From positions 139,364 through 203,363 of the forward strand of contig CAIOPG010000017.1 of NCBI GenBank assembly GCA_903860135.1: a DNA stretch of 64,000 bases, in the 5' to 3' direction. Source of the stretch: Candidatus Omnitrophota bacterium (lineage in GTDB: Bacteria; Omnitrophota; Gorgyraeia; Zapsychrales; Fredricksoniimonadaceae). Below the pieces are notes generated by a model, which worked only from the letters and a program-made list of their open reading frames with translations, was not told where the DNA came from and did no database searches. This document shows, one piece after another, positions 1 to 64,000 of the stretch. The translations under genes were made by a program, and so were the position numbers. How positions within the stretch are numbered: the stretch's first letter is position 1; every line of letters starts with the position of its first letter.

Positions 1-993
1 TCGCCTGGTGCCGAGCGGATCGATCTCTGCAGCGATTGAAATCTTATCGCGAAGCATATTCTGCCGCAAGGCTTTTTCCTCAATTATTGAAGCAACCCCG
101 AATTTTTCCAATACACGCGCATTGTATTTCTGATGATCATTAGCTCCCGGATATGGAATAAGGATCGCGGGAATACCCAACAACCCCAGCTCAGTTACCG
201 TCCCTGCCCCTGCCCGCGCTATCACAAGATCCGCCGCCGCATAAGCCGTCGCCATCTGCTCCATATATTCACGTACCAAAGCCGGAACGCCCATCAACCG
301 GTAACGCTCTTTCACGCGCTCAAAATCATGCGGGCCTGTTAGATGAATAACCTGGAATTCCGGAATATTCGCAAAAGCATCCACCACGGTGCCATTGATC
401 ACACGACTGCCCTGGCTACCGCCAAAAACCAGCACCGTGCGCCGCCGAGGATCAAGACCCAACGCCTGATGCGCCGCCTCGCGTGAGATCACCGCCTCCA
501 AAGATCTCGACGGGTTGCCTGTCCACACCGCCTTGCCTGCTGGGAACAAGTCTACCGTTTCTCTGAACCCGACAGCGACCCGCTGTACAAAATGCGCCAG
601 AAACTTATTGGCTTCACCGACGACAGCATTCTGCTCGTGCAGCATAGAAGGGATCCCACCCATGACTGCCGACATAACGACCGGAAAAGAACTGTAGGCT
701 CCAAAACCAAGAACAACGGACGGCCGCATTCGCCTGATCATGCCCCAACATCCCGCACAAGCACACGCCATGGCACCTGCCGACCTCACCCGCCGTAAAA
801 AGCTCCTGGCAACAAACCCTTCAACCGCCACATCAAAACATTCAAAACCAGCCCCTCGGATCCTGTCCCCGGCCGCACCAAAAGAACCGACGAAGAAAAC
901 CTCACAGCCCAGGCGACGCAACTCATCCGCCGTGACCAGTGCCGGATAAATGTGACCGCCGGTTCCTCCTGTAGCCAGAAAGACCTTGCGCAT
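1..993 (-). CDS. murG: UDP-N-acetylglucosamine:lipid I GlcNAc transferase MurG (C-terminus beyond window edge)
   Basis: Reverse-strand ATG at 991-993 translates MRKVFLATGGTGGHIYPALV..., containing the G-T-G-G-H motif of MurG. Its start overlaps the ftsW stop by 4 nt. Not in the ORF track because it runs off the window start. Confidence 0.85.
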   Translation of the reverse strand, partial: MRKVFLATGGTGGHIYPALVTADELRRLGCEVFFVGSFGAAGDRIRGAGFECFDVAVEGFVARSFLRRVRSAGAMACACAGCWGMIRRMRPSVVLGFGAYSSFPVVMSAVMGGIPSMLHEQNAVVGEANKFLAHFVQRVAVGFRETVDLFPAGKAVWTGNPSRSLEAVISREAAHQALGLDPRRRTVLVFGGSQGSRVINGTVVDAFANIPEFQVIHLTGPHDFERVKERYRLMGVPALVREYMEQMATAYAAADLVIARAGAGTVTELGLLGIPAILIPYPGANDHQKYNARVLEKFGVASIIEEKALRQNMLRDKISIAAEIDPLGTRR

Positions 994-996
994 CGA

Positions 997-2163
997 TCAA
1001 CCTCCCAAATCCTGTGTTCGTGAAACATTGAGCATCAACCCGACCATCGTCATATTGAATATAAGTGCTGACCCGCCATAACTGATGAAAGGCAATGGCA
1101 ACCCTTTTGTCGGCAATGCACCGATGCTGACCCCGATATTAACAACCACCTGGATGCTCAGCATGACCATGATCCCCGCGCACAGCAAATACCCGAACGA
1201 ATCTGCCGTATGGCGGATGATCCGCGTCCCCTGCCAGATAAAGACACCGAACAGGATAATAACCAGCAACGCACCCCAAAACCCAAGCTCCTCACCGATG
1301 ATCGAAAAAATGAAATCCGTATGCGCTGCCGGAAGATAAAAAAGTTTCTGTACACTCTTGCCCAGGCCCACGCCCCAGAACCCGCCTGATCCCAGCGCGA
1401 TCTGGGATTGTGAAAGCTGGAACCCCGCTCCCTGGGCATCAAGCCAAGGATTCATGAAAGAAACAACCCGTCGGATACGGTAAGGCTCGGCAATGACCAG
1501 CACCGCGAAGATAGGAACCGCCAGCGCCAGAATAGCCGCAAACACGCCTTTGCGCCCACCGGCCATAAAGTACATCGACATTGTGATCGAAGCCACCAGC
1601 ACCGTATTGCCCATATCTGGCTGTTTCATGATGAGCGCACACATAAAAAGCATCACGATAATAATAGGAATAAAACCCCGGCGCACCGAACGGATCATCT
1701 CACGTTTGCGCGAGAAAAAATCCGCCAGATAAATGATCAAGGCAACTTTGGCATATTCCGACGGTTGAAAATTGATCGGTCCCAGGTTAAACCAGCGGCG
1801 TGCCCCCGATGATATCTTACCGATCCCTGGAATCAGCACAAGGATGAGCATGATCAAGGCCAGCACAAAGAGCGGGCGCGCATATTTCTGCAAGCTGCGG
1901 TAATCAATGACCATGGCCGTCCACATCATGGCACCGCCGATCACCATGAACATCAGATGCCGCTGAAGAAAATGCAGGCTGTTGCCCATAGTTTCGAGGG
2001 CATAAACACCGCTTGAACTGTAGATCATGACGGTGCCAAGGCTCATCAAAATAATAAAAGAAGCAAAGAAGATAAACCGGGTATCACGCATGTTCATCCC
2101 CCAGCCTGTGGACAATCTGCTTAAAAACCCTGCCGCGCTGTTCAAAATTGTCAAACATATCAA
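997..2163 (-). CDS. ftsW: FtsW/RodA-family SEDS protein (lipid II flippase / peptidoglycan polymerase)
   Basis: 388-aa multi-TM ORF at the canonical dcw position between murD and murG. Likely true start near 2097 (MNMRDTRF...), which reduces the overlap with murD. Confidence 0.85.
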   Translation of the reverse strand: MICLTILNSAAGFLSRLSTGWGMNMRDTRFIFFASFIILMSLGTVMIYSSSGVYALETMGNSLHFLQRHLMFMVIGGAMMWTAMVIDYRSLQKYARPLFVLALIMLILVLIPGIGKISSGARRWFNLGPINFQPSEYAKVALIIYLADFFSRKREMIRSVRRGFIPIIIVMLFMCALIMKQPDMGNTVLVASITMSMYFMAGGRKGVFAAILALAVPIFAVLVIAEPYRIRRVVSFMNPWLDAQGAGFQLSQSQIALGSGGFWGVGLGKSVQKLFYLPAAHTDFIFSIIGEELGFWGALLVIILFGVFIWQGTRIIRHTADSFGYLLCAGIMVMLSIQVVVNIGVSIGALPTKGLPLPFISYGGSALIFNMTMVGLMLNVSRTQDLGG

Positions 2164-3343
2164 AACTGGCTGTCATCGGAGAAAAAAGGATGCAGTCTCC
2201 GGGGACCGCCAGGCGTTGCGCGCAAGCCACGGCATCTTCAAGACCGCCCCGGATGACCGCTACGGGCAACACCTCTTCGAATGTATCCCTCAATTGCTCC
2301 TTGATCACCCCCATAACCACCAGGGCCGTAACTTTTTTACGCACCAGTTCGGTTAAAGAAGCGTAATCCAGCCGCTTGTCATATCCACCGGCGATCATCA
2401 CCGCCGGACGATCCAGCCGCTCGAGCGCCCAGCGCCCGGCCTCGACCGTCGTTGATTTTGAATCATTGATATATTCCACACCTTCAACGATCCGCACCTT
2501 TTCCATACGATGCTCGACACCAGGGAACGAAGCGCATACGTCGGCAACCACCCCTTCGGGAATGTCCAGGATACGCGCCACAGCAGCGACCGCCAGAAAA
2601 TTGGGATTGGCTGTGCCTGCCCGGTGAAAAAAGTTGATGTGGGAAGAAAGCCCGACGGCAACTCCCTGAACCAGGGGGTCATCCGCATTCAAAACCGCAT
2701 GATCTTCACCTGTCTGATTCATAAAAATACGTTTTTTCGCATTAAAATAATCGTGCATATCCGGATGCCGGTCAAGATGGTTCTGGCTGAAATTAAGCAA
2801 GACAGCGATGTGCGGCCGGAAGGTTTCGACCAGCTCCAGCTGGAATGAACTGATCTCGACAACAAAGTAATCAACACTGCCGCCGCCGACAACCTCTGAA
2901 AAAGGAACTCCCACATTACCGCACAGGCAGGCTTTCAAACCCGCGGCCTCAAGCACCTTGGCGATAAGCGTGGCCGTGGTGGTTTTACCGTTTGACCCGG
3001 TGACGGCAATGACCGGCTTGCGGCAAAACCGCCAGGCGAACTCGATCTCGCCCATGACCGGAATACCCTCTTCCCTCGCCCATTGTAAAGGTGCCGCATC
3101 TTTCCAGACACCAGGACTGGCGACCACCAGATCAGAGCCTTGGATAAAATCACGGGTATGCCCGCCAGCCTCGACGGCAACAGCTGGAATATCACTGAAG
3201 CCAGCGATCGCAGCCGCGATCACCTCCATCGACCTGGCATCACTGATCCTCGGCATTCCCCCTGCGGCCAGCACAAGATTAACGGCCGCCACCCCGCTCT
3301 TGGCCGCGCCGATCACCGTCACTTTTTTCCCTTTTAAGTCCAT
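2084..3343 (-). CDS. murD: UDP-N-acetylmuramoylalanine--D-glutamate ligase
   Basis: 419 aa with N-terminal GxGxxG (VTVIGAAKSGVAA) and the Mur-ligase motif GSNGKTTT; sits in dcw order. Confidence 0.9.
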   Translation of the reverse strand: MDLKGKKVTVIGAAKSGVAAVNLVLAAGGMPRISDARSMEVIAAAIAGFSDIPAVAVEAGGHTRDFIQGSDLVVASPGVWKDAAPLQWAREEGIPVMGEIEFAWRFCRKPVIAVTGSNGKTTTATLIAKVLEAAGLKACLCGNVGVPFSEVVGGGSVDYFVVEISSFQLELVETFRPHIAVLLNFSQNHLDRHPDMHDYFNAKKRIFMNQTGEDHAVLNADDPLVQGVAVGLSSHINFFHRAGTANPNFLAVAAVARILDIPEGVVADVCASFPGVEHRMEKVRIVEGVEYINDSKSTTVEAGRWALERLDRPAVMIAGGYDKRLDYASLTELVRKKVTALVVMGVIKEQLRDTFEEVLPVAVIRGGLEDAVACAQRLAVPGDCILFSPMTASFDMFDNFEQRGRVFKQIVHRLGDEHA

Positions 3344-3386
3344 ACCGCGATCCCTTACGCTTTGTTTTTAATTTATAGAATAATGT

Positions 3387-4478
3387 TCAGCGGATCTTCA
3401 ACGTTGTCAATGTCAGCAGCGCCAGGATGATCCCGGCGATCCAGAAACGGATAACGATCTTCGATTCCTTCCAGTTTATTTTCTGAAGATGATGATGATA
3501 CGGTGAACAGAGAAATATCCTTTTGCGTGTCAGTTTATACGATGTGACTTGCAGGATAACGGACAGGGCTTCCCAGACAAAAACCCCTCCGAGGATAACA
3601 AGCAACAGTTCTTTCTTGATGAACACCGCAATGATCCCCAGCGTTCCCCCAAGGGCAAGGGCGCCCACATCTCCCATGAAAATATCCGCCGGATGGGCAT
3701 TGAACCAGAGAAACCCAAGACTCGCCCCGACGATCGCGGCACAGAACACCGTCAGCTCACCCGTCCCCGGCAAATACGGAATAAAAAGATACTCACTGAA
3801 ATTCACGTTGCCGCTGACATAACAAAGAAACCCAAGGGTTATGGCCACGATGAGGGTACAGCCGATGGCCAGCCCGTCTAGCCCGTCGGTCAGATTTACC
3901 GCATTGGACGTCCCTACAACAACGCCCATGACAAACAGCATATAAAAGGCACCCAGGTCGATGACCAGATTCTTCATGAACGGGACATCCAGGGTCGTGG
4001 CCACATGCAGCTGGCTATAGACATAAAAACTCACAAGTCCGGCCAATAGCACCTGCCAGATCATTTTCGTGCGCGCGCTCAGACCGTTCTTTTTCCGCCC
4101 GGAAAGCTTCATGTAATCATCAAAGAAACCCAGCACCGCGAGCCAGATGCTCGTCAATATCGTCAATAAAATATAAGGGTTGCTTAAATCAGCCCAAAAC
4201 AGGACCGAAAGGATGATACTGCCAATGATAAGAATACCGCCCATCGTGGGCGTACCCTGCTTGGACTTGAGCTCCTCGCCAAGGATCTGCCCCCGTCCCT
4301 GCCCCATCACTGGTTTCTCCCCCAGATTCCATTCCTTAAGCTTGCGGATAAACCACGGCCCGACAATAATGCATATCAAAAACGTCGTGACAGCCGCCAT
4401 ACCCGCGCGGAAGGTGATGTACTTGAAAATGTTCAACGGAAAATACTCGGCCCGGAGCAATGACAAATAATAAAACAT
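3387..4478 (-). CDS. mraY: Phospho-N-acetylmuramoyl-pentapeptide transferase
   Basis: 363-aa polytopic membrane protein at the dcw position between murF and murD. Confidence 0.9.
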   Translation of the reverse strand: MFYYLSLLRAEYFPLNIFKYITFRAGMAAVTTFLICIIVGPWFIRKLKEWNLGEKPVMGQGRGQILGEELKSKQGTPTMGGILIIGSIILSVLFWADLSNPYILLTILTSIWLAVLGFFDDYMKLSGRKKNGLSARTKMIWQVLLAGLVSFYVYSQLHVATTLDVPFMKNLVIDLGAFYMLFVMGVVVGTSNAVNLTDGLDGLAIGCTLIVAITLGFLCYVSGNVNFSEYLFIPYLPGTGELTVFCAAIVGASLGFLWFNAHPADIFMGDVGALALGGTLGIIAVFIKKELLLVILGGVFVWEALSVILQVTSYKLTRKRIFLCSPYHHHLQKINWKESKIVIRFWIAGIILALLTLTTLKIR

Positions 4479-4481
4479 CGT

Positions 4482-5855
4482 TTATCCTTTCAGGAATTCA
4501 ACCAGATCGTGAACCACTTTTTCCATATGCATACCGCGCGACCCCTTGGCCAAAAACACATCGCCGGGACGCACATAACCTTTCAGCTCCTCCACCATCA
4601 ACGACTGCCGCTCAAAGTGCCTGACATCAAGGGCAGGCCGAACCGCGCGCGCGGCCTCGCCGATAAGCCGGCCTTTTGATCCACAGGTAAACAATGCATC
4701 CAGATGCGCCTTAGCCGCCATTTCACCGGTCGCGCGGTGCAGGTCATCGGAGCCATCGCCCAACTCAAGCATATCCGCCGCCGCCATGATCGAACGGCCG
4801 CGGATCTGCATCATATCCAGTGCCTTAAAGGCATTCTGATATGAAACCGGATTGGCATTGTACGTATCATCAATGACCGTGACACCGCCGGCCCTGATCA
4901 GGCACTGCCGGCCTTTTGCCGGCCGCAAACGCCCCAGTGCCTTGCCCGCCACGTTCCCTGGCACATCTAAAATACGCCCGCAGGCCAAAGCCGCCAACGC
5001 ATTGCCCGCCGCCCCTGGAGACGGACTTTTTAAAATAAAAGCTTCTCCGGTTTGTGTTTTTAGATGCACCCCGCGGGCATCGAGCGTGATCGCAACAGCC
5101 TTTACGTCAGCCCCCGCCTTAATGGCGTAGGAAATAATCCTCTGTTTAAGCCCCATGGTCAAGAGGCGGCTCCAGTAAGGATCATCCGCATTCACAACAA
5201 CAGCCCCATCTTCGGGTAAAAACCTGAGCAATGAAACCTTTTCCTCAAAAACCCCTTCAGGGCTTCCCAGCCCCTCCAGATGCGACGCGCCGACATTCGT
5301 GAATACAGCTATTGTCGGACAGGCAATTTCTGCCAGCCATGCGATCTCACCCGGATGATTCGTACCCATCTCGATCACCGCGGCCTCATGCCGCGCACGC
5401 AGCTTCAACAGGGTCAAGGGCACGCCCATGTGATTGTTTTCCGTCCCCTTATTAAAAAGAACACGGTATTTCTGGCCCAGGACAACTGCGATCATTTCCT
5501 TGGTCGATGTCTTGCCGGCACTGCCTGTAACAGCAATAACAGGGATTTTAAAACGGAGCCTGTGATGCCGGGCGATACATCCCAGCGCCTTGACGGTATC
5601 ATCCACGACAATAACAGCAGATCCTGTGGGCACAACAATGTCCTTGCGGCTGACCATCACCGCCGACGCGCCAAGGGCCACTGCTTTTTCCAGAAAATCA
5701 TGCCCGTCAAAATTGTCTCCCTTGACCGCCACAAAGATCTGGTTGCGCCGGATCAGGCGTGTATCGGTCGAAACCCCGTTAACACGCGCATGAGCCTCGC
5801 CCGCCACCAGGGTGCCTTTAACCGCTTCGGTGATCTCGCCTAGCGTAAACCCCAT
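4482..5855 (-). CDS. murF: UDP-MurNAc-tripeptide--D-Ala-D-Ala ligase
   Basis: 457 aa with Mur-ligase P-loop GSAGKTSTKE, following murE. Confidence 0.9.
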   Translation of the reverse strand: MGFTLGEITEAVKGTLVAGEAHARVNGVSTDTRLIRRNQIFVAVKGDNFDGHDFLEKAVALGASAVMVSRKDIVVPTGSAVIVVDDTVKALGCIARHHRLRFKIPVIAVTGSAGKTSTKEMIAVVLGQKYRVLFNKGTENNHMGVPLTLLKLRARHEAAVIEMGTNHPGEIAWLAEIACPTIAVFTNVGASHLEGLGSPEGVFEEKVSLLRFLPEDGAVVVNADDPYWSRLLTMGLKQRIISYAIKAGADVKAVAITLDARGVHLKTQTGEAFILKSPSPGAAGNALAALACGRILDVPGNVAGKALGRLRPAKGRQCLIRAGGVTVIDDTYNANPVSYQNAFKALDMMQIRGRSIMAAADMLELGDGSDDLHRATGEMAAKAHLDALFTCGSKGRLIGEAARAVRPALDVRHFERQSLMVEELKGYVRPGDVFLAKGSRGMHMEKVVHDLVEFLKG

Positions 5856-5857
5856 AA

Positions 5858-7339
5858 CTAACCTTTTTCGTTGAGAATACGGGCAACGATCTCCCGCTCA
5901 TTAAAAGCAATCGTCCGCTCGCCTAAAATCTGGGTTGTTTCATGCCCCTTGCCTGCCAGAAGAACAATATCATCCTTGCGCGCCATGGCCAGGGCCGCGC
6001 GTATGGCTGCCTCCCGATCGGGAATGATTTCATACATCGGCCGCGCAAATCCGGGCACGATCTCCGCGATGATCGCCTCAGGATCCTCGCCGCGCGGATT
6101 ATCCGACGTCAAGAACGCATGATCCGCCAGGGCGCATGCCACACGCCCCATGCGCGGGCGCTTGGTGCGATCCCGATCGCCGCCGCATCCAAACACAACG
6201 ATCAGCCGGGCATGCGGCACAGCCTTAAGGCAGTTGAGCACATTCTGCAAGCCATCATCCGTATGGGCATAATCAACGAACACACAAAAATCCTGCCCAC
6301 CATCAACACGTTCAAGCCTGCCCGGCACACAGGCCAGGGCCGCAAGCCCTTGACTAACTATAACAGGTTCGATCCCCGCGCCAACCCCGGCGGCAAAAGC
6401 CGCAAGCATATTATAAATGTTATGCCTGCCTATAAAATGCGTCTGAACAGGAAATGCCTGCTCCCTGAAATTGATCGTGAAACGCGTTCCCATCAGGCTG
6501 AAATCATCTATGTGCGCCGCAATATCCGCCGGCAAATCAAGCCCGTATGTCAGGACCCGCGCGCGCGTCATGGGAACAAGCCGCCGCCCGTAGGCATCAT
6601 CGGTATTGATGACGGCAAATGCCCCGGCAGAAAGCCCCCTGAACAAACGGGCCTTGGCCTGAAAATAATTTTCCATGGTTCCATGCGCATCGAGATGATC
6701 ACCGGTAAGATTGGTGAATATCCCGCCAATAAAATCAATGCCATCGACACGGCCCTGCGCCAGCGCATGCGAAGAAACCTCCATGACCGCATAGGGCACG
6801 CCATCAGACGCCAAACTTGCCAGAAACAACTGATTGTCCAGAAATCCCGGCGTCGTATTCTTTGACGGCCACAGGCGCGCCCCGACCCGGCAATTGACCG
6901 TACCCACCACGCCGCTTTGATGCCCTGCTGTATGAAGAACAGCTTCCAGGAAATAGGTGATCGTTGTTTTCCCGTTGGTCCCCGTCACGCCTATAACGTT
7001 GACCTGCCGGGAGAGAGGGCCGTAAAGATGGCCAGCCGCCGCATGGAACACCGCGCGTGGATCATTAACGCGCAAAAAACACACCCCCGCAGGAATCGCT
7101 TCGCTTGAGCCAAAAGACGATGCCCCGGCAGCGACAATAACCTTCGCTCCCTTTAAAATGGCCTGCGCAATGAAAATATCGCCATCGTGCGTCGTGCGTG
7201 CCGCCGGTGGAAGCGCGGCAAAAAGACTTCCCGGTGTGACACGGCGGGAATCATCCCAGACAGCAGGGATATCCATATCCGCAAAACACCCGAGCCCATC
7301 CGTATGCGCTGTCCCAGCCAACAAATCCCTTAGTCGCAC
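5858..7339 (-). CDS. murE: UDP-MurNAc-L-Ala-D-Glu--2,6-diaminopimelate ligase
   Basis: 493 aa with Mur-ligase motif GTNGKTT, located between ftsI and murF. Confidence 0.9.
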   Translation of the reverse strand: MRLRDLLAGTAHTDGLGCFADMDIPAVWDDSRRVTPGSLFAALPPAARTTHDGDIFIAQAILKGAKVIVAAGASSFGSSEAIPAGVCFLRVNDPRAVFHAAAGHLYGPLSRQVNVIGVTGTNGKTTITYFLEAVLHTAGHQSGVVGTVNCRVGARLWPSKNTTPGFLDNQLFLASLASDGVPYAVMEVSSHALAQGRVDGIDFIGGIFTNLTGDHLDAHGTMENYFQAKARLFRGLSAGAFAVINTDDAYGRRLVPMTRARVLTYGLDLPADIAAHIDDFSLMGTRFTINFREQAFPVQTHFIGRHNIYNMLAAFAAGVGAGIEPVIVSQGLAALACVPGRLERVDGGQDFCVFVDYAHTDDGLQNVLNCLKAVPHARLIVVFGCGGDRDRTKRPRMGRVACALADHAFLTSDNPRGEDPEAIIAEIVPGFARPMYEIIPDREAAIRAALAMARKDDIVLLAGKGHETTQILGERTIAFNEREIVARILNEKG

Positions 7340-7375
7340 GTCTTCATCCTTTCCATATACCGCCCATAACCACGA

Positions 7376-9073
7376 TCACTCCTCGAGAAGCCCCATCCGC
7401 CGGGCGCTGGCCATATATCTCAGCGAATCCTCGACGATCTCTTTAAAAACAGGTGCTGCCACAAGGCCTCCATAATAAATAGGATGTGGCGTATCCACTG
7501 TAACAACGATCGCCAGCTGGGGATCCTCGACCGGGGCGAATCCAATAAATGAAGCCACAAACTTGCTGTGCGAATAAACACCATTGACGACTTTCTGGGC
7601 TGTCCCAGTCTTGCCGCCGGCGGTGATATCCTTCATCTTGGCGGCCATGGCCGTCCCCTCATCAACAACACCCTGAAGAATGCTTTGCAGGCGACGGGCG
7701 ATGTCGGGATGAATAACCTGCCCCTGCGGCTGCGGCTGAAACTGTGTCCTGGTATTCCCATGCGCATCCTTGATCGCTTTAACATAATACGGCTTCATGT
7801 AAAGCCCGTTATTGGCAATGGCCGCGATCGCCGCCACAAGCTGGATCGGGGTCACCGTGACTTCCTGCCCGATAGGGATCGCGCCGATACTTGTTTTGGA
7901 CCATTGCGCCGGCGGCTTCAAGAGACCGCCGACCTCTCCGACCATTCCGATCCCGGTCTTCATCCCGAATCGAAAACGCCGGGCATATTCATAAACCTTC
8001 GCCGGGCCAAGCTTTTCCGCGATCTTGGTCACACCGATATTGCTGGAATGCTCAACAACCTGTCGGAACGTCAAATTGCCCAGCGGTTCATGATCATTGA
8101 GGATATGATTCCCCACCCGGTACTTGCCATTCTCACAAAAAATAATATCCTCTTCCTTGAACGCCCCCTCTTCGAGCCCGGCAGACGCCGCCACGATCTT
8201 GAACACCGATCCGGGTTCATAAACAAAGGCAACCGCGCGGTTGGTGCGATTTTCTGCCGGCGACGCTTCCGGGGCGTCTGGACGGAAAGTTGGACAATTG
8301 GCAAAAGCGAGAACCTCCCCGGTCTTGGGGTCAAGCACAATAACCGAAGCACTGGCCGCATGATATTTTTCGAAAGACCTTCGGAGTGCCTGTTCGGCTA
8401 TGAACTGGATCGTCTCATCAATGGTAAGGACAATACTGTCTCCGTCTTTGGGCGCGATGAAGTCCTTCTCGATCATGAGATCGCGCATACGGGCATCTCT
8501 CAGGAACTGGGCCATCCCCTTCGCTCCCCGCAAATAACGGTCATACTCAAGTTCAACCCCTTGAAGGCCGGCATTGTCAATGTTCGCAAAGCCTATCACA
8601 TGCGCCGCCAGACTGCCATTGGGATAAAACCGGCGGCTTTCTTTCACAAACCCAAGCCCCGGGATTTTTTGCGCCTTGAGTGCCTCATACTGTTCCGCGG
8701 AAAGTTTGCGGGCCAGCCATACAAAACTTTTCTCTTTGGCCATACGCTCGGCGTACACCGACAGCGATCCGCCGGCCACCGCTACCACTGCCTGGGCCGC
8801 CCTGTTCTTCTGCACAGCGGTCATCGCGCGCGGATTGGCAAAGAGCGAATAGGCCGGCACATTGAGGGCGAGCGAACGCATGTGACGGTCATAAATTGTG
8901 CCACGCACCGGTTCAAGCTCAACGATATGGTTGTGCTGTTTATCCGCTTTCTCAGCAAGGTAGTCGGCGCGAAAAACCTGTATCAGGGATAATTTGACGC
9001 AAAAAAGAATGATGCAGAAAAGAAAGATAAAAAATATCAGACCGACACGTGTGGGATATTTTTGAAAATGCAA
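7376..9073 (-). CDS. ftsI: Penicillin-binding protein / peptidoglycan D,D-transpeptidase (FtsI class)
   Basis: 565 aa with an N-terminal TM anchor followed by PBP dimerisation and transpeptidase domains (SxxK-type region ...AFVYEPGSVFK...); dcw context. Confidence 0.85.
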   Translation of the reverse strand: MHFQKYPTRVGLIFFIFLFCIILFCVKLSLIQVFRADYLAEKADKQHNHIVELEPVRGTIYDRHMRSLALNVPAYSLFANPRAMTAVQKNRAAQAVVAVAGGSLSVYAERMAKEKSFVWLARKLSAEQYEALKAQKIPGLGFVKESRRFYPNGSLAAHVIGFANIDNAGLQGVELEYDRYLRGAKGMAQFLRDARMRDLMIEKDFIAPKDGDSIVLTIDETIQFIAEQALRRSFEKYHAASASVIVLDPKTGEVLAFANCPTFRPDAPEASPAENRTNRAVAFVYEPGSVFKIVAASAGLEEGAFKEEDIIFCENGKYRVGNHILNDHEPLGNLTFRQVVEHSSNIGVTKIAEKLGPAKVYEYARRFRFGMKTGIGMVGEVGGLLKPPAQWSKTSIGAIPIGQEVTVTPIQLVAAIAAIANNGLYMKPYYVKAIKDAHGNTRTQFQPQPQGQVIHPDIARRLQSILQGVVDEGTAMAAKMKDITAGGKTGTAQKVVNGVYSHSKFVASFIGFAPVEDPQLAIVVTVDTPHPIYYGGLVAAPVFKEIVEDSLRYMASARRMGLLEE

Positions 9074-9119
9074 GGCCGTTGACTTTTCTTAAAAGGTTGC
9101 ACGCAACAAAGGGTTAATT

Positions 9120-9470
9120 TTAATGAGACGCGAACGCCAGCGTCATGACACGACCAACCAAACCCTGCCCGCGCTCAATACCGGCAGCGAAAACACCCGT
9201 GGTGGCGGCAGACTCGACCTCAACCACATTCCTGCGGCTGGCAAAACGGTACCCGCTGTTCTCCTTGACCAGGAATTCCCGCCCGATATTATCAGAGGAC
9301 TTAAGGCGGAGAATATCATTCTTGACGGCAGCGTTGTGCTCGGCCAGCTTTTCAATGTGCGATTCTTTCTTTTTACCCTGATACGCCAGGGCGTAAATAT
9401 TCATCTGCAAATGAATATAGAGTAGTGCCATCACTGTAATAACCGCCATCCCCTTAAGAAAATGTCCCAT
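9120..9470 (-). CDS. ftsL: Cell division protein FtsL-like (single-TM plus coiled coil)
   Basis: 116 aa with one N-terminal TM helix then a charged/coiled segment, at the rsmH-ftsI junction; overlaps rsmH by 17 nt. Confidence 0.6.
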   Translation of the reverse strand: MGHFLKGMAVITVMALLYIHLQMNIYALAYQGKKKESHIEKLAEHNAAVKNDILRLKSSDNIGREFLVKENSGYRFASRRNVVEVESAATTGVFAAGIERGQGLVGRVMTLAFASH

Positions 9471-10371
9471 CGCCTTCTATCCTTTCGATAACTCTTAACC
9501 GGGCACTGCGGGCCCGCGGATTATCCGCGTCCTCGACGTCGCCCGGCCTCAATGGTTTTTTTGTCAACAACACCGCGCGCCCTTCGCGCGCCAGCGCCTT
9601 AAATGCCCCTTTCACAATCCGGTCTTCAAGTGAATGGAAGGCAATAACCGCCATCCGCCCGCCGGGAGCCAGCCGTTCAAAAGCCGTTACCAACGCCTCT
9701 CCCAGGATTTCAAGTTCCCGGTTGACCGCGATCCTCAGCGCCTGGAACGTCCGTGTTGCCGGATGCAGGCGGTTGCGCTGATACCCGCGCGGCAAAGCCC
9801 TGAGGACAATATCGGCCAAGCGTGCGGTAGTCGTGATCCGCTCACTGGCGCGAGCCATGACGATCACCCTGGCAATACGCCGGGAAAAGCGCTCTTCCCC
9901 GTACTTGAAGATAATGTCCGCCAGTTTTTCTTCGGGCCATTCATTGACCAGATCTTCCGCGCTCGTTGCCGCCGCGCGATCCATGCGCATATCCAGCGGC
10001 CCATCCATGCGAAAACTGAACCCGCGCCCGGCGTCATCGAGCTGAAGGCTGGAAACACCCAGATCAAAAAGGATCGTGTTGACCTTTTCAACCCCCAGAC
10101 CATCGAGAACAACAGCAAGGCTTGAGAAATTACTTTTAACAATGTCCAGCTGACCCGCGAACCCTGCCAGACGCCCCCGCGCTTTGTCGATCGCGTTGAT
10201 ATCCTGATCTATGCCAATGATCCGTCCTGAGGGACCAATGCGCGCCGCCATCATCGCCGTATGCCCACCTAGCCCCAGCGTGCAATCGAGCACAACCGCG
10301 CCAGGAGCCGGGTCAAGAAGGTCACCGACCTCAGCGAGCATGACCGGAATATGCAGGGCTTCAGTTGTCAT
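9454..10371 (-). CDS. rsmH: 16S rRNA (cytosine1402-N4)-methyltransferase RsmH/MraW
   Basis: 305 aa, MTTEALHIPVMLAEV...LDCTLGLGGHT, typical MraW SAM-methyltransferase N-terminus. Confidence 0.9.
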   Translation of the reverse strand: MTTEALHIPVMLAEVGDLLDPAPGAVVLDCTLGLGGHTAMMAARIGPSGRIIGIDQDINAIDKARGRLAGFAGQLDIVKSNFSSLAVVLDGLGVEKVNTILFDLGVSSLQLDDAGRGFSFRMDGPLDMRMDRAAATSAEDLVNEWPEEKLADIIFKYGEERFSRRIARVIVMARASERITTTARLADIVLRALPRGYQRNRLHPATRTFQALRIAVNRELEILGEALVTAFERLAPGGRMAVIAFHSLEDRIVKGAFKALAREGRAVLLTKKPLRPGDVEDADNPRARSARLRVIERIEGDGTFS

Positions 10372-10396
10372 GAATGCCTCTTAACGGTAAGTTTCA

Positions 10397-10681
10397 TCAC
10401 AGTGAAGCCAGATCGCCCGATGAGGCAACGAAACTGGGTATCTTGCGCTCGAGCACCGCCTGCTGAAAACCCTCACGAACAAGCTCGCGCTCTTCAGCAT
10501 TCAGCAATTCTTCCCAGTTGCCTTTGATGCTGTGGCGCATATACACCTTGTGGCTATTCTGAAAAACAAGAAAAAGCTTTGTCCGGCCCGTGTGCTCTTC
10601 TTCGGTAGAACAAAAAACACATTCGCAATGCGGCAGCTCCACCATGTGCCTGAAAATAAAGCGTTGTTGAGCGGTGATCAT
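10397..10681 (-). CDS. Hypothetical small Cys-containing cytoplasmic protein inserted between mraZ and rsmH
   Basis: ORF-track ORF 10397-10699; the best start is the ATG at 10681 preceded by GGAGG (MITAQQRFIF...HCECVFC...). No TM segment and no family recognised. Confidence 0.45.
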   Translation of the reverse strand: MITAQQRFIFRHMVELPHCECVFCSTEEEHTGRTKLFLVFQNSHKVYMRHSIKGNWEELLNAEERELVREGFQQAVLERKIPSFVASSGDLASL

Positions 10682-10718
10682 ACGCACCTCCTCACCCAAG
10701 GGTTAACCTTGCTGGAAT

Positions 10719-11156
10719 CTATAAACTTAAGACATTTTCAGCGGTTTGCTCAAAAAGCTGGCTCGACTTCGCGTAATATTCCTGCCAACGTGCCTGATCC
10801 CATATCTCGATGCGGTTGGAAACCCCGATCAGAACCGACTTGTCCTTGATCCCGGCGTAATCTTTCAAATACGACGGAAGAAGAAACCGCCCCTGCTTGT
10901 CCGGTACCACATCCATGGCTCCGGAAAAAAACATGCGGTTGAAGGTGCGCGAATCCTGTTTGGTGAACGGGACATCACGGAATTTCTGCTCGTACAACCG
11001 CCATTCCGCCTCGGCGAACATAAACACACAGGCCTCAAGCCCACGCGTGACGAAGAACTTGGACACACTGTTCTGGTTAGCCGCCTCACGGAACTTCGCC
11101 GGAAGGATCAGCCTGCCCTTGGTATCCAGATTGTGTGCATATTCACCGTAAAACAT
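10719..11156 (-). CDS. mraZ: Transcriptional regulator MraZ
   Basis: 145 aa, MFYGEYAHNLDTKGRLILPAKFRE..., with duplicated MraZ/SpoVT-AbrB-like halves; first gene of the dcw cluster. Confidence 0.9.
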   Translation of the reverse strand: MFYGEYAHNLDTKGRLILPAKFREAANQNSVSKFFVTRGLEACVFMFAEAEWRLYEQKFRDVPFTKQDSRTFNRMFFSGAMDVVPDKQGRFLLPSYLKDYAGIKDKSVLIGVSNRIEIWDQARWQEYYAKSSQLFEQTAENVLSL

Positions 11157-11170
11157 ATTAACCCTCAGGT

Positions 11171-11248
11171 TTTAGCGGAACACACCACTTCACACCACTT
11201 TCCTCCACCCACATGGACAATTATAGTCCGGCACACGATGGTGTCAAC
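11171..11248 (-). promoter_or_regulatory. Pmra sigma70-type promoter with downstream MraZ-operator-like GTGG direct repeats
   Basis: On the minus strand: TTGACA (plus 11242-11247), a 16-nt spacer, then TATAAT (plus 11220-11225). Downstream are GTGGG/TGGAG plus an exact 10-bp tandem AAGTGGTGTG x2 (plus 11181-11200), i.e. GTGG at 10-bp periodicity before the mraZ SD/ATG. Confidence 0.6.
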
Positions 11249-11268
11249 AAAATAAAGGGGAAATAATG

Positions 11269-11298
11269 AAAAAAGCCCGTGCGGCTAAGCGCACAGGC
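11269..11298 (-). terminator. Rho-independent terminator (hairpin plus T-run on the minus strand)
   Basis: Minus strand reads GCCTGTGCGC-TTAG-CCGCACGGGC followed by TTTTTT. It lies just downstream of the AbiEii-like fragment and upstream of Pmra. Confidence 0.55.
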
Positions 11299-11353
11299 TT
11301 TCATGACGTTTTACAATCTAAAATTATAAACTATTTAACGCTTCATCAAGAAC

Positions 11354-11830
11354 TCAGACGGTGTCCAGCCATTGTTCAAACAAAAGGACGCGATCCTGCT
11401 GGGAAGGATCAGCTAGAAACGGAACAACATCACGCGCCAGGGACTTCATGTCGACGCTCTGCGCTCGCCGCCTCAGGGCATCAATCATGGAATCCTTGTC
11501 GCTGATACCAAGCCTGTCCTTTAAATAAACATAATCAGGAACAGCCTTGCCCATCAGGAACACAATATCAAAAAAATCCCTCCCTTTTTCTTTCCTGCGA
11601 TTCAAGCAGGCAAAAATCTTCTGCGCCGTCAATAACGCCGACGGCACAACATGGATATACCGGAATATACCAAAACGGTTGATCAGGAATTTTTCAGGAG
11701 TATACGCGTAATGTTGCGGCTCAGCGTCGATCTGGATCAGGATACGCTCTTGCTGATGCCCTGACATCCCCTGCTCGAACAACAACCCCGGAAAGCTGAT
11801 GTGGCAATGATACGCCCCCTTGAAATTCAA
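11354..11830 (-). pseudogene. C-terminal fragment of an AbiEii/nucleotidyltransferase-type toxin (no N-terminal catalytic half)
   Basis: The 158-aa ORF resembles the C-terminal region of AbiEii-family NTase toxins (segment ...TAQKIFACLNRRKEKGRDFFDIVFL...). It overlaps the upstream AbiEi-like ORF by 110 nt in a different frame. The two ORFs together (~360 aa) are too short for an intact AbiEi+AbiEii pair. Confidence 0.35.
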
Positions 11831-12440
11831 TATGTGCCATCTCCATCAATTGATGAACAGCCCTTGACACCTTCGCCGACGCAAATAATTTCACATAATC
11901 CCGCAGCTTTCCGACATCGACCACCCGTCGGATCTCCTCGAGGTTCAGCCGCATCCCGGCCAACACATCCTTATTGTCCGCTTCAGGCGTGAAATAAAAA
12001 TGATCGAGCAATGTTTTCTCGGGATCGGAAATATAAAATACATCATGATCATGGGCAATCACCCTTGCCCCGAAGAAAAGTCCCGGCTTGATCGACCGGT
12101 ACTGAAAATCGCCGACCGGAGTCCTGATCTTCCGGTTTCGGCGCGTCGTCATGCAGACCGTACAAAACACCGCTTCAGGAATAAAATTATAATACGCCAA
12201 TGCCGACTCGAGCGCAACATACGCCGGAGCATAGATCACGGAAGCAATGGCGCGCCTATTCACCTCATCAAGATGCTTCCCCTTCACAAGATAAAAATTG
12301 CGCGTCACCTTAAGAATAAGCCCCCGCTTCTGCCATTCATAAAGCCTGCGGCGGTCAAGCCCGTTAAAACAGGTGCTCACATTGCGCATATCAATGAGGC
12401 GCGTATCACCAAAAACTTGTAAGAATTCAATAAATTTCAT
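11721..12440 (-). CDS. AbiEi-like type IV toxin-antitoxin antitoxin / transcriptional regulator (possibly frameshifted at its 3' end)
   Basis: N-terminus ...LYEWQKRGLILKVTRNFYLVKG... and YVALESALAYYNFIPE match the AbiEi_4 antitoxin N-domain pattern; the C-terminal ~40 aa look like out-of-frame read-through. Confidence 0.45.
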   Translation of the reverse strand: MKFIEFLQVFGDTRLIDMRNVSTCFNGLDRRRLYEWQKRGLILKVTRNFYLVKGKHLDEVNRRAIASVIYAPAYVALESALAYYNFIPEAVFCTVCMTTRRNRKIRTPVGDFQYRSIKPGLFFGARVIAHDHDVFYISDPEKTLLDHFYFTPEADNKDVLAGMRLNLEEIRRVVDVGKLRDYVKLFASAKVSRAVHQLMEMAHIEFQGGVSLPHQLSGVVVRAGDVRASARAYPDPDRR

Positions 12441-12595
12441 ATTTGAGTGCCATTTCTTAGTGTTTTATAACTAAAATATAGCACCGGAAATGATAAATTT
12501 CAAGACCGGGAATATGTTTAAAATCCGCTTTTCTGATTTTCTACTTTGCGTCATAGCAGGAAATGTGCTGTATTTAAACCAACTAAAGGAGACCC

Positions 12596-12787
12596 ATGAC
12601 GGTTACGCTGTCGAGCAAGAATCAGATCACCATCCCCAAAAAGATAGCCCACACGGCAACCACGATCAGGTTAAACGATTCCTCGCGCAAAATTAGCGTA
12701 ATACTTCAAATCCTTGTTTTCTTAGCCACGCGTCTCGTCGAACATCATCTTGACTTTGACAAGGCTGTCCACCATCAACTTCAATAA
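12596..12787 (+). pseudogene. Possible remnant of an AbrB/MazE-family (SpoVT-AbrB swapped-hairpin) antitoxin
   Basis: AAAGGAG SD then MTVTLSSKNQITIPKKIA..., matching the S-KGQ-TIP signature. The remaining 45 aa do not look like a folded antitoxin, and no toxin partner lies downstream. Confidence 0.25.
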
Positions 12788-12906
12788 CAAGCCTCATTCC
12801 ATAACAAACAAAATCGACAAGGTATAGCAGGTAACATAATTTTGTTTAAAATATGATTAATAGTGCTTGTCGACCGATTATAATTAATGTCGTTTGGAGA
12901 TTCTTC

Positions 12907-12989
12907 ACCAGAAGTCATACACCTTGGGAACGTCAAATCATAGGCACGATGAAATAATCATCGCAGAGCCGAAGAAGCAGATGTGATCG
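12907..12989. repeat. ~83-nt intergenic repeat, copy A (paired with 16967-17049)
   Basis: About 85% identical to the copy at 16967-17049: ACCAGAAGTCATACACCTTGGGAA(G)CGTCAAATCA...ATCATCGC...G(A/G)TGTGATCG. Both copies sit directly 3' of a secreted-protein gene on the minus strand. Confidence 0.7.
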
Positions 12990-13013
12990 CCGGGAAACGA
13001 TCGAATCAAATGA

Positions 13014-13706
<693 letters not shown>

Positions 13707-13925
13707 ATTTCATCGTCAACCTTTCTTGCGCGCATCTATTGCTGTTAATCTTGCCATCCATCCCCCTTTTATATGCACACAACTACGTACATTCTATTAC
13801 GGACCACCATAAAAATCAAGTCAAAACATAGCGCACATCCGAGTTGGAAAAACTACTCATGAGAAGACTTTATCGTCGCCACCGGCACCACTTGCTGTTG
13901 CCGCGTCAAAGTATTTAAAAATCCC

Positions 13926-14885
13926 TTAAATGCAACAATCCCGATGTCCCCTGGATGCAAAGAAACGGCGGGCCTGGGTGATGTCGCGGGCGATCTGGGC
14001 GATGAGGGTTTCTTTGTCCGCGAAGACCTTGTCGTCGCGGAGTTTCTTGAGGAATTCAACGCAGATCTCGCGGCCGTACAACTGGCCGTGATAATCCAGC
14101 ACATGAAGCTCGCGAACGATGGGCGCGTCTTTGCCCTTGAACGTCGGGCGGCGGCCAATGTAACAGAGGCCGTTGTGCGCACAGCCCGCCCATGACGCGC
14201 GGACCAGATAGATCCCCGCCGGTAAATTGACAACATTCTCTTCCCTGAAATTCGCCGTCGGATAACCGAGCGTCCGGCCGCGGGCATCGCCAGCTTCAAT
14301 CGCACCGAGGAAAGAAAAAGGCCGGTGCAGGCAACGCCGCACGCCAGCCAGGTCGCCAGCGGTGATCAGGGCCTTGATGGCCGTGGACTTGATATCCTTG
14401 CCGGTCGCACGCAGGATATCGATCTGCTCGACGGCAAATCCAAGAGTTTTACCCATCGCGCATAAGAAGTCCACCGTACCGGCCCGCGCACGCCCGAAAT
14501 GAAAATCACGGCCAATGATGACGGCCCGCGTATGCAGCCATCCATGAAGGAATTTTGTGACAAAAGTTTTCGGCAGCCAGGAAGAAAAACGGCGGTTGAA
14601 ACGCAGGACAACACACACATCCACCCCCAGTGCTTCAATGAGGCGCAAGCGGTGCTCAAGGGTCATGATATACGGCCAGGCTTTAAGCGGCCGCAGGATA
14701 GCGCACGGATGCGGATCAAAGGTCACCACAACCGACGGCACCTTCAGCCGGAGCGCCTCTGCGACGGCCCGGGCAATGACCCGCTGATGCCCGCGGTGAA
14801 CCCCGTCGAACACGCCGATGGCGGCCACCGAGGCTTTCAGTTCAGGCGGAAGGGTGCCATGGATGAATATGCGTCGCATTGACAT
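13926..14885 (-). CDS. ribF: Bifunctional riboflavin kinase / FMN adenylyltransferase
   Basis: 319 aa; FAD-synthetase N-domain (GVFDGVHRGHQ) and riboflavin-kinase C-domain. Confidence 0.85.
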   Translation of the reverse strand: MSMRRIFIHGTLPPELKASVAAIGVFDGVHRGHQRVIARAVAEALRLKVPSVVVTFDPHPCAILRPLKAWPYIMTLEHRLRLIEALGVDVCVVLRFNRRFSSWLPKTFVTKFLHGWLHTRAVIIGRDFHFGRARAGTVDFLCAMGKTLGFAVEQIDILRATGKDIKSTAIKALITAGDLAGVRRCLHRPFSFLGAIEAGDARGRTLGYPTANFREENVVNLPAGIYLVRASWAGCAHNGLCYIGRRPTFKGKDAPIVRELHVLDYHGQLYGREICVEFLKKLRDDKVFADKETLIAQIARDITQARRFFASRGHRDCCI

Positions 14886-15510
14886 CGTCGAGTTTTACCG
14901 CGTCATTGATGGTGAATGGGCCGACCTTGGTACGGCGGATCTCGGTGATACAGGCTCCGCACCCCAGATCCTCGCCAACATCCTCGGCGATCTGACGGAC
15001 ATAGGTCCCCTTGGAGCAATCCAGATGGAAACGGACGAAAGGCGGCGCGAATTCGATCAGGTCCAAGGTATCCACCCGGATCTGGCGCGGTTCGCGCTTG
15101 ACCTCGATCCCCTTGCGGGCAAGTTTATACAGGCGTTGCCCCTCGTGTTTTACCGCCGAAACCATGGGCGGGATCTGGTCGATCAGGCCCGTGAATTTTT
15201 TAAACGATGCCTCGACCATCGGCTGGGTCACCGCTTCGAAAGGACGTTCAAGCAAGACTTCCCCCTGGATATCCGCACTGCGCGTCTTGACGCCCAGCTT
15301 GAGGGTCGCGCCATAGCCTTTATCAAAACCAACGAATTTGTCGAACAACCGTGTTGACGGCCCGACGAGAATAACGAGCACACCCGTTGCCAGGGGGTCA
15401 AGTGTGCCGGCATGCCCCACGCGTTTGTTCCTGATCTTCCGGCGGATGATCGCCACCACATCGTGCGACGTCATGCCCGAAGGCTTATCTACCACAATGA
15501 TCCCGTCCAT
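14842..15510 (-). CDS. truB: tRNA pseudouridine55 synthase
   Basis: ORF-track ORF 14842-15660. The conserved N-terminus MDGIIVVDKPSGMTSHDVV...HAGTLDP begins at the ATG at 15508-15510, with the catalytic Asp in GTLDP. Confidence 0.85.
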   Translation of the reverse strand: MDGIIVVDKPSGMTSHDVVAIIRRKIRNKRVGHAGTLDPLATGVLVILVGPSTRLFDKFVGFDKGYGATLKLGVKTRSADIQGEVLLERPFEAVTQPMVEASFKKFTGLIDQIPPMVSAVKHEGQRLYKLARKGIEVKREPRQIRVDTLDLIEFAPPFVRFHLDCSKGTYVRQIAEDVGEDLGCGACITEIRRTKVGPFTINDAVKLDDVNATHIHPWHPSA

Positions 15511-15535
15511 AGCAATATCAACCTCAAATGCAGAT

Positions 15536-16492
15536 TTATATGATCCTGGCGATCGCGGCAAGGACCTGCGTCTTTGCCTGCGCCAAAGGTTTATCCAGAA
15601 AACCGCCGCTCGCATTCTTGTGCCCGCCGCCGTTAAACCCCGAAGCCAACTGCGCCACATCCACGGTGCCGCGACTGCGGAAATTCAGGCGTGTCTTTCT
15701 TTTTTCCTGCTCGGTGATGATCATGACCACGTCCAGCCCCTTGACCGCGCGCAAGAACCCAAAGACCTTATCCTTCACATCCAGGCCATCGGAGAATACC
15801 GCCGCCTGTCGACGGGAAATGCCCAGGCAGGCCACCCGGTTATCCAGATGCAACGTTAGCGTATTCATCAGGCGCAGGAAGGCCTTGAGGTCTTTCTCCG
15901 GCATGGTCTCGTAGGCCTGACGGTACAGCCCGCTCACCGACAGCTCGAATTTCATCAGTTCGGCGATCACCGTGTGCGTTTGCGCGCTGGTGCAGTCAAA
16001 ACCAAAAGAGCCCGTGTCGGTTAAAATGCCCAGATAAAGAAGCTCGGCCATGTCGCGCGTCAATGGCTGGCCAGAAGCCTTCAGGAGGCCATAAACGATC
16101 TCCGACGTCGAAGAACTGTCCAGCTTGACCAGGTTCTGATCGCCAAAAGCGGTGTTGGTCACATGATGGTCAATGTTGATCACCTTGACACCCGGCCCCA
16201 TGAGGCGCGCCGGCTTGCCGGTACGTTCCTTGTCGCCGCAATCAAGCACAATGGCTACGTCGGGCACGAATTTTATCTTGTCATTATAAGTTTCATAATA
16301 ACGCACCTGCGGCACAAACTTCAGCCACGCGGGGCATGGCCCGTCGTTAATAAGGCGGACTTTTTTGCCAAGCGCGCGTAAAAAAAGCGTCACGGCCAGA
16401 GCCGACCCGAGAGCATCAGGGTCAGGGTTGACGTGCATGGTCACCAGGAACGTGCGGTGAGCCTTGATCGTGCGGAGAATGGCGCGGGGCAT
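15536..16492 (-). CDS. nrnA: DHH-family phosphoesterase (NrnA-like bifunctional oligoribonuclease / pAp phosphatase)
   Basis: 318 aa with a DHH motif (INIDHHVTN) and a DHHA1-like C-terminus ending GGGHKNASGG. Confidence 0.7.
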   Translation of the reverse strand: MPRAILRTIKAHRTFLVTMHVNPDPDALGSALAVTLFLRALGKKVRLINDGPCPAWLKFVPQVRYYETYNDKIKFVPDVAIVLDCGDKERTGKPARLMGPGVKVINIDHHVTNTAFGDQNLVKLDSSSTSEIVYGLLKASGQPLTRDMAELLYLGILTDTGSFGFDCTSAQTHTVIAELMKFELSVSGLYRQAYETMPEKDLKAFLRLMNTLTLHLDNRVACLGISRRQAAVFSDGLDVKDKVFGFLRAVKGLDVVMIITEQEKRKTRLNFRSRGTVDVAQLASGFNGGGHKNASGGFLDKPLAQAKTQVLAAIARII

Positions 16493-16495
16493 GGG

Positions 16496-16912
16496 TTAAG
16501 CGTCCCCGGCTGCGGTTGGCTGTCCTTCGGCCGTTGCTTCTTCGCCCGAAGGTGTTGCCTGACGCGCGCGGCCAGCTTCGAGCTCGTTGAACAACTGGGT
16601 CATGTGGACACCTTGCGCGATGGTATTATCATAAACAAATTTTACTTCAGGCACATGCCTCAAGGTGATCCGCTGTCCGAGCAAACGCCGCACCATACCC
16701 TTGGCTGAATCAAGCCCGCCCTGCACCCGGCGTATGGCATCCGGATCGTCGGACAAGACACTGAAGCCCACATGCGCCCAGCTCAAGTCCTTGCTGACAT
16801 CAACATAGGTGATGGTCACCCCGGTCACACGCGGGTCGCGGATCTCGCCGAGCAACATCATCTGGCTGATCTCACGCTTGATAAACTGATTGATCCTGTC
16901 CATACGTTCCAT
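16496..16912 (-). CDS. rbfA: Ribosome-binding factor A
   Basis: ORF-track ORF extends to 16978, but the RbfA-typical start MERMDRINQFIKREISQ...IRDPRV begins at 16910-16912 with GGAGA/AGGAG upstream. The 22 in-frame codons before it fall inside the 83-nt repeat (copy B). Confidence 0.8.
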   Translation of the reverse strand: MERMDRINQFIKREISQMMLLGEIRDPRVTGVTITYVDVSKDLSWAHVGFSVLSDDPDAIRRVQGGLDSAKGMVRRLLGQRITLRHVPEVKFVYDNTIAQGVHMTQLFNELEAGRARQATPSGEEATAEGQPTAAGDA

Positions 16913-16966
16913 AAAAGTCTCCTCTCCCGTATCTGACGGGCTATCCGCTAGAATGTCCACAAGCAT

Positions 16967-17049
16967 ACCAGAAGTCATACACCTTGGGAAGCGTCAAATC
17001 ACGGGCATGAGGAAATGATCATCGCGGATCCGATGACGCAGGTGTGATC
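16967..17049. repeat. ~83-nt intergenic repeat, copy B (paired with 12907-12989)
   Basis: See copy A. It begins at the stop codon of the 1030-aa modular protein and contains AAGGTGT-ATGACTTCTGGT (an SD plus ATG-ThrSerGly) on the minus strand. Confidence 0.7.
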
Positions 17050-20000
17050 GTCAAGAGGACTGGCTTGAAACCGGCAAACGAAGGCAAAAGGAAATCTTCA
17101 TTACCGACAACTTTTTCATCCGATGCCGCCTGGCTCCGGTCAACCGCCACCTCCATCCCGCTGGCATCAATACCACCGTATTTCTTCTGATCAGCAAGAC
17201 CCTTAGCATCTTTTTTCTGAAGCCTGTACACATGATATTCCCATGGCTGCAACGTCCATGTTCGTTCTTTGACCATATCCCTGAAAGACACTGGCGGCGC
17301 TTCGGGATGAAGAATATCGCTGAATTCCATCTGATCCTTTTCATCCTCGGTAAGATAATCCCACTGAAAATGCTGATTAATATAGGGAATTGTCTTCTCC
17401 GTACCGCTGTGATTCACGACAACAAGGCCAACCTCATAAGAACCGTCCTCATTCTGAATGCGGCGCTGATCAACCAAAACCCCTTCGGGAAGATCACGCT
17501 GATCACCAACCAAAGCCGGCCGCATTGTTCCGTTACACCATAATTTATCTGCCATCAAAGAAAATAAATTCTTATAAAATGATGTGAGTTCAGGGTATTC
17601 CAGCCACGTATCTTCTGCATCGGGTTGATTCAGTGCATCGGGCTTACCGTTGGTCTCGGCATGACGCCCCGTTTCAAACCCCTCATTGATCAGCGTGCCC
17701 CCGGAGAAATAGGCCATCAGCGCCGCATTGGCGGCCTTGGCACGTGCTATAAAACTTTTTAATACGCGCTCACTCAACAAAGCATTAATTTCATCTGGAT
17801 CATCACTAAAATCCTTGTGCAAGACAGCCTCAATCTCAGGGATGTCAGCATTAAGATAAAGATCTTGATCGTTTTCTCTTACATATCCCTGCTCGATCAA
17901 CGACCTCACAATAATGCCTCCCCTCAATGGCGCAGCCTCCGTAACAGCCTGCCAGCTGAAAGCCGTTGTTTCACGTATCTCATCAATGGTCCTTTTCCCA
18001 CGAATATCATCATGATTTTCGAGAAACTTTATAATACCCTGCATGTAAAAATCAGCCCCCTCAGACAACAACGAACCAAACATTCTGGAACTACGACGCA
18101 AAGATACAAAATGCTCCAAAGAAAGATGTTTGGCATAAACAAAATCAATCCCCAGCTTCAAAGCATATTCTTCATTCTCATACATTTCTGCAATAAAAAC
18201 AGAATCCGGATACTTTTTTTTCATTTCTCTAAAAAGATTCCTCCAAAAATCATCATTCATATCGCCATACTTTAATTCCCCCCAACTATTATTGAACCGG
18301 CCTGCCAAAGCCAGATGGAACATGTCAAAACGAATACCTCCACCGTTCGTCAACCGCATAATACGATCAATTAACGCCTCAATATATACCTGAGTTTCCG
18401 GCTTGGAAAAGTCAAAAGCCACCGTGTCCAGCCATGCCGCATAATAAGGATCCTTTTGATGCGCATAAATCCAGGATTTTCCATTTTTATCTTTATGCCA
18501 AAAGAAAAACCTGACAAATTCACTTTCCTGAAGATTCTTCCGAATCCCCCTGAAATAACTGCTCAAATTGGCGATCTCCGCTTCTGGTATTCTGCCTTCT
18601 TCAACCCGTATGAACAGCTCCGGATGTTCCTCCATCAATTTTCCCATGACACCGGCATGATTGGTCACAAGATCAACACACACTTTTATCCCATACTTGG
18701 CCGCACGTTCGACAAGCCTTTTAAAAGCCGCCTCGCCACCCAGGCTTGCCGCCACCGTATAATCATCGAGGCTATACGCGGAGGCCAGGCGCTGCTTTTG
18801 CCCAAAGATCTTAGCTGCCCATCCCTGATAATATCGGCTAAACTTGGATCGCTCCCATATGCCCATGGTCCACAACTCATTGATCCCCTTGTCTGCCAAC
18901 CCTTGAAGGTATTCATCCGTGATTTTGTCAAAACGCTTCGTAGGCCCGGCATGCCACAAATATATAACGGGGGCGTGCGTAAGCTTGACCGGCGCCACTT
19001 CCGCCGCCAGATCAACAACAGCCACGTCGGGAACTGCCGGCAATGGACCTGACACCACCGAAAAAACACCCGGTGTTAACATGCCAAAATCATTTACCCC
19101 GCCGGAAAAATACTTGCGCGGCAAAAGTTCGCCGGACACGGCATCCTTCTCTTCGCGGATGAGATTGACAGCACCTTTCTTATACGCGTCCACATACGTA
19201 TCATAAATCTTGCGCGGTTCCGCCTTGTCGGCGATAGCAACGCCCGCGAGCCTTGCCTTGTCCAGATAAGACCGGCGCCAGGGCGCGGCCCCTTTTTTCT
19301 GACGGTACCATTTGGCCAGGATCAGGGCCTGAAATATCTGCCGTAACCGGGCAAAGCGAGCGCCTTCATTAACCTCCCGCTCGATCACGGGCACAATGAC
19401 CTCGCGCATCACCTGAACAACAGCCTCCTGCCCCGCATTCAGGGCATGACTTCCCTCTGCCTGCGCGCGCGCCAGATAATCCTGTTCAAGCATGACCTTG
19501 AGGCGCGCCTCAACAACCACCCCGCTCAAGCCCTTCTCAACAACCCGCGCCCGCGCCGGAACGATCCACACCTTGTGAAAATCATCGGTCAATGCCCCCA
19601 CATTCACATCACGGTCTGAAACCGCGCGCAACCGTGCCCAAAACACACGGCCACTGGCGCTGTCAGGATGCAATAACGATGCCGTGAACTGTTTAAGGAT
19701 ATAATCCTGGGCCAGGAGATCGCGCCCCAGCTCGGTCATCCCCAGGGTTTTTGTCACGATGCGGTCGGATTCATACGGAGAAAGATTGACCCAGAATTCT
19801 TTTTCAGGAACGGCCAAGCCTGTCAGGAAATACCGCGCCTGCCGCGCAACATTTTCCCGCAAGTCAGCCTCCGGCGTTTGCCCCTTGTCGAGCATGAACA
19901 AAAGCTTGCGCGGCTGTTGCGGGTCGATCCGCAGTCCCTTGACCAGCGCCGGCGTATAGACACCCCCCGTCACAACCAGGGTGCCCGGCAACGGAAGATC

Positions 20001-20111
20001 TCTCAACGCCTGCGCCTCAGCCAAGATCGGTGTCAGTAAAAACACGACCGCCGTCAGTAAAGAACAAACGGCCTTGAAAGGAAATTTATGATGAAATAAA
20101 GGCACCATCAC
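17019..20111 (-). CDS. Secreted modular protein 1: conserved N-cap domain + GH13 alpha-amylase-family catalytic domain + conserved C-tail
   Basis: 1030 aa with a signal peptide (…LTPILAEAQA). The N-domain is shared with three paralogues (blocks WVNLSPYESDRI, GRDLLAQDYILKQFTASL, KVWIVP, LKVMLEQDY, PRKYFSGGV). GH13 conserved regions are present: DLVTNH, GIRFDMFH, IAEMYE, FLENHD. The C-tail is ...GGIDASG...AGFKPVLLTITP. Confidence 0.8.
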   Translation of the reverse strand: MMVPLFHHKFPFKAVCSLLTAVVFLLTPILAEAQALRDLPLPGTLVVTGGVYTPALVKGLRIDPQQPRKLLFMLDKGQTPEADLRENVARQARYFLTGLAVPEKEFWVNLSPYESDRIVTKTLGMTELGRDLLAQDYILKQFTASLLHPDSASGRVFWARLRAVSDRDVNVGALTDDFHKVWIVPARARVVEKGLSGVVVEARLKVMLEQDYLARAQAEGSHALNAGQEAVVQVMREVIVPVIEREVNEGARFARLRQIFQALILAKWYRQKKGAAPWRRSYLDKARLAGVAIADKAEPRKIYDTYVDAYKKGAVNLIREEKDAVSGELLPRKYFSGGVNDFGMLTPGVFSVVSGPLPAVPDVAVVDLAAEVAPVKLTHAPVIYLWHAGPTKRFDKITDEYLQGLADKGINELWTMGIWERSKFSRYYQGWAAKIFGQKQRLASAYSLDDYTVAASLGGEAAFKRLVERAAKYGIKVCVDLVTNHAGVMGKLMEEHPELFIRVEEGRIPEAEIANLSSYFRGIRKNLQESEFVRFFFWHKDKNGKSWIYAHQKDPYYAAWLDTVAFDFSKPETQVYIEALIDRIMRLTNGGGIRFDMFHLALAGRFNNSWGELKYGDMNDDFWRNLFREMKKKYPDSVFIAEMYENEEYALKLGIDFVYAKHLSLEHFVSLRRSSRMFGSLLSEGADFYMQGIIKFLENHDDIRGKRTIDEIRETTAFSWQAVTEAAPLRGGIIVRSLIEQGYVRENDQDLYLNADIPEIEAVLHKDFSDDPDEINALLSERVLKSFIARAKAANAALMAYFSGGTLINEGFETGRHAETNGKPDALNQPDAEDTWLEYPELTSFYKNLFSLMADKLWCNGTMRPALVGDQRDLPEGVLVDQRRIQNEDGSYEVGLVVVNHSGTEKTIPYINQHFQWDYLTEDEKDQMEFSDILHPEAPPVSFRDMVKERTWTLQPWEYHVYRLQKKDAKGLADQKKYGGIDASGMEVAVDRSQAASDEKVVGNEDFLLPSFAGFKPVLLTITPASSDPR

Positions 20112-20150
20112 GCGCTCCGTTTACATCGTAGAAATATCCATCCCCGTCAA

Positions 20151-23100
20151 TTATCGCACCAGCGCCGCCACGGACACCGGCACGATCTTCCCGATGCGCG
20201 GCTCAAAACCGCTCACGTCCAACTGCGCCCAAGGCTTGGCCGATACCGGTAACGGCACACCGTGGCTATCACGGCGGATCCTGAAATCCATGGTCGCTGT
20301 ATCAAGGGTGACACCACCGGGCGATGCCGCGGCGTCGGCCGACGTGCCCTCCAACGTATCGCCAGCAAACTTTCCAGTCTTTGGGGCGATCTCGTCAGCA
20401 AACGCCTCGCTGATGGTCGCCACCAGATCCGCCAGCTGGCCCTTGTTGATCAGCGGTAACGTGCCGTTCAATAATCCCGCCACAAGCTCAGGACGGGACA
20501 TATGGCTTTGATACTCAGCAAAAAGCCTGTCCCACAAAGGCCGGTATCTTTCTGTATAATAAACCCTGAAATCCCATAACCCGGTCTTCTTGAGCCTGGA
20601 CACGGTATCTGCATCCAGCTCACTTTCCAATAAATTGAAATTTACCAACGCGCCGAGAAAAGGCATGATCTTCTTTTCTCTCATGTCTTCATCAAGAACA
20701 ACCCGCGTGTAATCGATCTGCGTAGCGTGAAAAATCTTATCCAAACGGCTGGCAAGAGTATCCTGTGTTACAGGCGCCGCAGCCGATGCTTCCGGTATCA
20801 ATTGCCCAACGGCAGCGATCAGGCTTTGTGCCTGCTGAGGGACGGCAAGATAGCCTCCGTCACGTGCCGCATCACTCCTCGATAGAAAGATATAATCCTT
20901 GCCGTCGCTGTGTCGGTAAAGCACCGACAACATCCCCTGGCGCAGGTCAGCCTTGCGCACCCGGCCTTCACCAACCATGGTCGTCAGCAGACGGGCCATT
21001 TTCTGTTCCTGGGGACTGCCCTGGGCCAAAACAGCCAGCGCCAATTGTGCAGCCGGCGACGCCCTGCGCACCGGCTCACGCCGCTCGATCCAGTTGTCCG
21101 GAGCACGATGAGAATCCTTGATCCATTGCTTCAGACGCGACACAACACCCGCAAGATAATCCCTTGTCTGCTGGTAAGACCAATTCGTGCTCAACGAAGT
21201 ACCCGGCACATTATGCTGACTCTTGATGCCCACATCCCCGGATTCACCGTCAACGACATCCGCATAGTTAACCACCGTGGTATTGGCCATGGTGTTCATC
21301 AAGACCTTGTTCATGATCTCCGCGATATTGTCCTCTGTCAACTCCTCCGTAACCCCCAGCTCGCGTAAAATCTGAGCCAGCACCTTTTTACTGTTAGTCG
21401 AAAGGTTGCTGTCCCAAAGCCTTGTCGACGGATTGTCGTGGGGGGCAAGAAAAGCCATTTGGCTGGGCAACAAATTAGCCGGATGGTACGGATCACCGTT
21501 GAGCCGGTTTCTCCAGGAAGGATCCAGCGACATATACTGCAACACACTCATGCCTGGCAAAGGCAACTTGCGGAAGAACGCATCCGTCCGGGGTGTGCCT
21601 TCGCCGAGATTCTCGGCTATAAACACATCGGTCAGATCGACCTCGGGGAAAAGCTTCGCCAATTTGTCAAAGATGAGATACGGATCCAGGCCATCGTGAA
21701 TATCTCTCAAAAAATATCCCTGATCGGACGGCTTGTCCCTGGGGATAACAAAAGGATCCGCATACCCAAAGACATAATCCAGCCGAAACCGCGCCCCGGG
21801 CGACAAACGGAGGGCGTAAACGAACCTTTTAACATAAAAGTTGATCCCTTCTGCCTTGCTCAAATCCGGCGGTACATGGCCAAAGATGTCATTGCGTACG
21901 CCGGTACGCAGCGAGAACGTCCTATTTTCTGTATCATAAATGAAAACATCCGGATTCCCCCAGCAATCCGCGCTGTTAAACCGCGGATATATATTCAAAT
22001 CTTCGATAATCGGGACATGATGCTCTTGCGCAAAAGTATTCAGAGCCTCCGCCTGCTGACGTACAAGGAACTGAAAGAAATGGAAGAACCCAATTTTCTG
22101 TTGGTTCGCTATTTCAAAATCTTTCACACCAGAGGCATTAATATTAGATAGCTCATCCGGCCAGCGCGTCAAGGCCTGCTCAAATACAAGCTTGATCTTT
22201 GTCCAATTTTCATCTCCCAGGATGTTCTGCAATGCACCAAGCTTATCCCAAGATACTTTCAGCTGAACTTCGTTCAACTTGAGGGAATCAGCCATATTCA
22301 GATAGATCAGTTTTTCTGAAATATATTTCCAAATATCAGTAACACCCTCAACCTCGAGTCCGGCATGCTCAACCGAATACTGGTCAACAAGCCCCAGCCA
22401 GCCGTATTGGCTATACGTCTGGCTCAATACCTGAAACAAAGAATACGATCGCAACCAGTCCATACGTATGTCAACGCCGTCAACCGAGATAAGGCCTTCG
22501 GTATTTTCTTTGACGAATGTGTCAAACGCCTGCTGAAAAAGCGCCACCGGCCGACCGTTCGTCGGCCATACCCCGGTATTTTGCGCCTCCAGAAAATTTG
22601 CATACGCCTGACGGGCCAGTTGTTCCTTGTATCCCAGCCGATCAAAAGCAATCCGCAAAGAATGAATATCTTTAGGAACAATGACATCGTGTTGTTCCTG
22701 GGTTATAAACCCTTGCGCGACCAAGTCTTGCGGGCTAAGCAAGTTTCCGTTGAGCCCAAAGAGCCCATTACCATAATATGGATCGCCGTTATTATTCGTC
22801 CCCAGCAACGGTTCGCGTAGCCAGCCGGCACCTGCTTTTTCCAACCCCAGAATGAGGGCTCTCGCCTCCGGCCCAAGATCGCCCCCTCCGTACTCTCGCT
22901 GATCCGTCGATGCTACTGAGGGCAATGACGCAACCGGAACAAAAATCACCGTTCCGGGTACCTGCGCCTTAACGGCCGCCGCCGTCGCCTCGTTCGTCAT
23001 CGCCTTCGCCCCCGGCATCATCCTCGCCACCGATGCCGAAGGTTTTCTTTTTTCGGAGTTATCCGTCTGCGGCGCCTCCGCAAAATCCACCGCCACCGAT

Positions 23101-24254
23101 GCGCTCGCATCAGACCGTTGCGCAACACGCCCCGCAAAATCCTTTTTCTCCTTCTCCGTCGCCGGAGTCACAGCATTTACCGGCACCACTCCGCCCGACA
23201 CGTATTTCCGGGGCACCGACGCGCGACCCTGCGGATCGACCTCGTCTTTGATGTAGTTATAAACCCCGGCCTTGAAAGATGCCAGATACCGGTCATACAG
23301 CTTCTGGCGGATGGCGGGATCATCGACTTTGATCCCGGCGGCCTTGTTGCGGTCGACGTAGATCTTGCCGAGCACGCTGTCGCGCAGGGTTTTCTTGTAC
23401 CATACCGCGAGAATCATGGAATTGTAGATCTGGCGCAGGGTGGCAAAATTCTTGCCACTATTCACTTCCTTCTCGATGGCGGGGATCAGGATTTCGCGCA
23501 TGACCTGCTTGGCGAGCTCATCTTCCGGACGGGGCACAGACCCGTCCCTACCCACGCCGGCAACCTGCGCCGATTTATAATCTGATTCGAGCATGACTTT
23601 CAGGTGCTGTTCGACCACAAAGACCCTGTTGCCCTTCTCGTAGACAACCGCCTTGTCGGGCATGATCCAGACCTTGTTGAAGGTATCCAGCGGCAGGTCA
23701 GTCACCCCGGACTGTTCCTTCGCCTGGCTGTAAACCCTCTGCCAGAACGCCTTGCCCAGGTCATCTTCAGGATAGAATAATGATGCCGACAACTGCTTGA
23801 GGATATAGTCCTGCGCCAGCATATCGCGGCCCATGTCCGTCTGGCCAAGGCCTTCGCCGGTGATGCGATCCTTTTCATACGGCGACAGGTTCACCCACTG
23901 CTCTTTCTCGGGAACAGTTAAAGATGCCATGAAATATTTGACTAATTTCTCGGATTCCTGACGAAACGCATCACTGTCAAACGCAAGGCCGGAATCACCC
24001 TTATCAATGATAAAACTGAACTGAAGTGGCTTCTCAGGATGAACTTCCATGCCGATGGCCAAAGGAGGCACGTACGCCGGGGAAGGATGCACCATGACAC
24101 CCACCGGCGGCAAGCGTAAAGCCGCCAAGCCATCCGCCTGCGCCCAGGCCCTGTTGACAGGCATAAGGGTGTTGACCAGAAAGACAGCGGCTACAAAAGC
24201 CGCCACAGCACAACGCAGCCTAGAATGACGGACACAACAAAGCATCGAGGGCAT
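20151..24254 (-). CDS. Secreted modular protein 2: conserved N-cap domain + GH77 4-alpha-glucanotransferase (amylomaltase-like) domain + conserved C-tail
   Basis: 1367 aa with a signal peptide (…VNRAWAQA) and the same N-domain blocks (WVNLSPYEKDRI, GRDMLAQDYILKQLSASL, KVWIMP, LKVMLESDY, PRKYVSGGV). GH77 signatures are FFHFFQFLVRQQAEALNTFAQEHHVPIIEDL, RLDYVFGY, GMSVLQYMSLD, APHDNPSTRLW. The C-tail is ...GGVTLD...SGFEPRIGKIVPVSVAALV. Confidence 0.8.
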   Translation of the reverse strand: MPSMLCCVRHSRLRCAVAAFVAAVFLVNTLMPVNRAWAQADGLAALRLPPVGVMVHPSPAYVPPLAIGMEVHPEKPLQFSFIIDKGDSGLAFDSDAFRQESEKLVKYFMASLTVPEKEQWVNLSPYEKDRITGEGLGQTDMGRDMLAQDYILKQLSASLFYPEDDLGKAFWQRVYSQAKEQSGVTDLPLDTFNKVWIMPDKAVVYEKGNRVFVVEQHLKVMLESDYKSAQVAGVGRDGSVPRPEDELAKQVMREILIPAIEKEVNSGKNFATLRQIYNSMILAVWYKKTLRDSVLGKIYVDRNKAAGIKVDDPAIRQKLYDRYLASFKAGVYNYIKDEVDPQGRASVPRKYVSGGVVPVNAVTPATEKEKKDFAGRVAQRSDASASVAVDFAEAPQTDNSEKRKPSASVARMMPGAKAMTNEATAAAVKAQVPGTVIFVPVASLPSVASTDQREYGGGDLGPEARALILGLEKAGAGWLREPLLGTNNNGDPYYGNGLFGLNGNLLSPQDLVAQGFITQEQHDVIVPKDIHSLRIAFDRLGYKEQLARQAYANFLEAQNTGVWPTNGRPVALFQQAFDTFVKENTEGLISVDGVDIRMDWLRSYSLFQVLSQTYSQYGWLGLVDQYSVEHAGLEVEGVTDIWKYISEKLIYLNMADSLKLNEVQLKVSWDKLGALQNILGDENWTKIKLVFEQALTRWPDELSNINASGVKDFEIANQQKIGFFHFFQFLVRQQAEALNTFAQEHHVPIIEDLNIYPRFNSADCWGNPDVFIYDTENRTFSLRTGVRNDIFGHVPPDLSKAEGINFYVKRFVYALRLSPGARFRLDYVFGYADPFVIPRDKPSDQGYFLRDIHDGLDPYLIFDKLAKLFPEVDLTDVFIAENLGEGTPRTDAFFRKLPLPGMSVLQYMSLDPSWRNRLNGDPYHPANLLPSQMAFLAPHDNPSTRLWDSNLSTNSKKVLAQILRELGVTEELTEDNIAEIMNKVLMNTMANTTVVNYADVVDGESGDVGIKSQHNVPGTSLSTNWSYQQTRDYLAGVVSRLKQWIKDSHRAPDNWIERREPVRRASPAAQLALAVLAQGSPQEQKMARLLTTMVGEGRVRKADLRQGMLSVLYRHSDGKDYIFLSRSDAARDGGYLAVPQQAQSLIAAVGQLIPEASAAAPVTQDTLASRLDKIFHATQIDYTRVVLDEDMREKKIMPFLGALVNFNLLESELDADTVSRLKKTGLWDFRVYYTERYRPLWDRLFAEYQSHMSRPELVAGLLNGTLPLINKGQLADLVATISEAFADEIAPKTGKFAGDTLEGTSADAAASPGGVTLDTATMDFRIRRDSHGVPLPVSAKPWAQLDVSGFEPRIGKIVPVSVAALVR

Positions 24255-24412
24255 AAGATCAACTCACTATAAAAGTATTATTAATGGGAACTGTTAGAAA
24301 TATAACACGTAAAATAACGAAAAGCTAATACCGGCAACAAATACCGGTTAACAGACATAAGCGTTGTTATTTTGCGGCCCTTCGCATTGCCTCAATGAGC
24401 CTTCCGACCGCT

Positions 24413-26395
24413 TCAAACACGTATCGGCAGAATAACAAACGGGATCCCGCTCTGGTAAAACTTGCGCTGCAGGGCGAATACGGTTTCATTGTGCAGCCAG
24501 CGGGTCCAGATCGTTTCTTTGGGGAATACCAGCTGTCCGCCGAAAATAACAGCCTGCGGGAACCGCTTGGAAATAACAGCGATCACCTTGCCCGCTTCTT
24601 CGAGGATATCCACCCCCATATGCGCCATACCCTCGGCGTAAAAACCCTGCTCGCTCATAAAACGGATATACCGTGCCAGATCCTTGTCCACCTTGGTTTG
24701 CAGGTTGACCACCTCGGCCGCACCTTTAAAATTCCCCGCGTCAATGATCCCGACCTGCACAAAAACAAAATTCCGGAACTCTTTGCCGAAAAAACGCCTG
24801 ATATTAAAAAGCGTGTGCAGGCCAAGCCCGTTAAACCCGCCCACCAGAATGACCGCGGTCCGTGCATGCGGATCAAAAGGCACCGGCTCAAGGGTCACCA
24901 CCGGCGTGATCGTTGTCGCATGGACAAGCGTGTTCAGCCGGTGCAGCATCTTGGCGACCTTGTAATAATGACGCTTGATGAAGATCGCCAGCCCCACCAG
25001 CGACCCGGTCACAAACAGGGTGATCCACCCGCCCTCATTAAATTTGATGAAAATAACTGAACACAGAATGAATGTGGTAAGCAACAAGCCGGCGCCACTG
25101 ACCACGATCCGCCGTTTCCAGTGATCAGCCCCCTGACGCTGACTCCACCAGTGAAAGACCATGCCCAGCTGGGACAAGAAGAACGTGATGAACACATTGA
25201 TGCTGTAAAAAATGATAAGGAGCTGAACCTTGCCATGGGCCAGCACCATGATCACAAGGGCCGCTCCACCCATAATAAGGATGCCATTCTGGGTGACCAG
25301 CCGGTCGCTCAGGTTGGCGAATTTCCCGGGGAACCAGCGGTCGATCGCCATGCTCGCCAAAACCCTCGGCCCGCCCAGAAAGCCGGTCTGCGCCGCCACA
25401 AACAGGATGAACGCTTCCGAAAGGAGCGTGGTGATCAAAAAGACAGGTCCCCATTGCCCCCAGTCCTGCGTTATGGCTTCAAACAGGACCGCGTTCAACG
25501 TCTTGCCATCGTGCGGCACAACCTGAAAAAGCAAATACGCGACCATCAAACCAAAAACCGTGAACGCCAGCGACCAGGCCATATAGCTCATGGTCCGCTT
25601 GCCCGTCGCGACTTTTGGCTCCCTTAAAATAGCAAGCCCATTGCTCACCGCCTCAATACCTGTATAGGTTCCCGCGCCAAGGCTATAGGAACGCAGCAAT
25701 AGAAGGATCATCCCGAACAGGCCGATCTGAGCCGATGCCGCCTTGGCCTCCGAAGCCGCCTGGGCCACCACCACAGGAAACTGCCCGGCATGGGTCACAA
25801 ACGCATAGACAATGATGAACGCATGTGTGACCAGAAAAACCACGAAGATCGGGATCAGCGGCCCCACCGTTTCCTTGACCCCGCGCATATTCAAGATCGT
25901 CAACAGCACGACCCCAAAGACCGCAACATAAATTTTGATGACCTGATATTCCGGTGGGATAAAGCTAAAGATGGCATCGGTCCCGCTGGCCACCGACAGG
26001 GCGATCGTCAAAACATAATCAATGATGAGCGCACAGCCGGATATCATCCCGACGGTAGGATTGAGCAATTTGCTCGCGACCAGATAACCGCCGCCGCCCG
26101 ACGGAAAAAGCTCGATGATCTGTGAATAGCTCGCGCTGATGAGAAAAACCGTCCCCACCGTAGCGAGCGCCACGAACACACTCAAATAGGTATGCCCCTG
26201 CAAGGCTACAAACGCCGCTTCGGGGCCGTAACACGACGATGAAAGCCCGTCCGCCCCAAGGCCGATCCAGGCCAGGAACGCGATCAGGGATAATTGATGA
26301 AAAACCTCACGGTCCAACGGGCTTTTAGCCTGCCCGATAAGAATATTCTTGATCTGTTTCAGCCATGACGTCATAGCTTTGTCTCCACGCGCCAA
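24413..26395 (-). CDS. APC-superfamily amino-acid permease with extended cytoplasmic C-terminal domain
   Basis: 660 aa. The first ~440 aa are polytopic with APC-type glycine-rich TM helices (FPSGGGGYL...), followed by a ~200-aa soluble C-domain. Confidence 0.65.
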   Translation of the reverse strand: MARGDKAMTSWLKQIKNILIGQAKSPLDREVFHQLSLIAFLAWIGLGADGLSSSCYGPEAAFVALQGHTYLSVFVALATVGTVFLISASYSQIIELFPSGGGGYLVASKLLNPTVGMISGCALIIDYVLTIALSVASGTDAIFSFIPPEYQVIKIYVAVFGVVLLTILNMRGVKETVGPLIPIFVVFLVTHAFIIVYAFVTHAGQFPVVVAQAASEAKAASAQIGLFGMILLLLRSYSLGAGTYTGIEAVSNGLAILREPKVATGKRTMSYMAWSLAFTVFGLMVAYLLFQVVPHDGKTLNAVLFEAITQDWGQWGPVFLITTLLSEAFILFVAAQTGFLGGPRVLASMAIDRWFPGKFANLSDRLVTQNGILIMGGAALVIMVLAHGKVQLLIIFYSINVFITFFLSQLGMVFHWWSQRQGADHWKRRIVVSGAGLLLTTFILCSVIFIKFNEGGWITLFVTGSLVGLAIFIKRHYYKVAKMLHRLNTLVHATTITPVVTLEPVPFDPHARTAVILVGGFNGLGLHTLFNIRRFFGKEFRNFVFVQVGIIDAGNFKGAAEVVNLQTKVDKDLARYIRFMSEQGFYAEGMAHMGVDILEEAGKVIAVISKRFPQAVIFGGQLVFPKETIWTRWLHNETVFALQRKFYQSGIPFVILPIRV

Positions 26396-26535
26396 TGCTG
26401 ACAGCTTTTACTTTGCGTCTTCATCTGCCTCTCCCGTATAGCTCTGGCATGAGTTTAAAAAAAAGCCCATCCTGTAAAAGGACGGGCTTTGGAAACTTAT
26501 CGATCAACAAGCCTGCAATCAGATAAACCGCTTAA

Positions 26536-26708
26536 TTAGCGGCTGCTGCCCTTGCGCTTGGAGAAACAATCCTTACAATAAACCGGACGATCCCCTGTCG
26601 GCTTGAAAGGAACTTCGCTCTCTTTGCCGCAATCAGCACACGTTGCTTTGTGCATTTCGCGAGGACGACCATCATATTTACCAGCACCACCACCATATTG
26701 AAAACCCA
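26536..26708 (-). CDS. Small CxxC-x17-CxxC zinc-ribbon protein, apparently frameshifted right after the start codon
   Basis: SD GGAGGT then ATG at 26706-26708, but the zinc-ribbon frame (YGGGAGKYDGRPREMHKATCADCGKESEVPFKPTGDRPVYCKDCFSKRKGSSR*) is -1 relative to that ATG across a TTT/AAA homopolymer. Below the ORF-track length cutoff. Confidence 0.45.
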
Positions 26709-26822
26709 TAATACCTCCGATGATTTAATTTTTAACTTAGAAACATCATACTTCTTTAATCAAAATATGACAAGCGATATAAAATAATAAAAAATTCATG
26801 CCGATAAAAGGCAGGAGCCTGT

Positions 26823-27482
26823 TTACCGGAGGAATAACTGGGCGAAGGCCGATGTGTAGATATTGGACGACACTTGAGATAATGTTTTAAAGAAATCCAC
26901 AAAGGAAAAACCGTTCACGGACAGGTTTAATAGAAGCGCCATCAAAAAAACATCAATGATGAAAATAAGCGCCATGCCGAAGAAATAATCGGGCTTGCCG
27001 GCGGTTGAATCTTTTTTATAAAGATCCTGGGCGGTGAGGATGATGTGCATGGTAAACGAAAAAGCAATGACCACAAAGAAAATAGGCGCCAGCTCATCGT
27101 GGGCGCCCATCTTGCCGGTCAAATGAACGACCGCATACGCGATAACGAGCAATAGCGTATAAATAGGAATAACATAAGGCGCAAAATTCATCAGGGGTTT
27201 AAGGAACTGAAAGCAAGCTCCCACCATGCTCTGGCCGTACTTGTAAACAACATCAAAATCATAAATAAAGAATTTCATCAGCACATAAGCGACCATGCCC
27301 TGAAAGATCGCCTGCTGGAAAGGCGGGGCCAGATGATGGATCTCGCCTTCGAGCGCCACCACGGTTCCCATCACCAGCGGTAACAACAGGACAGCAAAGA
27401 CAAATTTGAAGAAAAAAAGAACCCTGGCTCCAAAACCTGTGGTTTTACTTTTATTGTCTTCCATATCAAAACACCTTTCCAC
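26823..27482 (-). CDS. Hypothetical polytopic membrane protein
   Basis: 219 aa with about five hydrophobic helices and no recognised family; lies upstream of serS. Confidence 0.5.
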   Translation of the reverse strand: MERCFDMEDNKSKTTGFGARVLFFFKFVFAVLLLPLVMGTVVALEGEIHHLAPPFQQAIFQGMVAYVLMKFFIYDFDVVYKYGQSMVGACFQFLKPLMNFAPYVIPIYTLLLVIAYAVVHLTGKMGAHDELAPIFFVVIAFSFTMHIILTAQDLYKKDSTAGKPDYFFGMALIFIIDVFLMALLLNLSVNGFSFVDFFKTLSQVSSNIYTSAFAQLFLR

Positions 27483-28755
27483 GTACAGGCGTAATCACCT
27501 TAAGGCCGTGCATATACGGCTGAAGCACGTCAGGAACCGCAATGGTTCCATCAACCTGCTGGTAATTCTCAATGATCGCGATCACGGTGCGCGGCGTCGC
27601 CACTCCCGAGCCATTTAAGGTATGCACAAACGCCGGCTTCTTCATGTCCTTGCCTTTATAACGGATATTCGCCCGGCGCGCCTGGAAATCCTCAAAATTG
27701 GAACAGCTTGACGCTTCCAGCCATTTGTCGATGCCTGGGGCGTAAACTTCAATATCGTAACACTTGGCGGCCGAAAAACTGATGTCGCCTGAGGCCAATT
27801 CCAATACACGGTACGGGATATTCAATAACTCAAATACCTTCTGGGCATTAACGACCAAGGCCTCAAGCTCCTCATAGGACGTCTCGGGCTTCACGAACTT
27901 GACCAGTTCCACCTTATTGAACTGGTGCACACGCATCAAACCGCGGGTGTCCTTGCCGTACGAACCGGCTTCACGGCGGAAACACGGCGAGTACGCCGTA
28001 TGGTAAACCGGCAATTGGGCCTCATCGAGGATCTCGTCTCGGTAAATATTGGTGACCGGCACTTCAGCGGTCGGGATCAGATAAAGGTCGTCTTCAGCCA
28101 GATGATACATATCATCCTTCATCTTGGGCAGTTGGCCGGTGCCTGTCATCGACGCGGCATTCACCAATACCGGCGGGAATACCTCGATATAACCATGCGA
28201 CTGCGTGTGCAGGTCGAGCATGAAGTTGATGAGCGCCCGCTCCAGCAGGGCTCCGGCCCTCTTGTACAGGATAAAGTTCGCGCCACTGATCTTGGTCGCG
28301 CGCTTGAAATCAATAATGTCCAACGCTTCTACCAGTTCAATGTGATCTTTGGGCTTAAAATCAAACACCCGTTGCTTGCCCCAGGTGCGTGCCACCCGGT
28401 TGTTCTGCGGGCCGCCAACCGGGATCGACGGATGCGGCAAATTAGGGATATACAGCAGGATGTCGGTGATCTTTTTTTCAAATGCGCTTAAAGGCGCCTC
28501 TAGGGCGTCAATATCGGCCGCCACGGATTTCATCGACGCAATGGCCTCTTGCGGCGGCTTCTTTTCTTTGAGGAGTTTTGTTATCTCATCATTGGCCGCA
28601 TTCTTGCGGGCACGCAGTTCATCGACCTTGACCAGAAGCCCCCGGCGCTCTTCGTCGAGCGCCAAGAGTTCATCGAGACGGCCGGCCGCATTTTTGGCCG
28701 CAAGCCCCCGGCGAACAGTTTCAATATTTTCACGGATGAATTTCATATCCAGCAT
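27466..28755 (-). CDS. serS: Seryl-tRNA synthetase
   Basis: 429 aa with an N-terminal coiled-coil arm and a class II aaRS core (…FRREAGSYGKDTRGLMRVHQF…). Confidence 0.9.
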   Translation of the reverse strand: MLDMKFIRENIETVRRGLAAKNAAGRLDELLALDEERRGLLVKVDELRARKNAANDEITKLLKEKKPPQEAIASMKSVAADIDALEAPLSAFEKKITDILLYIPNLPHPSIPVGGPQNNRVARTWGKQRVFDFKPKDHIELVEALDIIDFKRATKISGANFILYKRAGALLERALINFMLDLHTQSHGYIEVFPPVLVNAASMTGTGQLPKMKDDMYHLAEDDLYLIPTAEVPVTNIYRDEILDEAQLPVYHTAYSPCFRREAGSYGKDTRGLMRVHQFNKVELVKFVKPETSYEELEALVVNAQKVFELLNIPYRVLELASGDISFSAAKCYDIEVYAPGIDKWLEASSCSNFEDFQARRANIRYKGKDMKKPAFVHTLNGSGVATPRTVIAIIENYQQVDGTIAVPDVLQPYMHGLKVITPVRGKVF

Positions 28756-28843
28756 ACATTGTCCTTTGTCATGGGTGCTAACAAGAATATTATCGAGATT
28801 TCATTATAGCGACGGCACAAAAAGTTTCATCAAATTTTCTCAT

Positions 28844-29464
28844 TTATCCCAGATATTGCCGAAATTCGACGAGGCTGGCACAGGCCAGGAACGGGTTTGT
28901 ATTTTTCAATTCACCAAGGGTGGCGTGCGCAACAGCGCCGTAATGATGCCCGGGCCAAACTACGGTCGCATCGGGTAACTGCTTGAGGCGTTGAAGGCTG
29001 TTGAAAAGAATGTCCGCAGACCCGCCGGGCAGATCCGTCCGACCGACTGCGTCAATGAACAGGACATCGCCCGTAAAAAGATTGCCGTCCACATAAAAAC
29101 ACTGGCATCCCGGCGTATGCCCCGGCACATGCAGGCACACCACCTCCAACCCGCCTAACCCTAGCTTGGCGTTGTCTGCAATCCTCACCAAATTCCTTGC
29201 CGCAGGCGTATAATAAACAGCCTCTGCCATGGAAAGATGAACCGGGACATCATACGTGTTGCTGTCAACAGTATGATCAAAATGCCCGTGTGTCAGGAGC
29301 ACCCCTTTTAATGTCACCCCTTCTTTCTTTAAGGCCGTCAGGATAACCGCCGCAGGAACCGATGGGTCGACAACATACGCCTCTTTTGTATCCCTATCAG
29401 AAATAATATAGGAAAAATTATCCAGTTGGCTGAGCATGATCTGTTTTATGCAACATTGAGGCAT
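28844..29464 (-). CDS. MBL-fold metallo-hydrolase (glyoxalase II-like)
   Basis: ORF-track ORF 28844-29536; the likely start is MPQCCIKQIML... at ~29464. Contains HxHxDH (LTHGHFDHT). Confidence 0.7.
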   Translation of the reverse strand: MPQCCIKQIMLSQLDNFSYIISDRDTKEAYVVDPSVPAAVILTALKKEGVTLKGVLLTHGHFDHTVDSNTYDVPVHLSMAEAVYYTPAARNLVRIADNAKLGLGGLEVVCLHVPGHTPGCQCFYVDGNLFTGDVLFIDAVGRTDLPGGSADILFNSLQRLKQLPDATVVWPGHHYGAVAHATLGELKNTNPFLACASLVEFRQYLG

Positions 29465-29465
29465 A

Positions 29466-30521
29466 TCACGTCCTTTGAAGGATGACCAGTGTTTCCAGAT
29501 GCCGTGTGCGCGGGAAGAAATCAAACGGCCTGACAAGCTTCACCTGCCACCCACCCGCCGCAAGCTCCCTGAGATTCAAGGCTAGGCTCGACGGATCACA
29601 GGAAAGATAAACAAGGTAACGCGTCCGCCCGACGGACTTTAACAGGGCCAATGCCTCGGCGCTCAACCCCGCGCGCGGCGGATCAACCATCACCACATTG
29701 CCGTCGGTCTTGGCCTCGGCCAGTATCGCGGGAAGCAGTGCCTCGACCCGCCCCTCTTGCACCACCACATTACCCAGGCCGTTAGCCGCTGTATTGAACC
29801 TGGCCAGACGCACGGCATGAATATTTTCTTCAATATTGATAACCCCTGACACCAGATCATTGAAGCACAAGCCAAAAAGGCCGACGCCGCCATAAAGGTC
29901 CAGGAACAACGCCTCCTTGGACCAAATATCCTGTTCGCGCAGGAAATTCACAAGCCCCGGAAGGATGGACAAATTGGCCTGAAAAAAAGTATCGAGCGCA
30001 TAGGCGATGCGCCGACCCAGGATATCCGTATAAAAATAATCCCGCGCTTCAAGCATCAGCGATTTACGCCCTATGCCCCCCCAACGCACCTGCCCGGCAT
30101 CCCCACAGCGCACTGTCAGATTCGCCATGCGGTAATCCTTGGGTATCTTCGCGGCTGCTTCCTCACGCAGGCGCGGAATAAAATCCGCGATCGCCTTCAT
30201 GGCGATAGGGCAAGTATCGATCTCGATCACCGGGCCGCGACCTGCCGGAGAAAAACCAACATGGACAGCGCCATTGCGCCGCTGCGTTAATTTAAGGTCC
30301 AGGCGGCTGCGGTAATGAAATGTTTTGGGTGACGGGAATACAGGCTGAAAAACAGCCTCTTCGAGCGGCATTTGAGCCTGCAGGAGAACTCTGACATTCG
30401 CCTCTTTAAGCGCCAGTTCATCGGCGTAAGGCAAATGCTGGTACTGACACCCTCCGCATTGGCCGTAAACCGGACATTCAGGCGAAGCTATGGGAGAGCC
30501 CGGTAATAAAACGTCCATCAA
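29466..30521 (-). CDS. rlmD: RlmD/RumA-family 23S rRNA (uracil-C5)-methyltransferase
   Basis: 351 aa with an N-terminal Cys cluster (CPVYGQCGGCQYQH) and a class I SAM MTase core; ATGA start/stop overlap with the upstream gene. Confidence 0.7.
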   Translation of the reverse strand: MMDVLLPGSPIASPECPVYGQCGGCQYQHLPYADELALKEANVRVLLQAQMPLEEAVFQPVFPSPKTFHYRSRLDLKLTQRRNGAVHVGFSPAGRGPVIEIDTCPIAMKAIADFIPRLREEAAAKIPKDYRMANLTVRCGDAGQVRWGGIGRKSLMLEARDYFYTDILGRRIAYALDTFFQANLSILPGLVNFLREQDIWSKEALFLDLYGGVGLFGLCFNDLVSGVINIEENIHAVRLARFNTAANGLGNVVVQEGRVEALLPAILAEAKTDGNVVMVDPPRAGLSAEALALLKSVGRTRYLVYLSCDPSSLALNLRELAAGGWQVKLVRPFDFFPRTRHLETLVILQRT

Positions 30522-31132
30522 TATTTCACTTTCAGCAGCAAGGCCATGACATCCATTAAGGGTTTTTCTTTGAGGTAACGATCCTCAACGCCAATATAAA
30601 GAAAATTATACCCCATTTCTCCGATGGTGAAGGCATACACCGAGATCATCTTGGGAACATCATCCTCAACCCGGAAAAGCAGATGACACCCCTTTCGGCC
30701 CGCCGGAAAGAACAGGCTTTTCTTCACAAGCGTTATATTACTAAAGACAGCCTTCATCTGCCGGACCATGAGCTCAATATATTGATCCGTCGACAGCGGA
30801 TTGCGGGACATATCATAGTTGGTCAAGACCATGTTCTCGAAAAAGGCATCCAGGGCATTCTCTTGGGGAGAAACAAAGGCCGCTATAACATCCGGCGACT
30901 GTTTGGGCCTTTCGATCCGCCATCCCCTTGGATAAACGCAACTAACGCCTTTTTCTTTGATATCAACCGAAGCAAAACTAACAAAGAACCAGATCAACAC
31001 CCCGACGATGGTTGCCGCCAGAAGACCGATAACAGCGAGCCAAAAAATGCGCGTCCATTTAACAACGTCGAAAGCTTCTGGTTGAGGCGCCGGGCCTCTG
31101 TCAATATTGTCCATGAACCACCTCCCTGACAA
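30518..31132 (-). CDS. Hypothetical membrane-anchored periplasmic protein
   Basis: 204 aa with a single N-terminal TM helix then a soluble domain; translationally coupled into the operon. Confidence 0.5.
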   Translation of the reverse strand: MSGRWFMDNIDRGPAPQPEAFDVVKWTRIFWLAVIGLLAATIVGVLIWFFVSFASVDIKEKGVSCVYPRGWRIERPKQSPDVIAAFVSPQENALDAFFENMVLTNYDMSRNPLSTDQYIELMVRQMKAVFSNITLVKKSLFFPAGRKGCHLLFRVEDDVPKMISVYAFTIGEMGYNFLYIGVEDRYLKEKPLMDVMALLLKVKY

Positions 31133-32435
31133 GGTTCCACATGGGAACTGTTTCCATACAAAGATAAAGATGCGTCGCTACAGCCGTTTTCTCCCTGAGC
31201 AAGGCTATCATCCTGACATAAATATCCCTGCGGACTTCTGCCGTATAGCGGAGCTTACCATCTTCAGCTGTCAGAAGCTCAGCATCAAGGATTGTATTCA
31301 CCGGGAAGCGATTTTCAATGGTTTTCTTTTGCAAGGCTGTCATCCGCAAGGTCCCTAGGCTGATCCAGGCAATGCTTTCAGACGGAACATGCTTGAAAAT
31401 GTCCTGAACCACAGACGCATACACACCTTCCCAACCCGGCCTGAAGATCACAGGATCAAAATGGAACGCGACCCGGTAGCCATGCGCCGCGCAACGCCTG
31501 GCCGCATCCAAACGTTCTGCCAGCGAAGCCGAAAAGTGCTCCTCCTGGTCGATCGCTACCTGGGGATTCAACGACCACCCCACCACGATATTCGAAGAAG
31601 CCTTGACCTCGAGCAATCCGGCAACGTTGGCACTCTTGGTCTTGAACTCAAAAACACTGTCCGGATACCCCCGGAAAAAATCCACGACCGCGCCGGAGAA
31701 GCAGGTCAGGTCATCAAAAACCAGTGAGTCCGTTGTTTCACCTGACCCGACACGAATGTTTTTCCCGAAGTGCCTGAACGCATCAAAAGCACCGTCCAAC
31801 GATGCCGGGATAACGATCCCCGGAGCATTGGTATAACTTTGCAGGAAACAATAAGAACACTCGAAGGGACACCCGACCCCCAGATCAATGTTGTGATACC
31901 CGCACGGCACAACCCCCGGTGAACACGGGCAGTGCCGGATACGGCCATGCTGTCCCCGGAGAATAACCAGCTCTTCGGTGCGCCGATTATACGCCATACC
32001 GGCTACTGCCTTCGACGCCGCATACTCTTTATAACCGGGGATCCGGATCATTTCGGCTGAAGGAAATTTTTCTCTGGCGCGCCTGACCACCGGCGAGCTC
32101 TCTGCCCCCGCCTCGACATACACACGCAGTGGCGACGGCACCTTGGCCGCGCGCGTCAAGGGCATCGCTGTGGATGGATCGCTGTCCAGCGCCGGAAAAG
32201 ATTCCGAAATTCTTCCACCCGCCGAAGCCACAGGAAAGCGGCGCGCCACAAGATGATCTTTGACAGCCGGGTACGCCTGGCATCCGACGGGCACCGCCAT
32301 CAACACAGCCGCCAGGGGCATCGCCTCACGCTTGGCGATCTCAAACACCAGGCGCCTGATCTCCTGCTGTTTGTTCGGGCCAAACAAAGGAAAGCGTACG
32401 CTGACGAGCCTGCGCAAATCCTGTTGATCGATCAT
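31101..32435 (-). CDS. Radical SAM protein, spore-photoproduct-lyase/SplB-like (COG1533-type)
   Basis: ORF-track ORF runs to 32618, but the ATG at 32433-32435 (MIDQQDLRR...) forms an ATGA overlap with the upstream AKR stop. Contains CPFECSYC (Cx3Cx2C). Confidence 0.6.
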   Translation of the reverse strand: MIDQQDLRRLVSVRFPLFGPNKQQEIRRLVFEIAKREAMPLAAVLMAVPVGCQAYPAVKDHLVARRFPVASAGGRISESFPALDSDPSTAMPLTRAAKVPSPLRVYVEAGAESSPVVRRAREKFPSAEMIRIPGYKEYAASKAVAGMAYNRRTEELVILRGQHGRIRHCPCSPGVVPCGYHNIDLGVGCPFECSYCFLQSYTNAPGIVIPASLDGAFDAFRHFGKNIRVGSGETTDSLVFDDLTCFSGAVVDFFRGYPDSVFEFKTKSANVAGLLEVKASSNIVVGWSLNPQVAIDQEEHFSASLAERLDAARRCAAHGYRVAFHFDPVIFRPGWEGVYASVVQDIFKHVPSESIAWISLGTLRMTALQKKTIENRFPVNTILDAELLTAEDGKLRYTAEVRRDIYVRMIALLREKTAVATHLYLCMETVPMWNLVREVVHGQY

Positions 32436-33340
32436 CCCCTGATCCCGACCAATGCCTGCGCTGACAGATCCCAGCCCGAAGCCGCCATATTCGCCTGCAC
32501 CTGCCGCGCATCGCGGCAACCGGCCAGCACGGTCATAACACCCGGCTGCTGGCGCACCCAGTTCAACGCCGTTTGATTCGGCGCGTACCCGAAAGAACAC
32601 AGATTCTTTACGGCACACTGCGCCTTTTCAAAACCTTCTTTTTCATAAAATGTATAAAACATTTTGCGCGCATCGCGCTTCGTAAAATTCGGAACACCGG
32701 TATATTTCCCGGTCAATATCCCGCCGCCCATGACGCCATAGGCAATTAGGCCGATACCTTTCTCACGGCAAAAAGGCAACAGTTCTGCTTCCACCTTCCG
32801 CTCCAGGATCGAATACGGCGCCTGCAATGTCGCCACCGGCGCCACCGCACACGCCTTGCGGAGCAACGGAAGATCAAAATTCGAAACACCGATATGCCGT
32901 ATTTTTCCCGCCTTGCGCAACTGCAACAACGCCTCCATGGTCTTCTCCACAGGCATTGCCGGATCCGGCCAATGGCACATATAAAGATCGATCACCTCAC
33001 ACTGCAGGCGCGCCAACGACTGGTCTACCTCATTGAAGATCGACGCCGGTGTCAAATCGTGCGCCACACGCCCGTTGGCACGGACCAAACCGCACTTGGT
33101 GGCGATAAAAACTTTTTCACGGCGCCCCCGGATGGCCTGCCCGATCAAGGCCTCTGACCGACCGTCCGAATAAAAAGGTGCCGTATCAATGAAATTCACA
33201 CCGAGCCCAATGGCCGCATCGACCGCCGCCAGGCATGCGGCATCATCCGCCCCGCCCCAGTTATCTCCGCCAAAAACCCAGGTACCCAGCCCCATGACAG
33301 ATACTTTTTCTTTTGTTCCCGGGAAATCTGTGTATTTCAT
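32432..33340 (-). CDS. Aldo/keto reductase
   Basis: 302 aa, MKYTDFPGTKEKVSVMGLGTWVFGG..., an AKR fold. Confidence 0.8.
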   Translation of the reverse strand: MKYTDFPGTKEKVSVMGLGTWVFGGDNWGGADDAACLAAVDAAIGLGVNFIDTAPFYSDGRSEALIGQAIRGRREKVFIATKCGLVRANGRVAHDLTPASIFNEVDQSLARLQCEVIDLYMCHWPDPAMPVEKTMEALLQLRKAGKIRHIGVSNFDLPLLRKACAVAPVATLQAPYSILERKVEAELLPFCREKGIGLIAYGVMGGGILTGKYTGVPNFTKRDARKMFYTFYEKEGFEKAQCAVKNLCSFGYAPNQTALNWVRQQPGVMTVLAGCRDARQVQANMAASGWDLSAQALVGIRG

Positions 33341-33417
33341 CGCGGACCTTTTCTTTCCTTGCTTTTGTGTTTATACTGTTGGGCATAACTATAACACAAT
33401 AGTCAAAGGCCAGCCGC

Positions 33418-34101
33418 ATGGACAGTCACTTCGAAGCGCTCTACGGGATCAAACCGGCGTCGATCCAACCGCTGTGCGTCATCATGCCCTTTGACATTCC
33501 CGGCGTGACCAAAGAACTTGGCCTATCCGCCATGACCCGGGGCCGCGTCTTTGCCTGCGGCCAGGGCGCTGGCTTTACCCTTATCCGTTCGGGCATGAGC
33601 GCGGGCTTTGTCGGTGACTGCACCCTTTACCTTGAAGAGACCCCCTGCCGGCAAATACTCTTTCTGGGAACCTGCGGCTTGATCCGCCACCGCGATGATC
33701 TGGATATCGGCAGCCTTGTAACCCCGGCCATCATCCATGCCTTTGAAAGCTTCAGCGCCATTGTCACCAACACCCTGGTCCTGCCGGAGCCGCTATTCGC
33801 CGATAACACCCTCACCCGGACCCTGCCCGTCCCCGGCGTCAATGTCATCAGTTTTGCCTCGCTCCACGAAGAAGAAAAGCACCTGGCTCTTTTTGACCAG
33901 CTGAACGCCCAGGTCATCGAAATGGAATGCCATGCCTTTTTCCTGGCCTGCCGCCAGATCCACCGCCCCGCCGGAGCCATCCTTGTCATTGCCGATATCC
34001 TTCAGGAAAAAACCTTTGCCTCCTCTTTGGTTGCCGAAGACAAAAAGAAACTAACCGAAGGTATCCGCCAGGCGTGCCAGTGGATCAAAAAATCGCTTTG
34101 A
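33418..34101 (+). CDS. PNP/UDP-1 family nucleosidase (MTA/SAH nucleosidase or futalosine hydrolase-like)
   Basis: 227 aa with a glycine-rich segment and the VIEMECHAF (EME-type) catalytic motif. Confidence 0.55.
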   Translation: MDSHFEALYGIKPASIQPLCVIMPFDIPGVTKELGLSAMTRGRVFACGQGAGFTLIRSGMSAGFVGDCTLYLEETPCRQILFLGTCGLIRHRDDLDIGSLVTPAIIHAFESFSAIVTNTLVLPEPLFADNTLTRTLPVPGVNVISFASLHEEEKHLALFDQLNAQVIEMECHAFFLACRQIHRPAGAILVIADILQEKTFASSLVAEDKKKLTEGIRQACQWIKKSL

Positions 34102-34124
34102 CAATTTCTTCAGGCTCTGTTATA
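34096..34124 (+). promoter_or_regulatory. Sigma70-type promoter upstream of the ferredoxin gene
   Basis: TTGACA (34096-34101), a 17-nt spacer, then TATATT (34119-34124), about 40 nt before the fdx SD/ATG. Confidence 0.45.
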
Positions 34125-34162
34125 TTTTCAAAACTGTTAAACCTTTTATCAGGAGCTATTTT

Positions 34163-34438
34163 ATGCCTCATGTTGTCTGCGAACCCTGTGTGAATTGCCG
34201 TAACACCAATTGCTGCGTTGTTTGCCCCGTGGAAGCGTTCCGCGAGGATGCCAATATGCTCGTGATCGACCCGGATGCCTGCATCGACTGCGGCGCCTGC
34301 GCCGGCGAATGCCCCGTCCAGGCCATCTACCCTGATGGTGACGTACCGGCCAAGTGGGAAAAATATATCGCCCTTAACAAGTCCAAGGCGCCTTCATTGC
34401 CGGTGATCAACACGAAAAAGACTCCGCTGAAAAAGTAA
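34163..34438 (+). CDS. fdxA: Ferredoxin, 7Fe (3Fe-4S plus 4Fe-4S) FdxA-like
   Basis: 91 aa with Cys clusters CxxCxxxxCP and CIDCGACAGECP. Confidence 0.8.
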   Translation: MPHVVCEPCVNCRNTNCCVVCPVEAFREDANMLVIDPDACIDCGACAGECPVQAIYPDGDVPAKWEKYIALNKSKAPSLPVINTKKTPLKK

Positions 34439-34461
34439 ACCGGCGGCCGGAATATAAAAAA

Positions 34462-34489
34462 GGGCGCTGAAACGATCAGCGCCTTTTTT
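34462..34489 (+). terminator. Rho-independent terminator (bidirectional: A-run upstream, T-run downstream)
   Basis: GGGCGCTGA-AACGA-TCAGCGCC followed by TTTTTT, immediately after fdx and only ~30 nt before ilvB. Confidence 0.7.
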
Positions 34490-34520
34490 ATTACTGAGCG
34501 ACAGATAAAAGGAAACAACC

Positions 34521-36248
34521 ATGAAAAAGAACAAAATATCACCCAAACCCATGACCGGCGCCCAGGCCCTGATCAAATGCCTCGAAGCGCACGGTGTGCA
34601 ATACATTTTTGGCCTGCCCGGCGGATCCGCGATCCCGATCTTCGACGCTCTCTATGAATCCAAGATCAAAACGATCCTCGTGCGCCATGAACAGGGTGCC
34701 ACCCACATGGCTGACGGCTACGCCCGTGCCACTGGCAAGGTCGGCGTGGCGCTGGTCACCTCAGGTCCTGGCGCCACCAATACCGTGACCGGCATCATGA
34801 CAGCCATGATGGACTCTATCCCCATGGTCGTTTTTGCAGGACAAACCATTTCCCCGATGCTGGGCAAGGATGCCTTTCAGGAATCCGACATCACCGGTAT
34901 CACCATGCCGGTCGTCAAACACAATTACCTGGTCAAGGATACCAACGCGATCCCGCGCATTGTCAAAGAAGCGTTCCATATTGCCTCAACTGGACGGCCA
35001 GGCCCTGTGCTTGTCGACCTGCCCAAAGACGTGACCGCCGGTGCCTTCACCGCTGCGCTCGACCAGGCGATGGACATCCCCGGCTACACGATCCCTTGCA
35101 AGGGCAACAGGGCGGATATCCTCAAGCTCGCCAAATTATTCAAACAAGCGCGCAAACCGCTGATCCTCGCTGGCCACGGCGCGGTCATTGCCAACGCCGA
35201 CAAAGCTGTCAAAGCACTGGCCGAAAAAACCAACACGCCTGTAACCGTTACCCTGCTGGGCAAAGGTGCTTTTCCTGAAACACATCGTTTGTCTTTGGGT
35301 ATGCTCGGTATGCATGGCACGGTTTATGCCAACAAGGCCCTGACCGGCTGCGATCTGATCGTTTCCATCGGTGCCCGCTGGGATGACCGCATCAACGGGA
35401 ACAACGACGAATTCTGTATCGGCGCCAAGAAAGTCCACATTGACATTGACCCGGCGGAGATCAACAAGATCGTCCGGCCGGATGTTGCCATTATCGGCGA
35501 CGCCCGCCTCATTGTCGAAGAACTCCTCAAGCATGTGGGCCCAGTGGACACAACCGAATGGCTGGCTGAACTGGAAGGTTACAAACAGCAGTTCCCGCTC
35601 CACTATTCCGACGCCGAAGGCCTTACCGCCCAGCGCGTCATCGACGACCTGTACCATGTCACCCAAGGCAAGGCCATTGTCACCACCGATGTCGGCCAGC
35701 ACCAGATGTGGGCGGCGCAGTTTTACAAGACTGACCTCTGCCACAACTGGCTTTCCTCGGGCGGCGCCGGCACCATGGGCTACGGCTACCCGGCGGCCAT
35801 CGGGGCGCAGTTCGGACGCCCGGGCGAACTCGTCGTGGCCATCGTCGGCGACGGCGGCTTCCAGATGACCTTGTGTGAACTGGCCACCGCGGCGGTCAAC
35901 AAACAGCCCGTCAAGGTGCTGGTCATTGACAATAAATACCTTGGCATGGTCCGCCAGTGGCAGTCGCTCTTTTTTGACAACAGGCTTTCGGGTGTTGATC
36001 TTGCCGGAAACCCGGACTTTGTAAAACTCGCGGAAGCTTACGGGATCAAGGGCTTCCATATTGATACGGTCAAGGACTGCCGCAAGGTCCTCGCCGAGGC
36101 CATGGCGCACAAGGGGCCGGCACTCATCCACGCGGAAGTCATCAAGGAAGGCAATGTCTTCCCCATGATCCCGGCGGGAAAGTCCGCGTACCACATCATC
36201 ACCGAAGCGCCGAAAACAAAAATGGAAAAACCCACAGGCTCAACCTGA
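34521..36248 (+). CDS. ilvB: Acetolactate synthase large (catalytic) subunit
   Basis: 575 aa, a TPP/FAD enzyme (…[14 protein letters not shown]…GDGGFQMT…). Confidence 0.9.
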
Positions 36249-36266
36249 TTACGACAAGGTTAATAT

Positions 36267-36764
36267 ATGAAACAGGACGGGATTCACACACTCAGTATTC
36301 TGGTGGCCAACAAACCGGGCGTCCTGGTGCGCGTGGCGCTCACCTTTGCCCGCCGCGGCTACAATATCGATTCACTCGTCGTCTCCGCGACACATAACCC
36401 GAAATTCTCGCGCATGACCGTCACCGCCAAAGGTGACCCGGCGACACTCGAACAGATCATCAAACAGCTCAACAAACTGATCGACGTCATCCACGCCAGC
36501 GAACACGACACCGCCGCTTCGCTGGACTTGGAATTATCTTTGCTTAAAGTAAAAGCCTCGGGGACCTCGCGGGCCGTCATCGTCAAGCACATCCGTGAAC
36601 ATCAGGCGAAGCTCATGGATGAAAGTGATGACTACCTGATCATCGCCCAGACAGGAACAACCGCCGAGCTTAACAAATTTGAAACCCTGCTCAACAAATA
36701 CGGCCTCACAGAAATGGTCCGCTCCGGAAAACTTCTCATGACCAGGGGCAAAGAAAAGACCTGA
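36267..36764 (+). CDS. ilvN: Acetolactate synthase small (regulatory, ACT-domain) subunit
   Basis: 165 aa, MKQDGIHTLSILVANKPGVLVRVALTFARRGYNIDSL..., an ACT domain; directly follows ilvB. Confidence 0.9.
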   Translation: MKQDGIHTLSILVANKPGVLVRVALTFARRGYNIDSLVVSATHNPKFSRMTVTAKGDPATLEQIIKQLNKLIDVIHASEHDTAASLDLELSLLKVKASGTSRAVIVKHIREHQAKLMDESDDYLIIAQTGTTAELNKFETLLNKYGLTEMVRSGKLLMTRGKEKT

Positions 36765-36785
36765 CCCACCCCTGGGTTTTTTCTA
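36744..36785 (+). terminator. Possible terminator: 7-bp stem CCAGGGG/CCCCTGG with the ilvN stop codon in the loop, followed by a T-run
   Basis: Long (21-nt) loop; the T-run overlaps the 3' end of the convergent ssb gene. Confidence 0.3.
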
Positions 36786-37199
36786 TTCTTCCCAGGCGAT
36801 ATCCGACGGGCTGACGGCTTCGGGGGATGGCTCTTGACCCTGGGCGTAACTGCCGCGTGGAGCACTCCCCTCGTCGGTTCGCTTGGGCATAAAATGAATG
36901 TTGTTGGCCGAGATCCTAACGCGGCTTTGGGTCTTGCCGTCTTTTTCCCAGCGGTCCTGCTTCAAACGCCCCTCGACAATAACGCCACTGCCCCGCTTCA
37001 AATACTTGCCGCAATTTTCTGCCTGGGGCCCCCAGACTTCAACGTCGAAATAAGAAACTTCGGTAACCCGTTCGTTATTCTTCGTAAAAATACGGTTGTT
37101 GGCGATGGCCATACTGCACACCGTTTTCCCGGAAGGTGTGTTTTTCAACTCCGGATCGCGCGTGAGATTGCCCATGATGTTGACACTGTTGAGGCTCAT
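36783..37199 (-). CDS. ssb: Single-stranded DNA-binding protein
   Basis: 138 aa; OB fold (MSLNSVNIMGNLTRDPELK...) with an acidic C-terminal tail DIAWEE (close to the canonical D-I-P-F tail logic). Confidence 0.85.
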   Translation of the reverse strand: MSLNSVNIMGNLTRDPELKNTPSGKTVCSMAIANNRIFTKNNERVTEVSYFDVEVWGPQAENCGKYLKRGSGVIVEGRLKQDRWEKDGKTQSRVRISANNIHFMPKRTDEGSAPRGSYAQGQEPSPEAVSPSDIAWEE

Positions 37200-37254
37200 T
37201 GGTCATCCTTTCATTTTTCTTTTGCGCAACCTCGTCGGAACGCAAAAATAAACC

Positions 37255-37283
37255 GTTGACATTTTATTTATCCGTATTTAATT
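37255..37283 (+). promoter_or_regulatory. Candidate promoter (perfect -35 TTGACA plus AT-rich -10 region) for the KAKK micro-ORF
   Basis: TTGACA at 37255-37260, with TTAATT/TAATTA 16-18 nt downstream. Confidence 0.3.
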
Positions 37284-37368
37284 ATTACAAATTGTTTGAA
37301 CGTTATGAAACATTCATTATTATAAAGACAGATACAAAAACTTTTAAACTCGGAAAGGAGAAAATAAA

Positions 37369-37449
37369 ATGGCCACAGCAAAGAAAGCTCCGGCGAAGAA
37401 AGTTGCCGCGAAGAAAGCTCCTGCAAAGAAGACAGCGAAGAAGAAGTAA
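37369..37449 (+). CDS. Histone-H1-like basic micro-protein (AKKAPAKK repeats), 26 aa
   Basis: Strong SD AAAGGAG 8 nt before the ATG. Translates MATAKKAPAKKVAAKKAPAKKTAKKK*. Followed by an intrinsic terminator. Too short for the ORF track. Confidence 0.55.
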   Translation: MATAKKAPAKKVAAKKAPAKKTAKKK

Positions 37450-37473
37450 TAGCTTCTCCGTCCTTTTGTAAAA

Positions 37474-37506
37474 AACCCTCTCATATCTTTAGAGGGTTTT
37501 TTATTT
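37474..37506 (+). terminator. Rho-independent terminator after the KAKK micro-ORF
   Basis: AACCCTCT-catatcttt-AGAGGGTT followed by TTTTTATTTT. Confidence 0.65.
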
Positions 37507-37511
37507 TATGG

Positions 37512-38123
37512 CTATTTTGTCGCCGAGTAAAAACGATTCACCGCTGTCCAATTGATCACATGGTAAAAAGCCTCAATGTAATCAGCGCGGCGATTCTGAT
37601 AATTCAGGTAATACGCGTGCTCCCACACATCGATGACGAGGATCGGCTTTTGGCCGAGCGACAAGGGTGTGTCCTGGTTGGCCGTTTTCACGATGGCGAG
37701 CCGGCCAAGGGCATTGACCACAAGCCAGGCCCAGCCGGAACCAAACTGCGTGAGTGCCGCCTCGGAGAACTTCGCCTTGAAGCCGGCAAAAGATCCAAAA
37801 TCCGCCTTGATCGCGTCGGCAACCGCACCGACAGGTTCTCCGCCCGCCTTGGGACCGATCACCGCCCAGTAAAGCGTATGGTTGACCGCGCCGCCGCCGT
37901 TATTGCGCACCGCCGACCGCACCTCGTCGGGCACACTGTCGATGGCGGCAAGCAGGTCTTCCGCTGTCCTGTCCTCAAGGCCGGGTTTCCCGGCGATGGC
38001 GGCATTGAAACGCTCGACATACGTCTTGTGATGCTTGCCATGATGGATCTCGAGCGTCCTGGCATCAAGAAAGGGTTCGAGCGCGTCATAAGCATACGCA
38101 AGCTGAGGTAATTGATACGGCAT
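37512..38123 (-). CDS. sodA: Fe/Mn superoxide dismutase
   Basis: ORF-track ORF extends to 38204, but the SOD N-terminus MPYQLPQLAYAYDALEPF... starts at 38121-38123 with GGAGG upstream. Shows the HHxKHH and DVWEHAYY motifs. Confidence 0.9.
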   Translation of the reverse strand: MPYQLPQLAYAYDALEPFLDARTLEIHHGKHHKTYVERFNAAIAGKPGLEDRTAEDLLAAIDSVPDEVRSAVRNNGGGAVNHTLYWAVIGPKAGGEPVGAVADAIKADFGSFAGFKAKFSEAALTQFGSGWAWLVVNALGRLAIVKTANQDTPLSLGQKPILVIDVWEHAYYLNYQNRRADYIEAFYHVINWTAVNRFYSATK

Positions 38124-38152
38124 ACAAGCCTCCTGTTTTTTCTGATCGCACA

Positions 38153-38752
38153 TCAACGCGACTGAATGGTTAGCGGTGTGCCTGTTTCCAGCGACTGCAA
38201 CCAATCTTTAAGATCCCCGGGGTCCGCCTGAAGCATGGCGTAAGACATTAATGTTTTCTCCGGCTGGAGGCGCAACACCAGCGGGCACTCCGCAGCTATC
38301 GTCGCGCCTAAAGCCCCTTCGCTCCCCAGGAAAAGATCATTATACCCGTAAGCCACCGCTTGTTCAATGTCTGTCCAGCGGTGCCCCTGAGACCACCGCC
38401 CGCGGCTTGCCCGCGAGCTGATCACACGCTCCGGCTTTACGACGGTACAAACATCCCCTGGCTCTTGCGACGCACAGGGCTCTATCAAACAACTGCAGGC
38501 ACCGATACGCCAGAGTGCCGTCAGGACAATAAAATAAGAAGGCGATGCCTCTGCCAGAAGAAGGACGCGCGTCTGGGGGCGGACAGCGATCTCTTTCAAA
38601 TAACGCGCCGTGCTGTGCACGTAACCGTTGACCGCACCCCAAAAGATACTGCGACCGCGCCAGGCAATGGCAACCTTTGCCGGATAACGGATCGCGTTAA
38701 GATAAACCGGGCATGGCGTCAAGCGATCACCGCGCCTTAGGCGCCCTGACAA
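38153..38752 (-). CDS. Hypothetical; resembles only the N-terminal segment of an AMP-binding (acyl-CoA synthetase) enzyme
   Basis: 199 aa. ...YPAKVAIAWRGRSIFWGAVNGYVHSTARYLKEIAVRPQTRVLLLAEASPSYFIVLTALWRIGA... fits the pre-P-loop region of ANL enzymes. The TSGTTGxPKG motif and adenylation core are absent. Confidence 0.3.
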   Translation of the reverse strand: MSGRLRRGDRLTPCPVYLNAIRYPAKVAIAWRGRSIFWGAVNGYVHSTARYLKEIAVRPQTRVLLLAEASPSYFIVLTALWRIGACSCLIEPCASQEPGDVCTVVKPERVISSRASRGRWSQGHRWTDIEQAVAYGYNDLFLGSEGALGATIAAECPLVLRLQPEKTLMSYAMLQADPGDLKDWLQSLETGTPLTIQSR

Positions 38753-38758
38753 CGGCGT

Positions 38759-39109
38759 TCATTCCATATTACCCTTGAGGTGTTCGCGTATATGCAAGAC
38801 TTCGCCCTGATAGCGCGGGATAAGGTGCAGGTGCGCGTGCATGACCACCTGCCCTGCGGCGGCACCGCAATTGGCCCAGATATTATACCCGTGCGGCGCA
38901 TGCTGCTGATCCAGAAGCGTTTTTAAGCGCGTCAAAAGTTCCTGCATGGCCGTGAATTCTTCGGGTGTCGCGTCGAATATTTCCCTGAAATGGCGGCGCG
39001 GGATAACCAGCGTATGCCCTTGCGACAACGGCTTAATATCGTACACCGCATAGGCCAGGCTGTTTTCCATGATCCGCGGGATATTCTTGCAAAAAACACA
39101 GTCACTCAT
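38759..39109 (-). CDS. HIT-family nucleotide hydrolase
   Basis: 116 aa with the histidine triad HAHLHLIP. Confidence 0.8.
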   Translation of the reverse strand: MSDCVFCKNIPRIMENSLAYAVYDIKPLSQGHTLVIPRRHFREIFDATPEEFTAMQELLTRLKTLLDQQHAPHGYNIWANCGAAAGQVVMHAHLHLIPRYQGEVLHIREHLKGNME

Positions 39110-39118
39110 GGCCGACTC

Positions 39119-39385
39119 CTAGGCAGGCATATTACGGGCAAACTCTTCCACTTCTTTGCGGGCGCGATCAATGTCTTCCATGGAAAAAATGTCGCAGTAA
39201 AGCTGTACCGCCAGGTCCTTGTCGCCTTCACGCAAAACATCCCGGACATCCCACATGGTCGGCTCTTCCTGACGCGCGCGTTCCTGGTACAATTTTTGTG
39301 CCTTGCGCAGTGCAATGATCCAGTAGATCTGCAGACCCAGCAGGATCAAAAGCGCCGCACTGATAAAAATAGCGAACCAGATCAT
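39119..39385 (-). CDS. Small single-TM protein, translationally coupled to xseB
   Basis: Start ATG at 39383-39385 overlaps the xseB stop (ATGA). Translates MIWFAIFISAALLILLGLQIYWIIAL... then a charged C-terminal region. Confidence 0.4.
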   Translation of the reverse strand: MIWFAIFISAALLILLGLQIYWIIALRKAQKLYQERARQEEPTMWDVRDVLREGDKDLAVQLYCDIFSMEDIDRARKEVEEFARNMPA

Positions 39386-39597
39386 AACCCTCCCTCGGCC
39401 ACAGGGGCATCGAATTTTGCGACGATCTCCCGGACCTCGAATTCCGCCTTGGCGATCTTGTCCCTGCAAAGTTTGACAAGGACCGCCGCTTCTTTGACTT
39501 TCTCGGAAAGCTCGTCGATGTCAATCTCTTCGCTCTCGATCTTGCCCATGATCTCTTCAAGCCGGGCAACAGCCTTGGAATATTTGATATCAGCCAT
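39382..39597 (-). CDS. xseB: Exodeoxyribonuclease VII small subunit
   Basis: 71-aa helical protein directly after xseA. Confidence 0.8.
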   Translation of the reverse strand: MADIKYSKAVARLEEIMGKIESEEIDIDELSEKVKEAAVLVKLCRDKIAKAEFEVREIVAKFDAPVAEGGL

Positions 39598-40939
39598 CGT
39601 GTTTCTCCATTAACTCTGGGCCGCCAACAGCCGTGCTTTCAATGAAACCATCCGCCAGTTCAGACCTCAATGCTTGTCCAGCGCTGACATCCCGGGCTGA
39701 ACGGATCGCCCGCCCGTCCATGGCGCGTGTGATCGAAAAGCCGCGCTTAAGGATGTTCTGCGGGGAAACCATCCCGGCCAATTTTTGATAGTTGTCTATT
39801 TTAATCACAGAAGCCGTCAAACGCAAACGAATTGTCTTCCTTAACCCTTCACCTGACCTTTGAAGGCCTGTGCGCGCATCGGCCGCAGCGTTCAACGGCG
39901 CGCGTTTCAAGCGTTCCACAAACAGGACATTCTGCTCCCGGTGCCCTTTAAGCCATCGCGGCAACAGGGCCCGCAGGTCAATGGCGGCATCTTTCAGGCA
40001 TACCCTGCGGCCATTGACAGCCTCTAAGGCCGACACGCCCAGCCGCCGCCAGCATTCATCGAGCCCGCGCAGGAAAGCCATGACAGCGCCGGCCAGAAGC
40101 TGGGCAGCTGCCGTCGGTGTCTTCGTGCAGGTGTGCGCGGCAAGGTCGGCAATGCTGGTGTTAATTTCATGGCCTATCCCGGTAATCACAGGATATTTTG
40201 AGGCGGCTATGGCCAAGGCAATGTCTTTGGAATCAAAACAGGCCAGTTCCGCGATCGACCCGCCGCCCCGGGTGACCACAATGACATCCAGATCATCGCG
40301 GGCATTCAAGGCCGCGAGTGCCGCCACCACCGACGGGGCGCAATTTTTCCCCTGCATAACCGCCCGGGCCAGATAGATGCGAAAACCGCACCCGCTGCGC
40401 TGAAGTTCATCCCTGAAATCATTGTGCGCCGCCGAATCAAAGGCTGTCACAAGCCCTATGCGCAACGGCACCGCCGGCATTGCCTGCTGTTTATTCTTTT
40501 CAAGGATCCCCGATCGCATGAGTTCAGCGACAAGCTTCTGACGGTCTTGCGCCATCTTGCCGAGCGTATACACAGGATCAATGTCCTCAACAACCAGCCG
40601 GACCTGCCCGAAGCCGGTATAAAAATCCACCTTACAAAGGAACTTAACCTCGATATCATCCTTGAGGGCAAATGCATTCTCGGCGCGCGTCAAGACCGCG
40701 TCGATCCTGGGGCGGGTATTGGCCCAAATAACTAGGCCCATGCGGGCTTTTACCTCAACGGCATCCGTGGACTTCTCGACAAGCTCAAAGAAAGCGTGCG
40801 CGCGCCCCTTGTTGCGGTCATACCCCTGCACCTCGCCGCAAACCCACACCGCGCGCGGGAAGCCGGACGTGACAACGTCGCGGAGCATGGCATTGAGTTC
40901 GGAAATCGTGAAGGCTGTGCTCGTTGTCATCTTAATCAC
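39590..40939 (-). CDS. xseA: Exodeoxyribonuclease VII large subunit
   Basis: 449 aa with an OB-fold N-terminus and catalytic core (…VITGIGHEINTSIAD…). Confidence 0.85.
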   Translation of the reverse strand: MIKMTTSTAFTISELNAMLRDVVTSGFPRAVWVCGEVQGYDRNKGRAHAFFELVEKSTDAVEVKARMGLVIWANTRPRIDAVLTRAENAFALKDDIEVKFLCKVDFYTGFGQVRLVVEDIDPVYTLGKMAQDRQKLVAELMRSGILEKNKQQAMPAVPLRIGLVTAFDSAAHNDFRDELQRSGCGFRIYLARAVMQGKNCAPSVVAALAALNARDDLDVIVVTRGGGSIAELACFDSKDIALAIAASKYPVITGIGHEINTSIADLAAHTCTKTPTAAAQLLAGAVMAFLRGLDECWRRLGVSALEAVNGRRVCLKDAAIDLRALLPRWLKGHREQNVLFVERLKRAPLNAAADARTGLQRSGEGLRKTIRLRLTASVIKIDNYQKLAGMVSPQNILKRGFSITRAMDGRAIRSARDVSAGQALRSELADGFIESTAVGGPELMEKHDG

Positions 40940-41315
40940 CCGCCTCCGTTGGAACCGGGATTTGCAAAGCGGCGACGATCCCGGATTTCAACAAATTAAA
41001 TTTTTCGGTCATGGCTTCATACTTTCTGTCGAGGACAACCGCATGGGCGTGATCTTGCTGGTCAAGGCTTGAATCATATAAAGCCTTACAATCCCGATGC
41101 TCATCAAAGGCCGTATTGAAAGCCTGCACACACTGCGCATACCCCTCAAACCCGCAAGGAACAGGTGCGGTCAGGTCAAGTTTACGGCTGATGATACGGC
41201 GCTGTTCCATGACATAAACACGCTCCAGGTTGGCCTCTATTTCCTTCCGGAAAACAACTGTCCGCGACAACGCTTTTGCGCAGAACAAGCCCGCCCATGG
41301 CCAGCCCCTGGTCAT
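40932..41315 (-). CDS. Hypothetical protein
   Basis: 127-aa ORF between xth and xseA with no recognised family; the true start may be internal (MEQRRIISRK...). Confidence 0.35.
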   Translation of the reverse strand: MTRGWPWAGLFCAKALSRTVVFRKEIEANLERVYVMEQRRIISRKLDLTAPVPCGFEGYAQCVQAFNTAFDEHRDCKALYDSSLDQQDHAHAVVLDRKYEAMTEKFNLLKSGIVAALQIPVPTEAGD

Positions 41316-42085
41316 ACGGCATCGAGCTTTAACGTGATCCCCACCGGGCAGTGATCTGAACCCAGGACATCTCCGAGGATAAACGCATGGCTCAGCGCCG
41401 GCAATAAGGCCTGGTCAATGAAACAATAATCAATGCGCCACCCGACATTACGCGCCCGCGCCCCTGTCTTGAAATCCCACCAGGAATAATGCCCGCCGTC
41501 AGGCGTAAAATGACGAAAAGTGTCGACATACCCCGCGTCAAGGAAGCGCGTCACCCAGGCCCGCTCTTCGGGCAGGAAGCCGGTGTTCTTCACATTCTCT
41601 TTAGGCCGTGCCAGATCAACGGGCTGATGGGCCGTATTAACATCCCCGACAATGACCACATGCCGCCCCTGACGCCGAAAGGCTTCGGCCTTTTTCAGGA
41701 AAAGCTCATAGAACGCCAGCTTGAAAGGCACCCGTTTGTTCCCCGCCCCGCCGTTAGGATAATAAATATTAAAAAGGACAAAGTCACCCATATCCAGGAT
41801 AAGGGTGCGACCTTCACTGTCAAACACAGCGTCGCCCAACCCTTGCGCGACCGACAACGGCTCCTGCCGCGTATAAACAGCCACACCGCTGTATCCTTTT
41901 TTCTCCGCCGCGCACCAGCATGCGCTATAGCCAGGGACCTGCAGCAACGCCGCATCGAGCTGTTCCGGCGCCGCTTTGGTTTCCTGCAGGCAAAGGATGT
42001 CGGGGTTCTCTTTCTTAAACCAGTCGAGGAAGCCCTTCTTCTGGACAGCCCGTATCCCGTTAACATTCCAGCTGATCAACCGCAT
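41312..42085 (-). CDS. xth: Exodeoxyribonuclease III (AP endonuclease)
   Basis: 257 aa, MRLISWNVNGIRA..., an EEP fold with catalytic DHCP near the C-terminus. Confidence 0.9.
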   Translation of the reverse strand: MRLISWNVNGIRAVQKKGFLDWFKKENPDILCLQETKAAPEQLDAALLQVPGYSACWCAAEKKGYSGVAVYTRQEPLSVAQGLGDAVFDSEGRTLILDMGDFVLFNIYYPNGGAGNKRVPFKLAFYELFLKKAEAFRRQGRHVVIVGDVNTAHQPVDLARPKENVKNTGFLPEERAWVTRFLDAGYVDTFRHFTPDGGHYSWWDFKTGARARNVGWRIDYCFIDQALLPALSHAFILGDVLGSDHCPVGITLKLDAV

Positions 42086-42201
42086 GGCATCACCTGCAAC
42101 CTCATCATTAGCGCATCAAAAGAAAACGCTCCGAAGTATCCCGCAGGACACCACAGAGCACCAAAAAACACGATGGTACCATCATCATGATCAAAACCAA
42201 G

Positions 42202-42675
42202 TTAGACGGACTTGCGATTGATCTTGGCAAAAGTGCCCAACACCCTTTCCAGCAGTTCACTCCAGGCCACATTATATGCCTTATCAAAATAGACCGTCTG
42301 TTCCACGTCAACGCCATTGATCTCGCTGATCTCAATGCCCGCCCTAAAACAAGGTTTGTTATCCGGAAATACCCCGATAGAACGGCACCAGCAAACTTCG
42401 CCTTTCATGGAAAAAACATCCTCACTGTTAGGCAACTGCAGATCTATCCAGAGAACATCACCTGGCTCAAGCGCCTTGGCTGTTTCAAAAGACAACCCGC
42501 ACACCGAAATATCCTTCGAGAAGCCGGTGTAATCCTGCTCGCGGCCTTCCTGGATCTCTTCGTCCACCTTGAAGCTGACCTTGACACTGAAATCATAGGC
42601 AATACGGAATTTGAGCGTGGCATCGGTCGCGTAACGGCAGGACTTGCGTTTGTCGATCACGTTGCATTGTTCCAT
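42202..42675 (-). CDS. PilZ-domain protein (putative c-di-GMP receptor)
   Basis: 157 aa with R-rich RKSCRY (RxxxR-like) followed by DISVCGLSF (D/NxSxxG). Confidence 0.6.
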   Translation of the reverse strand: MEQCNVIDKRKSCRYATDATLKFRIAYDFSVKVSFKVDEEIQEGREQDYTGFSKDISVCGLSFETAKALEPGDVLWIDLQLPNSEDVFSMKGEVCWCRSIGVFPDNKPCFRAGIEISEINGVDVEQTVYFDKAYNVAWSELLERVLGTFAKINRKSV

Positions 42676-42758
42676 CGCGGTTCTCCAGGAGCTATATGTC
42701 TGACTAAATCTACATCACTATACCCATGAACAAATATATTGCAAAGGAATTCGCGGAG

Positions 42759-43334
42759 TTATACCCTCAGGAAGAAAGCCGCGAAACCCTTCACGGTGCG
42801 TGCGGTCAACGGAGCGAGCGCTTCCGCGTACTTGCCCTGAGAATACTGGATAATGCCCAGCGCGTTTGTGTGCTCTCCTGGCATGACCGTGATCGGCAAC
42901 GGAACCGCGATCATGCCCATGTATTTGGCATAGGTGTGCAAGGCCTGGAGGCAAAGGTCTGCCCCGCCCTCGGTATTCCCGGCCGAGGTGAACGCCGCGA
43001 ACTTCTTGCCGGCCAGCCCGCCCTCGTACCATATCTTCCCGGTAGAATCCATGAACGCTTTCATTGAAGCCGAAACATTGCCAAAATATGTCGGGGACCC
43101 CATGATAATGCCGTCAGCCTTGAGCATCGCTTCGCCCGTCGCGAGGGGCACCGCGCGCATCGCATGGACGTTGGCTTGTGCCTCTGGCGTAAGCCCCGGC
43201 TTCTCGACCCACCCCTGGTCTGCGGTACGCCAGAGCGTGACATTGGCTCCCAACACTTTAAATTCTTCCTCAAATTTCTTGGCCACCAGATAATCATTGC
43301 CGCACACACTGTGAAATATGATCATGATATTCAT
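42759..43334 (-). CDS. Flavodoxin-like fold NAD(P)H-dependent oxidoreductase
   Basis: 191 aa, MNIMIIFHSVCGND..., an FMN-reductase/WrbA-like fold. Confidence 0.65.
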   Translation of the reverse strand: MNIMIIFHSVCGNDYLVAKKFEEEFKVLGANVTLWRTADQGWVEKPGLTPEAQANVHAMRAVPLATGEAMLKADGIIMGSPTYFGNVSASMKAFMDSTGKIWYEGGLAGKKFAAFTSAGNTEGGADLCLQALHTYAKYMGMIAVPLPITVMPGEHTNALGIIQYSQGKYAEALAPLTARTVKGFAAFFLRV

Positions 43335-43359
43335 AAGTCCAACTCCTGTCCTGTTCCGA

Positions 43360-44802
43360 CTACCGGATTAACGCATACGCCAAACTGATCAAGACCACCG
43401 CATAAGGCAAGGACATCATGAACATCCGTCCGTAAGACAATCCAATATGCCGGGCCATGGCGCTCGTCAGAAGAAAAAGAAAGGCCGCCTGACCATTGGG
43501 TGTCAGGATCGAAAAGATATTGGTCCCGGCATTGATAAGAAGCGCAATCTTGTCAAACTGAATACGGTCAATGACCCCCTGCGTCAGGGCATTGTGTGCC
43601 TGATGGATATAGATACTGGCCACAAAAACATTATCGCTCACCGCCGAAAGGATGCCGCTGGCCAGAAAGAACGCATACAACTGCCCCTTGCCTTCAAACT
43701 GCAACGCCAGGCGCGTGATCGGCTCAAAAAGGCCCAGCGATTCGATCATGGCCACGATCACAAAGAACACCACCAGCAGTGCGGCAAAAGGCATCGACTC
43801 CTCAAATGACCGCCCGATCTCCTGCTCGCTCGTCTGGCCTGTCAAGACCGGCAAGGTGATCAACAGGCCAAGGCCGATGATCCCGATCGGCGCCATCTGC
43901 CAGGCCAACGCCAGCATGAGGCAGACCAGCGCCACCAGCATGATCCCCATCCTGACCGGATGCGCCGCATCATTCCTGGCGAGCAACGCCGCCGACTTCT
44001 GCTCGATCGCTGCCGCCACATGATCGGAAATCTGATACCCGAATCCAAAGGCCCGCACACGCCAGAATTCAAGGCTGAAACAAAGCACGATCCCGGCCAG
44101 CTGGAGCGGGATCGAGAAATGCGCCATTTTCATATAAAAGTCCTGAAAACCCCACCCGGCATACTTGGCAATAAGGATATTCTGCGGTTCGCCGATCAGG
44201 GTGGCCACGCCGCCGATGGCTGTGCCCACCGCTCCGTGCATCAAAAGGTTCCTCAGGAAACCATTGAATTCTTCAGCATCACCGGTGGATGTGAGCTCCA
44301 CGGACACATAAATTTCCCTGATAGCCACACAAACACTGATCATGACCGCCAGGACGGTCAAGGCATCGAGCCACGCGGACAGGAATGCCCCTGCGGCAAG
44401 AAAGATCAGGCTCAGGGCGATCTTGTTCCGGATCGCCGCAAAAAGCTTCATGAACAGCCAGGCCAGGAAAGGCTGCATGAAATGGATGGCCGGCACCATG
44501 AACATCAGGAGCATCAGCACATCGATGTTGTTGGTGACTTCTTTCATCACATGCGCCGAAGACGTCATGTTGAGCGCCAACACTTCCAGCGCCAGCAGTC
44601 CACCGGGGAAAAGGGGATACGCTTTCAGGGACATGCCCAGGATAAGCAGGAATTCAACCAGTACCACCCAGCCCGTGATGAAAGAGCCGGCTGAAAAATA
44701 TAACAGCACATTGCCCGCCAGGAAGCCAACGATGAGTTTCTTGTACCAGGCTGGGGCAGAACCCATGAAGAGCGTGCCGCCGTGCGTGAGGGTCTTGATC
44801 AT
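43360..44802 (-). CDS. ArsB/NhaD-superfamily ion transporter (NhaD-like Na+/H+ antiporter)
   Basis: 480 aa, a polytopic protein with 12 or more helices and family-typical duplicated halves. Confidence 0.6.
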   Translation of the reverse strand: MIKTLTHGGTLFMGSAPAWYKKLIVGFLAGNVLLYFSAGSFITGWVVLVEFLLILGMSLKAYPLFPGGLLALEVLALNMTSSAHVMKEVTNNIDVLMLLMFMVPAIHFMQPFLAWLFMKLFAAIRNKIALSLIFLAAGAFLSAWLDALTVLAVMISVCVAIREIYVSVELTSTGDAEEFNGFLRNLLMHGAVGTAIGGVATLIGEPQNILIAKYAGWGFQDFYMKMAHFSIPLQLAGIVLCFSLEFWRVRAFGFGYQISDHVAAAIEQKSAALLARNDAAHPVRMGIMLVALVCLMLALAWQMAPIGIIGLGLLITLPVLTGQTSEQEIGRSFEESMPFAALLVVFFVIVAMIESLGLFEPITRLALQFEGKGQLYAFFLASGILSAVSDNVFVASIYIHQAHNALTQGVIDRIQFDKIALLINAGTNIFSILTPNGQAAFLFLLTSAMARHIGLSYGRMFMMSLPYAVVLISLAYALIR

Positions 44803-44820
44803 GATACGCCTTCCGGTGTG

Positions 44821-45240
44821 CTATTCAACCTTTGTGGCGGCAATGTCGAGGTTCGCTATGCCCAGGGCCGACAGGATATCCAGGACATCCACAACGTCCC
44901 GGAACCGCGTCTGCTGGTCGGAACGCAGGTAGACGTTCAGGGAAGGATTTTCTTTCTTCAACGCCGCTATCTTGCTTTTTAATTCTTTCAGCGTCACCAC
45001 TTTATCATCCAGATAAACCATCCCCTCGCTCGTGACGGAAACAACGGACTGCGACTGTTTGGCCCGGCCTGTATCACGGGGTTCAGCACCTTTTGAATCC
45101 GGCAGTTTGACCTTGATGCTCGACTGGTACATGAGCGGTGTGGCCAGCATGAAAATAACCAGCAACACAAGGATCACATCCGTAAAGGGGGTGATATTGA
45201 TGTCGGTGACCAAAGGGCGTGTGCGCGGACGCCTTTTCAT
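44821..45240 (-). CDS. exbD: ExbD/TolR-family biopolymer transport protein
   Basis: 139 aa with a single TM helix (…TPFTDVILVLLVIFM…) and a periplasmic domain. Confidence 0.8.
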   Translation of the reverse strand: MKRRPRTRPLVTDINITPFTDVILVLLVIFMLATPLMYQSSIKVKLPDSKGAEPRDTGRAKQSQSVVSVTSEGMVYLDDKVVTLKELKSKIAALKKENPSLNVYLRSDQQTRFRDVVDVLDILSALGIANLDIAATKVE

Positions 45241-45854
45241 GCCCTGACTCCCGTCAGAAGGTCGCGCGCCTCAGAGGCGGCCAGGTCCATGTCCATCACA
45301 AAACGCTCGATGCGGCTCTGGCAATAATTAAAAGCAATGACCGCCGGGACAGCGACACAGAGCCCTACGGCTGTACAAACCAGCGCCTCGGCAATGCCGT
45401 TGATGACCACACCCATCCCGCCGCTGCCCTGCGTGGAAATATCATGAAAAGCGCGGATGATCCCCAGCACCGTCCCGAAAAGGCCGATGTAAACCGCCGT
45501 GCTCCCGATGGTGCCGATGATGGCCGTGCGGCGTTCAAGTTTGATCGTCTCGATGGTGATCTGACGTTCCATGGCATTGTCCATGATCTCGCCCGGGCTG
45601 TTGCGCAGGGCAAGGCCGGTGCCGACAACGGCGGCATACGGCGTTTCCGTATGCTGGCATATCTCCTGCGCCTTGGCAAAATTACCCCGGCGGATCTGCC
45701 CGGCAATATCCATCATGAAAATATCCCGGGTCAGACGCGACGAGCGATAATACAGGATAGCGCGTTCTAAAATAACCGCCAACGACAGCATCGACAGCAA
45801 CGACAGGACAATGACCGTGCCCCCGCCCATGTGAAGCATTTGCCAGAGTGACAT
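45237..45854 (-). CDS. exbB: MotA/TolQ/ExbB proton-channel protein
   Basis: 205 aa with three TM helices; overlaps exbD by 4 nt. No tonB or tolA in the window. Confidence 0.8.
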   Translation of the reverse strand: MSLWQMLHMGGGTVIVLSLLSMLSLAVILERAILYYRSSRLTRDIFMMDIAGQIRRGNFAKAQEICQHTETPYAAVVGTGLALRNSPGEIMDNAMERQITIETIKLERRTAIIGTIGSTAVYIGLFGTVLGIIRAFHDISTQGSGGMGVVINGIAEALVCTAVGLCVAVPAVIAFNYCQSRIERFVMDMDLAASEARDLLTGVRA

Positions 45855-46011
45855 GAAAACTCTCCCCTTGAAAGTAGCCTAATAAGAAAACGATGAAGGA
45901 ACTCTAGCAAAAAGAGGGCTTGGCGTCAATGGAAAGGGGGAATAATAAGGCCCCCGGGATTTGTCGCCCCGGAGGCCTTATCTGGATGCCAACAGGCTTT
46001 TGGCCTGGTGA

Positions 46012-48417
46012 TTACTTCTTGACTTCTTCGCCGATGATCTGCATGTCCGTGAAAGACTTGATCACGAAGAATACGGACACCGCGAAGAACCCGATGGCGA
46101 GAGCCATATTGAGTGCCGCGCTCAACTGCAGGGCGATCTCGATGGCCAGCAAACCAAACAGGGTGGTGAACTTGATGATCGGATTCAAGGCCACCGAAGA
46201 CGTATCCTTGAAAGGGTCGCCAACGGTGTCGCCAACAACCGATGCCGCATGCAATTCGGTACCTTTTTCACGCAGGTTGACCTCAACGACCTTCTTCGCA
46301 TTGTCCCACGCGCCGCCGGCATTGGCCATGAAAATAGCCTGATACAGCCCGAACAGCGCGATGGAAATAAGGTACCCGATGAAGAAATACGCATTCAGGC
46401 ACGCGAAAGACAAGGTGGCAAACAAGACCGCCAGGAACAAATTGATCATCCCCTTCTGCGCAAACTGCGTGCAGATCTCGACAACCTTCTTGCTGTCTTC
46501 GGTCGATGCTTTGTCCGACCCTTCCAGCTTGATGTTCTTCTTGATGAATTCCACCGTATGGTACGCCCCGGCCACAACAGCCAGCGTTGACGCGCCCGTA
46601 AACCAGTAGATCATCGCGCCGCCGAGCATAAGCCCCAGCAGGAAAGGCGGATACAGGACAGACAGGAACTGGATGTTCGTTGTCAGCCCGGCCGTCAGGA
46701 TCATGATGATCGAGAAGATCATGGTGGTTGCGCCAACAACCGCGGTGCCGATCAATACCGGTTTGGACGTGGCCTTGAACGTGTTGCCCGCGCCGTCATT
46801 GGACTCGAGGTAATGCTTGGCTTTCTCAAAATCAGGCGTAAAGCCAAAGTCCTTCTTGATCTCCGCCGGAGAAACCTTCTCGATGAGCGACAGCTCATAG
46901 ATCGACTGCGCGTTATCCGCGACCGGGCCGTAAGAATCAACCGCGATCGTGACCGGGCCCATGCCCAGAAAACCGAACGCCACCAGACCGAAGGCAAAGA
47001 TTGACGGGGCCAGCATCAGGACATCAAGCCCCAATCCGCTGATACCATAAGCAATCGCCATCAAGGCCGCGATCGTAAGCCCCATCCAGTAAGCACTGTA
47101 ATTACCGGTCACAAGGCCCGCGAGGATGTTCAGCGACGCGCCGCCTTTTTTGGACGATTCGACGATGTTCTTGACGAACGCTGATTCCGGTGATGTGAAG
47201 ATCTTCACCAGTTCAGGGATAACAGCACCGGCGATCGTGCCGCAGGTGATGATCGACGCGAGCTTCCACCACATCGTGCCATCGCCCATGGTCGGGATCA
47301 GCACATACGATGCCGCGAACGTGAAAACAATGGAAACCAACGACGTGATCCAGACCAGCGATGTCAACGGATCCTCAAAGTTCATTTCCTTGGCACCGGC
47401 ATAACGGGCTTTGGAAATTTGCTCATTAAGCCAATAAGAGAACGCACTGGCGATGATCATGAGCAAGCGCATGACAAAGATCCAGACCAGGAGCTGAACC
47501 TGCACCAGCGGCTCTTTGACCGCCAGCAGGATAAAGGAAATGAGCGCCACACCCGTAACGCCGTACGTTTCAAAACCGTCGGCCGTCGGACCAACGGAAT
47601 CGCCGGCATTGTCGCCCGTGCAATCGGCAATGACACCCGGATTGCGCGCATCGTCTTCCTTGATATTGAACACGATCTTCATCAGGTCAGAACCGATGTC
47701 CGCGATCTTGGTGAAAATACCACCGGCAATACGCAGAACAGAAGCGCCGAGCGATTCACCGATGGCAAAACCGATAAAACACGGCCCGGCATACGACGGA
47801 TCAATGAAGAGAAGAATGGCCAGCATGACCAGAAGCTCGGTTGAGATCAGGAGCATCCCGATCGACATTCCCGCCTGGATCGGAATAGAGTAAACAGGAT
47901 AAGGCGAACCGGCGAGCGAGGCGAACGCGGAACGGGAATTAGCCATCGTATTGATGCGCATCCCGAACCAGGCCACACCGTAACTGCCCGCGATACCGAT
48001 CAGCGAACAAATCAGGATCATCGCGACCTTGGCAAACTCCATGTGACGCAGCCAGCCGAAATACGCGATCATGACAATACCGACAAGCAACTCGAGGATC
48101 AAAAGGAACTTGCCCTGGGTGATCAGGTAGGTCTTGCAGGTTTCATAAATGAGCTCGGAAATATCTTTCATCGCCTTGTGGACCGGCATCTTCATGATGC
48201 TGACAAACTGCACCAGGCCAAACAGGAACCCGAACACGCAGATCAGGATGCCGTAGGTCAAAAGCGTCTTGCCATCAAGCCCCAGAAAAGAAACAGACGC
48301 GAGATTCGGCACAATAAGATCCGCTTCGCCCGCCCATGCCGATGTCAATCCAACGGCCAACAGCGCCAACGGTGACAAAAGCATCGGTTTTAAGAATTTC
48401 TTCACAAAACTTCCCAT
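46012..48417 (-). CDS. hppA: Membrane-bound proton/sodium-translocating pyrophosphatase
   Basis: ORF-track ORF runs to 48471, but the GGAGGA SD precedes the ATG at 48415-48417 (MGSFVKKFLKP...). An ~800-aa polytopic protein with H+-PPase motifs (GDNVGD-like GDTVGDPFKDTS). Confidence 0.9.
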   Translation of the reverse strand: MGSFVKKFLKPMLLSPLALLAVGLTSAWAGEADLIVPNLASVSFLGLDGKTLLTYGILICVFGFLFGLVQFVSIMKMPVHKAMKDISELIYETCKTYLITQGKFLLILELLVGIVMIAYFGWLRHMEFAKVAMILICSLIGIAGSYGVAWFGMRINTMANSRSAFASLAGSPYPVYSIPIQAGMSIGMLLISTELLVMLAILLFIDPSYAGPCFIGFAIGESLGASVLRIAGGIFTKIADIGSDLMKIVFNIKEDDARNPGVIADCTGDNAGDSVGPTADGFETYGVTGVALISFILLAVKEPLVQVQLLVWIFVMRLLMIIASAFSYWLNEQISKARYAGAKEMNFEDPLTSLVWITSLVSIVFTFAASYVLIPTMGDGTMWWKLASIITCGTIAGAVIPELVKIFTSPESAFVKNIVESSKKGGASLNILAGLVTGNYSAYWMGLTIAALMAIAYGISGLGLDVLMLAPSIFAFGLVAFGFLGMGPVTIAVDSYGPVADNAQSIYELSLIEKVSPAEIKKDFGFTPDFEKAKHYLESNDGAGNTFKATSKPVLIGTAVVGATTMIFSIIMILTAGLTTNIQFLSVLYPPFLLGLMLGGAMIYWFTGASTLAVVAGAYHTVEFIKKNIKLEGSDKASTEDSKKVVEICTQFAQKGMINLFLAVLFATLSFACLNAYFFIGYLISIALFGLYQAIFMANAGGAWDNAKKVVEVNLREKGTELHAASVVGDTVGDPFKDTSSVALNPIIKFTTLFGLLAIEIALQLSAALNMALAIGFFAVSVFFVIKSFTDMQIIGEEVKK

Positions 48418-48689
48418 ACAACATCCTCCTCTTAGATTTAATGCCTTGCCGTCAAGACCATCTACACGCATCCGGCGGTAAGGTAATGGATACTCTTCTT
48501 CATCAACCGCTAGCCGATGAAGAACTGGTTAATGTGAATTTAAAGAATATAACGCTGATAGGGCATCAAGTCTAGGGTAAAGATAAAAAATTTACCCCCA
48601 TATTTTCGAAGACGGTTGCCTTGACAATAAAACATCATCTGGTAGTCTATGCTCATTGCATTTTATCCTGGCCTTATCAAGGAGCTCCC

Positions 48690-49796
48690 ATGATCATCGG
48701 CGTTGTCAAAGAAACCATTCCCGGAGAACTCCGCTGTGCCCTGGTGCCTGCCGGCACTGCGAAACTGGTCAAAAAAGGTTGTGCGGTCATCGTCGAAACC
48801 GGCCTTGGCAACGCCGCCTGTATCTCCGACAATGCTTATACCGCCGCTGGCGCCGTGATCTCCGCCCGTACCGATGTCCTCCGCCAGGCAGACATCCTGC
48901 TGAAGGTGCGCAAACCCCTTATAGAAGAAGCCGGCCAGATCAAACCCGGATGCGTGCATATCAGTTTCCTGGACCCGTTCAATGAAAAAGACCTGATCCT
49001 TGCCCTGGCCCAGGCGCATATTTCCGCGGTCAGCCTGGAAATGATCCCGCGCACGACCATTGCCCAGAAAATGGATGCCTTAAGTTCACAGGCCAACCTC
49101 GCCGGCTATGCCGCGGTGGTGCTTGCGGCTGAACGCCTCAATAAAATATTCCCCATGATGATGACCCCCTCGGGCACGATCTCGCCAGCCCGTGTTTTTG
49201 TGGTCGGTGCCGGTGTTGCCGGCTTGCAAGCCATCGCGACCGCCCGGCGCCTGGGCGCACGTGTGGATGCTTTTGATACCCGCCCGGTCGTTAAAGAACA
49301 AGTCCAGTCACTGGGCGCTAAATTCGTTGAGATTGATCTGGGAGAAACCGGTCAGACCAAAGACGGTTACGCCAAAGCACTGACACCGGATCAGCTCGAT
49401 AAGCAGCGCGCCGGCATGGCCAAGGTCTGCGCCCAGAGCGATGTGGTCATCACCACGGCCCAGATCTTTGGGATGAAAGCACCGGTCATCATCACCCGCG
49501 CCATGCTCAACGGCATGAAACCCGGCAGTGTTGTCCTTGATATGGCCATTGAATCCGGCGGCAATGTCGAAGGGGCTCGCTTGAATGAGGAAGTTGATAT
49601 CAACGGTGTGCGTGTGATCGGCCCTGGCAATCTCGCATCACGCGCCAGTGTCAATGCCTCCGAGATGTTCAGTGCCAATCTGGTTAACTTTATTGAACAT
49701 TTCTGGAATAAAGAAAAGAACATCTTTGTCCTCAACCAGGAAGACACGCTTATCCAAGGATGTCTGATCACCCATCAAGGGAAAGTTCTCAAATAA
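48690..49796 (+). CDS. pntAA: NAD(P) transhydrogenase alpha subunit, part 1 (soluble dI domain)
   Basis: True start is the ATG at 48690 (MIIGVVKETIPGE...) after an AAGGAG SD; an AlaDH/PNT fold with GxGxxG (VVGAGVAGLQA). Confidence 0.85.
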   Translation: MIIGVVKETIPGELRCALVPAGTAKLVKKGCAVIVETGLGNAACISDNAYTAAGAVISARTDVLRQADILLKVRKPLIEEAGQIKPGCVHISFLDPFNEKDLILALAQAHISAVSLEMIPRTTIAQKMDALSSQANLAGYAAVVLAAERLNKIFPMMMTPSGTISPARVFVVGAGVAGLQAIATARRLGARVDAFDTRPVVKEQVQSLGAKFVEIDLGETGQTKDGYAKALTPDQLDKQRAGMAKVCAQSDVVITTAQIFGMKAPVIITRAMLNGMKPGSVVLDMAIESGGNVEGARLNEEVDINGVRVIGPGNLASRASVNASEMFSANLVNFIEHFWNKEKNIFVLNQEDTLIQGCLITHQGKVLK

Positions 49797-49804
49797 GGAG
49801 TGTT

Positions 49805-50140
49805 ATGGAACAGCAGATCATCCCCTTTATTTACCTGTTGTATATTTTGGCCCTGTCGATCTTCCTGGGCTTCGCGCTGATCAGCCGGGTGCCGCCACTG
49901 CTCCATACCCCGCTCATGTCCGAGGCCAATGCGATCTCGGGGATCACCATAGTGGGGGCGCTCATCGCGGCAGGCTCCGGCGATGCCAATGCCCCGCTCA
50001 CGATATTCCTGGGGACTGCGGCCGTGGCCATGGCCATGTTCAACGTGGTCGGGGGCTATCTGGTCACCGAGCGCATGCTCAAAATGTTCAAGGCCAAAGT
50101 TTCCGTTCATCCCGCTGTAACCGCAAAGGCAACATCATGA
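49805..50140 (+). CDS. pntAB: NAD(P) transhydrogenase alpha subunit, part 2 (membrane dII segment)
   Basis: Start ATG at 49805 (MEQQIIPFIYLL...) after AAGGAG; ~110 aa with three TM helices. Confidence 0.8.
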   Translation: MEQQIIPFIYLLYILALSIFLGFALISRVPPLLHTPLMSEANAISGITIVGALIAAGSGDANAPLTIFLGTAAVAMAMFNVVGGYLVTERMLKMFKAKVSVHPAVTAKATS

Positions 50141-51513
50141 ACCACCTTTCCTGGGTCAACTGCGTTTATATCATCAGCTGTATCCTGTTCGCGTTCGGTT
50201 TAAAACTCCTCGGCTCTCCTGAAACCGCGCGCCGCGGCAACTGGATGTCGGCCCTGGGCATGCTGCTCGCCGTGATCGCGACACTCACCGCGCGCGAGAT
50301 CATTTCTTTCCAGTGGATATTGATCGGCGGGGTGATCGGCGCTTCGTTGGGAACGCTCGTGGCCTTGCGCGCCAGCATGACCCAAATGCCTGAAATGGTG
50401 GCCCTCCTGCACGGCTTTGGCGCGCTCGCCAGTGTATTTGTCGACTGGAGCGCGTATCACAACCATACGCCGGACAATGCGGTGGTCATCACGGCGATCT
50501 ACCTGTCGATCCTCATCGGCGGGGTGACTTTTACCGGCAGTCTGGTTGCCTGGGGCAAACTCAGCGAACGCTTGCCCGGAAAGCCGCTCCTTTTTCCCGG
50601 CCAGCAGATGATCAGCATCCTTACAGCCGCGGCCATTGCACTTCTGGCGATCCCTTTTTTCCTGACTCCTGCGGCTTACCCGGTATTCCTGTGGATCCTG
50701 GGGTTGTCACTCATCCTGGGTGTTCTCTTGGTGATTCCCATCGGCGGGGCGGATATGCCGGTGGTGATCTCGGTCCTTAACAGCTATTCCGGGCTTGTGG
50801 CCTGCACCACGGGCTTTGTCATCAACAATGTCCTGTTGATCGTCGTTGGCGCACTCGTCGGGGCCAACGGGATCATCCTCAGTTACATCATGTGCAAGGC
50901 CATGAACCGCTCGCTCAACAATGTGCTTTTCGGCGCCTTTGCCCCGCGTGTCAAGAAAGCCGCCGGCACGGCCAAGGGCGAGGTCAAACCCATCAGTCCC
51001 CAGGATGCTTTCCTTATCCTTGAATCCGCGCGTTCGGTCGTTATTGCCCCTGGTTATGGCATGGCGGTTGCCCAGGCGCAACACGCCGTGCGTGAACTCG
51101 GAGAGCTCCTGGAAAAGAATGGTGCTGATGTGAAATACGCCATTCATCCGGTCGCCGGGCGCATGCCCGGCCACATGAACGTCCTTTTGGCCGAGGCCAA
51201 TGTCCCTTATGATCAGCTCGTTGAAATGGAACACATCAATCCGCTGATGGACAATGTTGATGTCGCCATCGTGATCGGCGCCAATGACACCGTCAACCCG
51301 GCGGCCATCCACGACAAGACATCCCCCATCTACGGCATGCCCATCATTGAAACGTTCCGGGCCAAGACCGTCTTTGTGATCAAACGCTCGATGGCCTCAG
51401 GCTTTGCGGGCATCGAGAATGAATTATTCCTCTATGACAACACCCGCATGATCTTTGGCGACGCCAAAGATGTGGCGCAGAAACTTGTGGCGGAGTTCAA
51501 GGCGGGGAACTGA
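50137..51513 (+). CDS. pntB: NAD(P) transhydrogenase beta subunit
   Basis: 458 aa, a membrane domain plus a C-terminal NADP(H)-binding dIII; 4-nt overlap with pntAB. Confidence 0.9.
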   Translation: MNHLSWVNCVYIISCILFAFGLKLLGSPETARRGNWMSALGMLLAVIATLTAREIISFQWILIGGVIGASLGTLVALRASMTQMPEMVALLHGFGALASVFVDWSAYHNHTPDNAVVITAIYLSILIGGVTFTGSLVAWGKLSERLPGKPLLFPGQQMISILTAAAIALLAIPFFLTPAAYPVFLWILGLSLILGVLLVIPIGGADMPVVISVLNSYSGLVACTTGFVINNVLLIVVGALVGANGIILSYIMCKAMNRSLNNVLFGAFAPRVKKAAGTAKGEVKPISPQDAFLILESARSVVIAPGYGMAVAQAQHAVRELGELLEKNGADVKYAIHPVAGRMPGHMNVLLAEANVPYDQLVEMEHINPLMDNVDVAIVIGANDTVNPAAIHDKTSPIYGMPIIETFRAKTVFVIKRSMASGFAGIENELFLYDNTRMIFGDAKDVAQKLVAEFKAGN

Positions 51514-54500
51514 CCGGCAGGGCCGCAGCAACTCCATTTTGCCCGATCAGCGCGGCAAGATTGGTCACCGGCTGCATATCCATGATCACAGGATCCAGGC
51601 CGGGAATAGACCCGTCAGGCAGCGGACCGCGATAGGCCGGAAATCGGATACGGACATCATCCCCGCCGGTGCGCAACGCGGTATTACGCGGATTAAGGTC
51701 AATACCGCCTTTATCAGGTGACTGTAGCGAACTTTCATTCGAAACCGACCGGGCAGAATAATCCTTTTCTGTCCCCTGGATCAAACCAAGTTCACGTCCC
51801 AGTTCAATGATATGCTCCGCCATATAGATCTTCCGAAGATAATGCCGCTGTGTCGCTGAATGTTCCGGAGAAATCCACACGCTTAGATCATCATAGCCAT
51901 CTTCATCCATCCCAACAAAACCCTGACTCACATAATGCTTACCTAAGGCATAAGCCATATGTGTTATGCCGCCTTCAACCGTTCCAACAATATCGGCCGC
52001 TTCCATTAAATAAAGTATGCCTCGTTCATGCGGCTGTGGCACAGGCGATACCATGACAAAACTCAAGTATTGCTCAGGAATAAAATGTAAGATAGATTTT
52101 TCATCTTCAGAACGGTTAAATCCCAACCACCCTATACGATTCATATTAGGCATAAGAATGACAAAGAATCCCGAATCAATCAACTGTTGAACTTGCTTAG
52201 CACCGTAACGATACCCGTATTCCGACAAACCTTTTGTTTCTAACTCTCCACCAAACAGATTCAAAAATACAACTGGTCTTCGTTCGATATTCTTATCGGT
52301 CAATGTGGCCAAGAGGCTTCTTTTGTAATGAGCCTCAGAACCTGAAACTGTCGTCATATAATGACCATCTACCACCCGGTTGTTACCGGCCCCGTATGAA
52401 ATACCAAGCCGATCCAAAAGATCAAACGCAGGCGCATATTGATTACCACTATTAATTGGGTCCAACACATCATTCCTCACATGGATAACATCGTACTCTT
52501 TGTGTCCATAGGCGTAGGGAGAATGGATATAAATAGCGGGGGGTTGTCTCTTGAGAACATCCTGGAACGCCTGTTCCGCCTTCTGTGAAAGAATTTTTCC
52601 ATCAGCATCATAACGGTGAATAATCATGTCAGATTTCTCAGCGTCAAACAAAGGAGGAAATGTTAGCTGTATTCGCGGATGATTATATATCTCCGTCCGC
52701 TTCGTATAAATGTATATCTCGAGTTCCGGGTTATATTCCAACAGCGCTTGAACGAGTGATCCATTGCGTATGATCTCATCTCCTATACCTTCATCCAAAT
52801 TATGGACAAACAGTACCTTTTTCTTGCCGATCTTAAGAATTGCCTCAACTTTCTTATGAACATCCACCTTCTCTTTTTCACCGACATCCGGTTCTTTGGC
52901 ATCAATCAAAGGGATAAGTTTTTCAAGGTTTTGTCGAAAATCATCTAAAGATATATCCTTATATATGTTATTTCTGATCAGCAAATCCCAAAACCTGTCA
53001 ACCCGTCCATGAACACGTGAACTCATCTCAGCAAAGATCTTCAACTGCTCAAGCGATAGTGACGCCCCATGAAACCCAATCAATCCTCCTAACTGATAAT
53101 AGATAAAGCTATGCGGCGAATGATCCAAATTAAGCAGGATCGTCTTGATTACAGGCCAATATTCAAAGAAACTATCGCCGTAATGCTCCTTTAACCGATT
53201 AAAACCACTGTTCATTAAAAACCCCATTTTGGTCGCATTCGACTCCTTAAAAAGAAGCTTAAAAATGTCTCCTATCTCATCAATAAACATGTCACCAAAA
53301 TCTTTCTTAACTTCAAGTAAGAGCTTATAATATCTGCCAGGACTCTTGCTCGCCGACAGAATCCCAAATTCTTTCAAATCATCCCAATATCGCGGCAATT
53401 GATCACCAAACACATCAACGGCAATCTCCCATATTCCCCAAAAGTCGCGACCCGGATCACTTTCGGCCGCCATGGCCCAATACATAGCTTCCAATTCATC
53501 CAAGATGCGGCGCACGTCTTCACGGGAATGAATTAAATACGGTTTTAATGTTTTTAATGAAGCTAATGCCCACCCAGCACCATTATTACGTTCGCGGGCG
53601 AACCCTATCGAGCTTTGAATCAGCTTGAGCCCCAATTCAGGGAAATACTCAAGGTATTCCTCATGGGAATAACCATCAAACGGCATCCCGCCATTGGTCG
53701 TAAAGAATGGCTCTCCCCATTGGAGTACGGTAGCAACAGTATCAACCACCTCATAACCGTAACGATTTAAAATATCTTCTATCAACTGTTTTTTATCATC
53801 CGGTAGTTCTTTATATAACGCTTGGGCATAAAATTCATTCTTAAAAGCGGTCTCAGTTCTGTTATTAACACCCCGTTTAGCCCGTAACGCCAATATTATT
53901 TCCTCTGCCGTCATAGATACCGGAACGCCTCCCAAGCCATCGATAAAGCGGTACTTTTTCATGGCAGAATCATTTTTCTTCTTTCCATCTTTCCTGAGCG
54001 ATCCTGACTTCTTACCCGCGATAACGGATGCCTGAACCGCAATCTTGGTAGCTCTTGCCGCCTTCGCCGCGACATCCCCCGGCGTTTGTGATTCATCGAT
54101 CCGCCCATACTTCTCCACCACACCACCGGAAAAATATTTGCGCGGGATCACGGTTTGGGAGACATCATCGTAATCTTCTTTGATAAAGTTATAAACGCCC
54201 CGTTTAAACGCCTCCAGGTACTGTTGATAAATCTTCTGGTTGATCTGCTTATCCTGGGTATCAACTCCTGCGGTCCTGTTGTGATCGATGTAAATATCCT
54301 GCAGGACACTACCAGCCACATGGCGCTTGTACCAGGTGGCGAGGATCACGGCGTTGGATATCTGGCGCAGACGCGCAAACGACTTGCCGGTATTGACCTC
54401 CCGCTCGATCTCGGGAATGATAACCTCACGGATAATTTCTTTGGCGATATCGCTCAGCGGCGTCAGATCCTCCGCGCGTGTCTCCCCCAGCCCGTGCCGG

Positions 54501-55213
54501 GTGTGGCCCTGATTGGCCGCCAACGCCAGATAATCATTTTCCAGCATCACCTTATGGTGACTCCCGGTCACAAAGACCGATGTCCCGCTGACATAGACCG
54601 ACGCCCTGTCCGGGATGATCCAGACCTTGTGAAAAGTATCCATCGGGATCTCGTTGGTCCCGTAACGCTGCCGCGTTTTATCCCTCACCCGTTTCCAGAA
54701 CGCACGCCCCAAATCTTTCTCGGGATACATCAGGCTGGCTGTCAATTGCTTGAGAAGATAATCCTGCGCCAAAAGGTCCCGCCCTATTTCGGTTGCGCCA
54801 AACCCCGGCGGAATGATGCGGTCTTTTTCGTAAGGGCTGAGATTAACCCACATCTCATCTTCGGGCACCGTCATGGCCGCAAAGAAATATTTGATCAGGT
54901 GGTTGGATTCATCCCGAAGACTTTCTTCTTTGAGATTATCATCCCCTGGATGCACCATGAAATCAAACCGGAACGGATCTTCAGGATACACGGTCATCCC
55001 GATCATCAGGGCAGGATCATAGGCAGGGGTTAAACCAACCATCGCGCCAGGCGGCGGTAAGCCAAGGAGCGTTCCACCCGCCGGCCCAACCTGTTGCGCC
55101 TGCGCCTGGGATAAACCCAATGGAAGAACCGACTGACCGACAAAGGCGATCAAAACCGCCAAAAGCAGTGTTTTCTTAAGGAAGAAATATTTTTTAAAAT
55201 GAAAATGATGCAT
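51497..55213 (-). CDS. Secreted modular protein 3: conserved N-cap domain + ~500-aa unassigned helical region + GT9-like glycosyltransferase domain + conserved C-tail
   Basis: 1238 aa with a signal peptide (…LSQAQAQQ) and the N-domain blocks (WVNLSPYEKDRI, GRDLLAQDYLLKQLTASL, KVWIIP, KVMLENDY, PRKYFSGGV). The GT9-like features are ...KVLFVHNLDEGIGDEII... and ...MEAADIVGTVEGGITHMAYALGKHYV.... The C-tail is ...GGIDLNP...DPVIMDMQPVTNLAALIGQ. Confidence 0.8.
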   Translation of the reverse strand: MHHFHFKKYFFLKKTLLLAVLIAFVGQSVLPLGLSQAQAQQVGPAGGTLLGLPPPGAMVGLTPAYDPALMIGMTVYPEDPFRFDFMVHPGDDNLKEESLRDESNHLIKYFFAAMTVPEDEMWVNLSPYEKDRIIPPGFGATEIGRDLLAQDYLLKQLTASLMYPEKDLGRAFWKRVRDKTRQRYGTNEIPMDTFHKVWIIPDRASVYVSGTSVFVTGSHHKVMLENDYLALAANQGHTRHGLGETRAEDLTPLSDIAKEIIREVIIPEIEREVNTGKSFARLRQISNAVILATWYKRHVAGSVLQDIYIDHNRTAGVDTQDKQINQKIYQQYLEAFKRGVYNFIKEDYDDVSQTVIPRKYFSGGVVEKYGRIDESQTPGDVAAKAARATKIAVQASVIAGKKSGSLRKDGKKKNDSAMKKYRFIDGLGGVPVSMTAEEIILALRAKRGVNNRTETAFKNEFYAQALYKELPDDKKQLIEDILNRYGYEVVDTVATVLQWGEPFFTTNGGMPFDGYSHEEYLEYFPELGLKLIQSSIGFARERNNGAGWALASLKTLKPYLIHSREDVRRILDELEAMYWAMAAESDPGRDFWGIWEIAVDVFGDQLPRYWDDLKEFGILSASKSPGRYYKLLLEVKKDFGDMFIDEIGDIFKLLFKESNATKMGFLMNSGFNRLKEHYGDSFFEYWPVIKTILLNLDHSPHSFIYYQLGGLIGFHGASLSLEQLKIFAEMSSRVHGRVDRFWDLLIRNNIYKDISLDDFRQNLEKLIPLIDAKEPDVGEKEKVDVHKKVEAILKIGKKKVLFVHNLDEGIGDEIIRNGSLVQALLEYNPELEIYIYTKRTEIYNHPRIQLTFPPLFDAEKSDMIIHRYDADGKILSQKAEQAFQDVLKRQPPAIYIHSPYAYGHKEYDVIHVRNDVLDPINSGNQYAPAFDLLDRLGISYGAGNNRVVDGHYMTTVSGSEAHYKRSLLATLTDKNIERRPVVFLNLFGGELETKGLSEYGYRYGAKQVQQLIDSGFFVILMPNMNRIGWLGFNRSEDEKSILHFIPEQYLSFVMVSPVPQPHERGILYLMEAADIVGTVEGGITHMAYALGKHYVSQGFVGMDEDGYDDLSVWISPEHSATQRHYLRKIYMAEHIIELGRELGLIQGTEKDYSARSVSNESSLQSPDKGGIDLNPRNTALRTGGDDVRIRFPAYRGPLPDGSIPGLDPVIMDMQPVTNLAALIGQNGVAAALPVSSPP

Positions 55214-55215
55214 CG

Positions 55216-57306
55216 CTAACCGCCTCGTGCCGTAACAGGTGCGATGCCCAGAAAGTTGGGCAGATCATTCATGGGCTGAATGTCGATGATAACCGGCGCC
55301 ACCCCGGCTGAGCCCCGATATTTCTCCAGCATCGCCGGGTCAAAATGAAAGAATGTCCCTGCATCAGAAGCATCCACCTGCATGACCTGAGCGACAGGGT
55401 TCAAATCAATACCGCCTGAATCATTTGACGACTTGTCCGCCATCTTCCGATTAATCTTATCCAGTTCACCTGGGACCTTGTTCTTTAAATCTTCAGGTCC
55501 ATCAACCAATACTGTCTGCATACCAACCTTCTGGGCAGGTACTGTATCTTTTTGACTTGCTCCGATCGACACAAAAGCTTCAGCTGGGAAAGGAACTTTC
55601 GCTTGAATCTTCCGATAAAAATCAAGGGCAGGCTTCCCAACCCCCATATTCTCCTGGGTAAATATAAAATCAAAAATCTCCTCAAGCCCAAGCGCCTTTA
55701 AGACACGCGCCACATGAGCGTCGCTGGCATTAGACCCAAGCACAAGATAATACGACTGTTTCAATCCTTTCAATAAAGCAATCATGTCTTGTTCCGGTTT
55801 CAACAAACCTTCCACGTCAATCTCATCCACCTTGGCGTTAAACGCAGAACTGTTCAGGTTGAATGCCCGGACAACCCCGCTTAAAGATTGATTATTATTC
55901 TCATCAAAATAGGCGTTCTTCACTTCTTTTGCTGAATATTCAGCGGCCTTGGAAAGCTTGAGCAAAATCCGATATTTCCGACCCCACACCTTGCTTGAAT
56001 GATAAAGAGTATCCCCCAGATCAAAGATCAGCACTTTTACAGGCATCTTGCTGCGAGGTTCCAGGCTTGAATTGTCTTTAATAGAAGATGGTTTTTTCTC
56101 TTTAGGAATATTATTTACCCTGACACTCATCAAGACTTGCTTGCGCACAGGAAGCCCTGCCGCATCAAACGCATTGACCATACTCATATCACCAGGATAA
56201 ATATTAACACCCCCCGCAAAATACTTCCGGGGGATCGTTGCCTCGGTGGCGGGGTCGTATTCTTCGCGGATAAGGTTATACGCGCCTTTCTTGAATGACG
56301 CGACGTAGCGTGACCATATCTTTGCGGACTCTTTCGGGTCATCGATATTGACACCGGCGACTTTATTCTGGCCGACGTAGAAGCCGAGCGGGGATTGGTG
56401 GATCGCGCCCATGACTTTCTTTTTGTACCAGGCGGCCAGGATCAGGGAGTTGTAGACCTGCCGGAGCTGGGCGAAGTTTTGGCCTTCGTTGACTTCTTTT
56501 TCAAGGACAGGGAGGATGATGGTGCGGATGAGGGCTTGGGCAAGGTCTTCCCCCCGTCCATCCCCTTCCCACGAGGGGGAGGGTGACGTTGGAGACGCTG
56601 TATTATTCTTCGCGGCCAGATAATCGGATTCGAGCATGACCTTCAGGCGGGATTCGACCACGTAGGCGACGGCTTCTTCGGGGCGATGGTTGCCGGCAGG
56701 CTTGGGTTTTTCGTAAACCTTAGCCACAGCTGGAACGATCCAGACTTTATTGAACGTATCAATGGGGATATCGGTTGTCCCGAACTTCGCCTGGGCCTGT
56801 TTGTAGATCTCATCCCAGAACTTCTTGCCCAGGCTATCCTCAGGGTACATCAAACTGGCGGTGATCTGTTTCAACAGATAATCCTGCGCCAGAAGGTCGC
56901 GCCCCATTTCGGTCTGGCCAAAAGCTTCGGGCACAATGCGGTCTTTTTCATACGGGCTGAGATTCACCCAGAGGTCCTTTTCAGGCACCGTGAGCGCGGC
57001 GAGGAAATATTTTATCAGGCGAAGGGCATCATCCCCCGTCCCTTCCCCTTTATCCAGAATAAAATCAAACCGAAAAGGATCCCCCGCATAAACCTTGACG
57101 CCGGTAAGGGTGGTCGGATGAAAAACAGGGCTCAACCCCACCCTGGCTCCCGGCACCGGCAATCCCAACACCTCTTGTGCCGACACCTGCCCCAACGGAA
57201 ATGCCATGACATTCAACAAAAATGCCACCAGCATGACCCAGGGAACAATCCGCTGTCTCAGTGTTTTATTACGCTTTAAAGCCACATGATCTTCCCGATG
57301 GTTCAA
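55216..57306 (-). CDS. Secreted modular protein 4: conserved N-cap domain + HAD-superfamily phosphatase domain + conserved C-tail
   Basis: 696 aa with a signal peptide (…GQVSAQE) and the N-domain blocks (WVNLSPYEKDRI, GRDLLAQDYLLKQITASL, KVWIVP, LKVMLESDY, PRKYFAGGV). HAD motif I is FDLGDTL, with later GKP/D motifs. The C-tail is ...GGIDLNP...APVIIDIQPMNDLPNFLGI. Confidence 0.8.
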   Translation of the reverse strand: MNHREDHVALKRNKTLRQRIVPWVMLVAFLLNVMAFPLGQVSAQEVLGLPVPGARVGLSPVFHPTTLTGVKVYAGDPFRFDFILDKGEGTGDDALRLIKYFLAALTVPEKDLWVNLSPYEKDRIVPEAFGQTEMGRDLLAQDYLLKQITASLMYPEDSLGKKFWDEIYKQAQAKFGTTDIPIDTFNKVWIVPAVAKVYEKPKPAGNHRPEEAVAYVVESRLKVMLESDYLAAKNNTASPTSPSPSWEGDGRGEDLAQALIRTIILPVLEKEVNEGQNFAQLRQVYNSLILAAWYKKKVMGAIHQSPLGFYVGQNKVAGVNIDDPKESAKIWSRYVASFKKGAYNLIREEYDPATEATIPRKYFAGGVNIYPGDMSMVNAFDAAGLPVRKQVLMSVRVNNIPKEKKPSSIKDNSSLEPRSKMPVKVLIFDLGDTLYHSSKVWGRKYRILLKLSKAAEYSAKEVKNAYFDENNNQSLSGVVRAFNLNSSAFNAKVDEIDVEGLLKPEQDMIALLKGLKQSYYLVLGSNASDAHVARVLKALGLEEIFDFIFTQENMGVGKPALDFYRKIQAKVPFPAEAFVSIGASQKDTVPAQKVGMQTVLVDGPEDLKNKVPGELDKINRKMADKSSNDSGGIDLNPVAQVMQVDASDAGTFFHFDPAMLEKYRGSAGVAPVIIDIQPMNDLPNFLGIAPVTARGG

Positions 57307-57385
57307 CGAATCACAACGATGAAGAAAGTATATACTATATTTTTACATGAGGCAAAAAATGAGGCGGGAAAGTTTTGATGGAACG

Positions 57386-57838
57386 TTATTCGGTCGAAAC
57401 CGTCTTGCTTTGGTCGAGGGCACCTTTCATGGTGTGCCAGGCAAGGATGGCGCATTTGACGCGGCTGGGGTATTTCCAGATGCCTGAAAATACCGTAAGT
57501 TTCCCCAGATGATGTCCGGGAACGGCCGGATCAAGTTCGCGGGTGACAAGTTTCCTGAATTCTTCAAAAAGACTGGCGGCTTCCTCAACGGTCTTGCCTT
57601 TGAGCGCGGCGGTCATCATCGAACCGGATGCCTTGGAAATCGCGCAGCCGTCTCCATAGAACGCAGCTTCCTGCACAATGCCCTGATCAACTCTCAAGTA
57701 CACATTCAAATGATCGCCGCACAAGGGGTTATAGCCTTCGGCTTCATGGGTGCACGGTGACAATTTAAGGAAATTGCGCGGGCGTTTGTTGTGTTCCAGG
57801 ATAACCTGCTGGTACAACTCATCGTCATGGGCTGTCAT
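57386..57838 (-). CDS. sufU: SufU/IscU-like Fe-S cluster assembly sulfur-transfer protein
   Basis: 150 aa with conserved Cys residues (NPLCGD, GDGCAISKAS), downstream of sufS. Confidence 0.8.
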   Translation of the reverse strand: MTAHDDELYQQVILEHNKRPRNFLKLSPCTHEAEGYNPLCGDHLNVYLRVDQGIVQEAAFYGDGCAISKASGSMMTAALKGKTVEEAASLFEEFRKLVTRELDPAVPGHHLGKLTVFSGIWKYPSRVKCAILAWHTMKGALDQSKTVSTE

Positions 57839-59055
57839 TGAAAAACCTCGATGATCTTGTGGAGCGCCCGGGCAAAGACATCAAGCTCTTCGCGTGTGTT
57901 ATAAAAAGCCAGCGATGCGCGCGCGGTCGCGGGCACCCCGAAACGTTTCATGATCGGCTGGGTGCAATGATGCCCGGTGCGGATCGCCACCCCTTCACGG
58001 TCAATGAGCGTCCCGATATCATGGGCGTGAATATCTTTCATCACAAAAGAAAATATGGGTGCCTTTTCCCTGGCCGTGCCGATCAGCCTTAACCCCGGGA
58101 CACCGACCAAAAGCTTGTTGCCATAGGCAAGCAATTCCTTCTTATACGCGCGCACCTCGTCCCAGCCGAGCGCCTTGACATAGGCAATAGCTTCACCCAA
58201 AGCAATCACGCCGGCGATATTGGGCGTGCCTGCCTCAAATTTATGCGGTAAACGGTTATAGATCGTCTTTTCAAAAGTGACGCTCAGGATCATGTCGCCG
58301 CCGCCCTGGTATGGCGGCATGGCTTCGAGCAGTTTCTCCTTGCCGTAGAGGACCCCCACCCCCGTCGGACCGTAAAGCTTGTGCCCCGAAAAAACCAGAA
58401 AATCGCAATCCCAGGCCTGCACATCAATGGGTTCATGGGAAACACCCTGGGCCGCATCGACCAGGACCAAAGCCCCGGCCGCGTGCGCGGCGGCTATAAT
58501 GTCGCTGACAGGATTGACCGTGCCGAGAGAATTCGACACATGGACAATAGAAACAAGCCTGGTCATCGGCGAAAGAAGCTTGCGGTAAGCCTCCATATTC
58601 AGCTCGCCTTGGTCATTGACCGGAATGACCTTGAGGATGCACCCCGTGGCCTCGCGGAGCATCTGCCAGGGGACAATATTGGCATGGTGCTCCATCTCGG
58701 AAAGGATCACCTCATCCCCGGCCTTGATGAACGTACGCCCATAACTGAACGCCACCAAATTGATAGCTTCGGTCGCGCCTTTGGTGAAAATGATCTCAAA
58801 ATTATTCCTGGCGTTGAGGAATGCCCGGACTTTCTCACGGCTGGACTCATACTGCGCGGTCGCTTCCTCGCTCAAATAATGGACGCCCCGATGAATATTG
58901 GCCGTGCGATGGCAGTAATGGGCATGCGTCGAAGCAATGACCTGGCACGGCTTGAACGTCGTGGCCGCATTGTCAAAATAAATGATCGGCTTTGCATCAC
59001 GGCCGCGGGTGGAAAGATTGGGGAAATCCTGGCGTATCTTCTGAATATCAAACAC
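57835..59055 (-). CDS. sufS: Cysteine desulfurase SufS (class V aminotransferase)
   Basis: The ORF-track N-terminal extension overlaps sufD; the likely start is GTG at 59053-59055 (VFDIQKIRQDFP...) after GGAGG. A PLP-enzyme core with the conserved C-terminal HHC motif (RTGHHCTQP). Confidence 0.8.
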   Translation of the reverse strand: MFDIQKIRQDFPNLSTRGRDAKPIIYFDNAATTFKPCQVIASTHAHYCHRTANIHRGVHYLSEEATAQYESSREKVRAFLNARNNFEIIFTKGATEAINLVAFSYGRTFIKAGDEVILSEMEHHANIVPWQMLREATGCILKVIPVNDQGELNMEAYRKLLSPMTRLVSIVHVSNSLGTVNPVSDIIAAAHAAGALVLVDAAQGVSHEPIDVQAWDCDFLVFSGHKLYGPTGVGVLYGKEKLLEAMPPYQGGGDMILSVTFEKTIYNRLPHKFEAGTPNIAGVIALGEAIAYVKALGWDEVRAYKKELLAYGNKLLVGVPGLRLIGTAREKAPIFSFVMKDIHAHDIGTLIDREGVAIRTGHHCTQPIMKRFGVPATARASLAFYNTREELDVFARALHKIIEVFQ

Positions 59056-59098
59056 GTGCCTATCCTCCCGGACAACGCTTGTCCGCCTTGATCTATCT

Positions 59099-59905
59099 TT
59101 ATAATAAGCCCAAACGCTGGCCGACTTCCGTACGCAGCCCGTCGTGCCTGATCTGCCCCAGTACATCCTGGAGAAAGCCGCGTACCAGTAAATCCACCGC
59201 CGCCGCCCGCGCAATTCCGCGCGCCTGCAGATAAAAGATCTGCTCCTCATCGATCTGGCCGATGGCCGCGCCATGCGAACATTTAACATCATCAGCGAAG
59301 ATCTCAAGCTGGGGCCTAGCTTCGACCCGTCCGGCCGCGCCAACAATCATATTCTTGCTCAACTGATAGGCCCGCGTCAGCTGGGCGTCACGGCGCACCA
59401 GGATGCGGCCCAGAAACCCCGAACACGCCTGATCACGCACAATGCTTTTGTAAAGCTGGTTGCTCGTCGTTGAAGGTGCCGCATGATCCACATGCGTATG
59501 GCTGTCGGCCCGCTCGCTGCCAGAAAGATCATGCAAGCCGTTAATAAAAGCTTCGGCGCCCTCACCCGCCATCGTCACACTCAAATCATCGCTGACCATC
59601 CGCCCGCCGTGCGTGACATAAAAAGAACGCAAGACACTGTCTTTGGCCTGCGTCACCACCAAACGGCTGGCGCATGAGCCACCGGGCCCCGCCTCGACCA
59701 CACGCACAAGCTCAAGCTTCGCGCCCTCCTCGAGGATGACCTCAACCGATGAATCGGACAAAATGCCGGCAACAACAGCCTCTGCCCCTGCCTCGACATG
59801 GATCACGGCCGAAGCGCCATGATCGACCAGGCGCACCACGGCCATCGGCATCGATCGGCGGGAGATACGGAACATCTGCTGCTTGTCAGTGCTTTCAACT
59901 GTCAT
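59099..59905 (-). CDS. sufD: Fe-S cluster assembly protein SufD (short form)
   Basis: 268 aa, a SufB/SufD-family beta-helix C-terminal region; lies between sufC and sufS. Confidence 0.7.
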   Translation of the reverse strand: MTVESTDKQQMFRISRRSMPMAVVRLVDHGASAVIHVEAGAEAVVAGILSDSSVEVILEEGAKLELVRVVEAGPGGSCASRLVVTQAKDSVLRSFYVTHGGRMVSDDLSVTMAGEGAEAFINGLHDLSGSERADSHTHVDHAAPSTTSNQLYKSIVRDQACSGFLGRILVRRDAQLTRAYQLSKNMIVGAAGRVEARPQLEIFADDVKCSHGAAIGQIDEEQIFYLQARGIARAAAVDLLVRGFLQDVLGQIRHDGLRTEVGQRLGLL

Positions 59906-59906
59906 A

Positions 59907-60659
<753 letters not shown>

Positions 60660-60688
60660 AAAACCCTTTCACCTGAAAAACAAGCCGC

Positions 60689-62152
60689 CTAACCGACGCT
60701 GTTCTCCAGTTTCATTTCAAGCAGCCTTACCGCTTCCACTGCGAATTCCAGCGGGAGGGTTCTAAAAACTTCCTTGCAAAACCCGTTAATCACCAGGGCT
60801 ACAGCTTCTTCCTTGTTCAACCCGCGGGACTGAAGGTAAAATATTTGTTCCGCGCTTATCCTCGACGTTGTGGCTTCATGCTCAACGGTGGCTGTATTAT
60901 TCTGGACCTGAATATCCGGGAACGTGTTGGCACTGCAATTGTTGCCAACCAGCATGGAATCGCACTGCGAAAAATTTCTGGCATGCGTCGCCCCGGGCAT
61001 GATCTTGACAAGCCCGCGGTAACTGTTGTGCGCCTGATCGGACGATATCCCTTTGGCGATGATCGTACTGCGCGTGTTCTTGCCGATATGGATCATCTTG
61101 GTGCCCGTGTCGGCATCCATGCGATTATTGGTGAGCGCCACCGAATAAAATTCACCGACCGAATCATCGCCCATCAGGATACAGCCGGGGTATTTCCAGG
61201 TGATCGCACTGCCGGCCTCAACCTGTGTCCACGCTATCTTCGACCGCACCCCCAGGCATTTACCGCGCTTGGTCACAAAGTTGTAAATGCCGCCCTTGCC
61301 ATTCTTGTCGCCGGCATACCAGTTCTGCACCGTCGAATATTTGATCTCGGCATCATCGAGCGCGATCAGCTCAACCACCGCCGCATGCAACTGGTTCTCA
61401 TCGCGCACCGGCGCGGTACAGCCCTCGAGGTAACTCACATAAGCCCCCTTGTCCGCAATGATAAGGGTGCGTTCAAACTGCCCGGTCCCCTTGGCATTGA
61501 TGCGAAAATATGTCGACAATTCTACAGGGCATCTCACCCCCGGCGGGATATAACAGAATGATCCATCCGTAAACACCGCCGCATTCAATGCCGCAAAGAA
61601 ATTGTCTCCGGCAGGGACGACACTCCCGAGATATTTTTCGATCAGGTCCGGGCGCGAGCGCACCGCCTCGGAGATCGGGCAGAAAATAATGCCCAGCTTC
61701 TCCAGGTCTTTCTGATGCGTTGTGCCGACAGAAACGCTATCGAAGACCGCATCCACCGCTACCCCGGCCAGCCGTTTTTGCTCGCCCAGAGGGATGCCAA
61801 GCTTTTCAAAAGTCTTCACAACCTCCTGATCCACTTCTTCCATGCTCGAAAGGCCGGCCTTCTTCTTCGGGGCAGAATAATAGCAAAGATCCTGATAATC
61901 GATCGGCGCATACTGAAAATTCGCCCAATGCGGCTCTTTCATCACCTGCCAGCGGCGATACGCCTCCAGACGACGGTTCAGCATGAACAGCGGTTCATTC
62001 TTTTTGGCGGAAATAAACGCAATGATGCCTTCATTCAGGCCTTTGGGTGCTGTGTCAGCATCGACATCCGTGATGAAGCCGTACTTGTAATCTCCGGCTC
62101 CCTTCACGTCAGCTGTTTCATCTTTAGTAGGGTGATCTGCCATAACGTCCAA
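60689..62152 (-). CDS. sufB: Fe-S cluster assembly scaffold SufB
   Basis: 487 aa, a canonical SufB (…[10 protein letters not shown]…). Confidence 0.9.
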
Positions 62153-62160
62153 AGCCTGGC

Positions 62161-62712
62161 TCAGGCCATCTCCACCACAATGTCCGGGCTGTACTGATCC
62201 TTAAGGATATTCTGAATCGCAAACAATGTGCCCATGGCCGCATGCGGGCAGCAACCGCAAGCGCCCTGATAACTGATCGTCAGGGTATTGGCCTCCAAAG
62301 AAACAACCTCAAGATCTCCCCCATCACGTTGCAAGGCGGGGCGGATCGTTGAATCAAGGATGGCATTGATCCGCGCCAATTCACCCGACAGGGGAACACC
62401 ACCGCCGGCTTTGTTGACAGTAACATCGAAATCGGGGTTGTGCGACGGGATATTCTTCAGGATCACAGCCTTGACCTCTCGCTCCAGCTGATCCCAGTCC
62501 GACGCTCCTGCGCGGGTCACCGTAATGAACTTGCCTGAGAAATACAATTCCGAAACCCCCTCCAACGCCAGCAAACCAGCGGCCAGCGGTACTGCCGCCG
62601 CATCTGCCGGCGAACGAAAAATAGCACTATCGGTCATTTTAACCGGGACGCTCAGAACGAACTTCAACGCATCCGGATTCGGTGTCGGCTGGACAGTTAC
62701 AGCATATCCCAT
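62161..62712 (-). CDS. nfuA: Nfu/NifU-type Fe-S cluster carrier (Nfu_N plus NifU C-domain)
   Basis: 183 aa with an N-terminal Nfu_N-like scaffold domain and a C-terminal Cys-rich region (GACGCC). Confidence 0.6.
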
Positions 62713-62771
62713 ATCATCTCCTTAAATTATCAATCATTGAACAAGTATCATACCGCCGGAAACAGGTGGCG

Positions 62772-63968
62772 TCAAACAACGAATTCACGGCACACATACG
62801 CGGCAAACGGGAAGGCGCACGTGAACGCGGGCGAAACAGCGTTCAGGATATGGACCGAAATCTTATCCGCTTCGACCACAAAATCCTGCACCAAAGCCCG
62901 TCGGTGCCGATCGAGCAACTGGGCACGGATCCCGGGGCGCGTGAATTCTCCAAAACCATTGGGATCGATCGCAGGGATCAACTTCTGCGCCAGGCTGATA
63001 AAATACTTCCGTTCATACTTGCGCATTTCTTCAATGGCCAGGTCGCGAAACCCGAAATTGTTCCCCATAAAGAGTCGGGCCTCTTCGCACAGGATCTCGG
63101 CCATCTCGCCAGGATGGAACCGGTGCGTCAGGGCATAATTCTCTCGCCAGAAAGCCGGTATTGCTGTCGGCCCTATCTTGATCGTTCCGTCGACAGTTTT
63201 TGTAAAATGCACCCCCAGGAACGGGTTCTTCAAGTTCGGAACCGGATATACATTCATATGGACATCCGTCTTGTTCCTGGCGTATTTCAGATAAAGCCCC
63301 TTGAAAGGGATCATCGTATAGGCCTGGCCCAATCCATAATCATGCGCCACCCGGTCGGCATAAAGTCCGGCACAATTAATGATTTTCTTCCCGGCATACT
63401 CACCTTGATTCGTCATGACCGTCATCCCGCTGTGGCGCAGGAAACGTGCTTCAAACACAAATTCAACACCCGCGTTCATCAGGTCATCCTTGAGCGCGAC
63501 AAGGATATCCAGCGGATCAACACTCGCCGTGTCCGGCGAATAAAGCGCTTTCTTGTGCGTGAATATCCCCGGTTCATGCACGCGCGCCTCGGCGGCATCA
63601 ATCAGCGACACATTCGACCCGTTGCGCTGACCCCGCCGCTCCAGCTCTTGCAGTAAGGCAAGCTCCGCCGCATCCATGGCCACGACCAGCTTGCCGCAGA
63701 CGTTAACAGGGATTTTCTTGGCCTGGCAATAATCCTTGATAGCCCTTGCCCCCTGCACCGTAAAGCGCGCCTTCAGGCTGTCGGCTGTATAATAAAAACC
63801 GGCATGAAGGACGCCGCTATTTCGCCCGGAAGAATGTGCGCCGACATCCTCTTCCTTGTCGAGGATCAGGATGGAAGCCCCCGGCTGTGACTGCCGCAAT
63901 GCCCGCGCGATAGAAAGCCCCATGACCCCCGCGCCGATAATGATATAATTAAAAACTTTGGCTGGCAT
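62772..63968 (-). CDS. lhgO: FAD-dependent L-2-hydroxyglutarate oxidase/dehydrogenase
   Basis: 398 aa with an N-terminal FAD Rossmann motif (IIIGAGVMGLSIARAL); LhgO-family length and motifs. Confidence 0.65.
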   Translation of the reverse strand: MPAKVFNYIIIGAGVMGLSIARALRQSQPGASILILDKEEDVGAHSSGRNSGVLHAGFYYTADSLKARFTVQGARAIKDYCQAKKIPVNVCGKLVVAMDAAELALLQELERRGQRNGSNVSLIDAAEARVHEPGIFTHKKALYSPDTASVDPLDILVALKDDLMNAGVEFVFEARFLRHSGMTVMTNQGEYAGKKIINCAGLYADRVAHDYGLGQAYTMIPFKGLYLKYARNKTDVHMNVYPVPNLKNPFLGVHFTKTVDGTIKIGPTAIPAFWRENYALTHRFHPGEMAEILCEEARLFMGNNFGFRDLAIEEMRKYERKYFISLAQKLIPAIDPNGFGEFTRPGIRAQLLDRHRRALVQDFVVEADKISVHILNAVSPAFTCAFPFAAYVCREFVV

Positions 63969-64000
63969 ATATTGCTTTTGTCCTTTATCCGTTTATAATA

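What the first reader, a model, noticed from the sequence alone, without database searches (positions are those of the whole stretch)
17019..24254. Tandem pair of giant secreted proteins that share N- and C-terminal caps around different alpha-glucan enzyme cores (GH13 and GH77)
The two adjacent minus-strand genes (1030 aa and 1367 aa) each carry a signal peptide, a ~330-aa N-terminal domain about 50-60% identical between them, and a short conserved C-terminal tail. The N-domain shows repeated blocks such as FxFxxDKG, WVNLSPYE[KS]DRI, GRDLLAQDY-LKQ-TASL, KVWI-P, LKVMLE-DY, R-I-N--ILA-WYK and PRKY-SGGV. The middle regions are unrelated enzymes: a GH13 alpha-amylase-family domain (DLVTNH / GIRFDMFH / IAEMYE / FLENHD) and a GH77 4-alpha-glucanotransferase (FFHFFQF...PIIEDL / RLDYVFGY / GMSVLQYMSLD / APHDNP). 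The same caps recur on two further proteins 27 kb away (51497-57306) that carry non-glucan enzymes. I cannot place the N-domain in any family I know. A 'cap-cargo-tail' design of this kind usually marks a shared targeting, anchoring or assembly module (a sorting system or a surface or compartment scaffold). It may also mark an uncharacterised catalytic or binding domain that works together with the varied cargo enzymes.
Basis: partly seen in the sequence, partly recalled or inferred. Interest (0 to 1): 0.9.

Follow-up and report, generated by a model that had tools for sequence, protein, structure and literature searches.

The report
Omnitrophota cap–cargo–tail exported enzyme family
Four genes in this window belong to a very large, apparently undescribed protein family of the candidate phylum Omnitrophota, in which an export signal, a conserved 330-residue head of unknown fold and a 60-residue tail bracket almost any kind of normally cytoplasmic enzyme, which suggests a dedicated system for exporting or delivering enzymes.

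Summary
Four minus-strand genes share a Sec-type leader and a ~330-aa N-domain: A 17019-20111, B 20151-24254, C 51497-55213, D 55216-57306. N-domain identity is 42-53%; A versus B is 42-43%, not 50-60%. An independent profile finds a ~60-aa C-terminal tail (GGIDL…PGFxPVIINIQP) in B, C and D. A matches only at motif level.

The family is specific to Omnitrophota and very large. The tail profile hits 6,469 clusters at 50% identity, and genomes carry many paralogues. Head and tail almost always occur together. Cargo runs from about 0 to over 4,500 aa and is drawn from cytoplasm-type enzymes: methyltransferases, radical SAM, dehydrogenases, Fic, AvrB, J domain, and glycolytic enzymes on one chain. 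A D-x-A-M linker motif and invariant Gly-Gly pairs mark the cargo borders. No conserved neighbouring gene was found.

Best reading: a coupled carrier that exports enzymes to the cell surface or into a host or prey cell. This is inferred, not shown. I found no description of this family in the literature.

The parts
20013..20111 (-). Protein A leader (aa 1-33). Basic n-region, hydrophobic core AVCSLLTAVVFLLTPIL, AEA|QA site. Predicted Sec signal peptide.
   Evidence: Sequence, read by inspection. Family leaders: 79 of 97 have an AXA-like site and only 3 are twin-Arg-like.
19095..20006 (-). Protein A N-cap domain (aa ~36-339), ending in PRKYFSGGV.
   Evidence: Family HMM without window sequences: 343.8 bits, E 2.5e-104. 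tblastn to B, C and D: E 1e-76 to 1e-82.
17985..18821 (-). Protein A cargo: GH13 alpha-amylase-family catalytic domain. Conserved regions are DLVTNH / GIRFDMFH / IAEMYE / FLENHD.
   Evidence: PF00128, E 9.8e-11, 42 bits against a cutoff of 22. Motifs read. 31% identical orthologue cargo in L049.
17022..17189 (-). Protein A divergent C-terminal tail (YGGIDA…GFKPVLLTITP).
   Evidence: Motif-level match only. Not detected by the tail HMM built without window sequences. E 5.4e-6 when its own sequence was in the HMM. The same variant occurs in orthologue L049 6952-9910.
24141..24254 (-). Protein B leader (aa 1-38), AWA|QA. Predicted Sec signal peptide.
   Evidence: Sequence, read by inspection. Family statistics.
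23187..24140 (-). Protein B N-cap domain.
   Evidence: 468.4 bits, E 3e-142 with the window-free HMM.
21165..22178 (-). Protein B cargo: the GH77 4-alpha-glucanotransferase core matched by Pfam. The domain probably starts near aa 455 (GGGDLGPEA…), that is about nt 22890, and contains an insertion. Catalytic motifs are RLDYVFGY / IAENLGE / APHDNP.
   Evidence: PF02446, E 8.3e-44, 150.7 bits. NCBIfam 4-alpha-glucanotransferase models hit but below their cutoffs. Motifs read.
20154..20330 (-). Protein B C-terminal tail, 'type 2' variant (GGVTL…FRIRRDSHGVPLPV…GFEPRIGKIVP).
   Evidence: Window-free tail HMM, E 1.1e-6. Resembles the GGIDF..NLDLQIKRDGxGVPLP..GLxPVI subtype common in the family.
57178..57306 (-). 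Protein D leader (aa 1-43; a TTG start is assumed), VSA|QE.
   Evidence: Sequence. The start codon is uncertain; the ORF tool takes the first ATG/GTG/TTG.
56206..57177 (-). Protein D N-cap domain. This is the sequence that was modelled.
55504..56031 (-). Protein D cargo: HAD-superfamily hydrolase. Motif I reads FDLGDT.
   Evidence: PF13419, E 9.3e-16. TIGR01993 at 68 bits, below its cutoff of 142.9. 85% identical cargo in P0001.
55219..55428 (-). Protein D C-terminal tail, 'type 1' (GGIDLNP…FFHFDPAMLEKYRGSAGVAPVIIDIQPMNDLPNFLG).
   Evidence: Window-free tail HMM, E 4.8e-23.
55097..55213 (-). Protein C leader (aa 1-39), SQAQA|Q.
   Evidence: Sequence, read by inspection.
54119..55096 (-). Protein C N-cap domain.
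   Evidence: 478.9 bits, E 1.9e-145.
51722..54118 (-). Protein C linker (contains NDSAM) and a ~770-aa cargo of unknown type.
   Evidence: No Pfam, NCBIfam or PDB hit. 27% identical cargo in family member L023 9874-13330.
51500..51721 (-). Protein C C-terminal tail (GGIDLNP…GLDPVIMDMQPVTNLAALIG).
   Evidence: Window-free tail HMM, E 1.5e-11. BLAST C versus D tails, E 1e-7.

Best explanation
The four genes are members of a very large, Omnitrophota-specific family of modular exported proteins.

Each protein has five parts:
- a conserved Sec-type signal peptide (…AFLxNxxGPxPxAQAQ|D/E);
- a ~330-aa alpha/beta N-domain of a fold not seen before, ending in an invariant …RKYFSGG;
- a linker rich in D-x-A-M motifs;
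- an interchangeable cargo of about 0 to over 4,500 aa, made of enzyme and repeat domains that normally work in a cytoplasm;
- a ~60-aa C-terminal domain that starts with an invariant GG (GGIDL…PGFxPVIINIQP…FLG).

Shown: the architecture, the near-obligate pairing of head and tail, the family's size and taxonomic restriction, the cargo diversity, the intact catalytic motifs of the GH13 and GH77 cargoes, and strong purifying selection on the head.

Inferred: head and tail act together as a carrier. After Sec export, the carrier takes the cargo onward, either to the cell surface or, more likely given the cargo, into the host or prey cell that these ultra-small epibiotic or predatory bacteria depend on. 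The cargo may be released by cleavage at the conserved Gly-Gly and D-x-A-M borders.

On this reading the adjacent GH77 and GH13 proteins are a pair that dismantles alpha-glucan (glycogen) outside the producer's cytoplasm. The HAD protein acts on small phosphorylated or halogenated substrates there.
For: Architecture and coupling:
- In 80 loci from GTDB Omnitrophota genomes there are 110 N-domain hits. 72 ORFs have both head and tail. Those lacking the tail are cut by the contig end or split by a frameshift or in-frame stop.
- The tail profile hits 6,469 of 1.84 billion representatives (4,148 at E ≤ 1e-10). In the 150 best it usually lies near the C-terminus (median 19 residues from the end; 17 of 136 hits lie more than 40 from it).
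- 58 of 76 listed hits of at least 450 aa carry the head.
- Two apparent exceptions resolved to split or miscalled genes.
- The minimal member P0029 (438 aa) is leader + head + tail with no cargo.

Export: 79 of 97 leaders have an AXA-like site, only 3 are twin-Arg-like, and the median uncharged core is 20 residues.

Selection on the head: the paralogues are 42-53% identical in protein, but their DNA is only 65-74% identical with no exact match longer than 16 nt. So they are old paralogues held by selection, not by recent duplication.

Cargo:
- 63 Pfam families occur in 61 cargo regions. They include SAM methyltransferases, radical SAM, Glu and Ala dehydrogenases, PPDK_N, GNAT, Fic and AvrB_AvrC.
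- One member carries a J domain.
- P0297 carries isocitrate lyase, triosephosphate isomerase, aldolase, malate synthase and GAPDH on one 4,828-aa chain.
- Fic, AvrB and J domains are typical of proteins that act inside another cell's cytoplasm. This point rests on established knowledge, not on a test here.

Borders: D-x-[AS]-M occurs in 56 of 91 post-head linkers, against 3.2 in shuffles and 21 of 827 interior windows. GG is invariant at the head's end and the tail's start.

Lifestyle and precedent: Omnitrophota are mostly ultra-small and host-dependent (PMC10066038). Their giant proteins carry the same kinds of metabolic domains behind signal peptides (bioRxiv 10.1101/2023.11.21.568195; 10.64898/2026.06.07.730766).
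Against: - No localisation, secretion or processing data exist for any member.
- No secretion or sorting gene is linked to the family. The most frequent neighbour cluster occurs in only 7 of 80 loci, and the window context is pure housekeeping.
- Signal peptides were judged by pattern, not by a trained predictor.
- Sec export of radical SAM, NAD- or ATP-dependent enzymes makes sense only if they end up in another cytoplasm. That is the very step that is unproven.
- The AlphaFold test of tail-head docking was uninformative (pLDDT 63.6, tail below about 60).
- Protein A's tail is not statistically supported.
- The loci used for the coupling count were selected through the N-domain. Also, 18 of 76 long tail-bearing representatives lack a detectable head, and only one of them was traced.
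Confidence: 0.45

Rival explanations
1. Surface or periplasmic display scaffold. The head anchors the protein in the envelope (peptidoglycan, outer membrane or a surface coat). The tail mediates assembly or outer-membrane transit. The enzymes work on the outside of the producer and are not delivered into another cell.
For: - Sec-type leaders.
- Extreme conservation of the head, consistent with binding an invariant envelope component.
- GH13 and GH77 could act on extracellular alpha-glucans.
- The giant-protein literature favours surface-exposed, cell-wall-targeting roles (10.1101/2023.11.21.568195).
Against: - Much of the cargo needs NAD(P), SAM, ATP, Fe-S clusters or an Hsp70 partner: radical SAM, dehydrogenases, GAPDH, J domain, Fic. 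These are not available outside a cytoplasm.
- No known anchoring domain (LysM, SLH, OmpA, PEP-CTERM, T9SS CTD) was detected.
Confidence: 0.25
2. Cytoplasmic membrane tether, or a split single domain. The hydrophobic N-terminus is an uncleaved anchor. Head and tail fold together into one unit with the cargo as an inserted loop. This organises the producer's own enzymes at the inner face of its membrane.
For: - The cargo is cytoplasm-type.
- Head and tail are almost never found apart, and the minimal member joins them by a ~25-aa linker.
- Topology classes with cytoplasmic bulk are proposed for many long Omnitrophota proteins (10.64898/2026.06.07.730766).
Against: - The leaders have basic N-termini, short to medium h-regions and AXA sites. 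This predicts N-in/C-out topology or cleavage, not C-in.
- Housekeeping copies of the same enzymes exist separately. GAPDH is present in 176 of 176 complete genomes, while ICL and malate synthase are not detected as KOs (10.64898/2026.06.07.730766). So the cargo copies are extra and divergent.
- AlphaFold gave no confident head-tail contact, although that test was weak.
Confidence: 0.15
3. The head is itself catalytic, for example a self-processing peptidase that cuts at the Gly-Gly or D-x-A-M borders, or a transferase that modifies the cargo or a target. The conservation would then reflect an active site rather than a transport role. This is not exclusive of the other readings.
For: - Many invariant polar or aromatic residues: E76, R79, R92, D93, D98, Y99, K102, Q103, K143, E227, R238, Q239 in domain numbering.
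- Enriched border motifs that could be cleavage sites.
Against: - No invariant His or Cys, and no recognisable catalytic constellation.
- The border motifs are absent from the cargo-less member P0029 and from window proteins A and B.
Confidence: 0.1

Closest known systems
Type IX secretion cargo with conserved C-terminal domain (T9SS CTD, Bacteroidota)
   Same: An N-terminal Sec signal peptide, then variable functional domains, then a small conserved C-terminal domain shared by dozens of paralogous cargo proteins per genome.
   Different: No hit to the T9SS CTD models in Pfam or NCBIfam. T9SS cargo has no conserved 330-aa N-domain. T9SS cargo are classical extracellular enzymes, not NAD-, SAM- or ATP-dependent cytoplasmic types. 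T9SS is not known in Omnitrophota (the last two points are from my own knowledge).
MARTX toxins (Vibrio and relatives)
   Same: Conserved N-terminal and C-terminal regions bracket a variable, modular array of effector domains (including Fic-type). The array is released by proteolysis after delivery into a target cell. This is the best functional analogy for a 'cap-cargo-tail' delivery device.
   Different: MARTX toxins use glycine-rich repeats, a cysteine protease domain and a type I secretion signal, and they have no Sec leader. None of these is present here: no RTX or CPD hits, and a Sec-type leader is present. There is no sequence or fold relationship.
Giant Omnitrophota proteins ('Archaeovorins' and multi-enzyme giants; bioRxiv 10.1101/2023.11.21.568195 and 10.64898/2026.06.07.730766)
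   Same: Same phylum. Signal peptides. The same odd repertoire of divergent metabolic and regulatory domains (methyltransferases, HAD, radical SAM, GNAT, HEAT/TPR, sugar-metabolism enzymes) strung on one chain. [quoted passage not shown]
   Different: Those proteins are 10,000 to 147,000 aa with many transmembrane helices and SecA-like domains. The window proteins are 696-1367 aa. The two papers do not mention the N-domain or the GGIDL tail in the text I searched. I could not test whether the giants carry the cap and tail.
Polymorphic toxin and effector families with conserved N-terminal trafficking domains (Rhs, CdiA, LXG, MIX/FIX)
   Same: A conserved N-terminal module is fused to highly variable enzymatic modules. 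There are many paralogues and tandem arrays.
   Different: In those systems the variable module is C-terminal and is followed by an immunity gene. Here a conserved tail follows the cargo, no immunity-like small gene is conserved downstream, and the cargo is largely metabolic rather than toxic.

Membership tests
GH13 alpha-amylase family (cargo of A) | Match to the catalytic (beta/alpha)8 domain model above threshold. | tested here: met
   PF00128, 42 bits against a cutoff of 22, aa 431-709.
GH13 alpha-amylase family (cargo of A) | Conserved regions I-IV with the catalytic Asp (II), Glu (III) and Asp (IV). | tested here: met
   Read: DLVTNH, GIRFDMFH, IAEMYE, FLENHD. In region II the His is shifted by one position relative to the canonical GFRLDAAKH. 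No NCBIfam equivalog reaches its cutoff, so the specificity is unknown.
GH77 4-alpha-glucanotransferase (cargo of B) | Match to the GH77 model above threshold, and the catalytic Asp/Glu/Asp motifs. | tested here: met
   PF02446, 150.7 bits against a cutoff of 25. RLDYVFGY, IAENLGE and APHDNP correspond to RIDHFRG, IAEDLG and THDN of the Thermus amylomaltase (my own knowledge).
MalQ equivalog (NCBIfam TIGR00217 / PRK14508) | Score above the curated equivalog cutoff. | tested here: not met
   TIGR00217 scores 55.7 against 205.65; NF011080 scores 145.4 against 477. B's cargo is a divergent GH77 with insertions, not a standard MalQ.
HAD superfamily (cargo of D) | Match to the HAD model above threshold. 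| tested here: met
   PF13419, 58.9 bits against 23.8; PF00702, 44.3 against 26.4.
HAD phosphatases (cargo of D) | Motif I DxDx[TV], with the second Asp as general acid/base. | tested here: inconclusive
   The sequence reads FDLGDTLY, that is D-L-G-D-T. The second Asp is displaced by one position. TIGR01993 pyrimidine 5'-nucleotidase scores 68.3, below its cutoff of 142.9.
T9SS cargo (C-terminal sorting domain) | Match to the Por_Secre_tail / T9SS CTD models. | tested here: not met
   No such hit for any of the four proteins at E ≤ 0.1 in Pfam or E ≤ 1 in NCBIfam.
Type V autotransporters | C-terminal beta-barrel translocator domain of about 250-300 aa. | tested here: not met
   No Pfam hit. 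The conserved C-terminal unit is only about 60 aa.
Type I secretion / RTX / MARTX | No Sec leader, glycine-rich nonapeptide repeats, C-terminal T1SS signal. | tested here: not met
   Sec-type leaders are present. No HemolysinCabind or RTX hit.
Exosortase/archaeosortase/rhombosortase C-terminal sorting signals (PEP-CTERM, GlyGly-CTERM and similar) | A short motif followed by a C-terminal transmembrane helix and a basic cluster. | tested here: not met
   The tails end in …PVIINIQPxxxLxxFLG plus a polar extension, with no terminal hydrophobic helix. No NCBIfam hit.
Any described protein domain family (N-cap domain) | Sequence or structural similarity to a Pfam, NCBIfam or PDB entry. | tested here: not met
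Omnitrophota giant proteins (Archaeovorin type) | Over 30,000 aa, many TM helices, SecA-like domains, glycosyl transferase/hydrolase and peptidase arrays. | tested here: not met
   The window proteins are 696-1367 aa with no such domains.

The most novel reading that the evidence does not exclude
Omnitrophota run an 'outsourced metabolism'. The cap-and-tail carrier is a previously unrecognised protein-delivery system. It moves dozens of cytoplasm-type enzymes per genome across the predator's envelope and into the cytoplasm of the attached host or prey cell. The enzymes include glycogen-degrading enzymes, glycolytic and glyoxylate enzymes, dehydrogenases, methyltransferases, Fic/AvrB-type modifiers and a J-domain co-chaperone. 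Once inside, they are released at the Gly-Gly and D-x-A-M borders and convert host reserves into metabolites that the ultra-small bacterium imports.
Probability: 0.2. Interest if true: 0.95.

Novelty: categorically new. Interest (0 to 1): 0.8.

Why it matters
Omnitrophota are abundant, uncultivated, ultra-small bacteria thought to live on or prey upon other microbes. How they act on their hosts is an open question, so far discussed mainly through their giant genes.

This family gives that question a concrete, tractable handle. It offers a compact, highly conserved head and tail that mark thousands of ordinary-sized proteins as belonging to one pathway. Its cargo list reads like an inventory of what the cell sends out. 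Possible processing motifs sit at the cargo borders.

If the carrier is a delivery device, it would be a new protein-translocation principle and a natural toolkit for moving arbitrary enzymes. If it is an anchor or scaffold, it defines the composition of the Omnitrophota surface.

In either case the head is a new fold, and a new domain family for Pfam. It would also let annotators recognise these proteins, some of which are currently mis-called. One example is a 'J domain-containing protein' that is really the end of a 1,068-codon family gene.

Tried and rejected
1. A C-tail search with a single 70-aa sequence in the 5.8-billion-protein index found nothing because of word-index limits. The search with a 79-tail profile worked but returned only proteins of 179 aa or less. 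This first suggested stand-alone tail proteins and a leaderless 'J-domain + tail' protein. Tracing the contig showed the latter is the 3' part of one uninterrupted 1,068-codon cap-cargo-tail ORF, so I dropped the idea that the tail is recognised in the cytoplasm.

2. I tried to model head-tail docking with AlphaFold2. MAFFT would not place tail fragments on the tail of the minimal member P0029 in three attempts (A5, A6, A7). A run with head-only rows gave pLDDT 63.6 and a low-confidence tail. The result is inconclusive.

3. Internal homology between tail and head: hhalign probability 0.6%. Rejected.

4. AFDB fold search: the library was unavailable.

5. Conserved accessory genes next to family members: none. 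The most frequent neighbour cluster occurs in 7 of 80 loci and looks like housekeeping.

6. Cassette swapping or gene conversion between the window paralogues: rejected. DNA identity is 65-74% and the longest exact match is 16 nt.

7. Tat export, which would allow folded cofactor-bearing cargo: only 3 of 97 leaders are twin-Arg-like.

8. Identity of protein C's cargo: no Pfam, NCBIfam or PDB match.

9. Literature: no paper in the held library contains at least two of the three terms GGIDL, NLSPYE and Omnitrophota. The Omnitrophota papers I searched do not describe the domain.

Full report
**What is in the window**

The region 17019-24254 holds two adjacent minus-strand ORFs. B (20151-24254, 1367 aa) lies upstream of A (17019-20111, 1030 aa), 39 nt apart. 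They are followed directly by rbfA, an nrnA-like DHH gene, truB and ribF. A second tandem pair lies 27 kb away: D (55216-57306, 696 aa) upstream of C (51497-55213, 1238 aa), 2 nt apart.

All four proteins start with a basic stretch, a hydrophobic core and an AXA site (AEA|QA, AWA|QA, SQA|QA, VSA|QE). This is the pattern of a Sec signal peptide, judged by inspection.

Then comes a ~330-aa domain shared by all four. tblastn E-values are 1e-76 to 1e-112 and identity is 42-53%. A family HMM built without the window sequences scores 344-479 bits on these four ORFs and on no other of the 606 six-frame ORFs of the window.

**Cargo**

- A carries a GH13 catalytic domain (PF00128, 42 bits against a cutoff of 22). 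Conserved regions I-IV are present: DLVTNH, GIRFDMFH, IAEMYE, FLENHD.
- B carries a GH77 4-alpha-glucanotransferase (PF02446, 150.7 bits) with the three catalytic motifs RLDYVFGY, IAENLGE and APHDNP. It is divergent, falling below the NCBIfam equivalog cutoffs.
- D carries a HAD-fold hydrolase (PF13419, 58.9 bits). Its motif I reads D-L-G-D-T rather than DxDxT.
- C's ~770-aa middle matches nothing in Pfam, NCBIfam or the PDB. It has a 27% identical counterpart in another family member.

**The tail**

A ~60-aa unit ends each protein. Its consensus is GGIDLxxxxMxLQxxxxGxxIKFxxDPAMLxQLQNAPGFxPVIINIQPxxxLxxFLG. A second subtype reads GGIDFxxSNLDLQIKRDGxGVPLPxxQQxLxNIxIDGLxPVI…, and B resembles this one.

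A tail HMM built without the window sequences finds D (E 4.8e-23), C (1.5e-11) and B (1.1e-6) at their extreme C-termini, but not A. A has only GGID and GFKPVLLTITP at the right spacing. Its GH13 orthologue in another MAG has the same divergent tail.

**The head has no known relative**

There is no Pfam or NCBIfam hit. There is no PDB sequence hit by phmmer or by a 104-sequence profile.

**The family**

The head finds at least 1,334 clusters (90% identity) in the protein index. Nearly all named ones come from Candidatus Omnitrophota/Omnitrophica MAGs and are called 'hypothetical'.

All of the best 80 are in MAGs labelled Omnitrophota/Omnitrophica, in two labelled Candidatus Omnitrophus and Candidatus Elulimicrobium, or in MAGs labelled 'uncultured Planctomycetales' (which I take to be a placeholder label). 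Several loci fall in the same genome.

In those 80 loci I found 110 head hits, often in tandem arrays of two to five per locus. Seventy-two ORFs carry both head and tail. The region between them runs from 256 to 2,800 aa. ORFs with a head but no tail are cut by a contig end or broken by a frameshift or an in-frame stop.

An exhaustive HMMER search with a tail profile against 1.84 billion representative proteins gives 6,469 hits at E ≤ 1e-3 and 4,148 at E ≤ 1e-10. In the 150 best the tail usually lies near the C-terminus (median 19 residues from the end; 17 of 136 hits lie more than 40 from it), on proteins of 78 to 4,969 aa. Of the 76 listed hits of at least 450 aa, 58 carry the head.

I traced two head-less cases:
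- A 'J domain-containing protein' of 153 aa is the end of one uninterrupted 1,068-codon ORF with leader and head.
- A 1,289-aa protein follows a head-bearing ORF after a single in-frame TAA.

The minimal member P0029 (438 aa) is leader + head + 25-aa linker + tail. So head and tail form a coupled pair, and the cargo is an insert between them.

**What the cargo is**

Sixty-one cargo regions from other genomes contain 63 different Pfam families. They include:
- SAM methyltransferases, HEAT and TPR repeats;
- Glu/Leu/Phe/Val and alanine dehydrogenases;
- radical SAM, PPDK_N, GNAT, histidine phosphatase, HAD, alpha-amylase;
- Fic and AvrB_AvrC.

One member carries a J domain. One 4,828-aa member strings together isocitrate lyase, triosephosphate isomerase, class II aldolase, malate synthase and GAPDH.

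These enzymes need NAD(P), SAM, ATP, Fe-S clusters or Hsp70, so they need a cytoplasm. Yet the leaders are Sec-type: 79 of 97 have an AXA-like site and only 3 are twin-Arg-like.

A 2026 preprint reports that stand-alone GAPDH is present in all 176 complete Omnitrophota genomes, while ICL and malate synthase are not detected as KOs (10.64898/2026.06.07.730766). The cargo copies therefore look like extra, divergent copies rather than the cell's own pathway enzymes.

**Borders**

The head ends in an invariant …RKYFSGG, and the tail begins with an invariant GG.

The linker after the head contains D-x-[AS]-M in 56 of 91 members, often twice. Shuffled linkers give 3.2 on average, and interior cargo windows give 21 of 827. 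The 42 residues before the tail contain the motif in 17 of 68 members, usually within a few residues of GGIDL.

The cargo-less member has no such motif. In the window, D has GDMSM and C has NDSAM; A and B lack a strict match. These features look like cargo-border signals, possibly processing sites. That is inference.

**Selection and context**

The head-coding DNA of the four window paralogues is only 65-74% identical, with no exact match longer than 16 nt. The protein conservation therefore reflects long-term purifying selection, not recent duplication or gene conversion.

No neighbouring gene family recurs next to family members; the maximum is 7 of 80 loci. The window itself is ordinary chromosome: the dcw cluster, ribF-truB-nrnA-rbfA, serS, ilvBN, sodA, xseA, nhaB, H+-PPase and pntAB by Pfam, with the suf genes assigned by inspection of the translations. 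Whatever machinery handles these proteins is encoded elsewhere or is general.

**Interpretation**

Shown: a phylum-specific, massively expanded, modular family with a new-fold head and a small tail that travel together around interchangeable cargo.

Inferred, with about 45% confidence as a whole: head and tail form a carrier. After Sec export it takes the cargo onward, to the surface or, given the cytoplasm-type and effector-type cargo and the host-dependent, ultra-small lifestyle of Omnitrophota (PMC10066038), into a host or prey cell. The cargo is possibly released at the conserved borders. B and A would then be a glycogen/maltodextrin-dismantling pair.

The rivals are:
- a surface or periplasmic display scaffold (0.25);
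- a cytoplasmic-face tether or split single domain (0.15);
- a catalytic, self-processing head (0.1, not exclusive of the others).

The AlphaFold attempt to see whether the tail docks on the head failed, because the alignment tool would not align the tails and the resulting model was poor.

**Comparison with known systems**

The design works most like T9SS cargo (Sec leader + variable domains + small conserved CTD) and like MARTX toxins (conserved ends around an effector array). It fails the defining tests of both, and also those of autotransporters, T1SS/RTX and the CTERM sorting signals.

Its nearest biological relatives are the giant Omnitrophota proteins, which carry the same odd domain repertoire behind signal peptides. 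The papers on them do not mention this head or tail in the text I searched. No paper in the held library pairs either motif string with each other or with Omnitrophota. I could not test whether the giants carry the cap and tail.

**Verdict**

I rate it as a new kind of protein architecture whose mechanism is still unknown. Interest: 0.8.

Noticed in passing
L081 5255-8459 (NCBI JADFZK010000032.1): NCBI annotates a 153-aa 'J domain-containing protein' (P0230) here. It is the 3' end of one uninterrupted 1,068-codon ORF with leader, N-cap, cargo (including the J domain) and tail. No gene is called over the first 2.7 kb of that ORF.
   Followed up: yes
L082 2738-2741; L042 18664-18667; L045 12308-12311: Family genes in other MAGs are split by a single in-frame stop codon (TAA, TAG, TAG), with the reading frame continuing into the tail-bearing part. 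This could be pseudogenes, assembly errors or stop-codon read-through. I did not resolve which.
   Followed up: partly
linkers of family members; window 56190-56205 (D, GDMSM) and about 53960-53975 (C, NDSAM): A D-x-[AS]-M motif is strongly enriched just after the N-cap (56 of 91, against 3.2 expected) and just before the tail (17 of 68). It is absent from the cargo-less member P0029. Together with the invariant GG at both borders, it may mark processing sites.
   Followed up: partly
P0297 (4,828 aa; metagenomic representative): One family member carries isocitrate lyase, triosephosphate isomerase, class II aldolase, malate synthase and GAPDH domains on a single chain between cap and tail. A recent preprint reports the glyoxylate shunt as absent from all 176 complete Omnitrophota genomes by KO search.
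   Followed up: partly
family leaders (for example window 57178-57306): The signal peptide itself is unusually conserved across the family (…[IL][IL]xAFLxNxxGPxPxAQAQ[DE]F.LPxPG). This hints at recognition by something more specific than the general Sec pathway.
   Followed up: no
window 16496-16978 and 14842-16492: rbfA, an nrnA-like DHH phosphoesterase, truB and ribF lie immediately downstream of gene A on the same strand (40-nt gap). The two glucan-enzyme genes therefore sit where infB would usually be expected upstream of rbfA.
   Followed up: no
window 24413-26395: An amino-acid permease (AA_permease_2, aa 63-463) carries an extra ~190-aa C-terminal region with no Pfam match. It lies directly upstream of gene B on the same strand.
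   Followed up: no
window 31101-32618: A 505-aa ORF with a spore-photoproduct-lyase-like radical SAM domain (PF20903). This is unexpected in a non-sporulating candidate phylum.
   Followed up: no
one search hits P0077 and P0094: Two family members are labelled Minisyncoccia and Heimdallarchaeota in NCBI. Both sit on contigs of 1-2 kb and are probably mis-binned Omnitrophota fragments.
   Followed up: no
(tail hits in representatives, for example P0242 and P0299 with two stretches): 17 of 136 tail-domain hits lie more than 40 residues from the C-terminus (maximum 1,865). A few proteins therefore have internal or duplicated tails, possibly through fusion of adjacent family genes.
   Followed up: no

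What the first reader, a model, noticed from the sequence alone, without database searches (positions are those of the whole stretch)
17019..24254. Sharp within-gene compositional mosaicism: AT-rich enzyme cores flanked by GC-rich caps
In all four capped genes the N-cap and C-tail coding regions have the local genomic composition, roughly 55-65% GC (for example 19501-19560 and 51520-51640). The cargo cores are conspicuously AT-rich, down to about 27-40% GC over hundreds of bases. Examples are 18181-18240 at 16/60 G+C, the 17800-18500 GH13 core, the 21400-22900 GH77 core, 52000-53900 and 55500-56100. This pattern suggests the cargo modules were acquired from AT-richer donors and grafted between resident cap modules. 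It is consistent with modular domain shuffling, not with four anciently divergent paralogues.
Basis: seen in the sequence. Interest (0 to 1): 0.6.

Follow-up and report, generated by a model that had tools for sequence, protein, structure and literature searches.

The report
AT-shifted enzyme cores between conserved handles
Four exported enzymes of an Omnitrophota bacterium really do have AT-rich middles between normal-composition ends, but the pattern occurs across the whole protein family and persists in distant orthologues, so it looks like a standing evolutionary bias in fast-evolving cores and not a scar of recent gene grafting.

Summary
The mosaic is real. In all four "capped" genes, third-codon-position GC (GC3) is 0.64-0.70 in the N-terminal cap and 0.41-0.58 in the enzyme core (p = 1e-4 to 2e-11). 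No other ORF in the window varies as much internally.

The explanation "cores grafted from AT-richer donors" is not supported.
- The genes belong to a large Omnitrophota-specific family: signal peptide, ~320-aa cap, variable cargo, ~60-aa GGIDLN tail.
- Across 79 family members with usable flanks, cap GC3 equals that of neighbouring genes. Cargo GC3 tracks the host genome but sits 0.09 lower.
- Orthologues of g1 and g2 with saturated synonymous sites show the same, positionally correlated dip.
- The nearest homologues of the GH13 and GH77 cores are capped Omnitrophota proteins.
- The AT-rich cores are inherited with their syntenic housekeeping flanks.

Modularity is real. Cargo types are extremely diverse, and one relative carries the g3 core and tail behind a different N-terminal module, with the breakpoint exactly at the linker.

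Best reading (inferred): constrained handles keep genome-typical GC3, while faster-evolving cargo sits nearer the AT-biased neutral composition.

The parts
17019..20111 (-). g1: capped GH13 protein, 1030 aa from the GTG. The database protein P0121 starts at the ATG one codon in, at 20108.
   Evidence: ORF. Pfam Alpha-amylase hit at aa 431-709. The identical protein is found on 5 independent contigs.
19095..20009 (-). g1 cap (aa 35-339). GC3 is 0.666, typical of the genome. It is preceded by a signal-peptide-like N-terminus at 20010-20111.
   Evidence: The signal peptide is judged by eye only (hydrophobic core followed by AEAQA).
17196..18986 (-). g1 cargo (aa 376-972), the GH13 core. GC is 0.45 and GC3 is 0.466, with the minimum at 18000-18300 (GC 0.35). 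The catalytic motifs DLVTNH, GGIRFDMFH, FIAEMYE and FLENHDD are intact.
17022..17195 (-). g1 C-terminal tail (YGGIDA...GFKPVLLTITP), GC 0.53.
20151..24254 (-). g2: capped GH77 protein, 1367 aa.
   Evidence: ORF. Pfam Glyco_hydro_77 hit at aa 693-1030, 150.7 bits.
23187..24137 (-). g2 cap (aa 40-356), GC3 0.703. The signal-peptide-like segment is at 24138-24254. The linker at 22968-23186 lies in a window of GC about 0.61.
20340..22967 (-). g2 cargo (aa 430-1305), made of a GH77 module and a conserved C-terminal domain (aa 1050-1305). GC3 is 0.580. The AT-rich parts are about 21800-22700 and 20500-20800. A GC-rich island lies at 20800-21100.
20154..20339 (-). g2 C-terminal tail (PGGVTLD...GFEPRIGKIVPVS), GC 0.65.
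   Evidence: The tail of P0264 is homologous.
51497..55213 (-). g3: capped protein with a cargo that has no Pfam or NCBIfam match, 1238 aa. Cap at 54119-55096 (GC3 0.638). Linker at 54008-54118. Cargo at 51722-54007 (GC 0.42, GC3 0.413). Tail at 51500-51721 (GC 0.60).
   Evidence: The breakpoint with L087 is at aa 403, which is nucleotide 54007.
55216..57306 (-). g4: capped HAD-family hydrolase, 696 aa. Cap at 56206-57177 (GC3 0.664). Linker at 56047-56205. Cargo at 55414-56046 (GC3 0.455). Tail at 55219-55413.

Best explanation
The four genes belong to a large, Omnitrophota-specific family of apparently exported proteins. Each has a signal peptide, a strongly conserved ~320-aa N-terminal cap, a variable enzymatic cargo and a conserved ~60-aa GGIDLN tail.

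The compositional mosaic is a standing (equilibrium) property of this architecture, not a relic of foreign origin. Cap and tail are under strong purifying selection and keep the synonymous-site GC typical of the genome's other genes. The cargo evolves about twice as fast at the protein level, and its synonymous sites sit well below that level, close to the GC of non-coding DNA.

Shown:
- The dip is family-wide and scales with host GC.
- It is regional rather than site-specific.
- It recurs at corresponding positions in orthologues whose synonymous sites are saturated.
- It is independent of whether a cap is present.
- The cores are inherited vertically with their flanks.

Inferred: the cause. 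Bacterial mutation is AT-biased (established knowledge), and some force holds GC3 of ordinary genes above the neutral level. That force is either GC-biased gene conversion and recombination, which need sequence similarity, or selection on synonymous sites made efficient by recombination. It would act on the conserved handles but only weakly on the rapidly diverging cargo.
For: Family-wide pattern:
- In 79 capped genes from the Omnitrophota loci, cap GC3 minus flank GC3 is +0.005. Cargo minus flank is -0.089, negative in 89% of genes (p = 3e-12).
- In the 58 complete genes with at least three flank genes, tail minus cargo is +0.107.
- Cargo GC3 regresses on host GC3 with slope 0.74 and r = 0.73, so cargos are adapted to their host with a constant AT offset. 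The shift is toward AT in genomes with flank GC3 from 0.36 to 0.66.
- Control: 54 non-capped long ORFs from the same loci show no N-terminal effect (+0.008). Capped versus control gives p = 7e-12.

Deep orthologues:
- g1 and P0122 are colinear, with pS 0.75 (saturated). The GC3 profiles correlate at r = 0.57 (p = 0.011). The P0122 core has GC3 0.43-0.55 against flanks of mostly 0.65-0.75.
- g2 versus P0265 and P0264 gives r = 0.50 and 0.56 (p = 0.009 and 0.004).
- GC3 correlates with amino-acid identity along the alignments, r = 0.35-0.57.
- Within each region, GC3 is the same at conserved and non-conserved residues: 0.63 vs 0.65 in the g1 cap and 0.45 vs 0.43 in the g1 cargo.

Rate of evolution:
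- dN/dS is 0.19-0.26 in caps and 0.37-0.54 in cargos.
- dS of the AT-rich g1 core is 0.02-0.10, against about 0.04 in adjacent rbfA and nrnA.
- dS of the g3 core is 0.65, against 0.93-1.18 in pntB and pntA.

Other support:
- The cap-less L087 orthologue has an equally AT-rich core and an AT-rich alternative N-terminal module.
- ORF-free DNA is 0.38 GC in the window and 0.36 on average in the loci. Cargo GC3 averages 0.40 and flank GC3 0.48.
- High-dS recombination tracts between close relatives fall mainly in the g2 cap (cap dS 0.32 versus cargo 0.11) and in the tail end of g1.
Against: - The causal step (biased gene conversion or weaker selection) is not demonstrated. No outgroup was available to polarise substitutions.
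- The recombination-tract evidence rests on two genes and is mixed. In g1, cap and cargo dS are equal, and g2 cargo has patches of dS 0.2.
- ORF-free DNA is AT-enriched by the way it was selected, so it is a rough neutral proxy.
- The size of the effect in g1, g3 and g4 (odds ratio about 2.5) is large. These genes sit at the 86th-96th percentile of the family.
- GH77 module distances are incongruent with cap and C-terminal-domain distances. This could mean replacement by a distant homologue and not acceleration.
- The catalytic motifs of GH13 and GH77 are intact, so the cargos are not simply decaying.
Confidence: 0.55

Rival explanations
1. One reading: the enzyme cores were acquired horizontally from AT-richer donors and grafted between resident cap and tail modules. 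The low GC is the donor's signature that has not yet been erased.
For: - The cores have atypical composition at all three codon positions in g1, g3 and g4.
- Cargo types are extremely diverse, so fusions must have happened many times.
- A module swap exactly at the g3 linker exists between relatives.
- GH77 distances are incongruent with cap distances.
- The g3 core is an orphan, and orphan genes are often AT-rich.
Against: - The nearest homologues of the GH13 and GH77 cores are capped Omnitrophota orthologues. No closer free-standing or foreign homologue appeared in the searches of 5.8 and 1.84 billion proteins.
- The same dip is present in orthologues with saturated synonymous sites.
- Cargo GC3 tracks host GC3 with a constant offset in 57 loci, including AT-rich hosts.
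- The cores are syntenic and have dS no higher than their flanks.
- In the one swap observed, the N-terminal module differs, not the core.
- The flanks are housekeeping genes (rbfA, nrnA, truB, ribF, pntAB), not mobility genes.
- The g3 core has no phage or plasmid match.
Confidence: 0.1
2. Recurrent positive (diversifying) selection on the cargo, for example in a host or prey interaction, interferes with weak selection on linked synonymous sites (Hill-Robertson effect). Codon bias then collapses locally while the handles keep it.
For: - dN/dS is higher in cargo, and dN is equal to or above dS in several 100-codon windows of the g1 core.
- The GH77 module is strongly accelerated relative to the cap and the C-terminal domain.
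- The effect is regional, not site-level.
Against: - Substitution counts per window are small.
- Whole-region dN/dS values are below 1, which fits relaxed constraint equally well.
- No test of positive selection could be run.
- The mechanism overlaps the best explanation and cannot be separated from it here.
Confidence: 0.15
3. Direct functional selection for AT-rich or rare codons in the cargo. The purpose could be to slow translation for co-translational export or folding, or to lower mRNA structure.
For: - The pattern is conserved across orthologues and across the family.
- All members start with a signal-peptide-like segment.
Against: - The shift is toward AT even in AT-rich genomes, where AT-ending codons are the common ones. 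It therefore does not track codon rarity.
- The cap-less L087 orthologue begins MEATGTAAEDK with no obvious hydrophobic signal segment (judged by eye), yet its core is equally AT-rich.
- The C-terminal tail returns to normal GC3, so there is no simple 5'-to-3' gradient.
Confidence: 0.08
4. Artefact: chimeric metagenome assembly at repeated cap sequences, or chance fluctuation.
For: The window comes from a metagenome scaffold. Caps are repeated within genomes.
Against: - The identical g1 protein is on 5 contigs, and its 92.5%-identical relative is on 18 contigs from independent samples with the same synteny.
- The in-window caps share at most 16 nt of exact sequence, too little to mislead an assembler.
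- p values are 1e-4 to 2e-11.
Confidence: 0.02

Closest known systems
[quoted passage not shown]
   Same: One ORF is built from a conserved module of one composition and a variable, AT-richer module. The family has many paralogues with interchangeable variable parts. A junction serves as an exchange point.
   Different: - Here the conserved module has the host's own composition, whereas the Rhs core is anomalously GC-rich.
- The variable part is internal, bracketed by a second conserved module (the tail).
- The cargos are metabolic-type enzymes (GH13, GH77, HAD), not toxins, and no immunity gene or orphan cassette was seen in the window.
- There are no YD repeats.
- The AT shift persists in deep orthologues.
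Core versus accessory GC3 contrast, and AT-rich orphan or recently acquired genes in bacterial genomes (general knowledge: Daubin & Ochman 2004; Bohlin et al. 2017; the biased-gene-conversion proposal of Lassalle et al. 2015)
   Same: Conserved sequence has higher GC3 than poorly conserved, fast-evolving sequence in the same genome. The shift is always toward AT. Poorly conserved small ORFs in the window also have lower GC3, 0.47-0.56.
   Different: Here the boundary runs inside single genes. It is reproduced in 91% of the capped genes examined and is stable across saturated orthologues. Expression level and gene age are therefore held constant.
Omnitrophota long and giant surface proteins (West-Roberts et al. 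2023, 10.1101/2023.11.21.568195; 2026 preprint 10.64898/2026.06.07.730766)
   Same: Same phylum. Signal-peptide or membrane-anchored proteins that carry otherwise cytoplasmic-type enzyme domains. Several cap-bearing ORFs in the fetched loci run over 3300 aa off the locus end. The first paper notes N-terminal regions that mostly lack identifiable domains.
   Different: Term searches of those two papers turned up no mention of this cap, the GGIDLN tail or intragenic composition. The four genes here are of ordinary size (696-1367 aa).

Membership tests
Recently horizontally acquired segment (compositional island inside a gene) | Composition and codon usage atypical for the host | tested here: met
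   Cargo GC3 is 0.16-0.21 below expectation in g1, g3 and g4, and 0.056 below in g2.
Recently horizontally acquired segment (compositional island inside a gene) | Closest homologues lie in a different lineage (the donor) rather than in orthologues of relatives | tested here: not met
   The closest core homologues are capped Omnitrophota proteins: P0122 for g1, and P0264, P0265 and P0266 for g2. Free-standing GH13 and GH77 enzymes are only 24-31% identical. The g3 core has no homologue outside close relatives.
Recently horizontally acquired segment (compositional island inside a gene) | Absent from, or much more divergent than the flanks in, close relatives | tested here: not met
   The genes are syntenic in L083-L085 and in L086/L087. 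Core dS is 0.02-0.10 against about 0.04 in flanks for g1, and 0.65 against 0.93-1.18 for g3.
Recently horizontally acquired segment (compositional island inside a gene) | Compositional anomaly decays with time (amelioration) | tested here: not met
   The dip is retained and positionally correlated in orthologues with pS of about 0.75. The offset is constant across hosts.
Rhs / polymorphic-toxin architecture | Conserved trafficking or core module plus a variable AT-richer module in one ORF | tested here: met
Rhs / polymorphic-toxin architecture | The variable module is a C-terminal toxin followed by a cognate immunity gene; YD, PAAR or similar repeats are present | tested here: not met
   The cargos are GH13, GH77, HAD and one unknown. 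They are internal and followed by a conserved tail. Pfam finds no toxin or YD domains. The downstream genes are rbfA and pntB.
Omnitrophota cap/tail protein family (uncurated) | N-terminal hydrophobic signal-like segment followed by a ~320-aa domain with WVNLSPYE, GRDLLAQDY(I/L)LKQ, KVMLE.DY and PRKY(F/V)(S/A)GG motifs | tested here: met
   All four genes have these features. They share 40-51% pairwise identity and reach up to 58% (g2 cap) or 64% (g3) identity to database members. There are 68 invariant columns in 12 sequences.
Omnitrophota cap/tail protein family (uncurated) | C-terminal ~60-aa tail: GGI(D/N)L..., then G(F/L).P(V/I)I..I.P | tested here: met
   The tail is clear in g3 and g4 and degenerate but recognisable in g1 and g2. 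It is also present in P0264 and in L087.
Omnitrophota cap/tail protein family (uncurated) | Restricted to the phylum Omnitrophota | tested here: met
   The named hits and all 80 genome loci are Omnitrophota MAGs. Some are mislabelled "uncultured Planctomycetales" and one Heimdallarchaeota.
GH13 (alpha-amylase family), g1 cargo | Pfam PF00128 above the gathering score, and conserved regions I-IV with the Asp/Glu/Asp residues | tested here: met
   42 bits against a cut-off of 22. The motifs DLVTNH, GGIRFDMFH, FIAEMYE and FLENHDD can be read.
GH77 (4-alpha-glucanotransferase), g2 cargo | Pfam PF02446 above the gathering score, and the catalytic Asp/Glu/Asp motifs | tested here: met
   150.7 bits against a cut-off of 25. 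The motifs RLDYVFG, IAENLGEG and APHDNPS can be read. The NCBIfam equivalog cut-offs are not reached.

The most novel reading that the evidence does not exclude
Cap and tail are the conserved handles of a phylum-specific export or display system that Omnitrophota use to place hundreds of otherwise cytoplasmic enzyme types outside the cytoplasm. The handles also act as recombination anchors.

On this reading, the persistent GC3 contrast between handle and cargo is a within-gene footprint of GC-biased gene conversion, or of recombination-dependent selection. It would be confined to the segments that stay similar enough to recombine. Cargo modules would be exchanged at the linkers, as seen between g3 and L087. 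These genes would then be a natural experiment, controlled for expression and gene age, on what sets bacterial GC content.
Probability: 0.2. Interest if true: 0.65.

Novelty: new variant of a known kind. Interest (0 to 1): 0.4.

Why it matters
Atypical composition is routinely read as evidence of horizontal transfer. Here a strong intragenic anomaly looks like a graft but behaves as a stable, family-wide property, so it is a cautionary case.

Cap, cargo and tail share one transcript, one genomic position and, in the deep orthologues, one history. Their contrast therefore isolates a regional force on synonymous sites, free of the usual confounders of expression level and gene age. This bears on the open question of what keeps bacterial GC above the mutational equilibrium.

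The analysis also brings out an uncurated Omnitrophota-specific protein family of at least 3900 database members. Its cap has no match in the one fold library that could be searched (PDB), and the family brackets very diverse enzymes. This is relevant to how these ultra-small, possibly host-dependent bacteria deploy enzymes.

Tried and rejected
Explanations tested and rejected:
- Amino-acid composition does not explain the low GC. The expected GC3 from composition is 0.60-0.62 in all cargos.
- Low-complexity linkers do not explain it. The windows spanning the linkers are not AT-rich, and the catalytic domains are AT-rich.
- There is no generic N-terminal effect. Non-capped long ORFs show +0.008.
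- Site-level selection for translational accuracy is not the cause. GC3 is equal at conserved and non-conserved residues within each region.
- Recent duplication or gene conversion among the in-window caps is excluded. pS is about 0.7 and the longest shared exact stretch is 16 nt.
- The cargo is not hypermutated. Core dS is no higher than flank dS.
- Strand-asymmetric deamination is not the pattern. At four-fold sites both C-to-T and G-to-A shifts occur.

Searches that led nowhere:
- An all-against-all comparison of cargos from the 80 loci gave too few orthologue pairs for a systematic test.
- None of the 80 loci carries a cargo homologous to ours.
- Foldseek against the PDB gave no meaningful match for the cap model, which has pLDDT 67.
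- Rfam and tRNA scans of the window found nothing.
- Phage and plasmid searches with the g3 core found nothing.
- Literature searches found no description of the cap/tail family or of the compositional pattern.
- The 5' end of the L086 contig disagrees with L087 over its first 33 nt. It was treated as unreliable.

Full report
**What is there.** The finding's range holds two adjacent minus-strand genes. g1 (17019-20111, 1030 aa) has a Pfam Alpha-amylase/GH13 hit at aa 431-709. g2 (20151-24254, 1367 aa) has a Glyco_hydro_77 hit at aa 693-1030. Two more genes of the same build lie at 51497-55213 (g3, no Pfam or NCBIfam hit) and 55216-57306 (g4, HAD hydrolase).

All four start with a signal-peptide-like hydrophobic segment ending in A/S-x-A-Q, judged by eye. 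They share a ~320-aa N-terminal cap at 40-51% pairwise identity. They end in a ~60-aa tail of the form GGI(D)L...G(F/L)xP(V)I..I.P. Neither cap nor tail is in Pfam-A or NCBIfam. An AlphaFold model of the cap (pLDDT 67, pTM 0.69) has no meaningful PDB fold match.

The neighbours are ordinary housekeeping genes: rbfA, nrnA-like DHH, truB, ribF, serS, H+-PPase, NhaB and pntAB.

- GC3 drops from 0.64-0.70 in the caps to 0.41-0.47 in the cargos of g1, g3 and g4, and to 0.58 in g2 (chi-square p = 1.4e-4 to 1.7e-11).
- The tails return to GC 0.53-0.65.
- The within-gene GC range in 100-codon windows is 0.18-0.27 in these four genes and at most 0.16 in 49 other ORFs, including ones of 819 and 660 aa.
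- 55% of all 300-nt windows below 45% GC fall in the cargos, which make up 11% of the window.
- With the per-amino-acid codon usage of 41 neighbouring genes as reference, cargo GC3 is 0.16-0.21 below expectation (0.056 in g2), while caps fit within +/-0.06. The effect is therefore one of codon choice, not only of amino-acid content.
- It covers the catalytic domains, and the windows spanning the linkers are not AT-rich.

The quoted core ranges are 41-49% GC, not 27-40%, and the GH77 core is 49%. In g1 the drop begins about 125 codons inside the cargo and not at the cap boundary.

**What the genes belong to.** The cap finds at least 733 proteins when used alone and at least 3921 when g3 is used whole. 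Those that carry a name are nearly all Candidatus Omnitrophota. Cargo Pfam domains include DnaJ, HEAT, methyltransferases, radical SAM, glucose-6-phosphate isomerase, phosphoglycerate kinase, GGDEF, glycosyltransferases, Macro and others. A genome scan gave 589 confirmed cap loci, of which 80 were fetched. All 80 are Omnitrophota MAGs, often with 2-3 capped genes in tandem.

**Family-wide test.** I measured 79 capped genes with usable flanks, excluding the window.
- Cap GC3 minus flank-gene GC3 is +0.005.
- Cargo minus flank is -0.089, negative in 89% of genes (p = 3e-12).
- Cap minus cargo is +0.094, positive in 91% of genes.
- In the 58 complete genes with at least three flank genes, tail minus cargo is +0.107.
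- Cargo GC3 follows host GC3 with slope 0.74 (r = 0.73), much like caps (0.70) and tails (0.78). The shift is toward AT in hosts with flank GC3 from 0.36 to 0.66.
- 54 non-capped long ORFs from the same loci show no N-terminal effect (+0.008; capped versus control p = 7e-12).

The window's g1, g3 and g4 are strong examples, at the 86th-96th percentile of a general rule.

**Closest homologues of the cores alone.**
- *GH13.* Apart from the gene itself, the only good hit is P0122, an Omnitrophota protein that is colinear over its whole length: 47% identical overall, with a much better conserved cap and a core at 39%. Other GH13 proteins are 24-30% identical.
- *GH77.* The best hits are P0264, P0265 and P0266, at 37-45% identity and 1717-2084 aa. 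All carry the cap, and P0264 also carries a tail like that of g2. Ordinary ~500-aa MalQ proteins are 27-31% identical.
- *g3 core.* It has no homologue except close relatives, and none in phages or plasmids.

No AT-rich donor is in sight.

**Persistence.** Synonymous sites between g1 and P0122 are saturated (pS 0.75). Yet P0122, in a genome whose flank GC3 is mostly 0.65-0.75, shows cap GC3 of 0.61-0.78 and core GC3 of 0.43-0.55. The two GC3 profiles correlate at r = 0.57, p = 0.011. The same holds for g2 against P0265 (r = 0.50, p = 0.009) and P0264 (r = 0.56, p = 0.004), whose hosts have flank GC3 of about 0.53 and 0.70.

A donor signature acquired before these splits should have been erased at synonymous sites, so the dip must be actively maintained. 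GC3 correlates with amino-acid identity along the alignments (r = 0.35-0.57). Within cap or cargo, however, it is equal at conserved and non-conserved residues. The force is therefore regional, not site-specific.

**Close relatives.**
- L083-L085 carry g2-g1-rbfA-nrnA-truB-ribF in the same order. dS is about 0.04 in rbfA and nrnA and 0.02-0.10 in the AT-rich g1 core.
- Patches of high dS mark recombination imports: g2 aa 1-150 and 251-400 (up to 1.06) and g1 aa 880-1000 (0.75). These lie mostly in cap or tail-proximal sequence.
- dN/dS is 0.19-0.26 in caps and 0.37-0.54 in cargos.
- For g3, the relative in L086/L087 (pntB 94% identical, dS 0.93) has the core and tail at dS 0.65 and the same low GC3.
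- In L087 the 1298-aa ORF has no cap. Nucleotide homology to g3 (81%) begins exactly at g3 aa 403, in the linker. Upstream lies a different, equally AT-rich module, part of which is 41% identical to a stretch of a giant capped ORF in L015.

Module exchange at the linker is therefore real. What differs in that case is the N-terminal module, and the core's AT-richness does not depend on the cap.

**The caps are old paralogues.** Among the four in-window caps, nucleotide identity is 52-60%, pS is 0.67-0.74, and the longest shared exact stretch is 16 nt. The high cap identity between g2 and P0265 (81-82% amino acid) comes with pS of 0.5-0.78, so it reflects strong purifying selection and not recent conversion. 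Cap and the g2 C-terminal domain give congruent distances (Spearman 0.89). The GH77 module is accelerated in g2 and P0265: 36% identical to each other, while P0264 and P0266 share 58%.

**Mechanism (inferred).** ORF-free DNA has GC 0.38 in the window and 0.36 on average in the loci. Cargo GC3 averages 0.40, against 0.48 for flank genes and 0.51 for caps. The caveat is that ORF-free DNA is AT-biased by the way it is selected. The shift affects both C-to-T and G-to-A at four-fold sites.

I take this as cargo synonymous sites lying near the AT-biased neutral composition. Whatever raises GC3 in ordinary genes, and in the handles, acts only weakly on the fast-diverging cargo. That force could be GC-biased gene conversion or recombination, which requires sequence similarity, or recombination-assisted selection on synonymous sites.

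Rare-codon pacing is unlikely because the shift is toward AT even in AT-rich hosts. Interference from diversifying selection cannot be separated from the main model with these data.

**Comparison with known systems.** The nearest textbook analogue is the Rhs gene of E. coli, with a GC-rich conserved core and a variable AT-rich extension (PMC7259588). Here, though, the conserved part has host composition, the variable part is internal, and the cargos are not toxins. The pattern is better seen as the known core-versus-accessory GC3 contrast operating inside single genes. Term searches of the two papers on Omnitrophota long proteins turned up no mention of the cap, the tail or this composition effect.

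**Verdict.** The modular-family idea is right. The AT-donor graft explanation is not supported. The pattern is a stable, family-wide, constraint-linked synonymous-site bias. Interest is moderate.

Noticed in passing
It has no Pfam or NCBIfam model and no PDB fold match, and at least 3921 database proteins. It brackets dozens of normally cytoplasmic enzyme families behind a signal-peptide-like N-terminus.
   Followed up: partly
L087 124-4020 (relative of g3); breakpoint at window 54007: This is a cap-less orthologue of the g3 cargo and tail. Nucleotide homology of 81% starts exactly at g3 aa 403, in the linker. Upstream is a different ~465-aa AT-rich module with no Pfam hit, partly 41% identical to a stretch of a giant capped ORF in L015. 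The contig ends 123 nt upstream, so the ancestral state is unknown.
   Followed up: partly
window 20151-24254 and 17019-20111 versus L083 5855-13096: Synonymous divergence between close relatives is very patchy, from dS 0 up to 1.06. This indicates recombination imports inside the g2 cap (aa 1-150 and 251-400) and near the g1 tail (aa 880-1000).
   Followed up: partly
window about 23052-23201 (g2 aa 352-401) versus L088: The g2 linker shows unusually low synonymous divergence from the distant orthologue P0265 (pS 0.27, against mostly 0.55-0.9 on both sides), despite only 72% amino-acid identity. This is unexplained.
   Followed up: no
window 21108-22967 (g2 GH77 module, aa 430-1049): GH77 distances are incongruent with cap and C-terminal-domain distances. 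g2 is 36-37% identical to P0264, P0265 and P0266, while P0264 and P0266 share 58%. Cap and C-terminal domain agree with each other (Spearman 0.89). This means either strong acceleration or replacement by a distant homologue within the same protein group.
   Followed up: partly
window 12200-12850, 26450-27000, 37000-37350: These AT-rich stretches (GC 0.36-0.40) lie mostly between the larger ORFs. The first holds a short fragment that resembles a DUF559 or Vsr-like endonuclease domain, IEVDGGQ...RDAWLRKQGFEVLR (resemblance recalled from memory, not tested).
   Followed up: no
window 13644-13684: A (GA)21 dinucleotide repeat lies inside ORF 13014-13706. That ORF has a weak Lcl_C hit below the Pfam cut-off, and its GC2 is higher than its GC1.
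   Followed up: no
window 54155-55033 (+): A 292-aa antisense ORF lies entirely within the g3 cap. It is most likely a by-product of GC3-rich coding sequence, not a gene.
   Followed up: no
L011 8704-9684: A GH77-like sequence, 23% identical to the g2 core and not inside a capped ORF, sits just upstream of a capped gene in another Omnitrophota genome.
   Followed up: no
L004, L006, L015, L021, L024, L037, L042, L074: In these loci the cap heads ORFs that run more than 3300 aa off the end of the fetched locus. The cap therefore also starts some of the very long Omnitrophota proteins.
   Followed up: no

What the first reader, a model, noticed from the sequence alone, without database searches (positions are those of the whole stretch)
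51497..57306. Second tandem pair of the same capped-protein family, carrying a GT9-like glycosyltransferase (plus ~500 aa unknown) and a HAD phosphatase
Proteins of 1238 aa and 696 aa, separated by 2 nt, carry the same signal peptide plus N-cap and the same C-tail as the 17-24 kb pair. Their cores are a large unassigned helical region followed by a GT9/heptosyltransferase-like domain (…MEAADIVGTVEGGITHMAYALG…), and a HAD hydrolase (DxD motif FDLGDTL). The caps are therefore attached to four mechanistically different enzymes: a hydrolase, a transferase, a glycosyltransferase and a phosphatase. That argues the caps have a function independent of catalysis, such as export, targeting, tethering or oligomerisation. 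The four genes form a paralogous set specific to this genome region. Protein 3's ~500-aa middle segment (approx. aa 400-900) also lacks any family I recognise.
Basis: partly seen in the sequence, partly recalled or inferred. Interest (0 to 1): 0.85.

Follow-up and report, generated by a model that had tools for sequence, protein, structure and literature searches.

The report
Capped modular exported proteins of Omnitrophota
The two genes belong to a large, undescribed protein family of the ultra-small Omnitrophota bacteria in which the same signal peptide, a ~320-residue N-terminal domain of unknown fold and a ~60-residue C-terminal domain bracket hundreds of unrelated enzymes, so the two ends look like a shared address or handling label, not part of the catalysis.

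Summary
ORFs 51497-55213(-) (1238 aa) and 55216-57306(-) (696 aa) lie 2 nt apart. They share an N-terminal domain (N-cap) and a C-terminal tail (C-tail) with the 17-24 kb pair. HMMs built without window sequences give N-cap E 1e-105 to 1e-156 and C-tail E 3e-25, 7e-14, 7e-10 and a weak 2e-4.

The four genes are not specific to this region. The N-cap has more than 1000 relatives and at least 586 loci in species-representative genomes, almost all Omnitrophota, often in tandem. It is always N-terminal behind a signal-peptide-like leader, and 75 of 82 complete members end in the C-tail.

Cargo in 95 relatives spans about 90 Pfam families, mostly cofactor-dependent enzymes. Neither cap matches Pfam, NCBIfam or PDB by sequence, and the N-cap model matches no solved fold.

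Best reading: cargo-independent export, sorting or anchoring modules. Delivery into host cells is an open possibility.

The parts
51497..55213 (-). p3: capped protein, 1238 aa. Order: signal peptide, N-cap, Lys-rich linker, orphan helical region, GT9-like domain, C-tail.
   Evidence: ORF. An identical protein is on public contigs of up to 426 kb.
55100..55213 (-). p3 signal-peptide-like leader (aa 1-38; MHHFHFKKYFFLKK / LLLAVLIAFVG / ...SQAQA|Q)
   Evidence: Hydrophobicity and charge pattern. The same pattern occurs in 79 of 88 family ORFs, and 83 of 88 have a net-positive n-region. SignalP was not available.
54116..55075 (-). p3 N-cap (aa 47-366), ending ...IPRKYFSGG
   Evidence: HMM built without window sequences, E 1.6e-156. 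No Pfam hit even at E<=10.
53963..53974 (-). p3 junction motif D-S-A-M (aa 414-417), 48 aa after the N-cap
   Evidence: D-x-A-M lies within 120 aa after the N-cap in 51 of 99 family proteins, against about 7% expected; P 4e-33.
52874..53959 (-). p3 orphan all-helical region (aa ~419-780)
   Evidence: Its only relative among 1.84 billion representatives is the syntenic orthologue P0122. No Pfam hit. The AF2 model is all-helical but pLDDT is 35-65. GC is 0.417 against 0.531 for the window.
51779..52873 (-). p3 GT9-like GT-B domain (aa ~781-1145; motifs HNLDEGIGDEIIR, FGGELETKG, TVEGGITHMAYALG)
51536..51715 (-). p3 C-tail (aa 1167-1226; GGIDLNPRNTALRT...GLDPVIMDMQPVTNLAALIG)
   Evidence: C-tail HMM built without window sequences, E 7.4e-14.
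55216..57306 (-). p4: capped protein, 696 aa. Order: signal peptide, N-cap, HAD-superfamily domain, C-tail.
   Evidence: ORF. Closest relative is the 1208-aa member in L002: N-cap 70% identical, HAD cargo, near-identical C-tail.
56203..57183 (-). p4 N-cap (aa 42-368)
55477..56040 (-). p4 HAD-superfamily domain (aa 423-610), motif I FDLGDTL
   Evidence: Pfam HAD_2 E 9e-16 and Hydrolase E 3.5e-11, both above cut-off. No NCBIfam equivalog reaches its cut-off. Motif I is non-canonical.
55240..55419 (-). p4 C-tail (aa 630-689; GGIDLNPVAQVMQV...FHFDPAMLEKYRGSAGVAPVIIDIQPMNDLPNFLG)
   Evidence: C-tail HMM E 3.3e-25.
20151..24254 (-). p2: capped paralogue, 1367 aa, GH77 4-alpha-glucanotransferase cargo. 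N-cap aa 43-356; type-B C-tail aa 1312-1361.
17019..20111 (-). p1: capped paralogue, 1030 aa, GH13 alpha-amylase cargo. N-cap aa 33-340; degenerate C-tail aa 978-1027.
   Evidence: Likely orthologue is the 986-aa member in L049.

Best explanation
p3 and p4 are two members of a large, previously undescribed Omnitrophota family of modular proteins.

**Architecture.** Sec-type signal peptide, then a ~320-aa N-terminal domain of unrecognised fold, then an exchangeable cargo of 0.3 to more than 3 kaa, then a ~60-aa C-terminal domain.

**Proposed working.** The caps are cargo-independent handling modules.
1. The leader takes the protein across the inner membrane. This step is inferred from sequence features.
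2. The N-cap and C-tail give every member the same downstream fate. That could be recognition by a common envelope or secretion component, retention on the cell surface, or both. This step is inferred from their universality and strong conservation.
3. The cargo supplies the activity. In p3 it is an orphan helical region plus a divergent GT9-like GT-B domain. In p4 it is a HAD-superfamily hydrolase.
4. The cargo is bracketed by near-invariant Gly-Gly motifs (...RKYFSGG | cargo | GGIDL...) and often by D-x-A-M motifs. These may be processing or docking sites. This step is speculative.

**Evolution.** New members arise by swapping cargo between conserved ends. The evidence is mosaic GC, unrelated cargo in tandem arrays and different cargo at a syntenic position.
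For: - **Homology of the caps.**
- **Family size and taxon.** More than 1025 protein clusters. At least 586 loci in species-representative genomes, almost all labelled Omnitrophota, with the 79 loci read coming from about 43 assemblies.
- **Fixed order.** The N-cap is always N-terminal. The C-tail sits at the extreme C-terminus of 75 of 82 complete members, and otherwise occurs only on truncated or split ORFs.
- **Leader.** It is signal-peptide-like in 79 of 88 members, with a net-positive n-region in 83 of 88.
- **Cargo diversity.** 64 plus 31 Pfam families at E<=1e-5 in 95 cargos. Tandem arrays carry unrelated cargo: L002 HAD/unknown/AvrB_AvrC; L049 unknown/amylase/SNF2; L029 includes PPDK-type and metallo-beta-lactamase cargo.
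- **Cap conservation.** The caps are far more conserved than the cargo: 26 invariant N-cap columns over 124 sequences.
- **Co-inheritance of the two caps.** C-tail subtype B tracks N-cap similarity in 6 of 8 cases, against a 12% background.
- **GC mosaic.** Caps have GC3 0.55-0.74. Cargo has GC3 0.40-0.47 in p3, p4 and p1.
- **Syntenic swap.** A capped gene sits beside pntAB in L057 with different cargo.
- **Junction motif.** D-x-A-M enrichment has P 4e-33 on the N-cap side and 1e-11 on the C-tail side.
- **No prior description.** Nothing in Pfam, NCBIfam, PDB sequences or the papers searched.
Against: - **No localisation data.** SignalP or DeepTMHMM could not be run.
- **Cofactor-dependent cargo.** Many family cargos need cytoplasmic cofactors: ATP, NAD(P), SAM, Fe-S clusters, acetyl-CoA or nucleotide sugars. 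The GT9-like domain of p3 is one of them. Such enzymes would be idle in the periplasm or the medium. This argues either for delivery into another cell or against export.
- **No linked partner gene.** No secretion or sorting gene is linked to the family in 79 loci. The window copies sit among housekeeping genes: rbfA/truB, sufSU, pntAB and the dcw cluster.
- **No docking evidence.** AF2 did not dock the C-tail on the N-cap. However, that alignment held no C-tail homologues, so the result is uninformative.
- **Possible active site.** The many invariant polar residues in the N-cap could mark an active site instead of a recognition surface.
Confidence: 0.55

Rival explanations
1. **Effector-delivery reading (more specific).** The caps are a delivery device. 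After export, the N-cap and/or C-tail bind and cross the envelope of a host or prey cell. The cargo acts in the foreign cytoplasm, for example by mobilising glycogen with the GH13 and GH77 cargo, dephosphorylating metabolites, or glycosylating targets with host nucleotide sugars. Cargo may be released at the Gly-Gly or D-x-A-M junctions. The layout resembles MARTX toxins, where conserved arms flank mosaic effectors.
For: - Family cargo is dominated by enzymes that need cytoplasmic cofactors. It also includes classic effector domains: Fic, AvrB_AvrC, GNAT, and HEAT/TPR/Arm repeats.
- The cargo repertoire overlaps that reported for Omnitrophota giant proteins implicated in predation (10.1101/2023.11.21.568195, read).
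- GT9-like domains occur both in capped proteins and in giant proteins.
- Omnitrophota are reported to be ultra-small with host-dependent traits (PMC10066038 abstract).
- Conserved motifs sit at both cargo boundaries.
Against: - No pore-forming, receptor-binding or protease domain was recognised. The Foldseek hits to alpha-pore-forming toxins have E>0.6 and TM<0.1, which is noise.
- There are no adjacent immunity genes.
- Housekeeping-type cargo (Glu and Ala dehydrogenases, starch synthase) is unusual for effectors.
- There is no experimental evidence of transfer.
Confidence: 0.25
2. **Not exported.** The N-terminal helix is an uncleaved membrane anchor, or is not used. The caps work inside the cell as scaffolding, oligomerisation or compartment-targeting modules that gather many metabolic enzymes at one site.
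For: - The cofactor-dependent cargo fits a cytoplasmic location.
- The family has no linked secretion genes.
- The window copies are embedded in housekeeping operons.
- A 2026 preprint predicts many Omnitrophota giant proteins to be membrane-anchored with cytoplasmic bulk (10.64898/2026.06.07.730766).
Against: - The n-region is strongly basic and the residues after the helix are uncharged, so the positive-inside rule places the body outside.
- The h-region is short, is followed by Pro/Gly and a small-x-small site, and looks like a cleavable signal peptide.
- There is no second TM segment.
Confidence: 0.12
3. **The N-cap is an enzyme or intramolecular chaperone.** It could be a self-processing domain or propeptide that acts on the linker and C-tail, with the C-tail as its substrate or regulator.
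For: - The N-cap has many invariant polar residues: N115, T132, Y143, K146, Q147, E271, N273, R282, Q283 and Y310 in p4 numbering.
- The D-x-A-M motif recurs after the N-cap, before the C-tail and inside the C-tail as FxxDPAM.
- Invariant Gly-Gly motifs sit at both junctions.
Against: - There is no sequence or fold similarity to any protease, chaperone or other enzyme.
- There is no conserved His or Cys.
Confidence: 0.08

Closest known systems
Type IX secretion cargo with a conserved C-terminal domain (CTD)
   Same: Sec signal peptide, diverse enzymatic cargo and a small conserved C-terminal domain that is independent of catalysis.
   Different: No match to any NCBIfam or Pfam family, T9SS CTD models included. 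The tail is about 60 aa. The family also has a large conserved N-terminal domain, which T9SS cargo lacks. The taxon is Omnitrophota, not Bacteroidota.
MARTX toxins (conserved N- and C-terminal arms flanking mosaic effector domains)
   Same: Conserved regions at both ends bracket a variable, exchangeable set of enzymatic domains. Boundary motifs could be processing sites.
   Different: No RTX repeats, no cysteine protease domain and no T1SS-type signal were detected. The leader is Sec-type. Each protein usually carries one or a few cargo domains. There is no sequence or fold relationship.
Polymorphic toxin/effector systems (Rhs, CdiA, LXG, DUF4157-tagged CIS cargo)
   Same: A conserved trafficking domain is fused to highly variable cargo. 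Genes occur in tandem arrays, and compositional mosaicism suggests cassette exchange.
   Different: The variable part is internal, not C-terminal. No adjacent immunity genes were seen. Much of the cargo is metabolic enzymes, not toxins. The caps are unrelated to known trafficking domains.
SLH-domain or other cell-envelope anchor fusions to secreted glycosidases
   Same: An N-terminal non-catalytic module shared by exported amylases and other enzymes fits the window's GH13 and GH77 members.
   Different: No SLH, LysM or OmpA-like hit. The fold is unrecognised. Family cargo extends far beyond extracellular polymer hydrolases.
GT9 heptosyltransferases (WaaC, WaaF; Pfam PF01075)
   Same: The p3 domain at aa ~781-1145 has the GT-B fold closest to GT9 structures. 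It has counterparts of the GT9 Gly-Asp loop, Lys loop and ...GG.xH.A motif.
   Different: p3 itself does not reach any Pfam threshold. The D(S/T)GxxH motif reads VEGGxxH. The domain sits in a signal-peptide protein. Donor and acceptor are unknown.
Omnitrophota giant proteins ('Archaeovorins'; West-Roberts et al. 2023 preprint)
   Same: Same phylum and an overlapping domain repertoire (HEAT, TPR, HATPase_c, radical SAM, PPDK_N, HAD). GT9-like domains are shared.
   Different: The GT9-domain relatives above 2,000 aa in the set tested (to 7,778 aa) lack the caps. The paper describes giant-protein N-terminal regions as lacking identifiable domains and does not describe this N-cap/C-tail pair.

Membership tests
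Capped family defined here (N-cap + C-tail) | N-terminal ~320-aa domain matching an N-cap HMM built from other genomes | tested here: met
   p3 1.6e-156, p4 7.4e-136, p2 1.5e-145, p1 2.1e-105, each over nearly the full HMM length.
Capped family defined here (N-cap + C-tail) | ~60-aa GGIDL...PVI.I.P...FLG domain at the extreme C-terminus | tested here: met
   p4 3.3e-25, p3 7.4e-14, p2 7.2e-10. p1 reaches only 2.3e-4 and is degenerate.
Sec (SPase I) signal peptide | Basic n-region, 10-17-residue hydrophobic h-region, small-x-small cleavage site, no lipobox Cys, no twin-Arg motif | tested here: inconclusive
   The features are present by inspection and hydropathy in all four window proteins and in 79 of 88 family members. 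No dedicated predictor was available, and cleavage is not shown.
Glycosyltransferase family 9 (PF01075) | Significant match of the protein itself to the Pfam model | tested here: not met
   p3 and its isolated domain give no hit even at E<=10.
Glycosyltransferase family 9 (PF01075) | Homology by transitive or profile evidence | tested here: met
   7 of 18 relatives hit PF01075; P0125 scores 34.5 bits against a cut-off of 22. The profile's only PDB hit is WaaF 1psw, E 0.002.
Glycosyltransferase family 9 (PF01075) | GT-B fold closest to solved GT9 structures | tested here: met
Glycosyltransferase family 9 (PF01075) | Glycosyl (heptosyl) transfer from a nucleotide sugar | not testable with these tools
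   Needs biochemistry. The motif TVEGGxxH replaces TNDSGxxH.
HAD superfamily (PF13419/PF00702) | Match above the Pfam gathering score | tested here: met
   HAD_2 58.9 bits against 23.8; Hydrolase 44.3 bits against 26.4.
HAD phosphatases | Motif I DxDx(T/V), with Asp+2 as general acid/base | tested here: not met
   p4 has FDLGDTL and its L002 orthologue has FDLADTL, so Asp sits at +3, not +2. Another capped HAD (L069) is canonical, FDVDGTL. No NCBIfam equivalog reaches its cut-off.
T9SS C-terminal sorting domain; PEP-CTERM/LPXTG-type sorting signals | Match to the curated CTD models, or a C-terminal TM helix plus basic tail | tested here: not met
   No NCBIfam or Pfam hit for any C-tail. No TM-like segment outside the leader.
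MARTX / RTX toxins | RTX or A/B/C repeats, a cysteine protease domain, a T1SS C-terminal signal | tested here: not met
   No such Pfam or NCBIfam hits in the four proteins.
Polymorphic toxin systems | Variable C-terminal toxin followed by a cognate immunity gene | tested here: not met
   The variable part is internal. p4 is followed directly by p3, and p3 by convergent pntB. No recurrent small downstream gene was found in 79 loci.

The most novel reading that the evidence does not exclude
The N-cap and C-tail define a previously unrecognised, phylum-specific protein sorting and delivery pathway. In this reading they tag the effector repertoire of host-dependent Omnitrophota nanobacteria: at least nine cofactor-dependent enzymes in one MAG and more than a thousand across the phylum. 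The tagged proteins would be transferred into host or prey cells, with the Gly-Gly and D-x-A-M junctions serving as release sites.
Probability: 0.25. Interest if true: 0.9.

Novelty: new variant of a known kind. Interest (0 to 1): 0.72.

Why it matters
Omnitrophota are abundant, ultra-small and uncultured. They are thought to depend on hosts, but how they act on other cells is unknown.

A recognisable two-ended tag gives a simple sequence rule for listing what is probably the phylum's exported or delivered proteome. The tag sits on at least nine genes in one MAG (nine counted) and on more than 1000 protein clusters in public data.

It also supplies two new domain families to model, and testable boundary motifs. 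It explains why so many 'cytoplasmic-type' enzymes in these genomes carry signal peptides.

Practically, the conserved N-cap is a repeat that fragments assemblies. Many database entries for the family are partial genes that end at a contig edge.

Tried and rejected
- **Direct Pfam/NCBIfam scans of p3 and its segments** found nothing even at E<=10. A first attempt failed on a frame error.
- **Word-index search with the p3 core** found only p3 itself and one orthologue.
- **Word-index searches with the N-cap and C-tail** returned mostly short, partial proteins (<=558 aa and <=119 aa). They were therefore useless for a cargo census. I used six-frame ORFs from 79 genome loci instead.
- **Mixed alignment of fragments for AF2** (N-cap rows, C-tail rows and GT rows, A5) was mis-aligned by MAFFT and discarded. 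N-cap/C-tail docking could therefore not be tested with a proper alignment.
- **First AF2 run** gave low confidence for the HAD domain and C-tail, because unrelated tails were aligned there.
- **Profile searches against PDB sequences** found nothing for the N-cap and only noise (E>=0.77) for the C-tail.
- **Search for a conserved partner gene next to family members** found none.
- **Rfam scan of the window** found nothing.
- **Literature searches** found no description of the family.
- **Recent local tandem duplication** was rejected as the origin, because each paralogue has closer relatives in other genomes.


Full report

Yes. The window holds ORFs 51497..55213(-) (p3, 1238 aa) and 55216..57306(-) (p4, 696 aa), separated by two bases. 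It also holds 17019..20111(-) (p1, 1030 aa) and 20151..24254(-) (p2, 1367 aa).

- BLASTP among the four gives 41-53% identity over the first 330-450 residues, E 1e-72 to 1e-105. tblastn finds no fifth copy in the window.
- An N-cap HMM built only from sequences of other genomes matches all four over nearly its full length, E 1.6e-156 to 2.1e-105.
- A C-tail HMM built only from other genomes matches the extreme C-terminus of p4 (3.3e-25), p3 (7.4e-14) and p2 (7.2e-10). It matches p1 only weakly (2.3e-4, 9.7 bits). These E-values are for a four-sequence search.
- Each protein begins with a basic stretch, a hydrophobic stretch and a small-x-small site, and has no other TM-like segment.

**2. The cargo of the two genes**

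*p4.* It matches Pfam HAD_2 and Hydrolase above threshold at aa 423-610. No NCBIfam equivalog reaches its cut-off. Motif I reads FDLGDTL, with FDLADTL in the closest relative. The nucleophile Asp is present but the general acid/base Asp+2 is missing. 'HAD hydrolase' is therefore safe and 'phosphatase' is not.

*p3.* It has no Pfam or NCBIfam hit, whole or in pieces. An exhaustive HMMER search of the core against 1.84 billion representatives splits it in two.
- Residues ~401-780 have one relative only. This is the 77%-identical orthologue P0122, which also lies next to pntB.
- Residues ~780-1096 have 169 relatives.
  - Seven of 18 of these relatives hit Pfam Glyco_transf_9, one above the gathering score.
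  - A profile of them finds only E. coli WaaF in the PDB sequences, E 0.002, aligned over the nucleotide-sugar motif.
- An AlphaFold model of the core is confident for aa 780-1145 (pLDDT about 90).
- The helical region is modelled as all-alpha with low confidence and stays an orphan.

**3. What the caps are**

*Family size and layout.*
- The N-cap has more than 1025 relatives at 50-65% identity. Nearly all named ones come from Omnitrophota MAGs.
- In the 79 loci read, 99 further ORFs carry the N-cap. It always sits at the N-terminus, in proteins of 800 to more than 3700 aa.
- Fourteen of the 79 loci hold two to four family genes, usually in tandem.
- One MAG (MBPbin6) has nine copies on four contigs.

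*Leader.* The stretch before the N-cap is signal-peptide-like in 79 of 88 cases. It is itself conserved (...FLxNTFGPxPxAQ).

*C-tail.* Its consensus is GGIDLt..nm.Lq....g.gikF..DPAml.qlqnApGf.PVIinIqPm..l..FLG.
- It ends 75 of 82 complete members. Elsewhere in these loci it occurs only on truncated or split ORFs.
- A second subtype (GVPLPV...IDGLVPVI) includes p2 and tracks N-cap similarity.

*No known relatives.*
- Neither cap matches Pfam, NCBIfam or PDB sequences.
- The N-cap is modelled with pLDDT 75-97 as three beta-hairpins plus long helices.

**4. Cargo across the family**

The 95 cargo regions match 64 plus 31 Pfam families at E<=1e-5. Examples by type:
- *Phosphotransfer and kinases:* PPDK-type and alpha-glucan water dikinase modules, histidine phosphatase, HATPase_c, uridine kinase.
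- *Group transferases:* methyltransferases, GNAT, PRTase-CE.
- *Redox and cofactor enzymes:* Glu and Ala dehydrogenases, radical SAM, B12-binding domains.
- *Nucleic-acid enzymes:* SNF2, DEAD and ResIII helicases.
- *Effector-type and repeat domains:* Fic, AvrB_AvrC, YkuD, HEAT/TPR/Arm repeats.
- *Carbohydrate-active and hydrolytic:* GH26, GH13, starch synthase GT5, metallo-beta-lactamase, HAD.

Carbohydrate-active cargo is a minority.

The GT9-like domain recurs as cargo. Thirteen of its 149 relatives carry a cap. It also occurs in uncapped proteins of up to 7778 aa.

Tandem neighbours carry unrelated cargo. A capped gene sits beside pntAB in another genome (L057) with different cargo.

In the window the caps have GC3 0.55-0.74. 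The cargo of p3, p4 and p1 has GC3 0.40-0.47.

Each window paralogue's N-cap is closer to members in other genomes (52-70%) than to its window siblings (43-53%). The family is therefore old, and cargo appears to be exchanged between conserved ends.

**5. New detail: boundary motifs**

- The N-cap ends in near-invariant ...PRKYFSGG. The C-tail starts with invariant GG(I/V)D.
- A D-x-A-M motif lies within 120 aa after the N-cap in 51 of 99 members (expected about 7%, P 4e-33).
- The same motif lies within 40 aa before the C-tail in 16 of 75 members (expected 2.3%, P 1e-11).
- It recurs inside the C-tail as DPAM.
- p3 has NDSAMK at aa 413-418 (D-S-A-M at 414-417). p4 and p2 have variants.
- These could be processing or docking sites. 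That is speculation.

**6. How it most likely works**

*What is shown.* A fixed architecture; phylum-wide distribution; caps independent of cargo type; a signal-peptide-like leader; mosaic evolution.

*What is inferred.* Sec export, followed by a common fate imposed by the caps: sorting, anchoring or secretion (confidence about 0.55).

*The main difficulty.* Much of the family cargo needs ATP, NAD(P), SAM, Fe-S clusters, acetyl-CoA or nucleotide sugars. Two readings follow.
- The proteins act inside another cell (about 0.25). This fits the host-dependent lifestyle proposed for Omnitrophota (PMC10066038) and the overlap with giant-protein domains (10.1101/2023.11.21.568195).
- The leader is not an export signal and the caps act intracellularly (about 0.12).

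An enzymatic or chaperone N-cap is a further possibility (about 0.08).

For the four window genes alone, extracytoplasmic alpha-glucan processing would also fit: amylase, 4-alpha-glucanotransferase and a hydrolase. The GT9-like domain is the exception.

*Context.* No partner gene is linked. The window copies lie among housekeeping genes: rbfA/truB, sufSU, pntAB and the dcw cluster.

**7. Comparison with known systems and novelty**

The logic of conserved trafficking modules plus variable cargo resembles T9SS CTD cargo, MARTX toxins, polymorphic toxins and SLH-anchored enzymes. Every membership test against those families fails, and neither cap has a detectable relative.

I found no description in the papers searched. 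That library is incomplete.

I rate it a new variant of a known kind: modular exported proteins with shared handling domains. The domains are new and the pathway is unknown.

Noticed in passing
window 54155-55033 (+) and 56686-57279 (+); also 24 of 79 related loci: Long antisense 'shadow' ORFs (292 and 197 aa) lie opposite the N-cap coding regions. They are conserved across loci: 29 ORFs in 24 loci cluster together. Most likely this is a by-product of the strongly conserved, GC3-rich N-cap and not a gene.
   Followed up: partly
window 51779-53959 vs 54098-55099 and 51500-51715; likewise in p4 and p1: Sharp compositional mosaic inside single genes. Caps have GC 0.53-0.64 and cargo 0.42-0.46, against 0.531 for the window. 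This suggests cargo cassettes of different origin or age from the caps.
   Followed up: partly
p3 aa 414-417 (window ~53963-53974); p4 aa ~372-375 and 655-660; family-wide in loci L002-L080: A D-x-A-M motif is strongly enriched at both cargo boundaries and also occurs inside the C-tail. Near-invariant Gly-Gly motifs bracket the cargo. The function is unknown.
   Followed up: partly
p2, aa 896-971 (window ~21342-21569): The N-cap HMM (positions 10-78) reports a second, partial match inside the GH77 region of p2. It could be a stray beta-hairpin resemblance or a remnant. Its significance was not assessed.
   Followed up: no
L031 (507-aa + 259-aa ORFs) and L067 (1006-aa + 277-aa ORFs): Family genes appear split. 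An N-cap ORF without a C-tail is followed by a separate ORF that carries only the C-tail. Possible causes are frameshifts, sequencing errors or pseudogenes.
   Followed up: no
database records: Many family entries are 'partial' proteins ending at contig edges, so the conserved N-cap probably breaks assemblies. A few carriers are labelled Planctomycetales, Elulimicrobium, Heimdallarchaeota, Pacearchaeota or Bathyarchaeia. These are probably mis-binned or mislabelled, but a wider distribution was not excluded.
   Followed up: no
window 997-9073 (-): A complete stretch of the dcw cluster is present, in transcription order: ftsI-type PBP, murE/murF-type ligases, mraY, murD, ftsW. The organism therefore makes peptidoglycan. 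Other housekeeping genes nearby include H+-pyrophosphatase (46012-48471), NhaB (43360-44802), pntAB (48621-51513) and sufS/sufU (57386-59346).
   Followed up: partly
window 51497-51513: The 3' ends of p3 (-) and pntB (+) overlap convergently by 17 bases. The same p3-pntB adjacency is kept in the related contig L001.
   Followed up: partly
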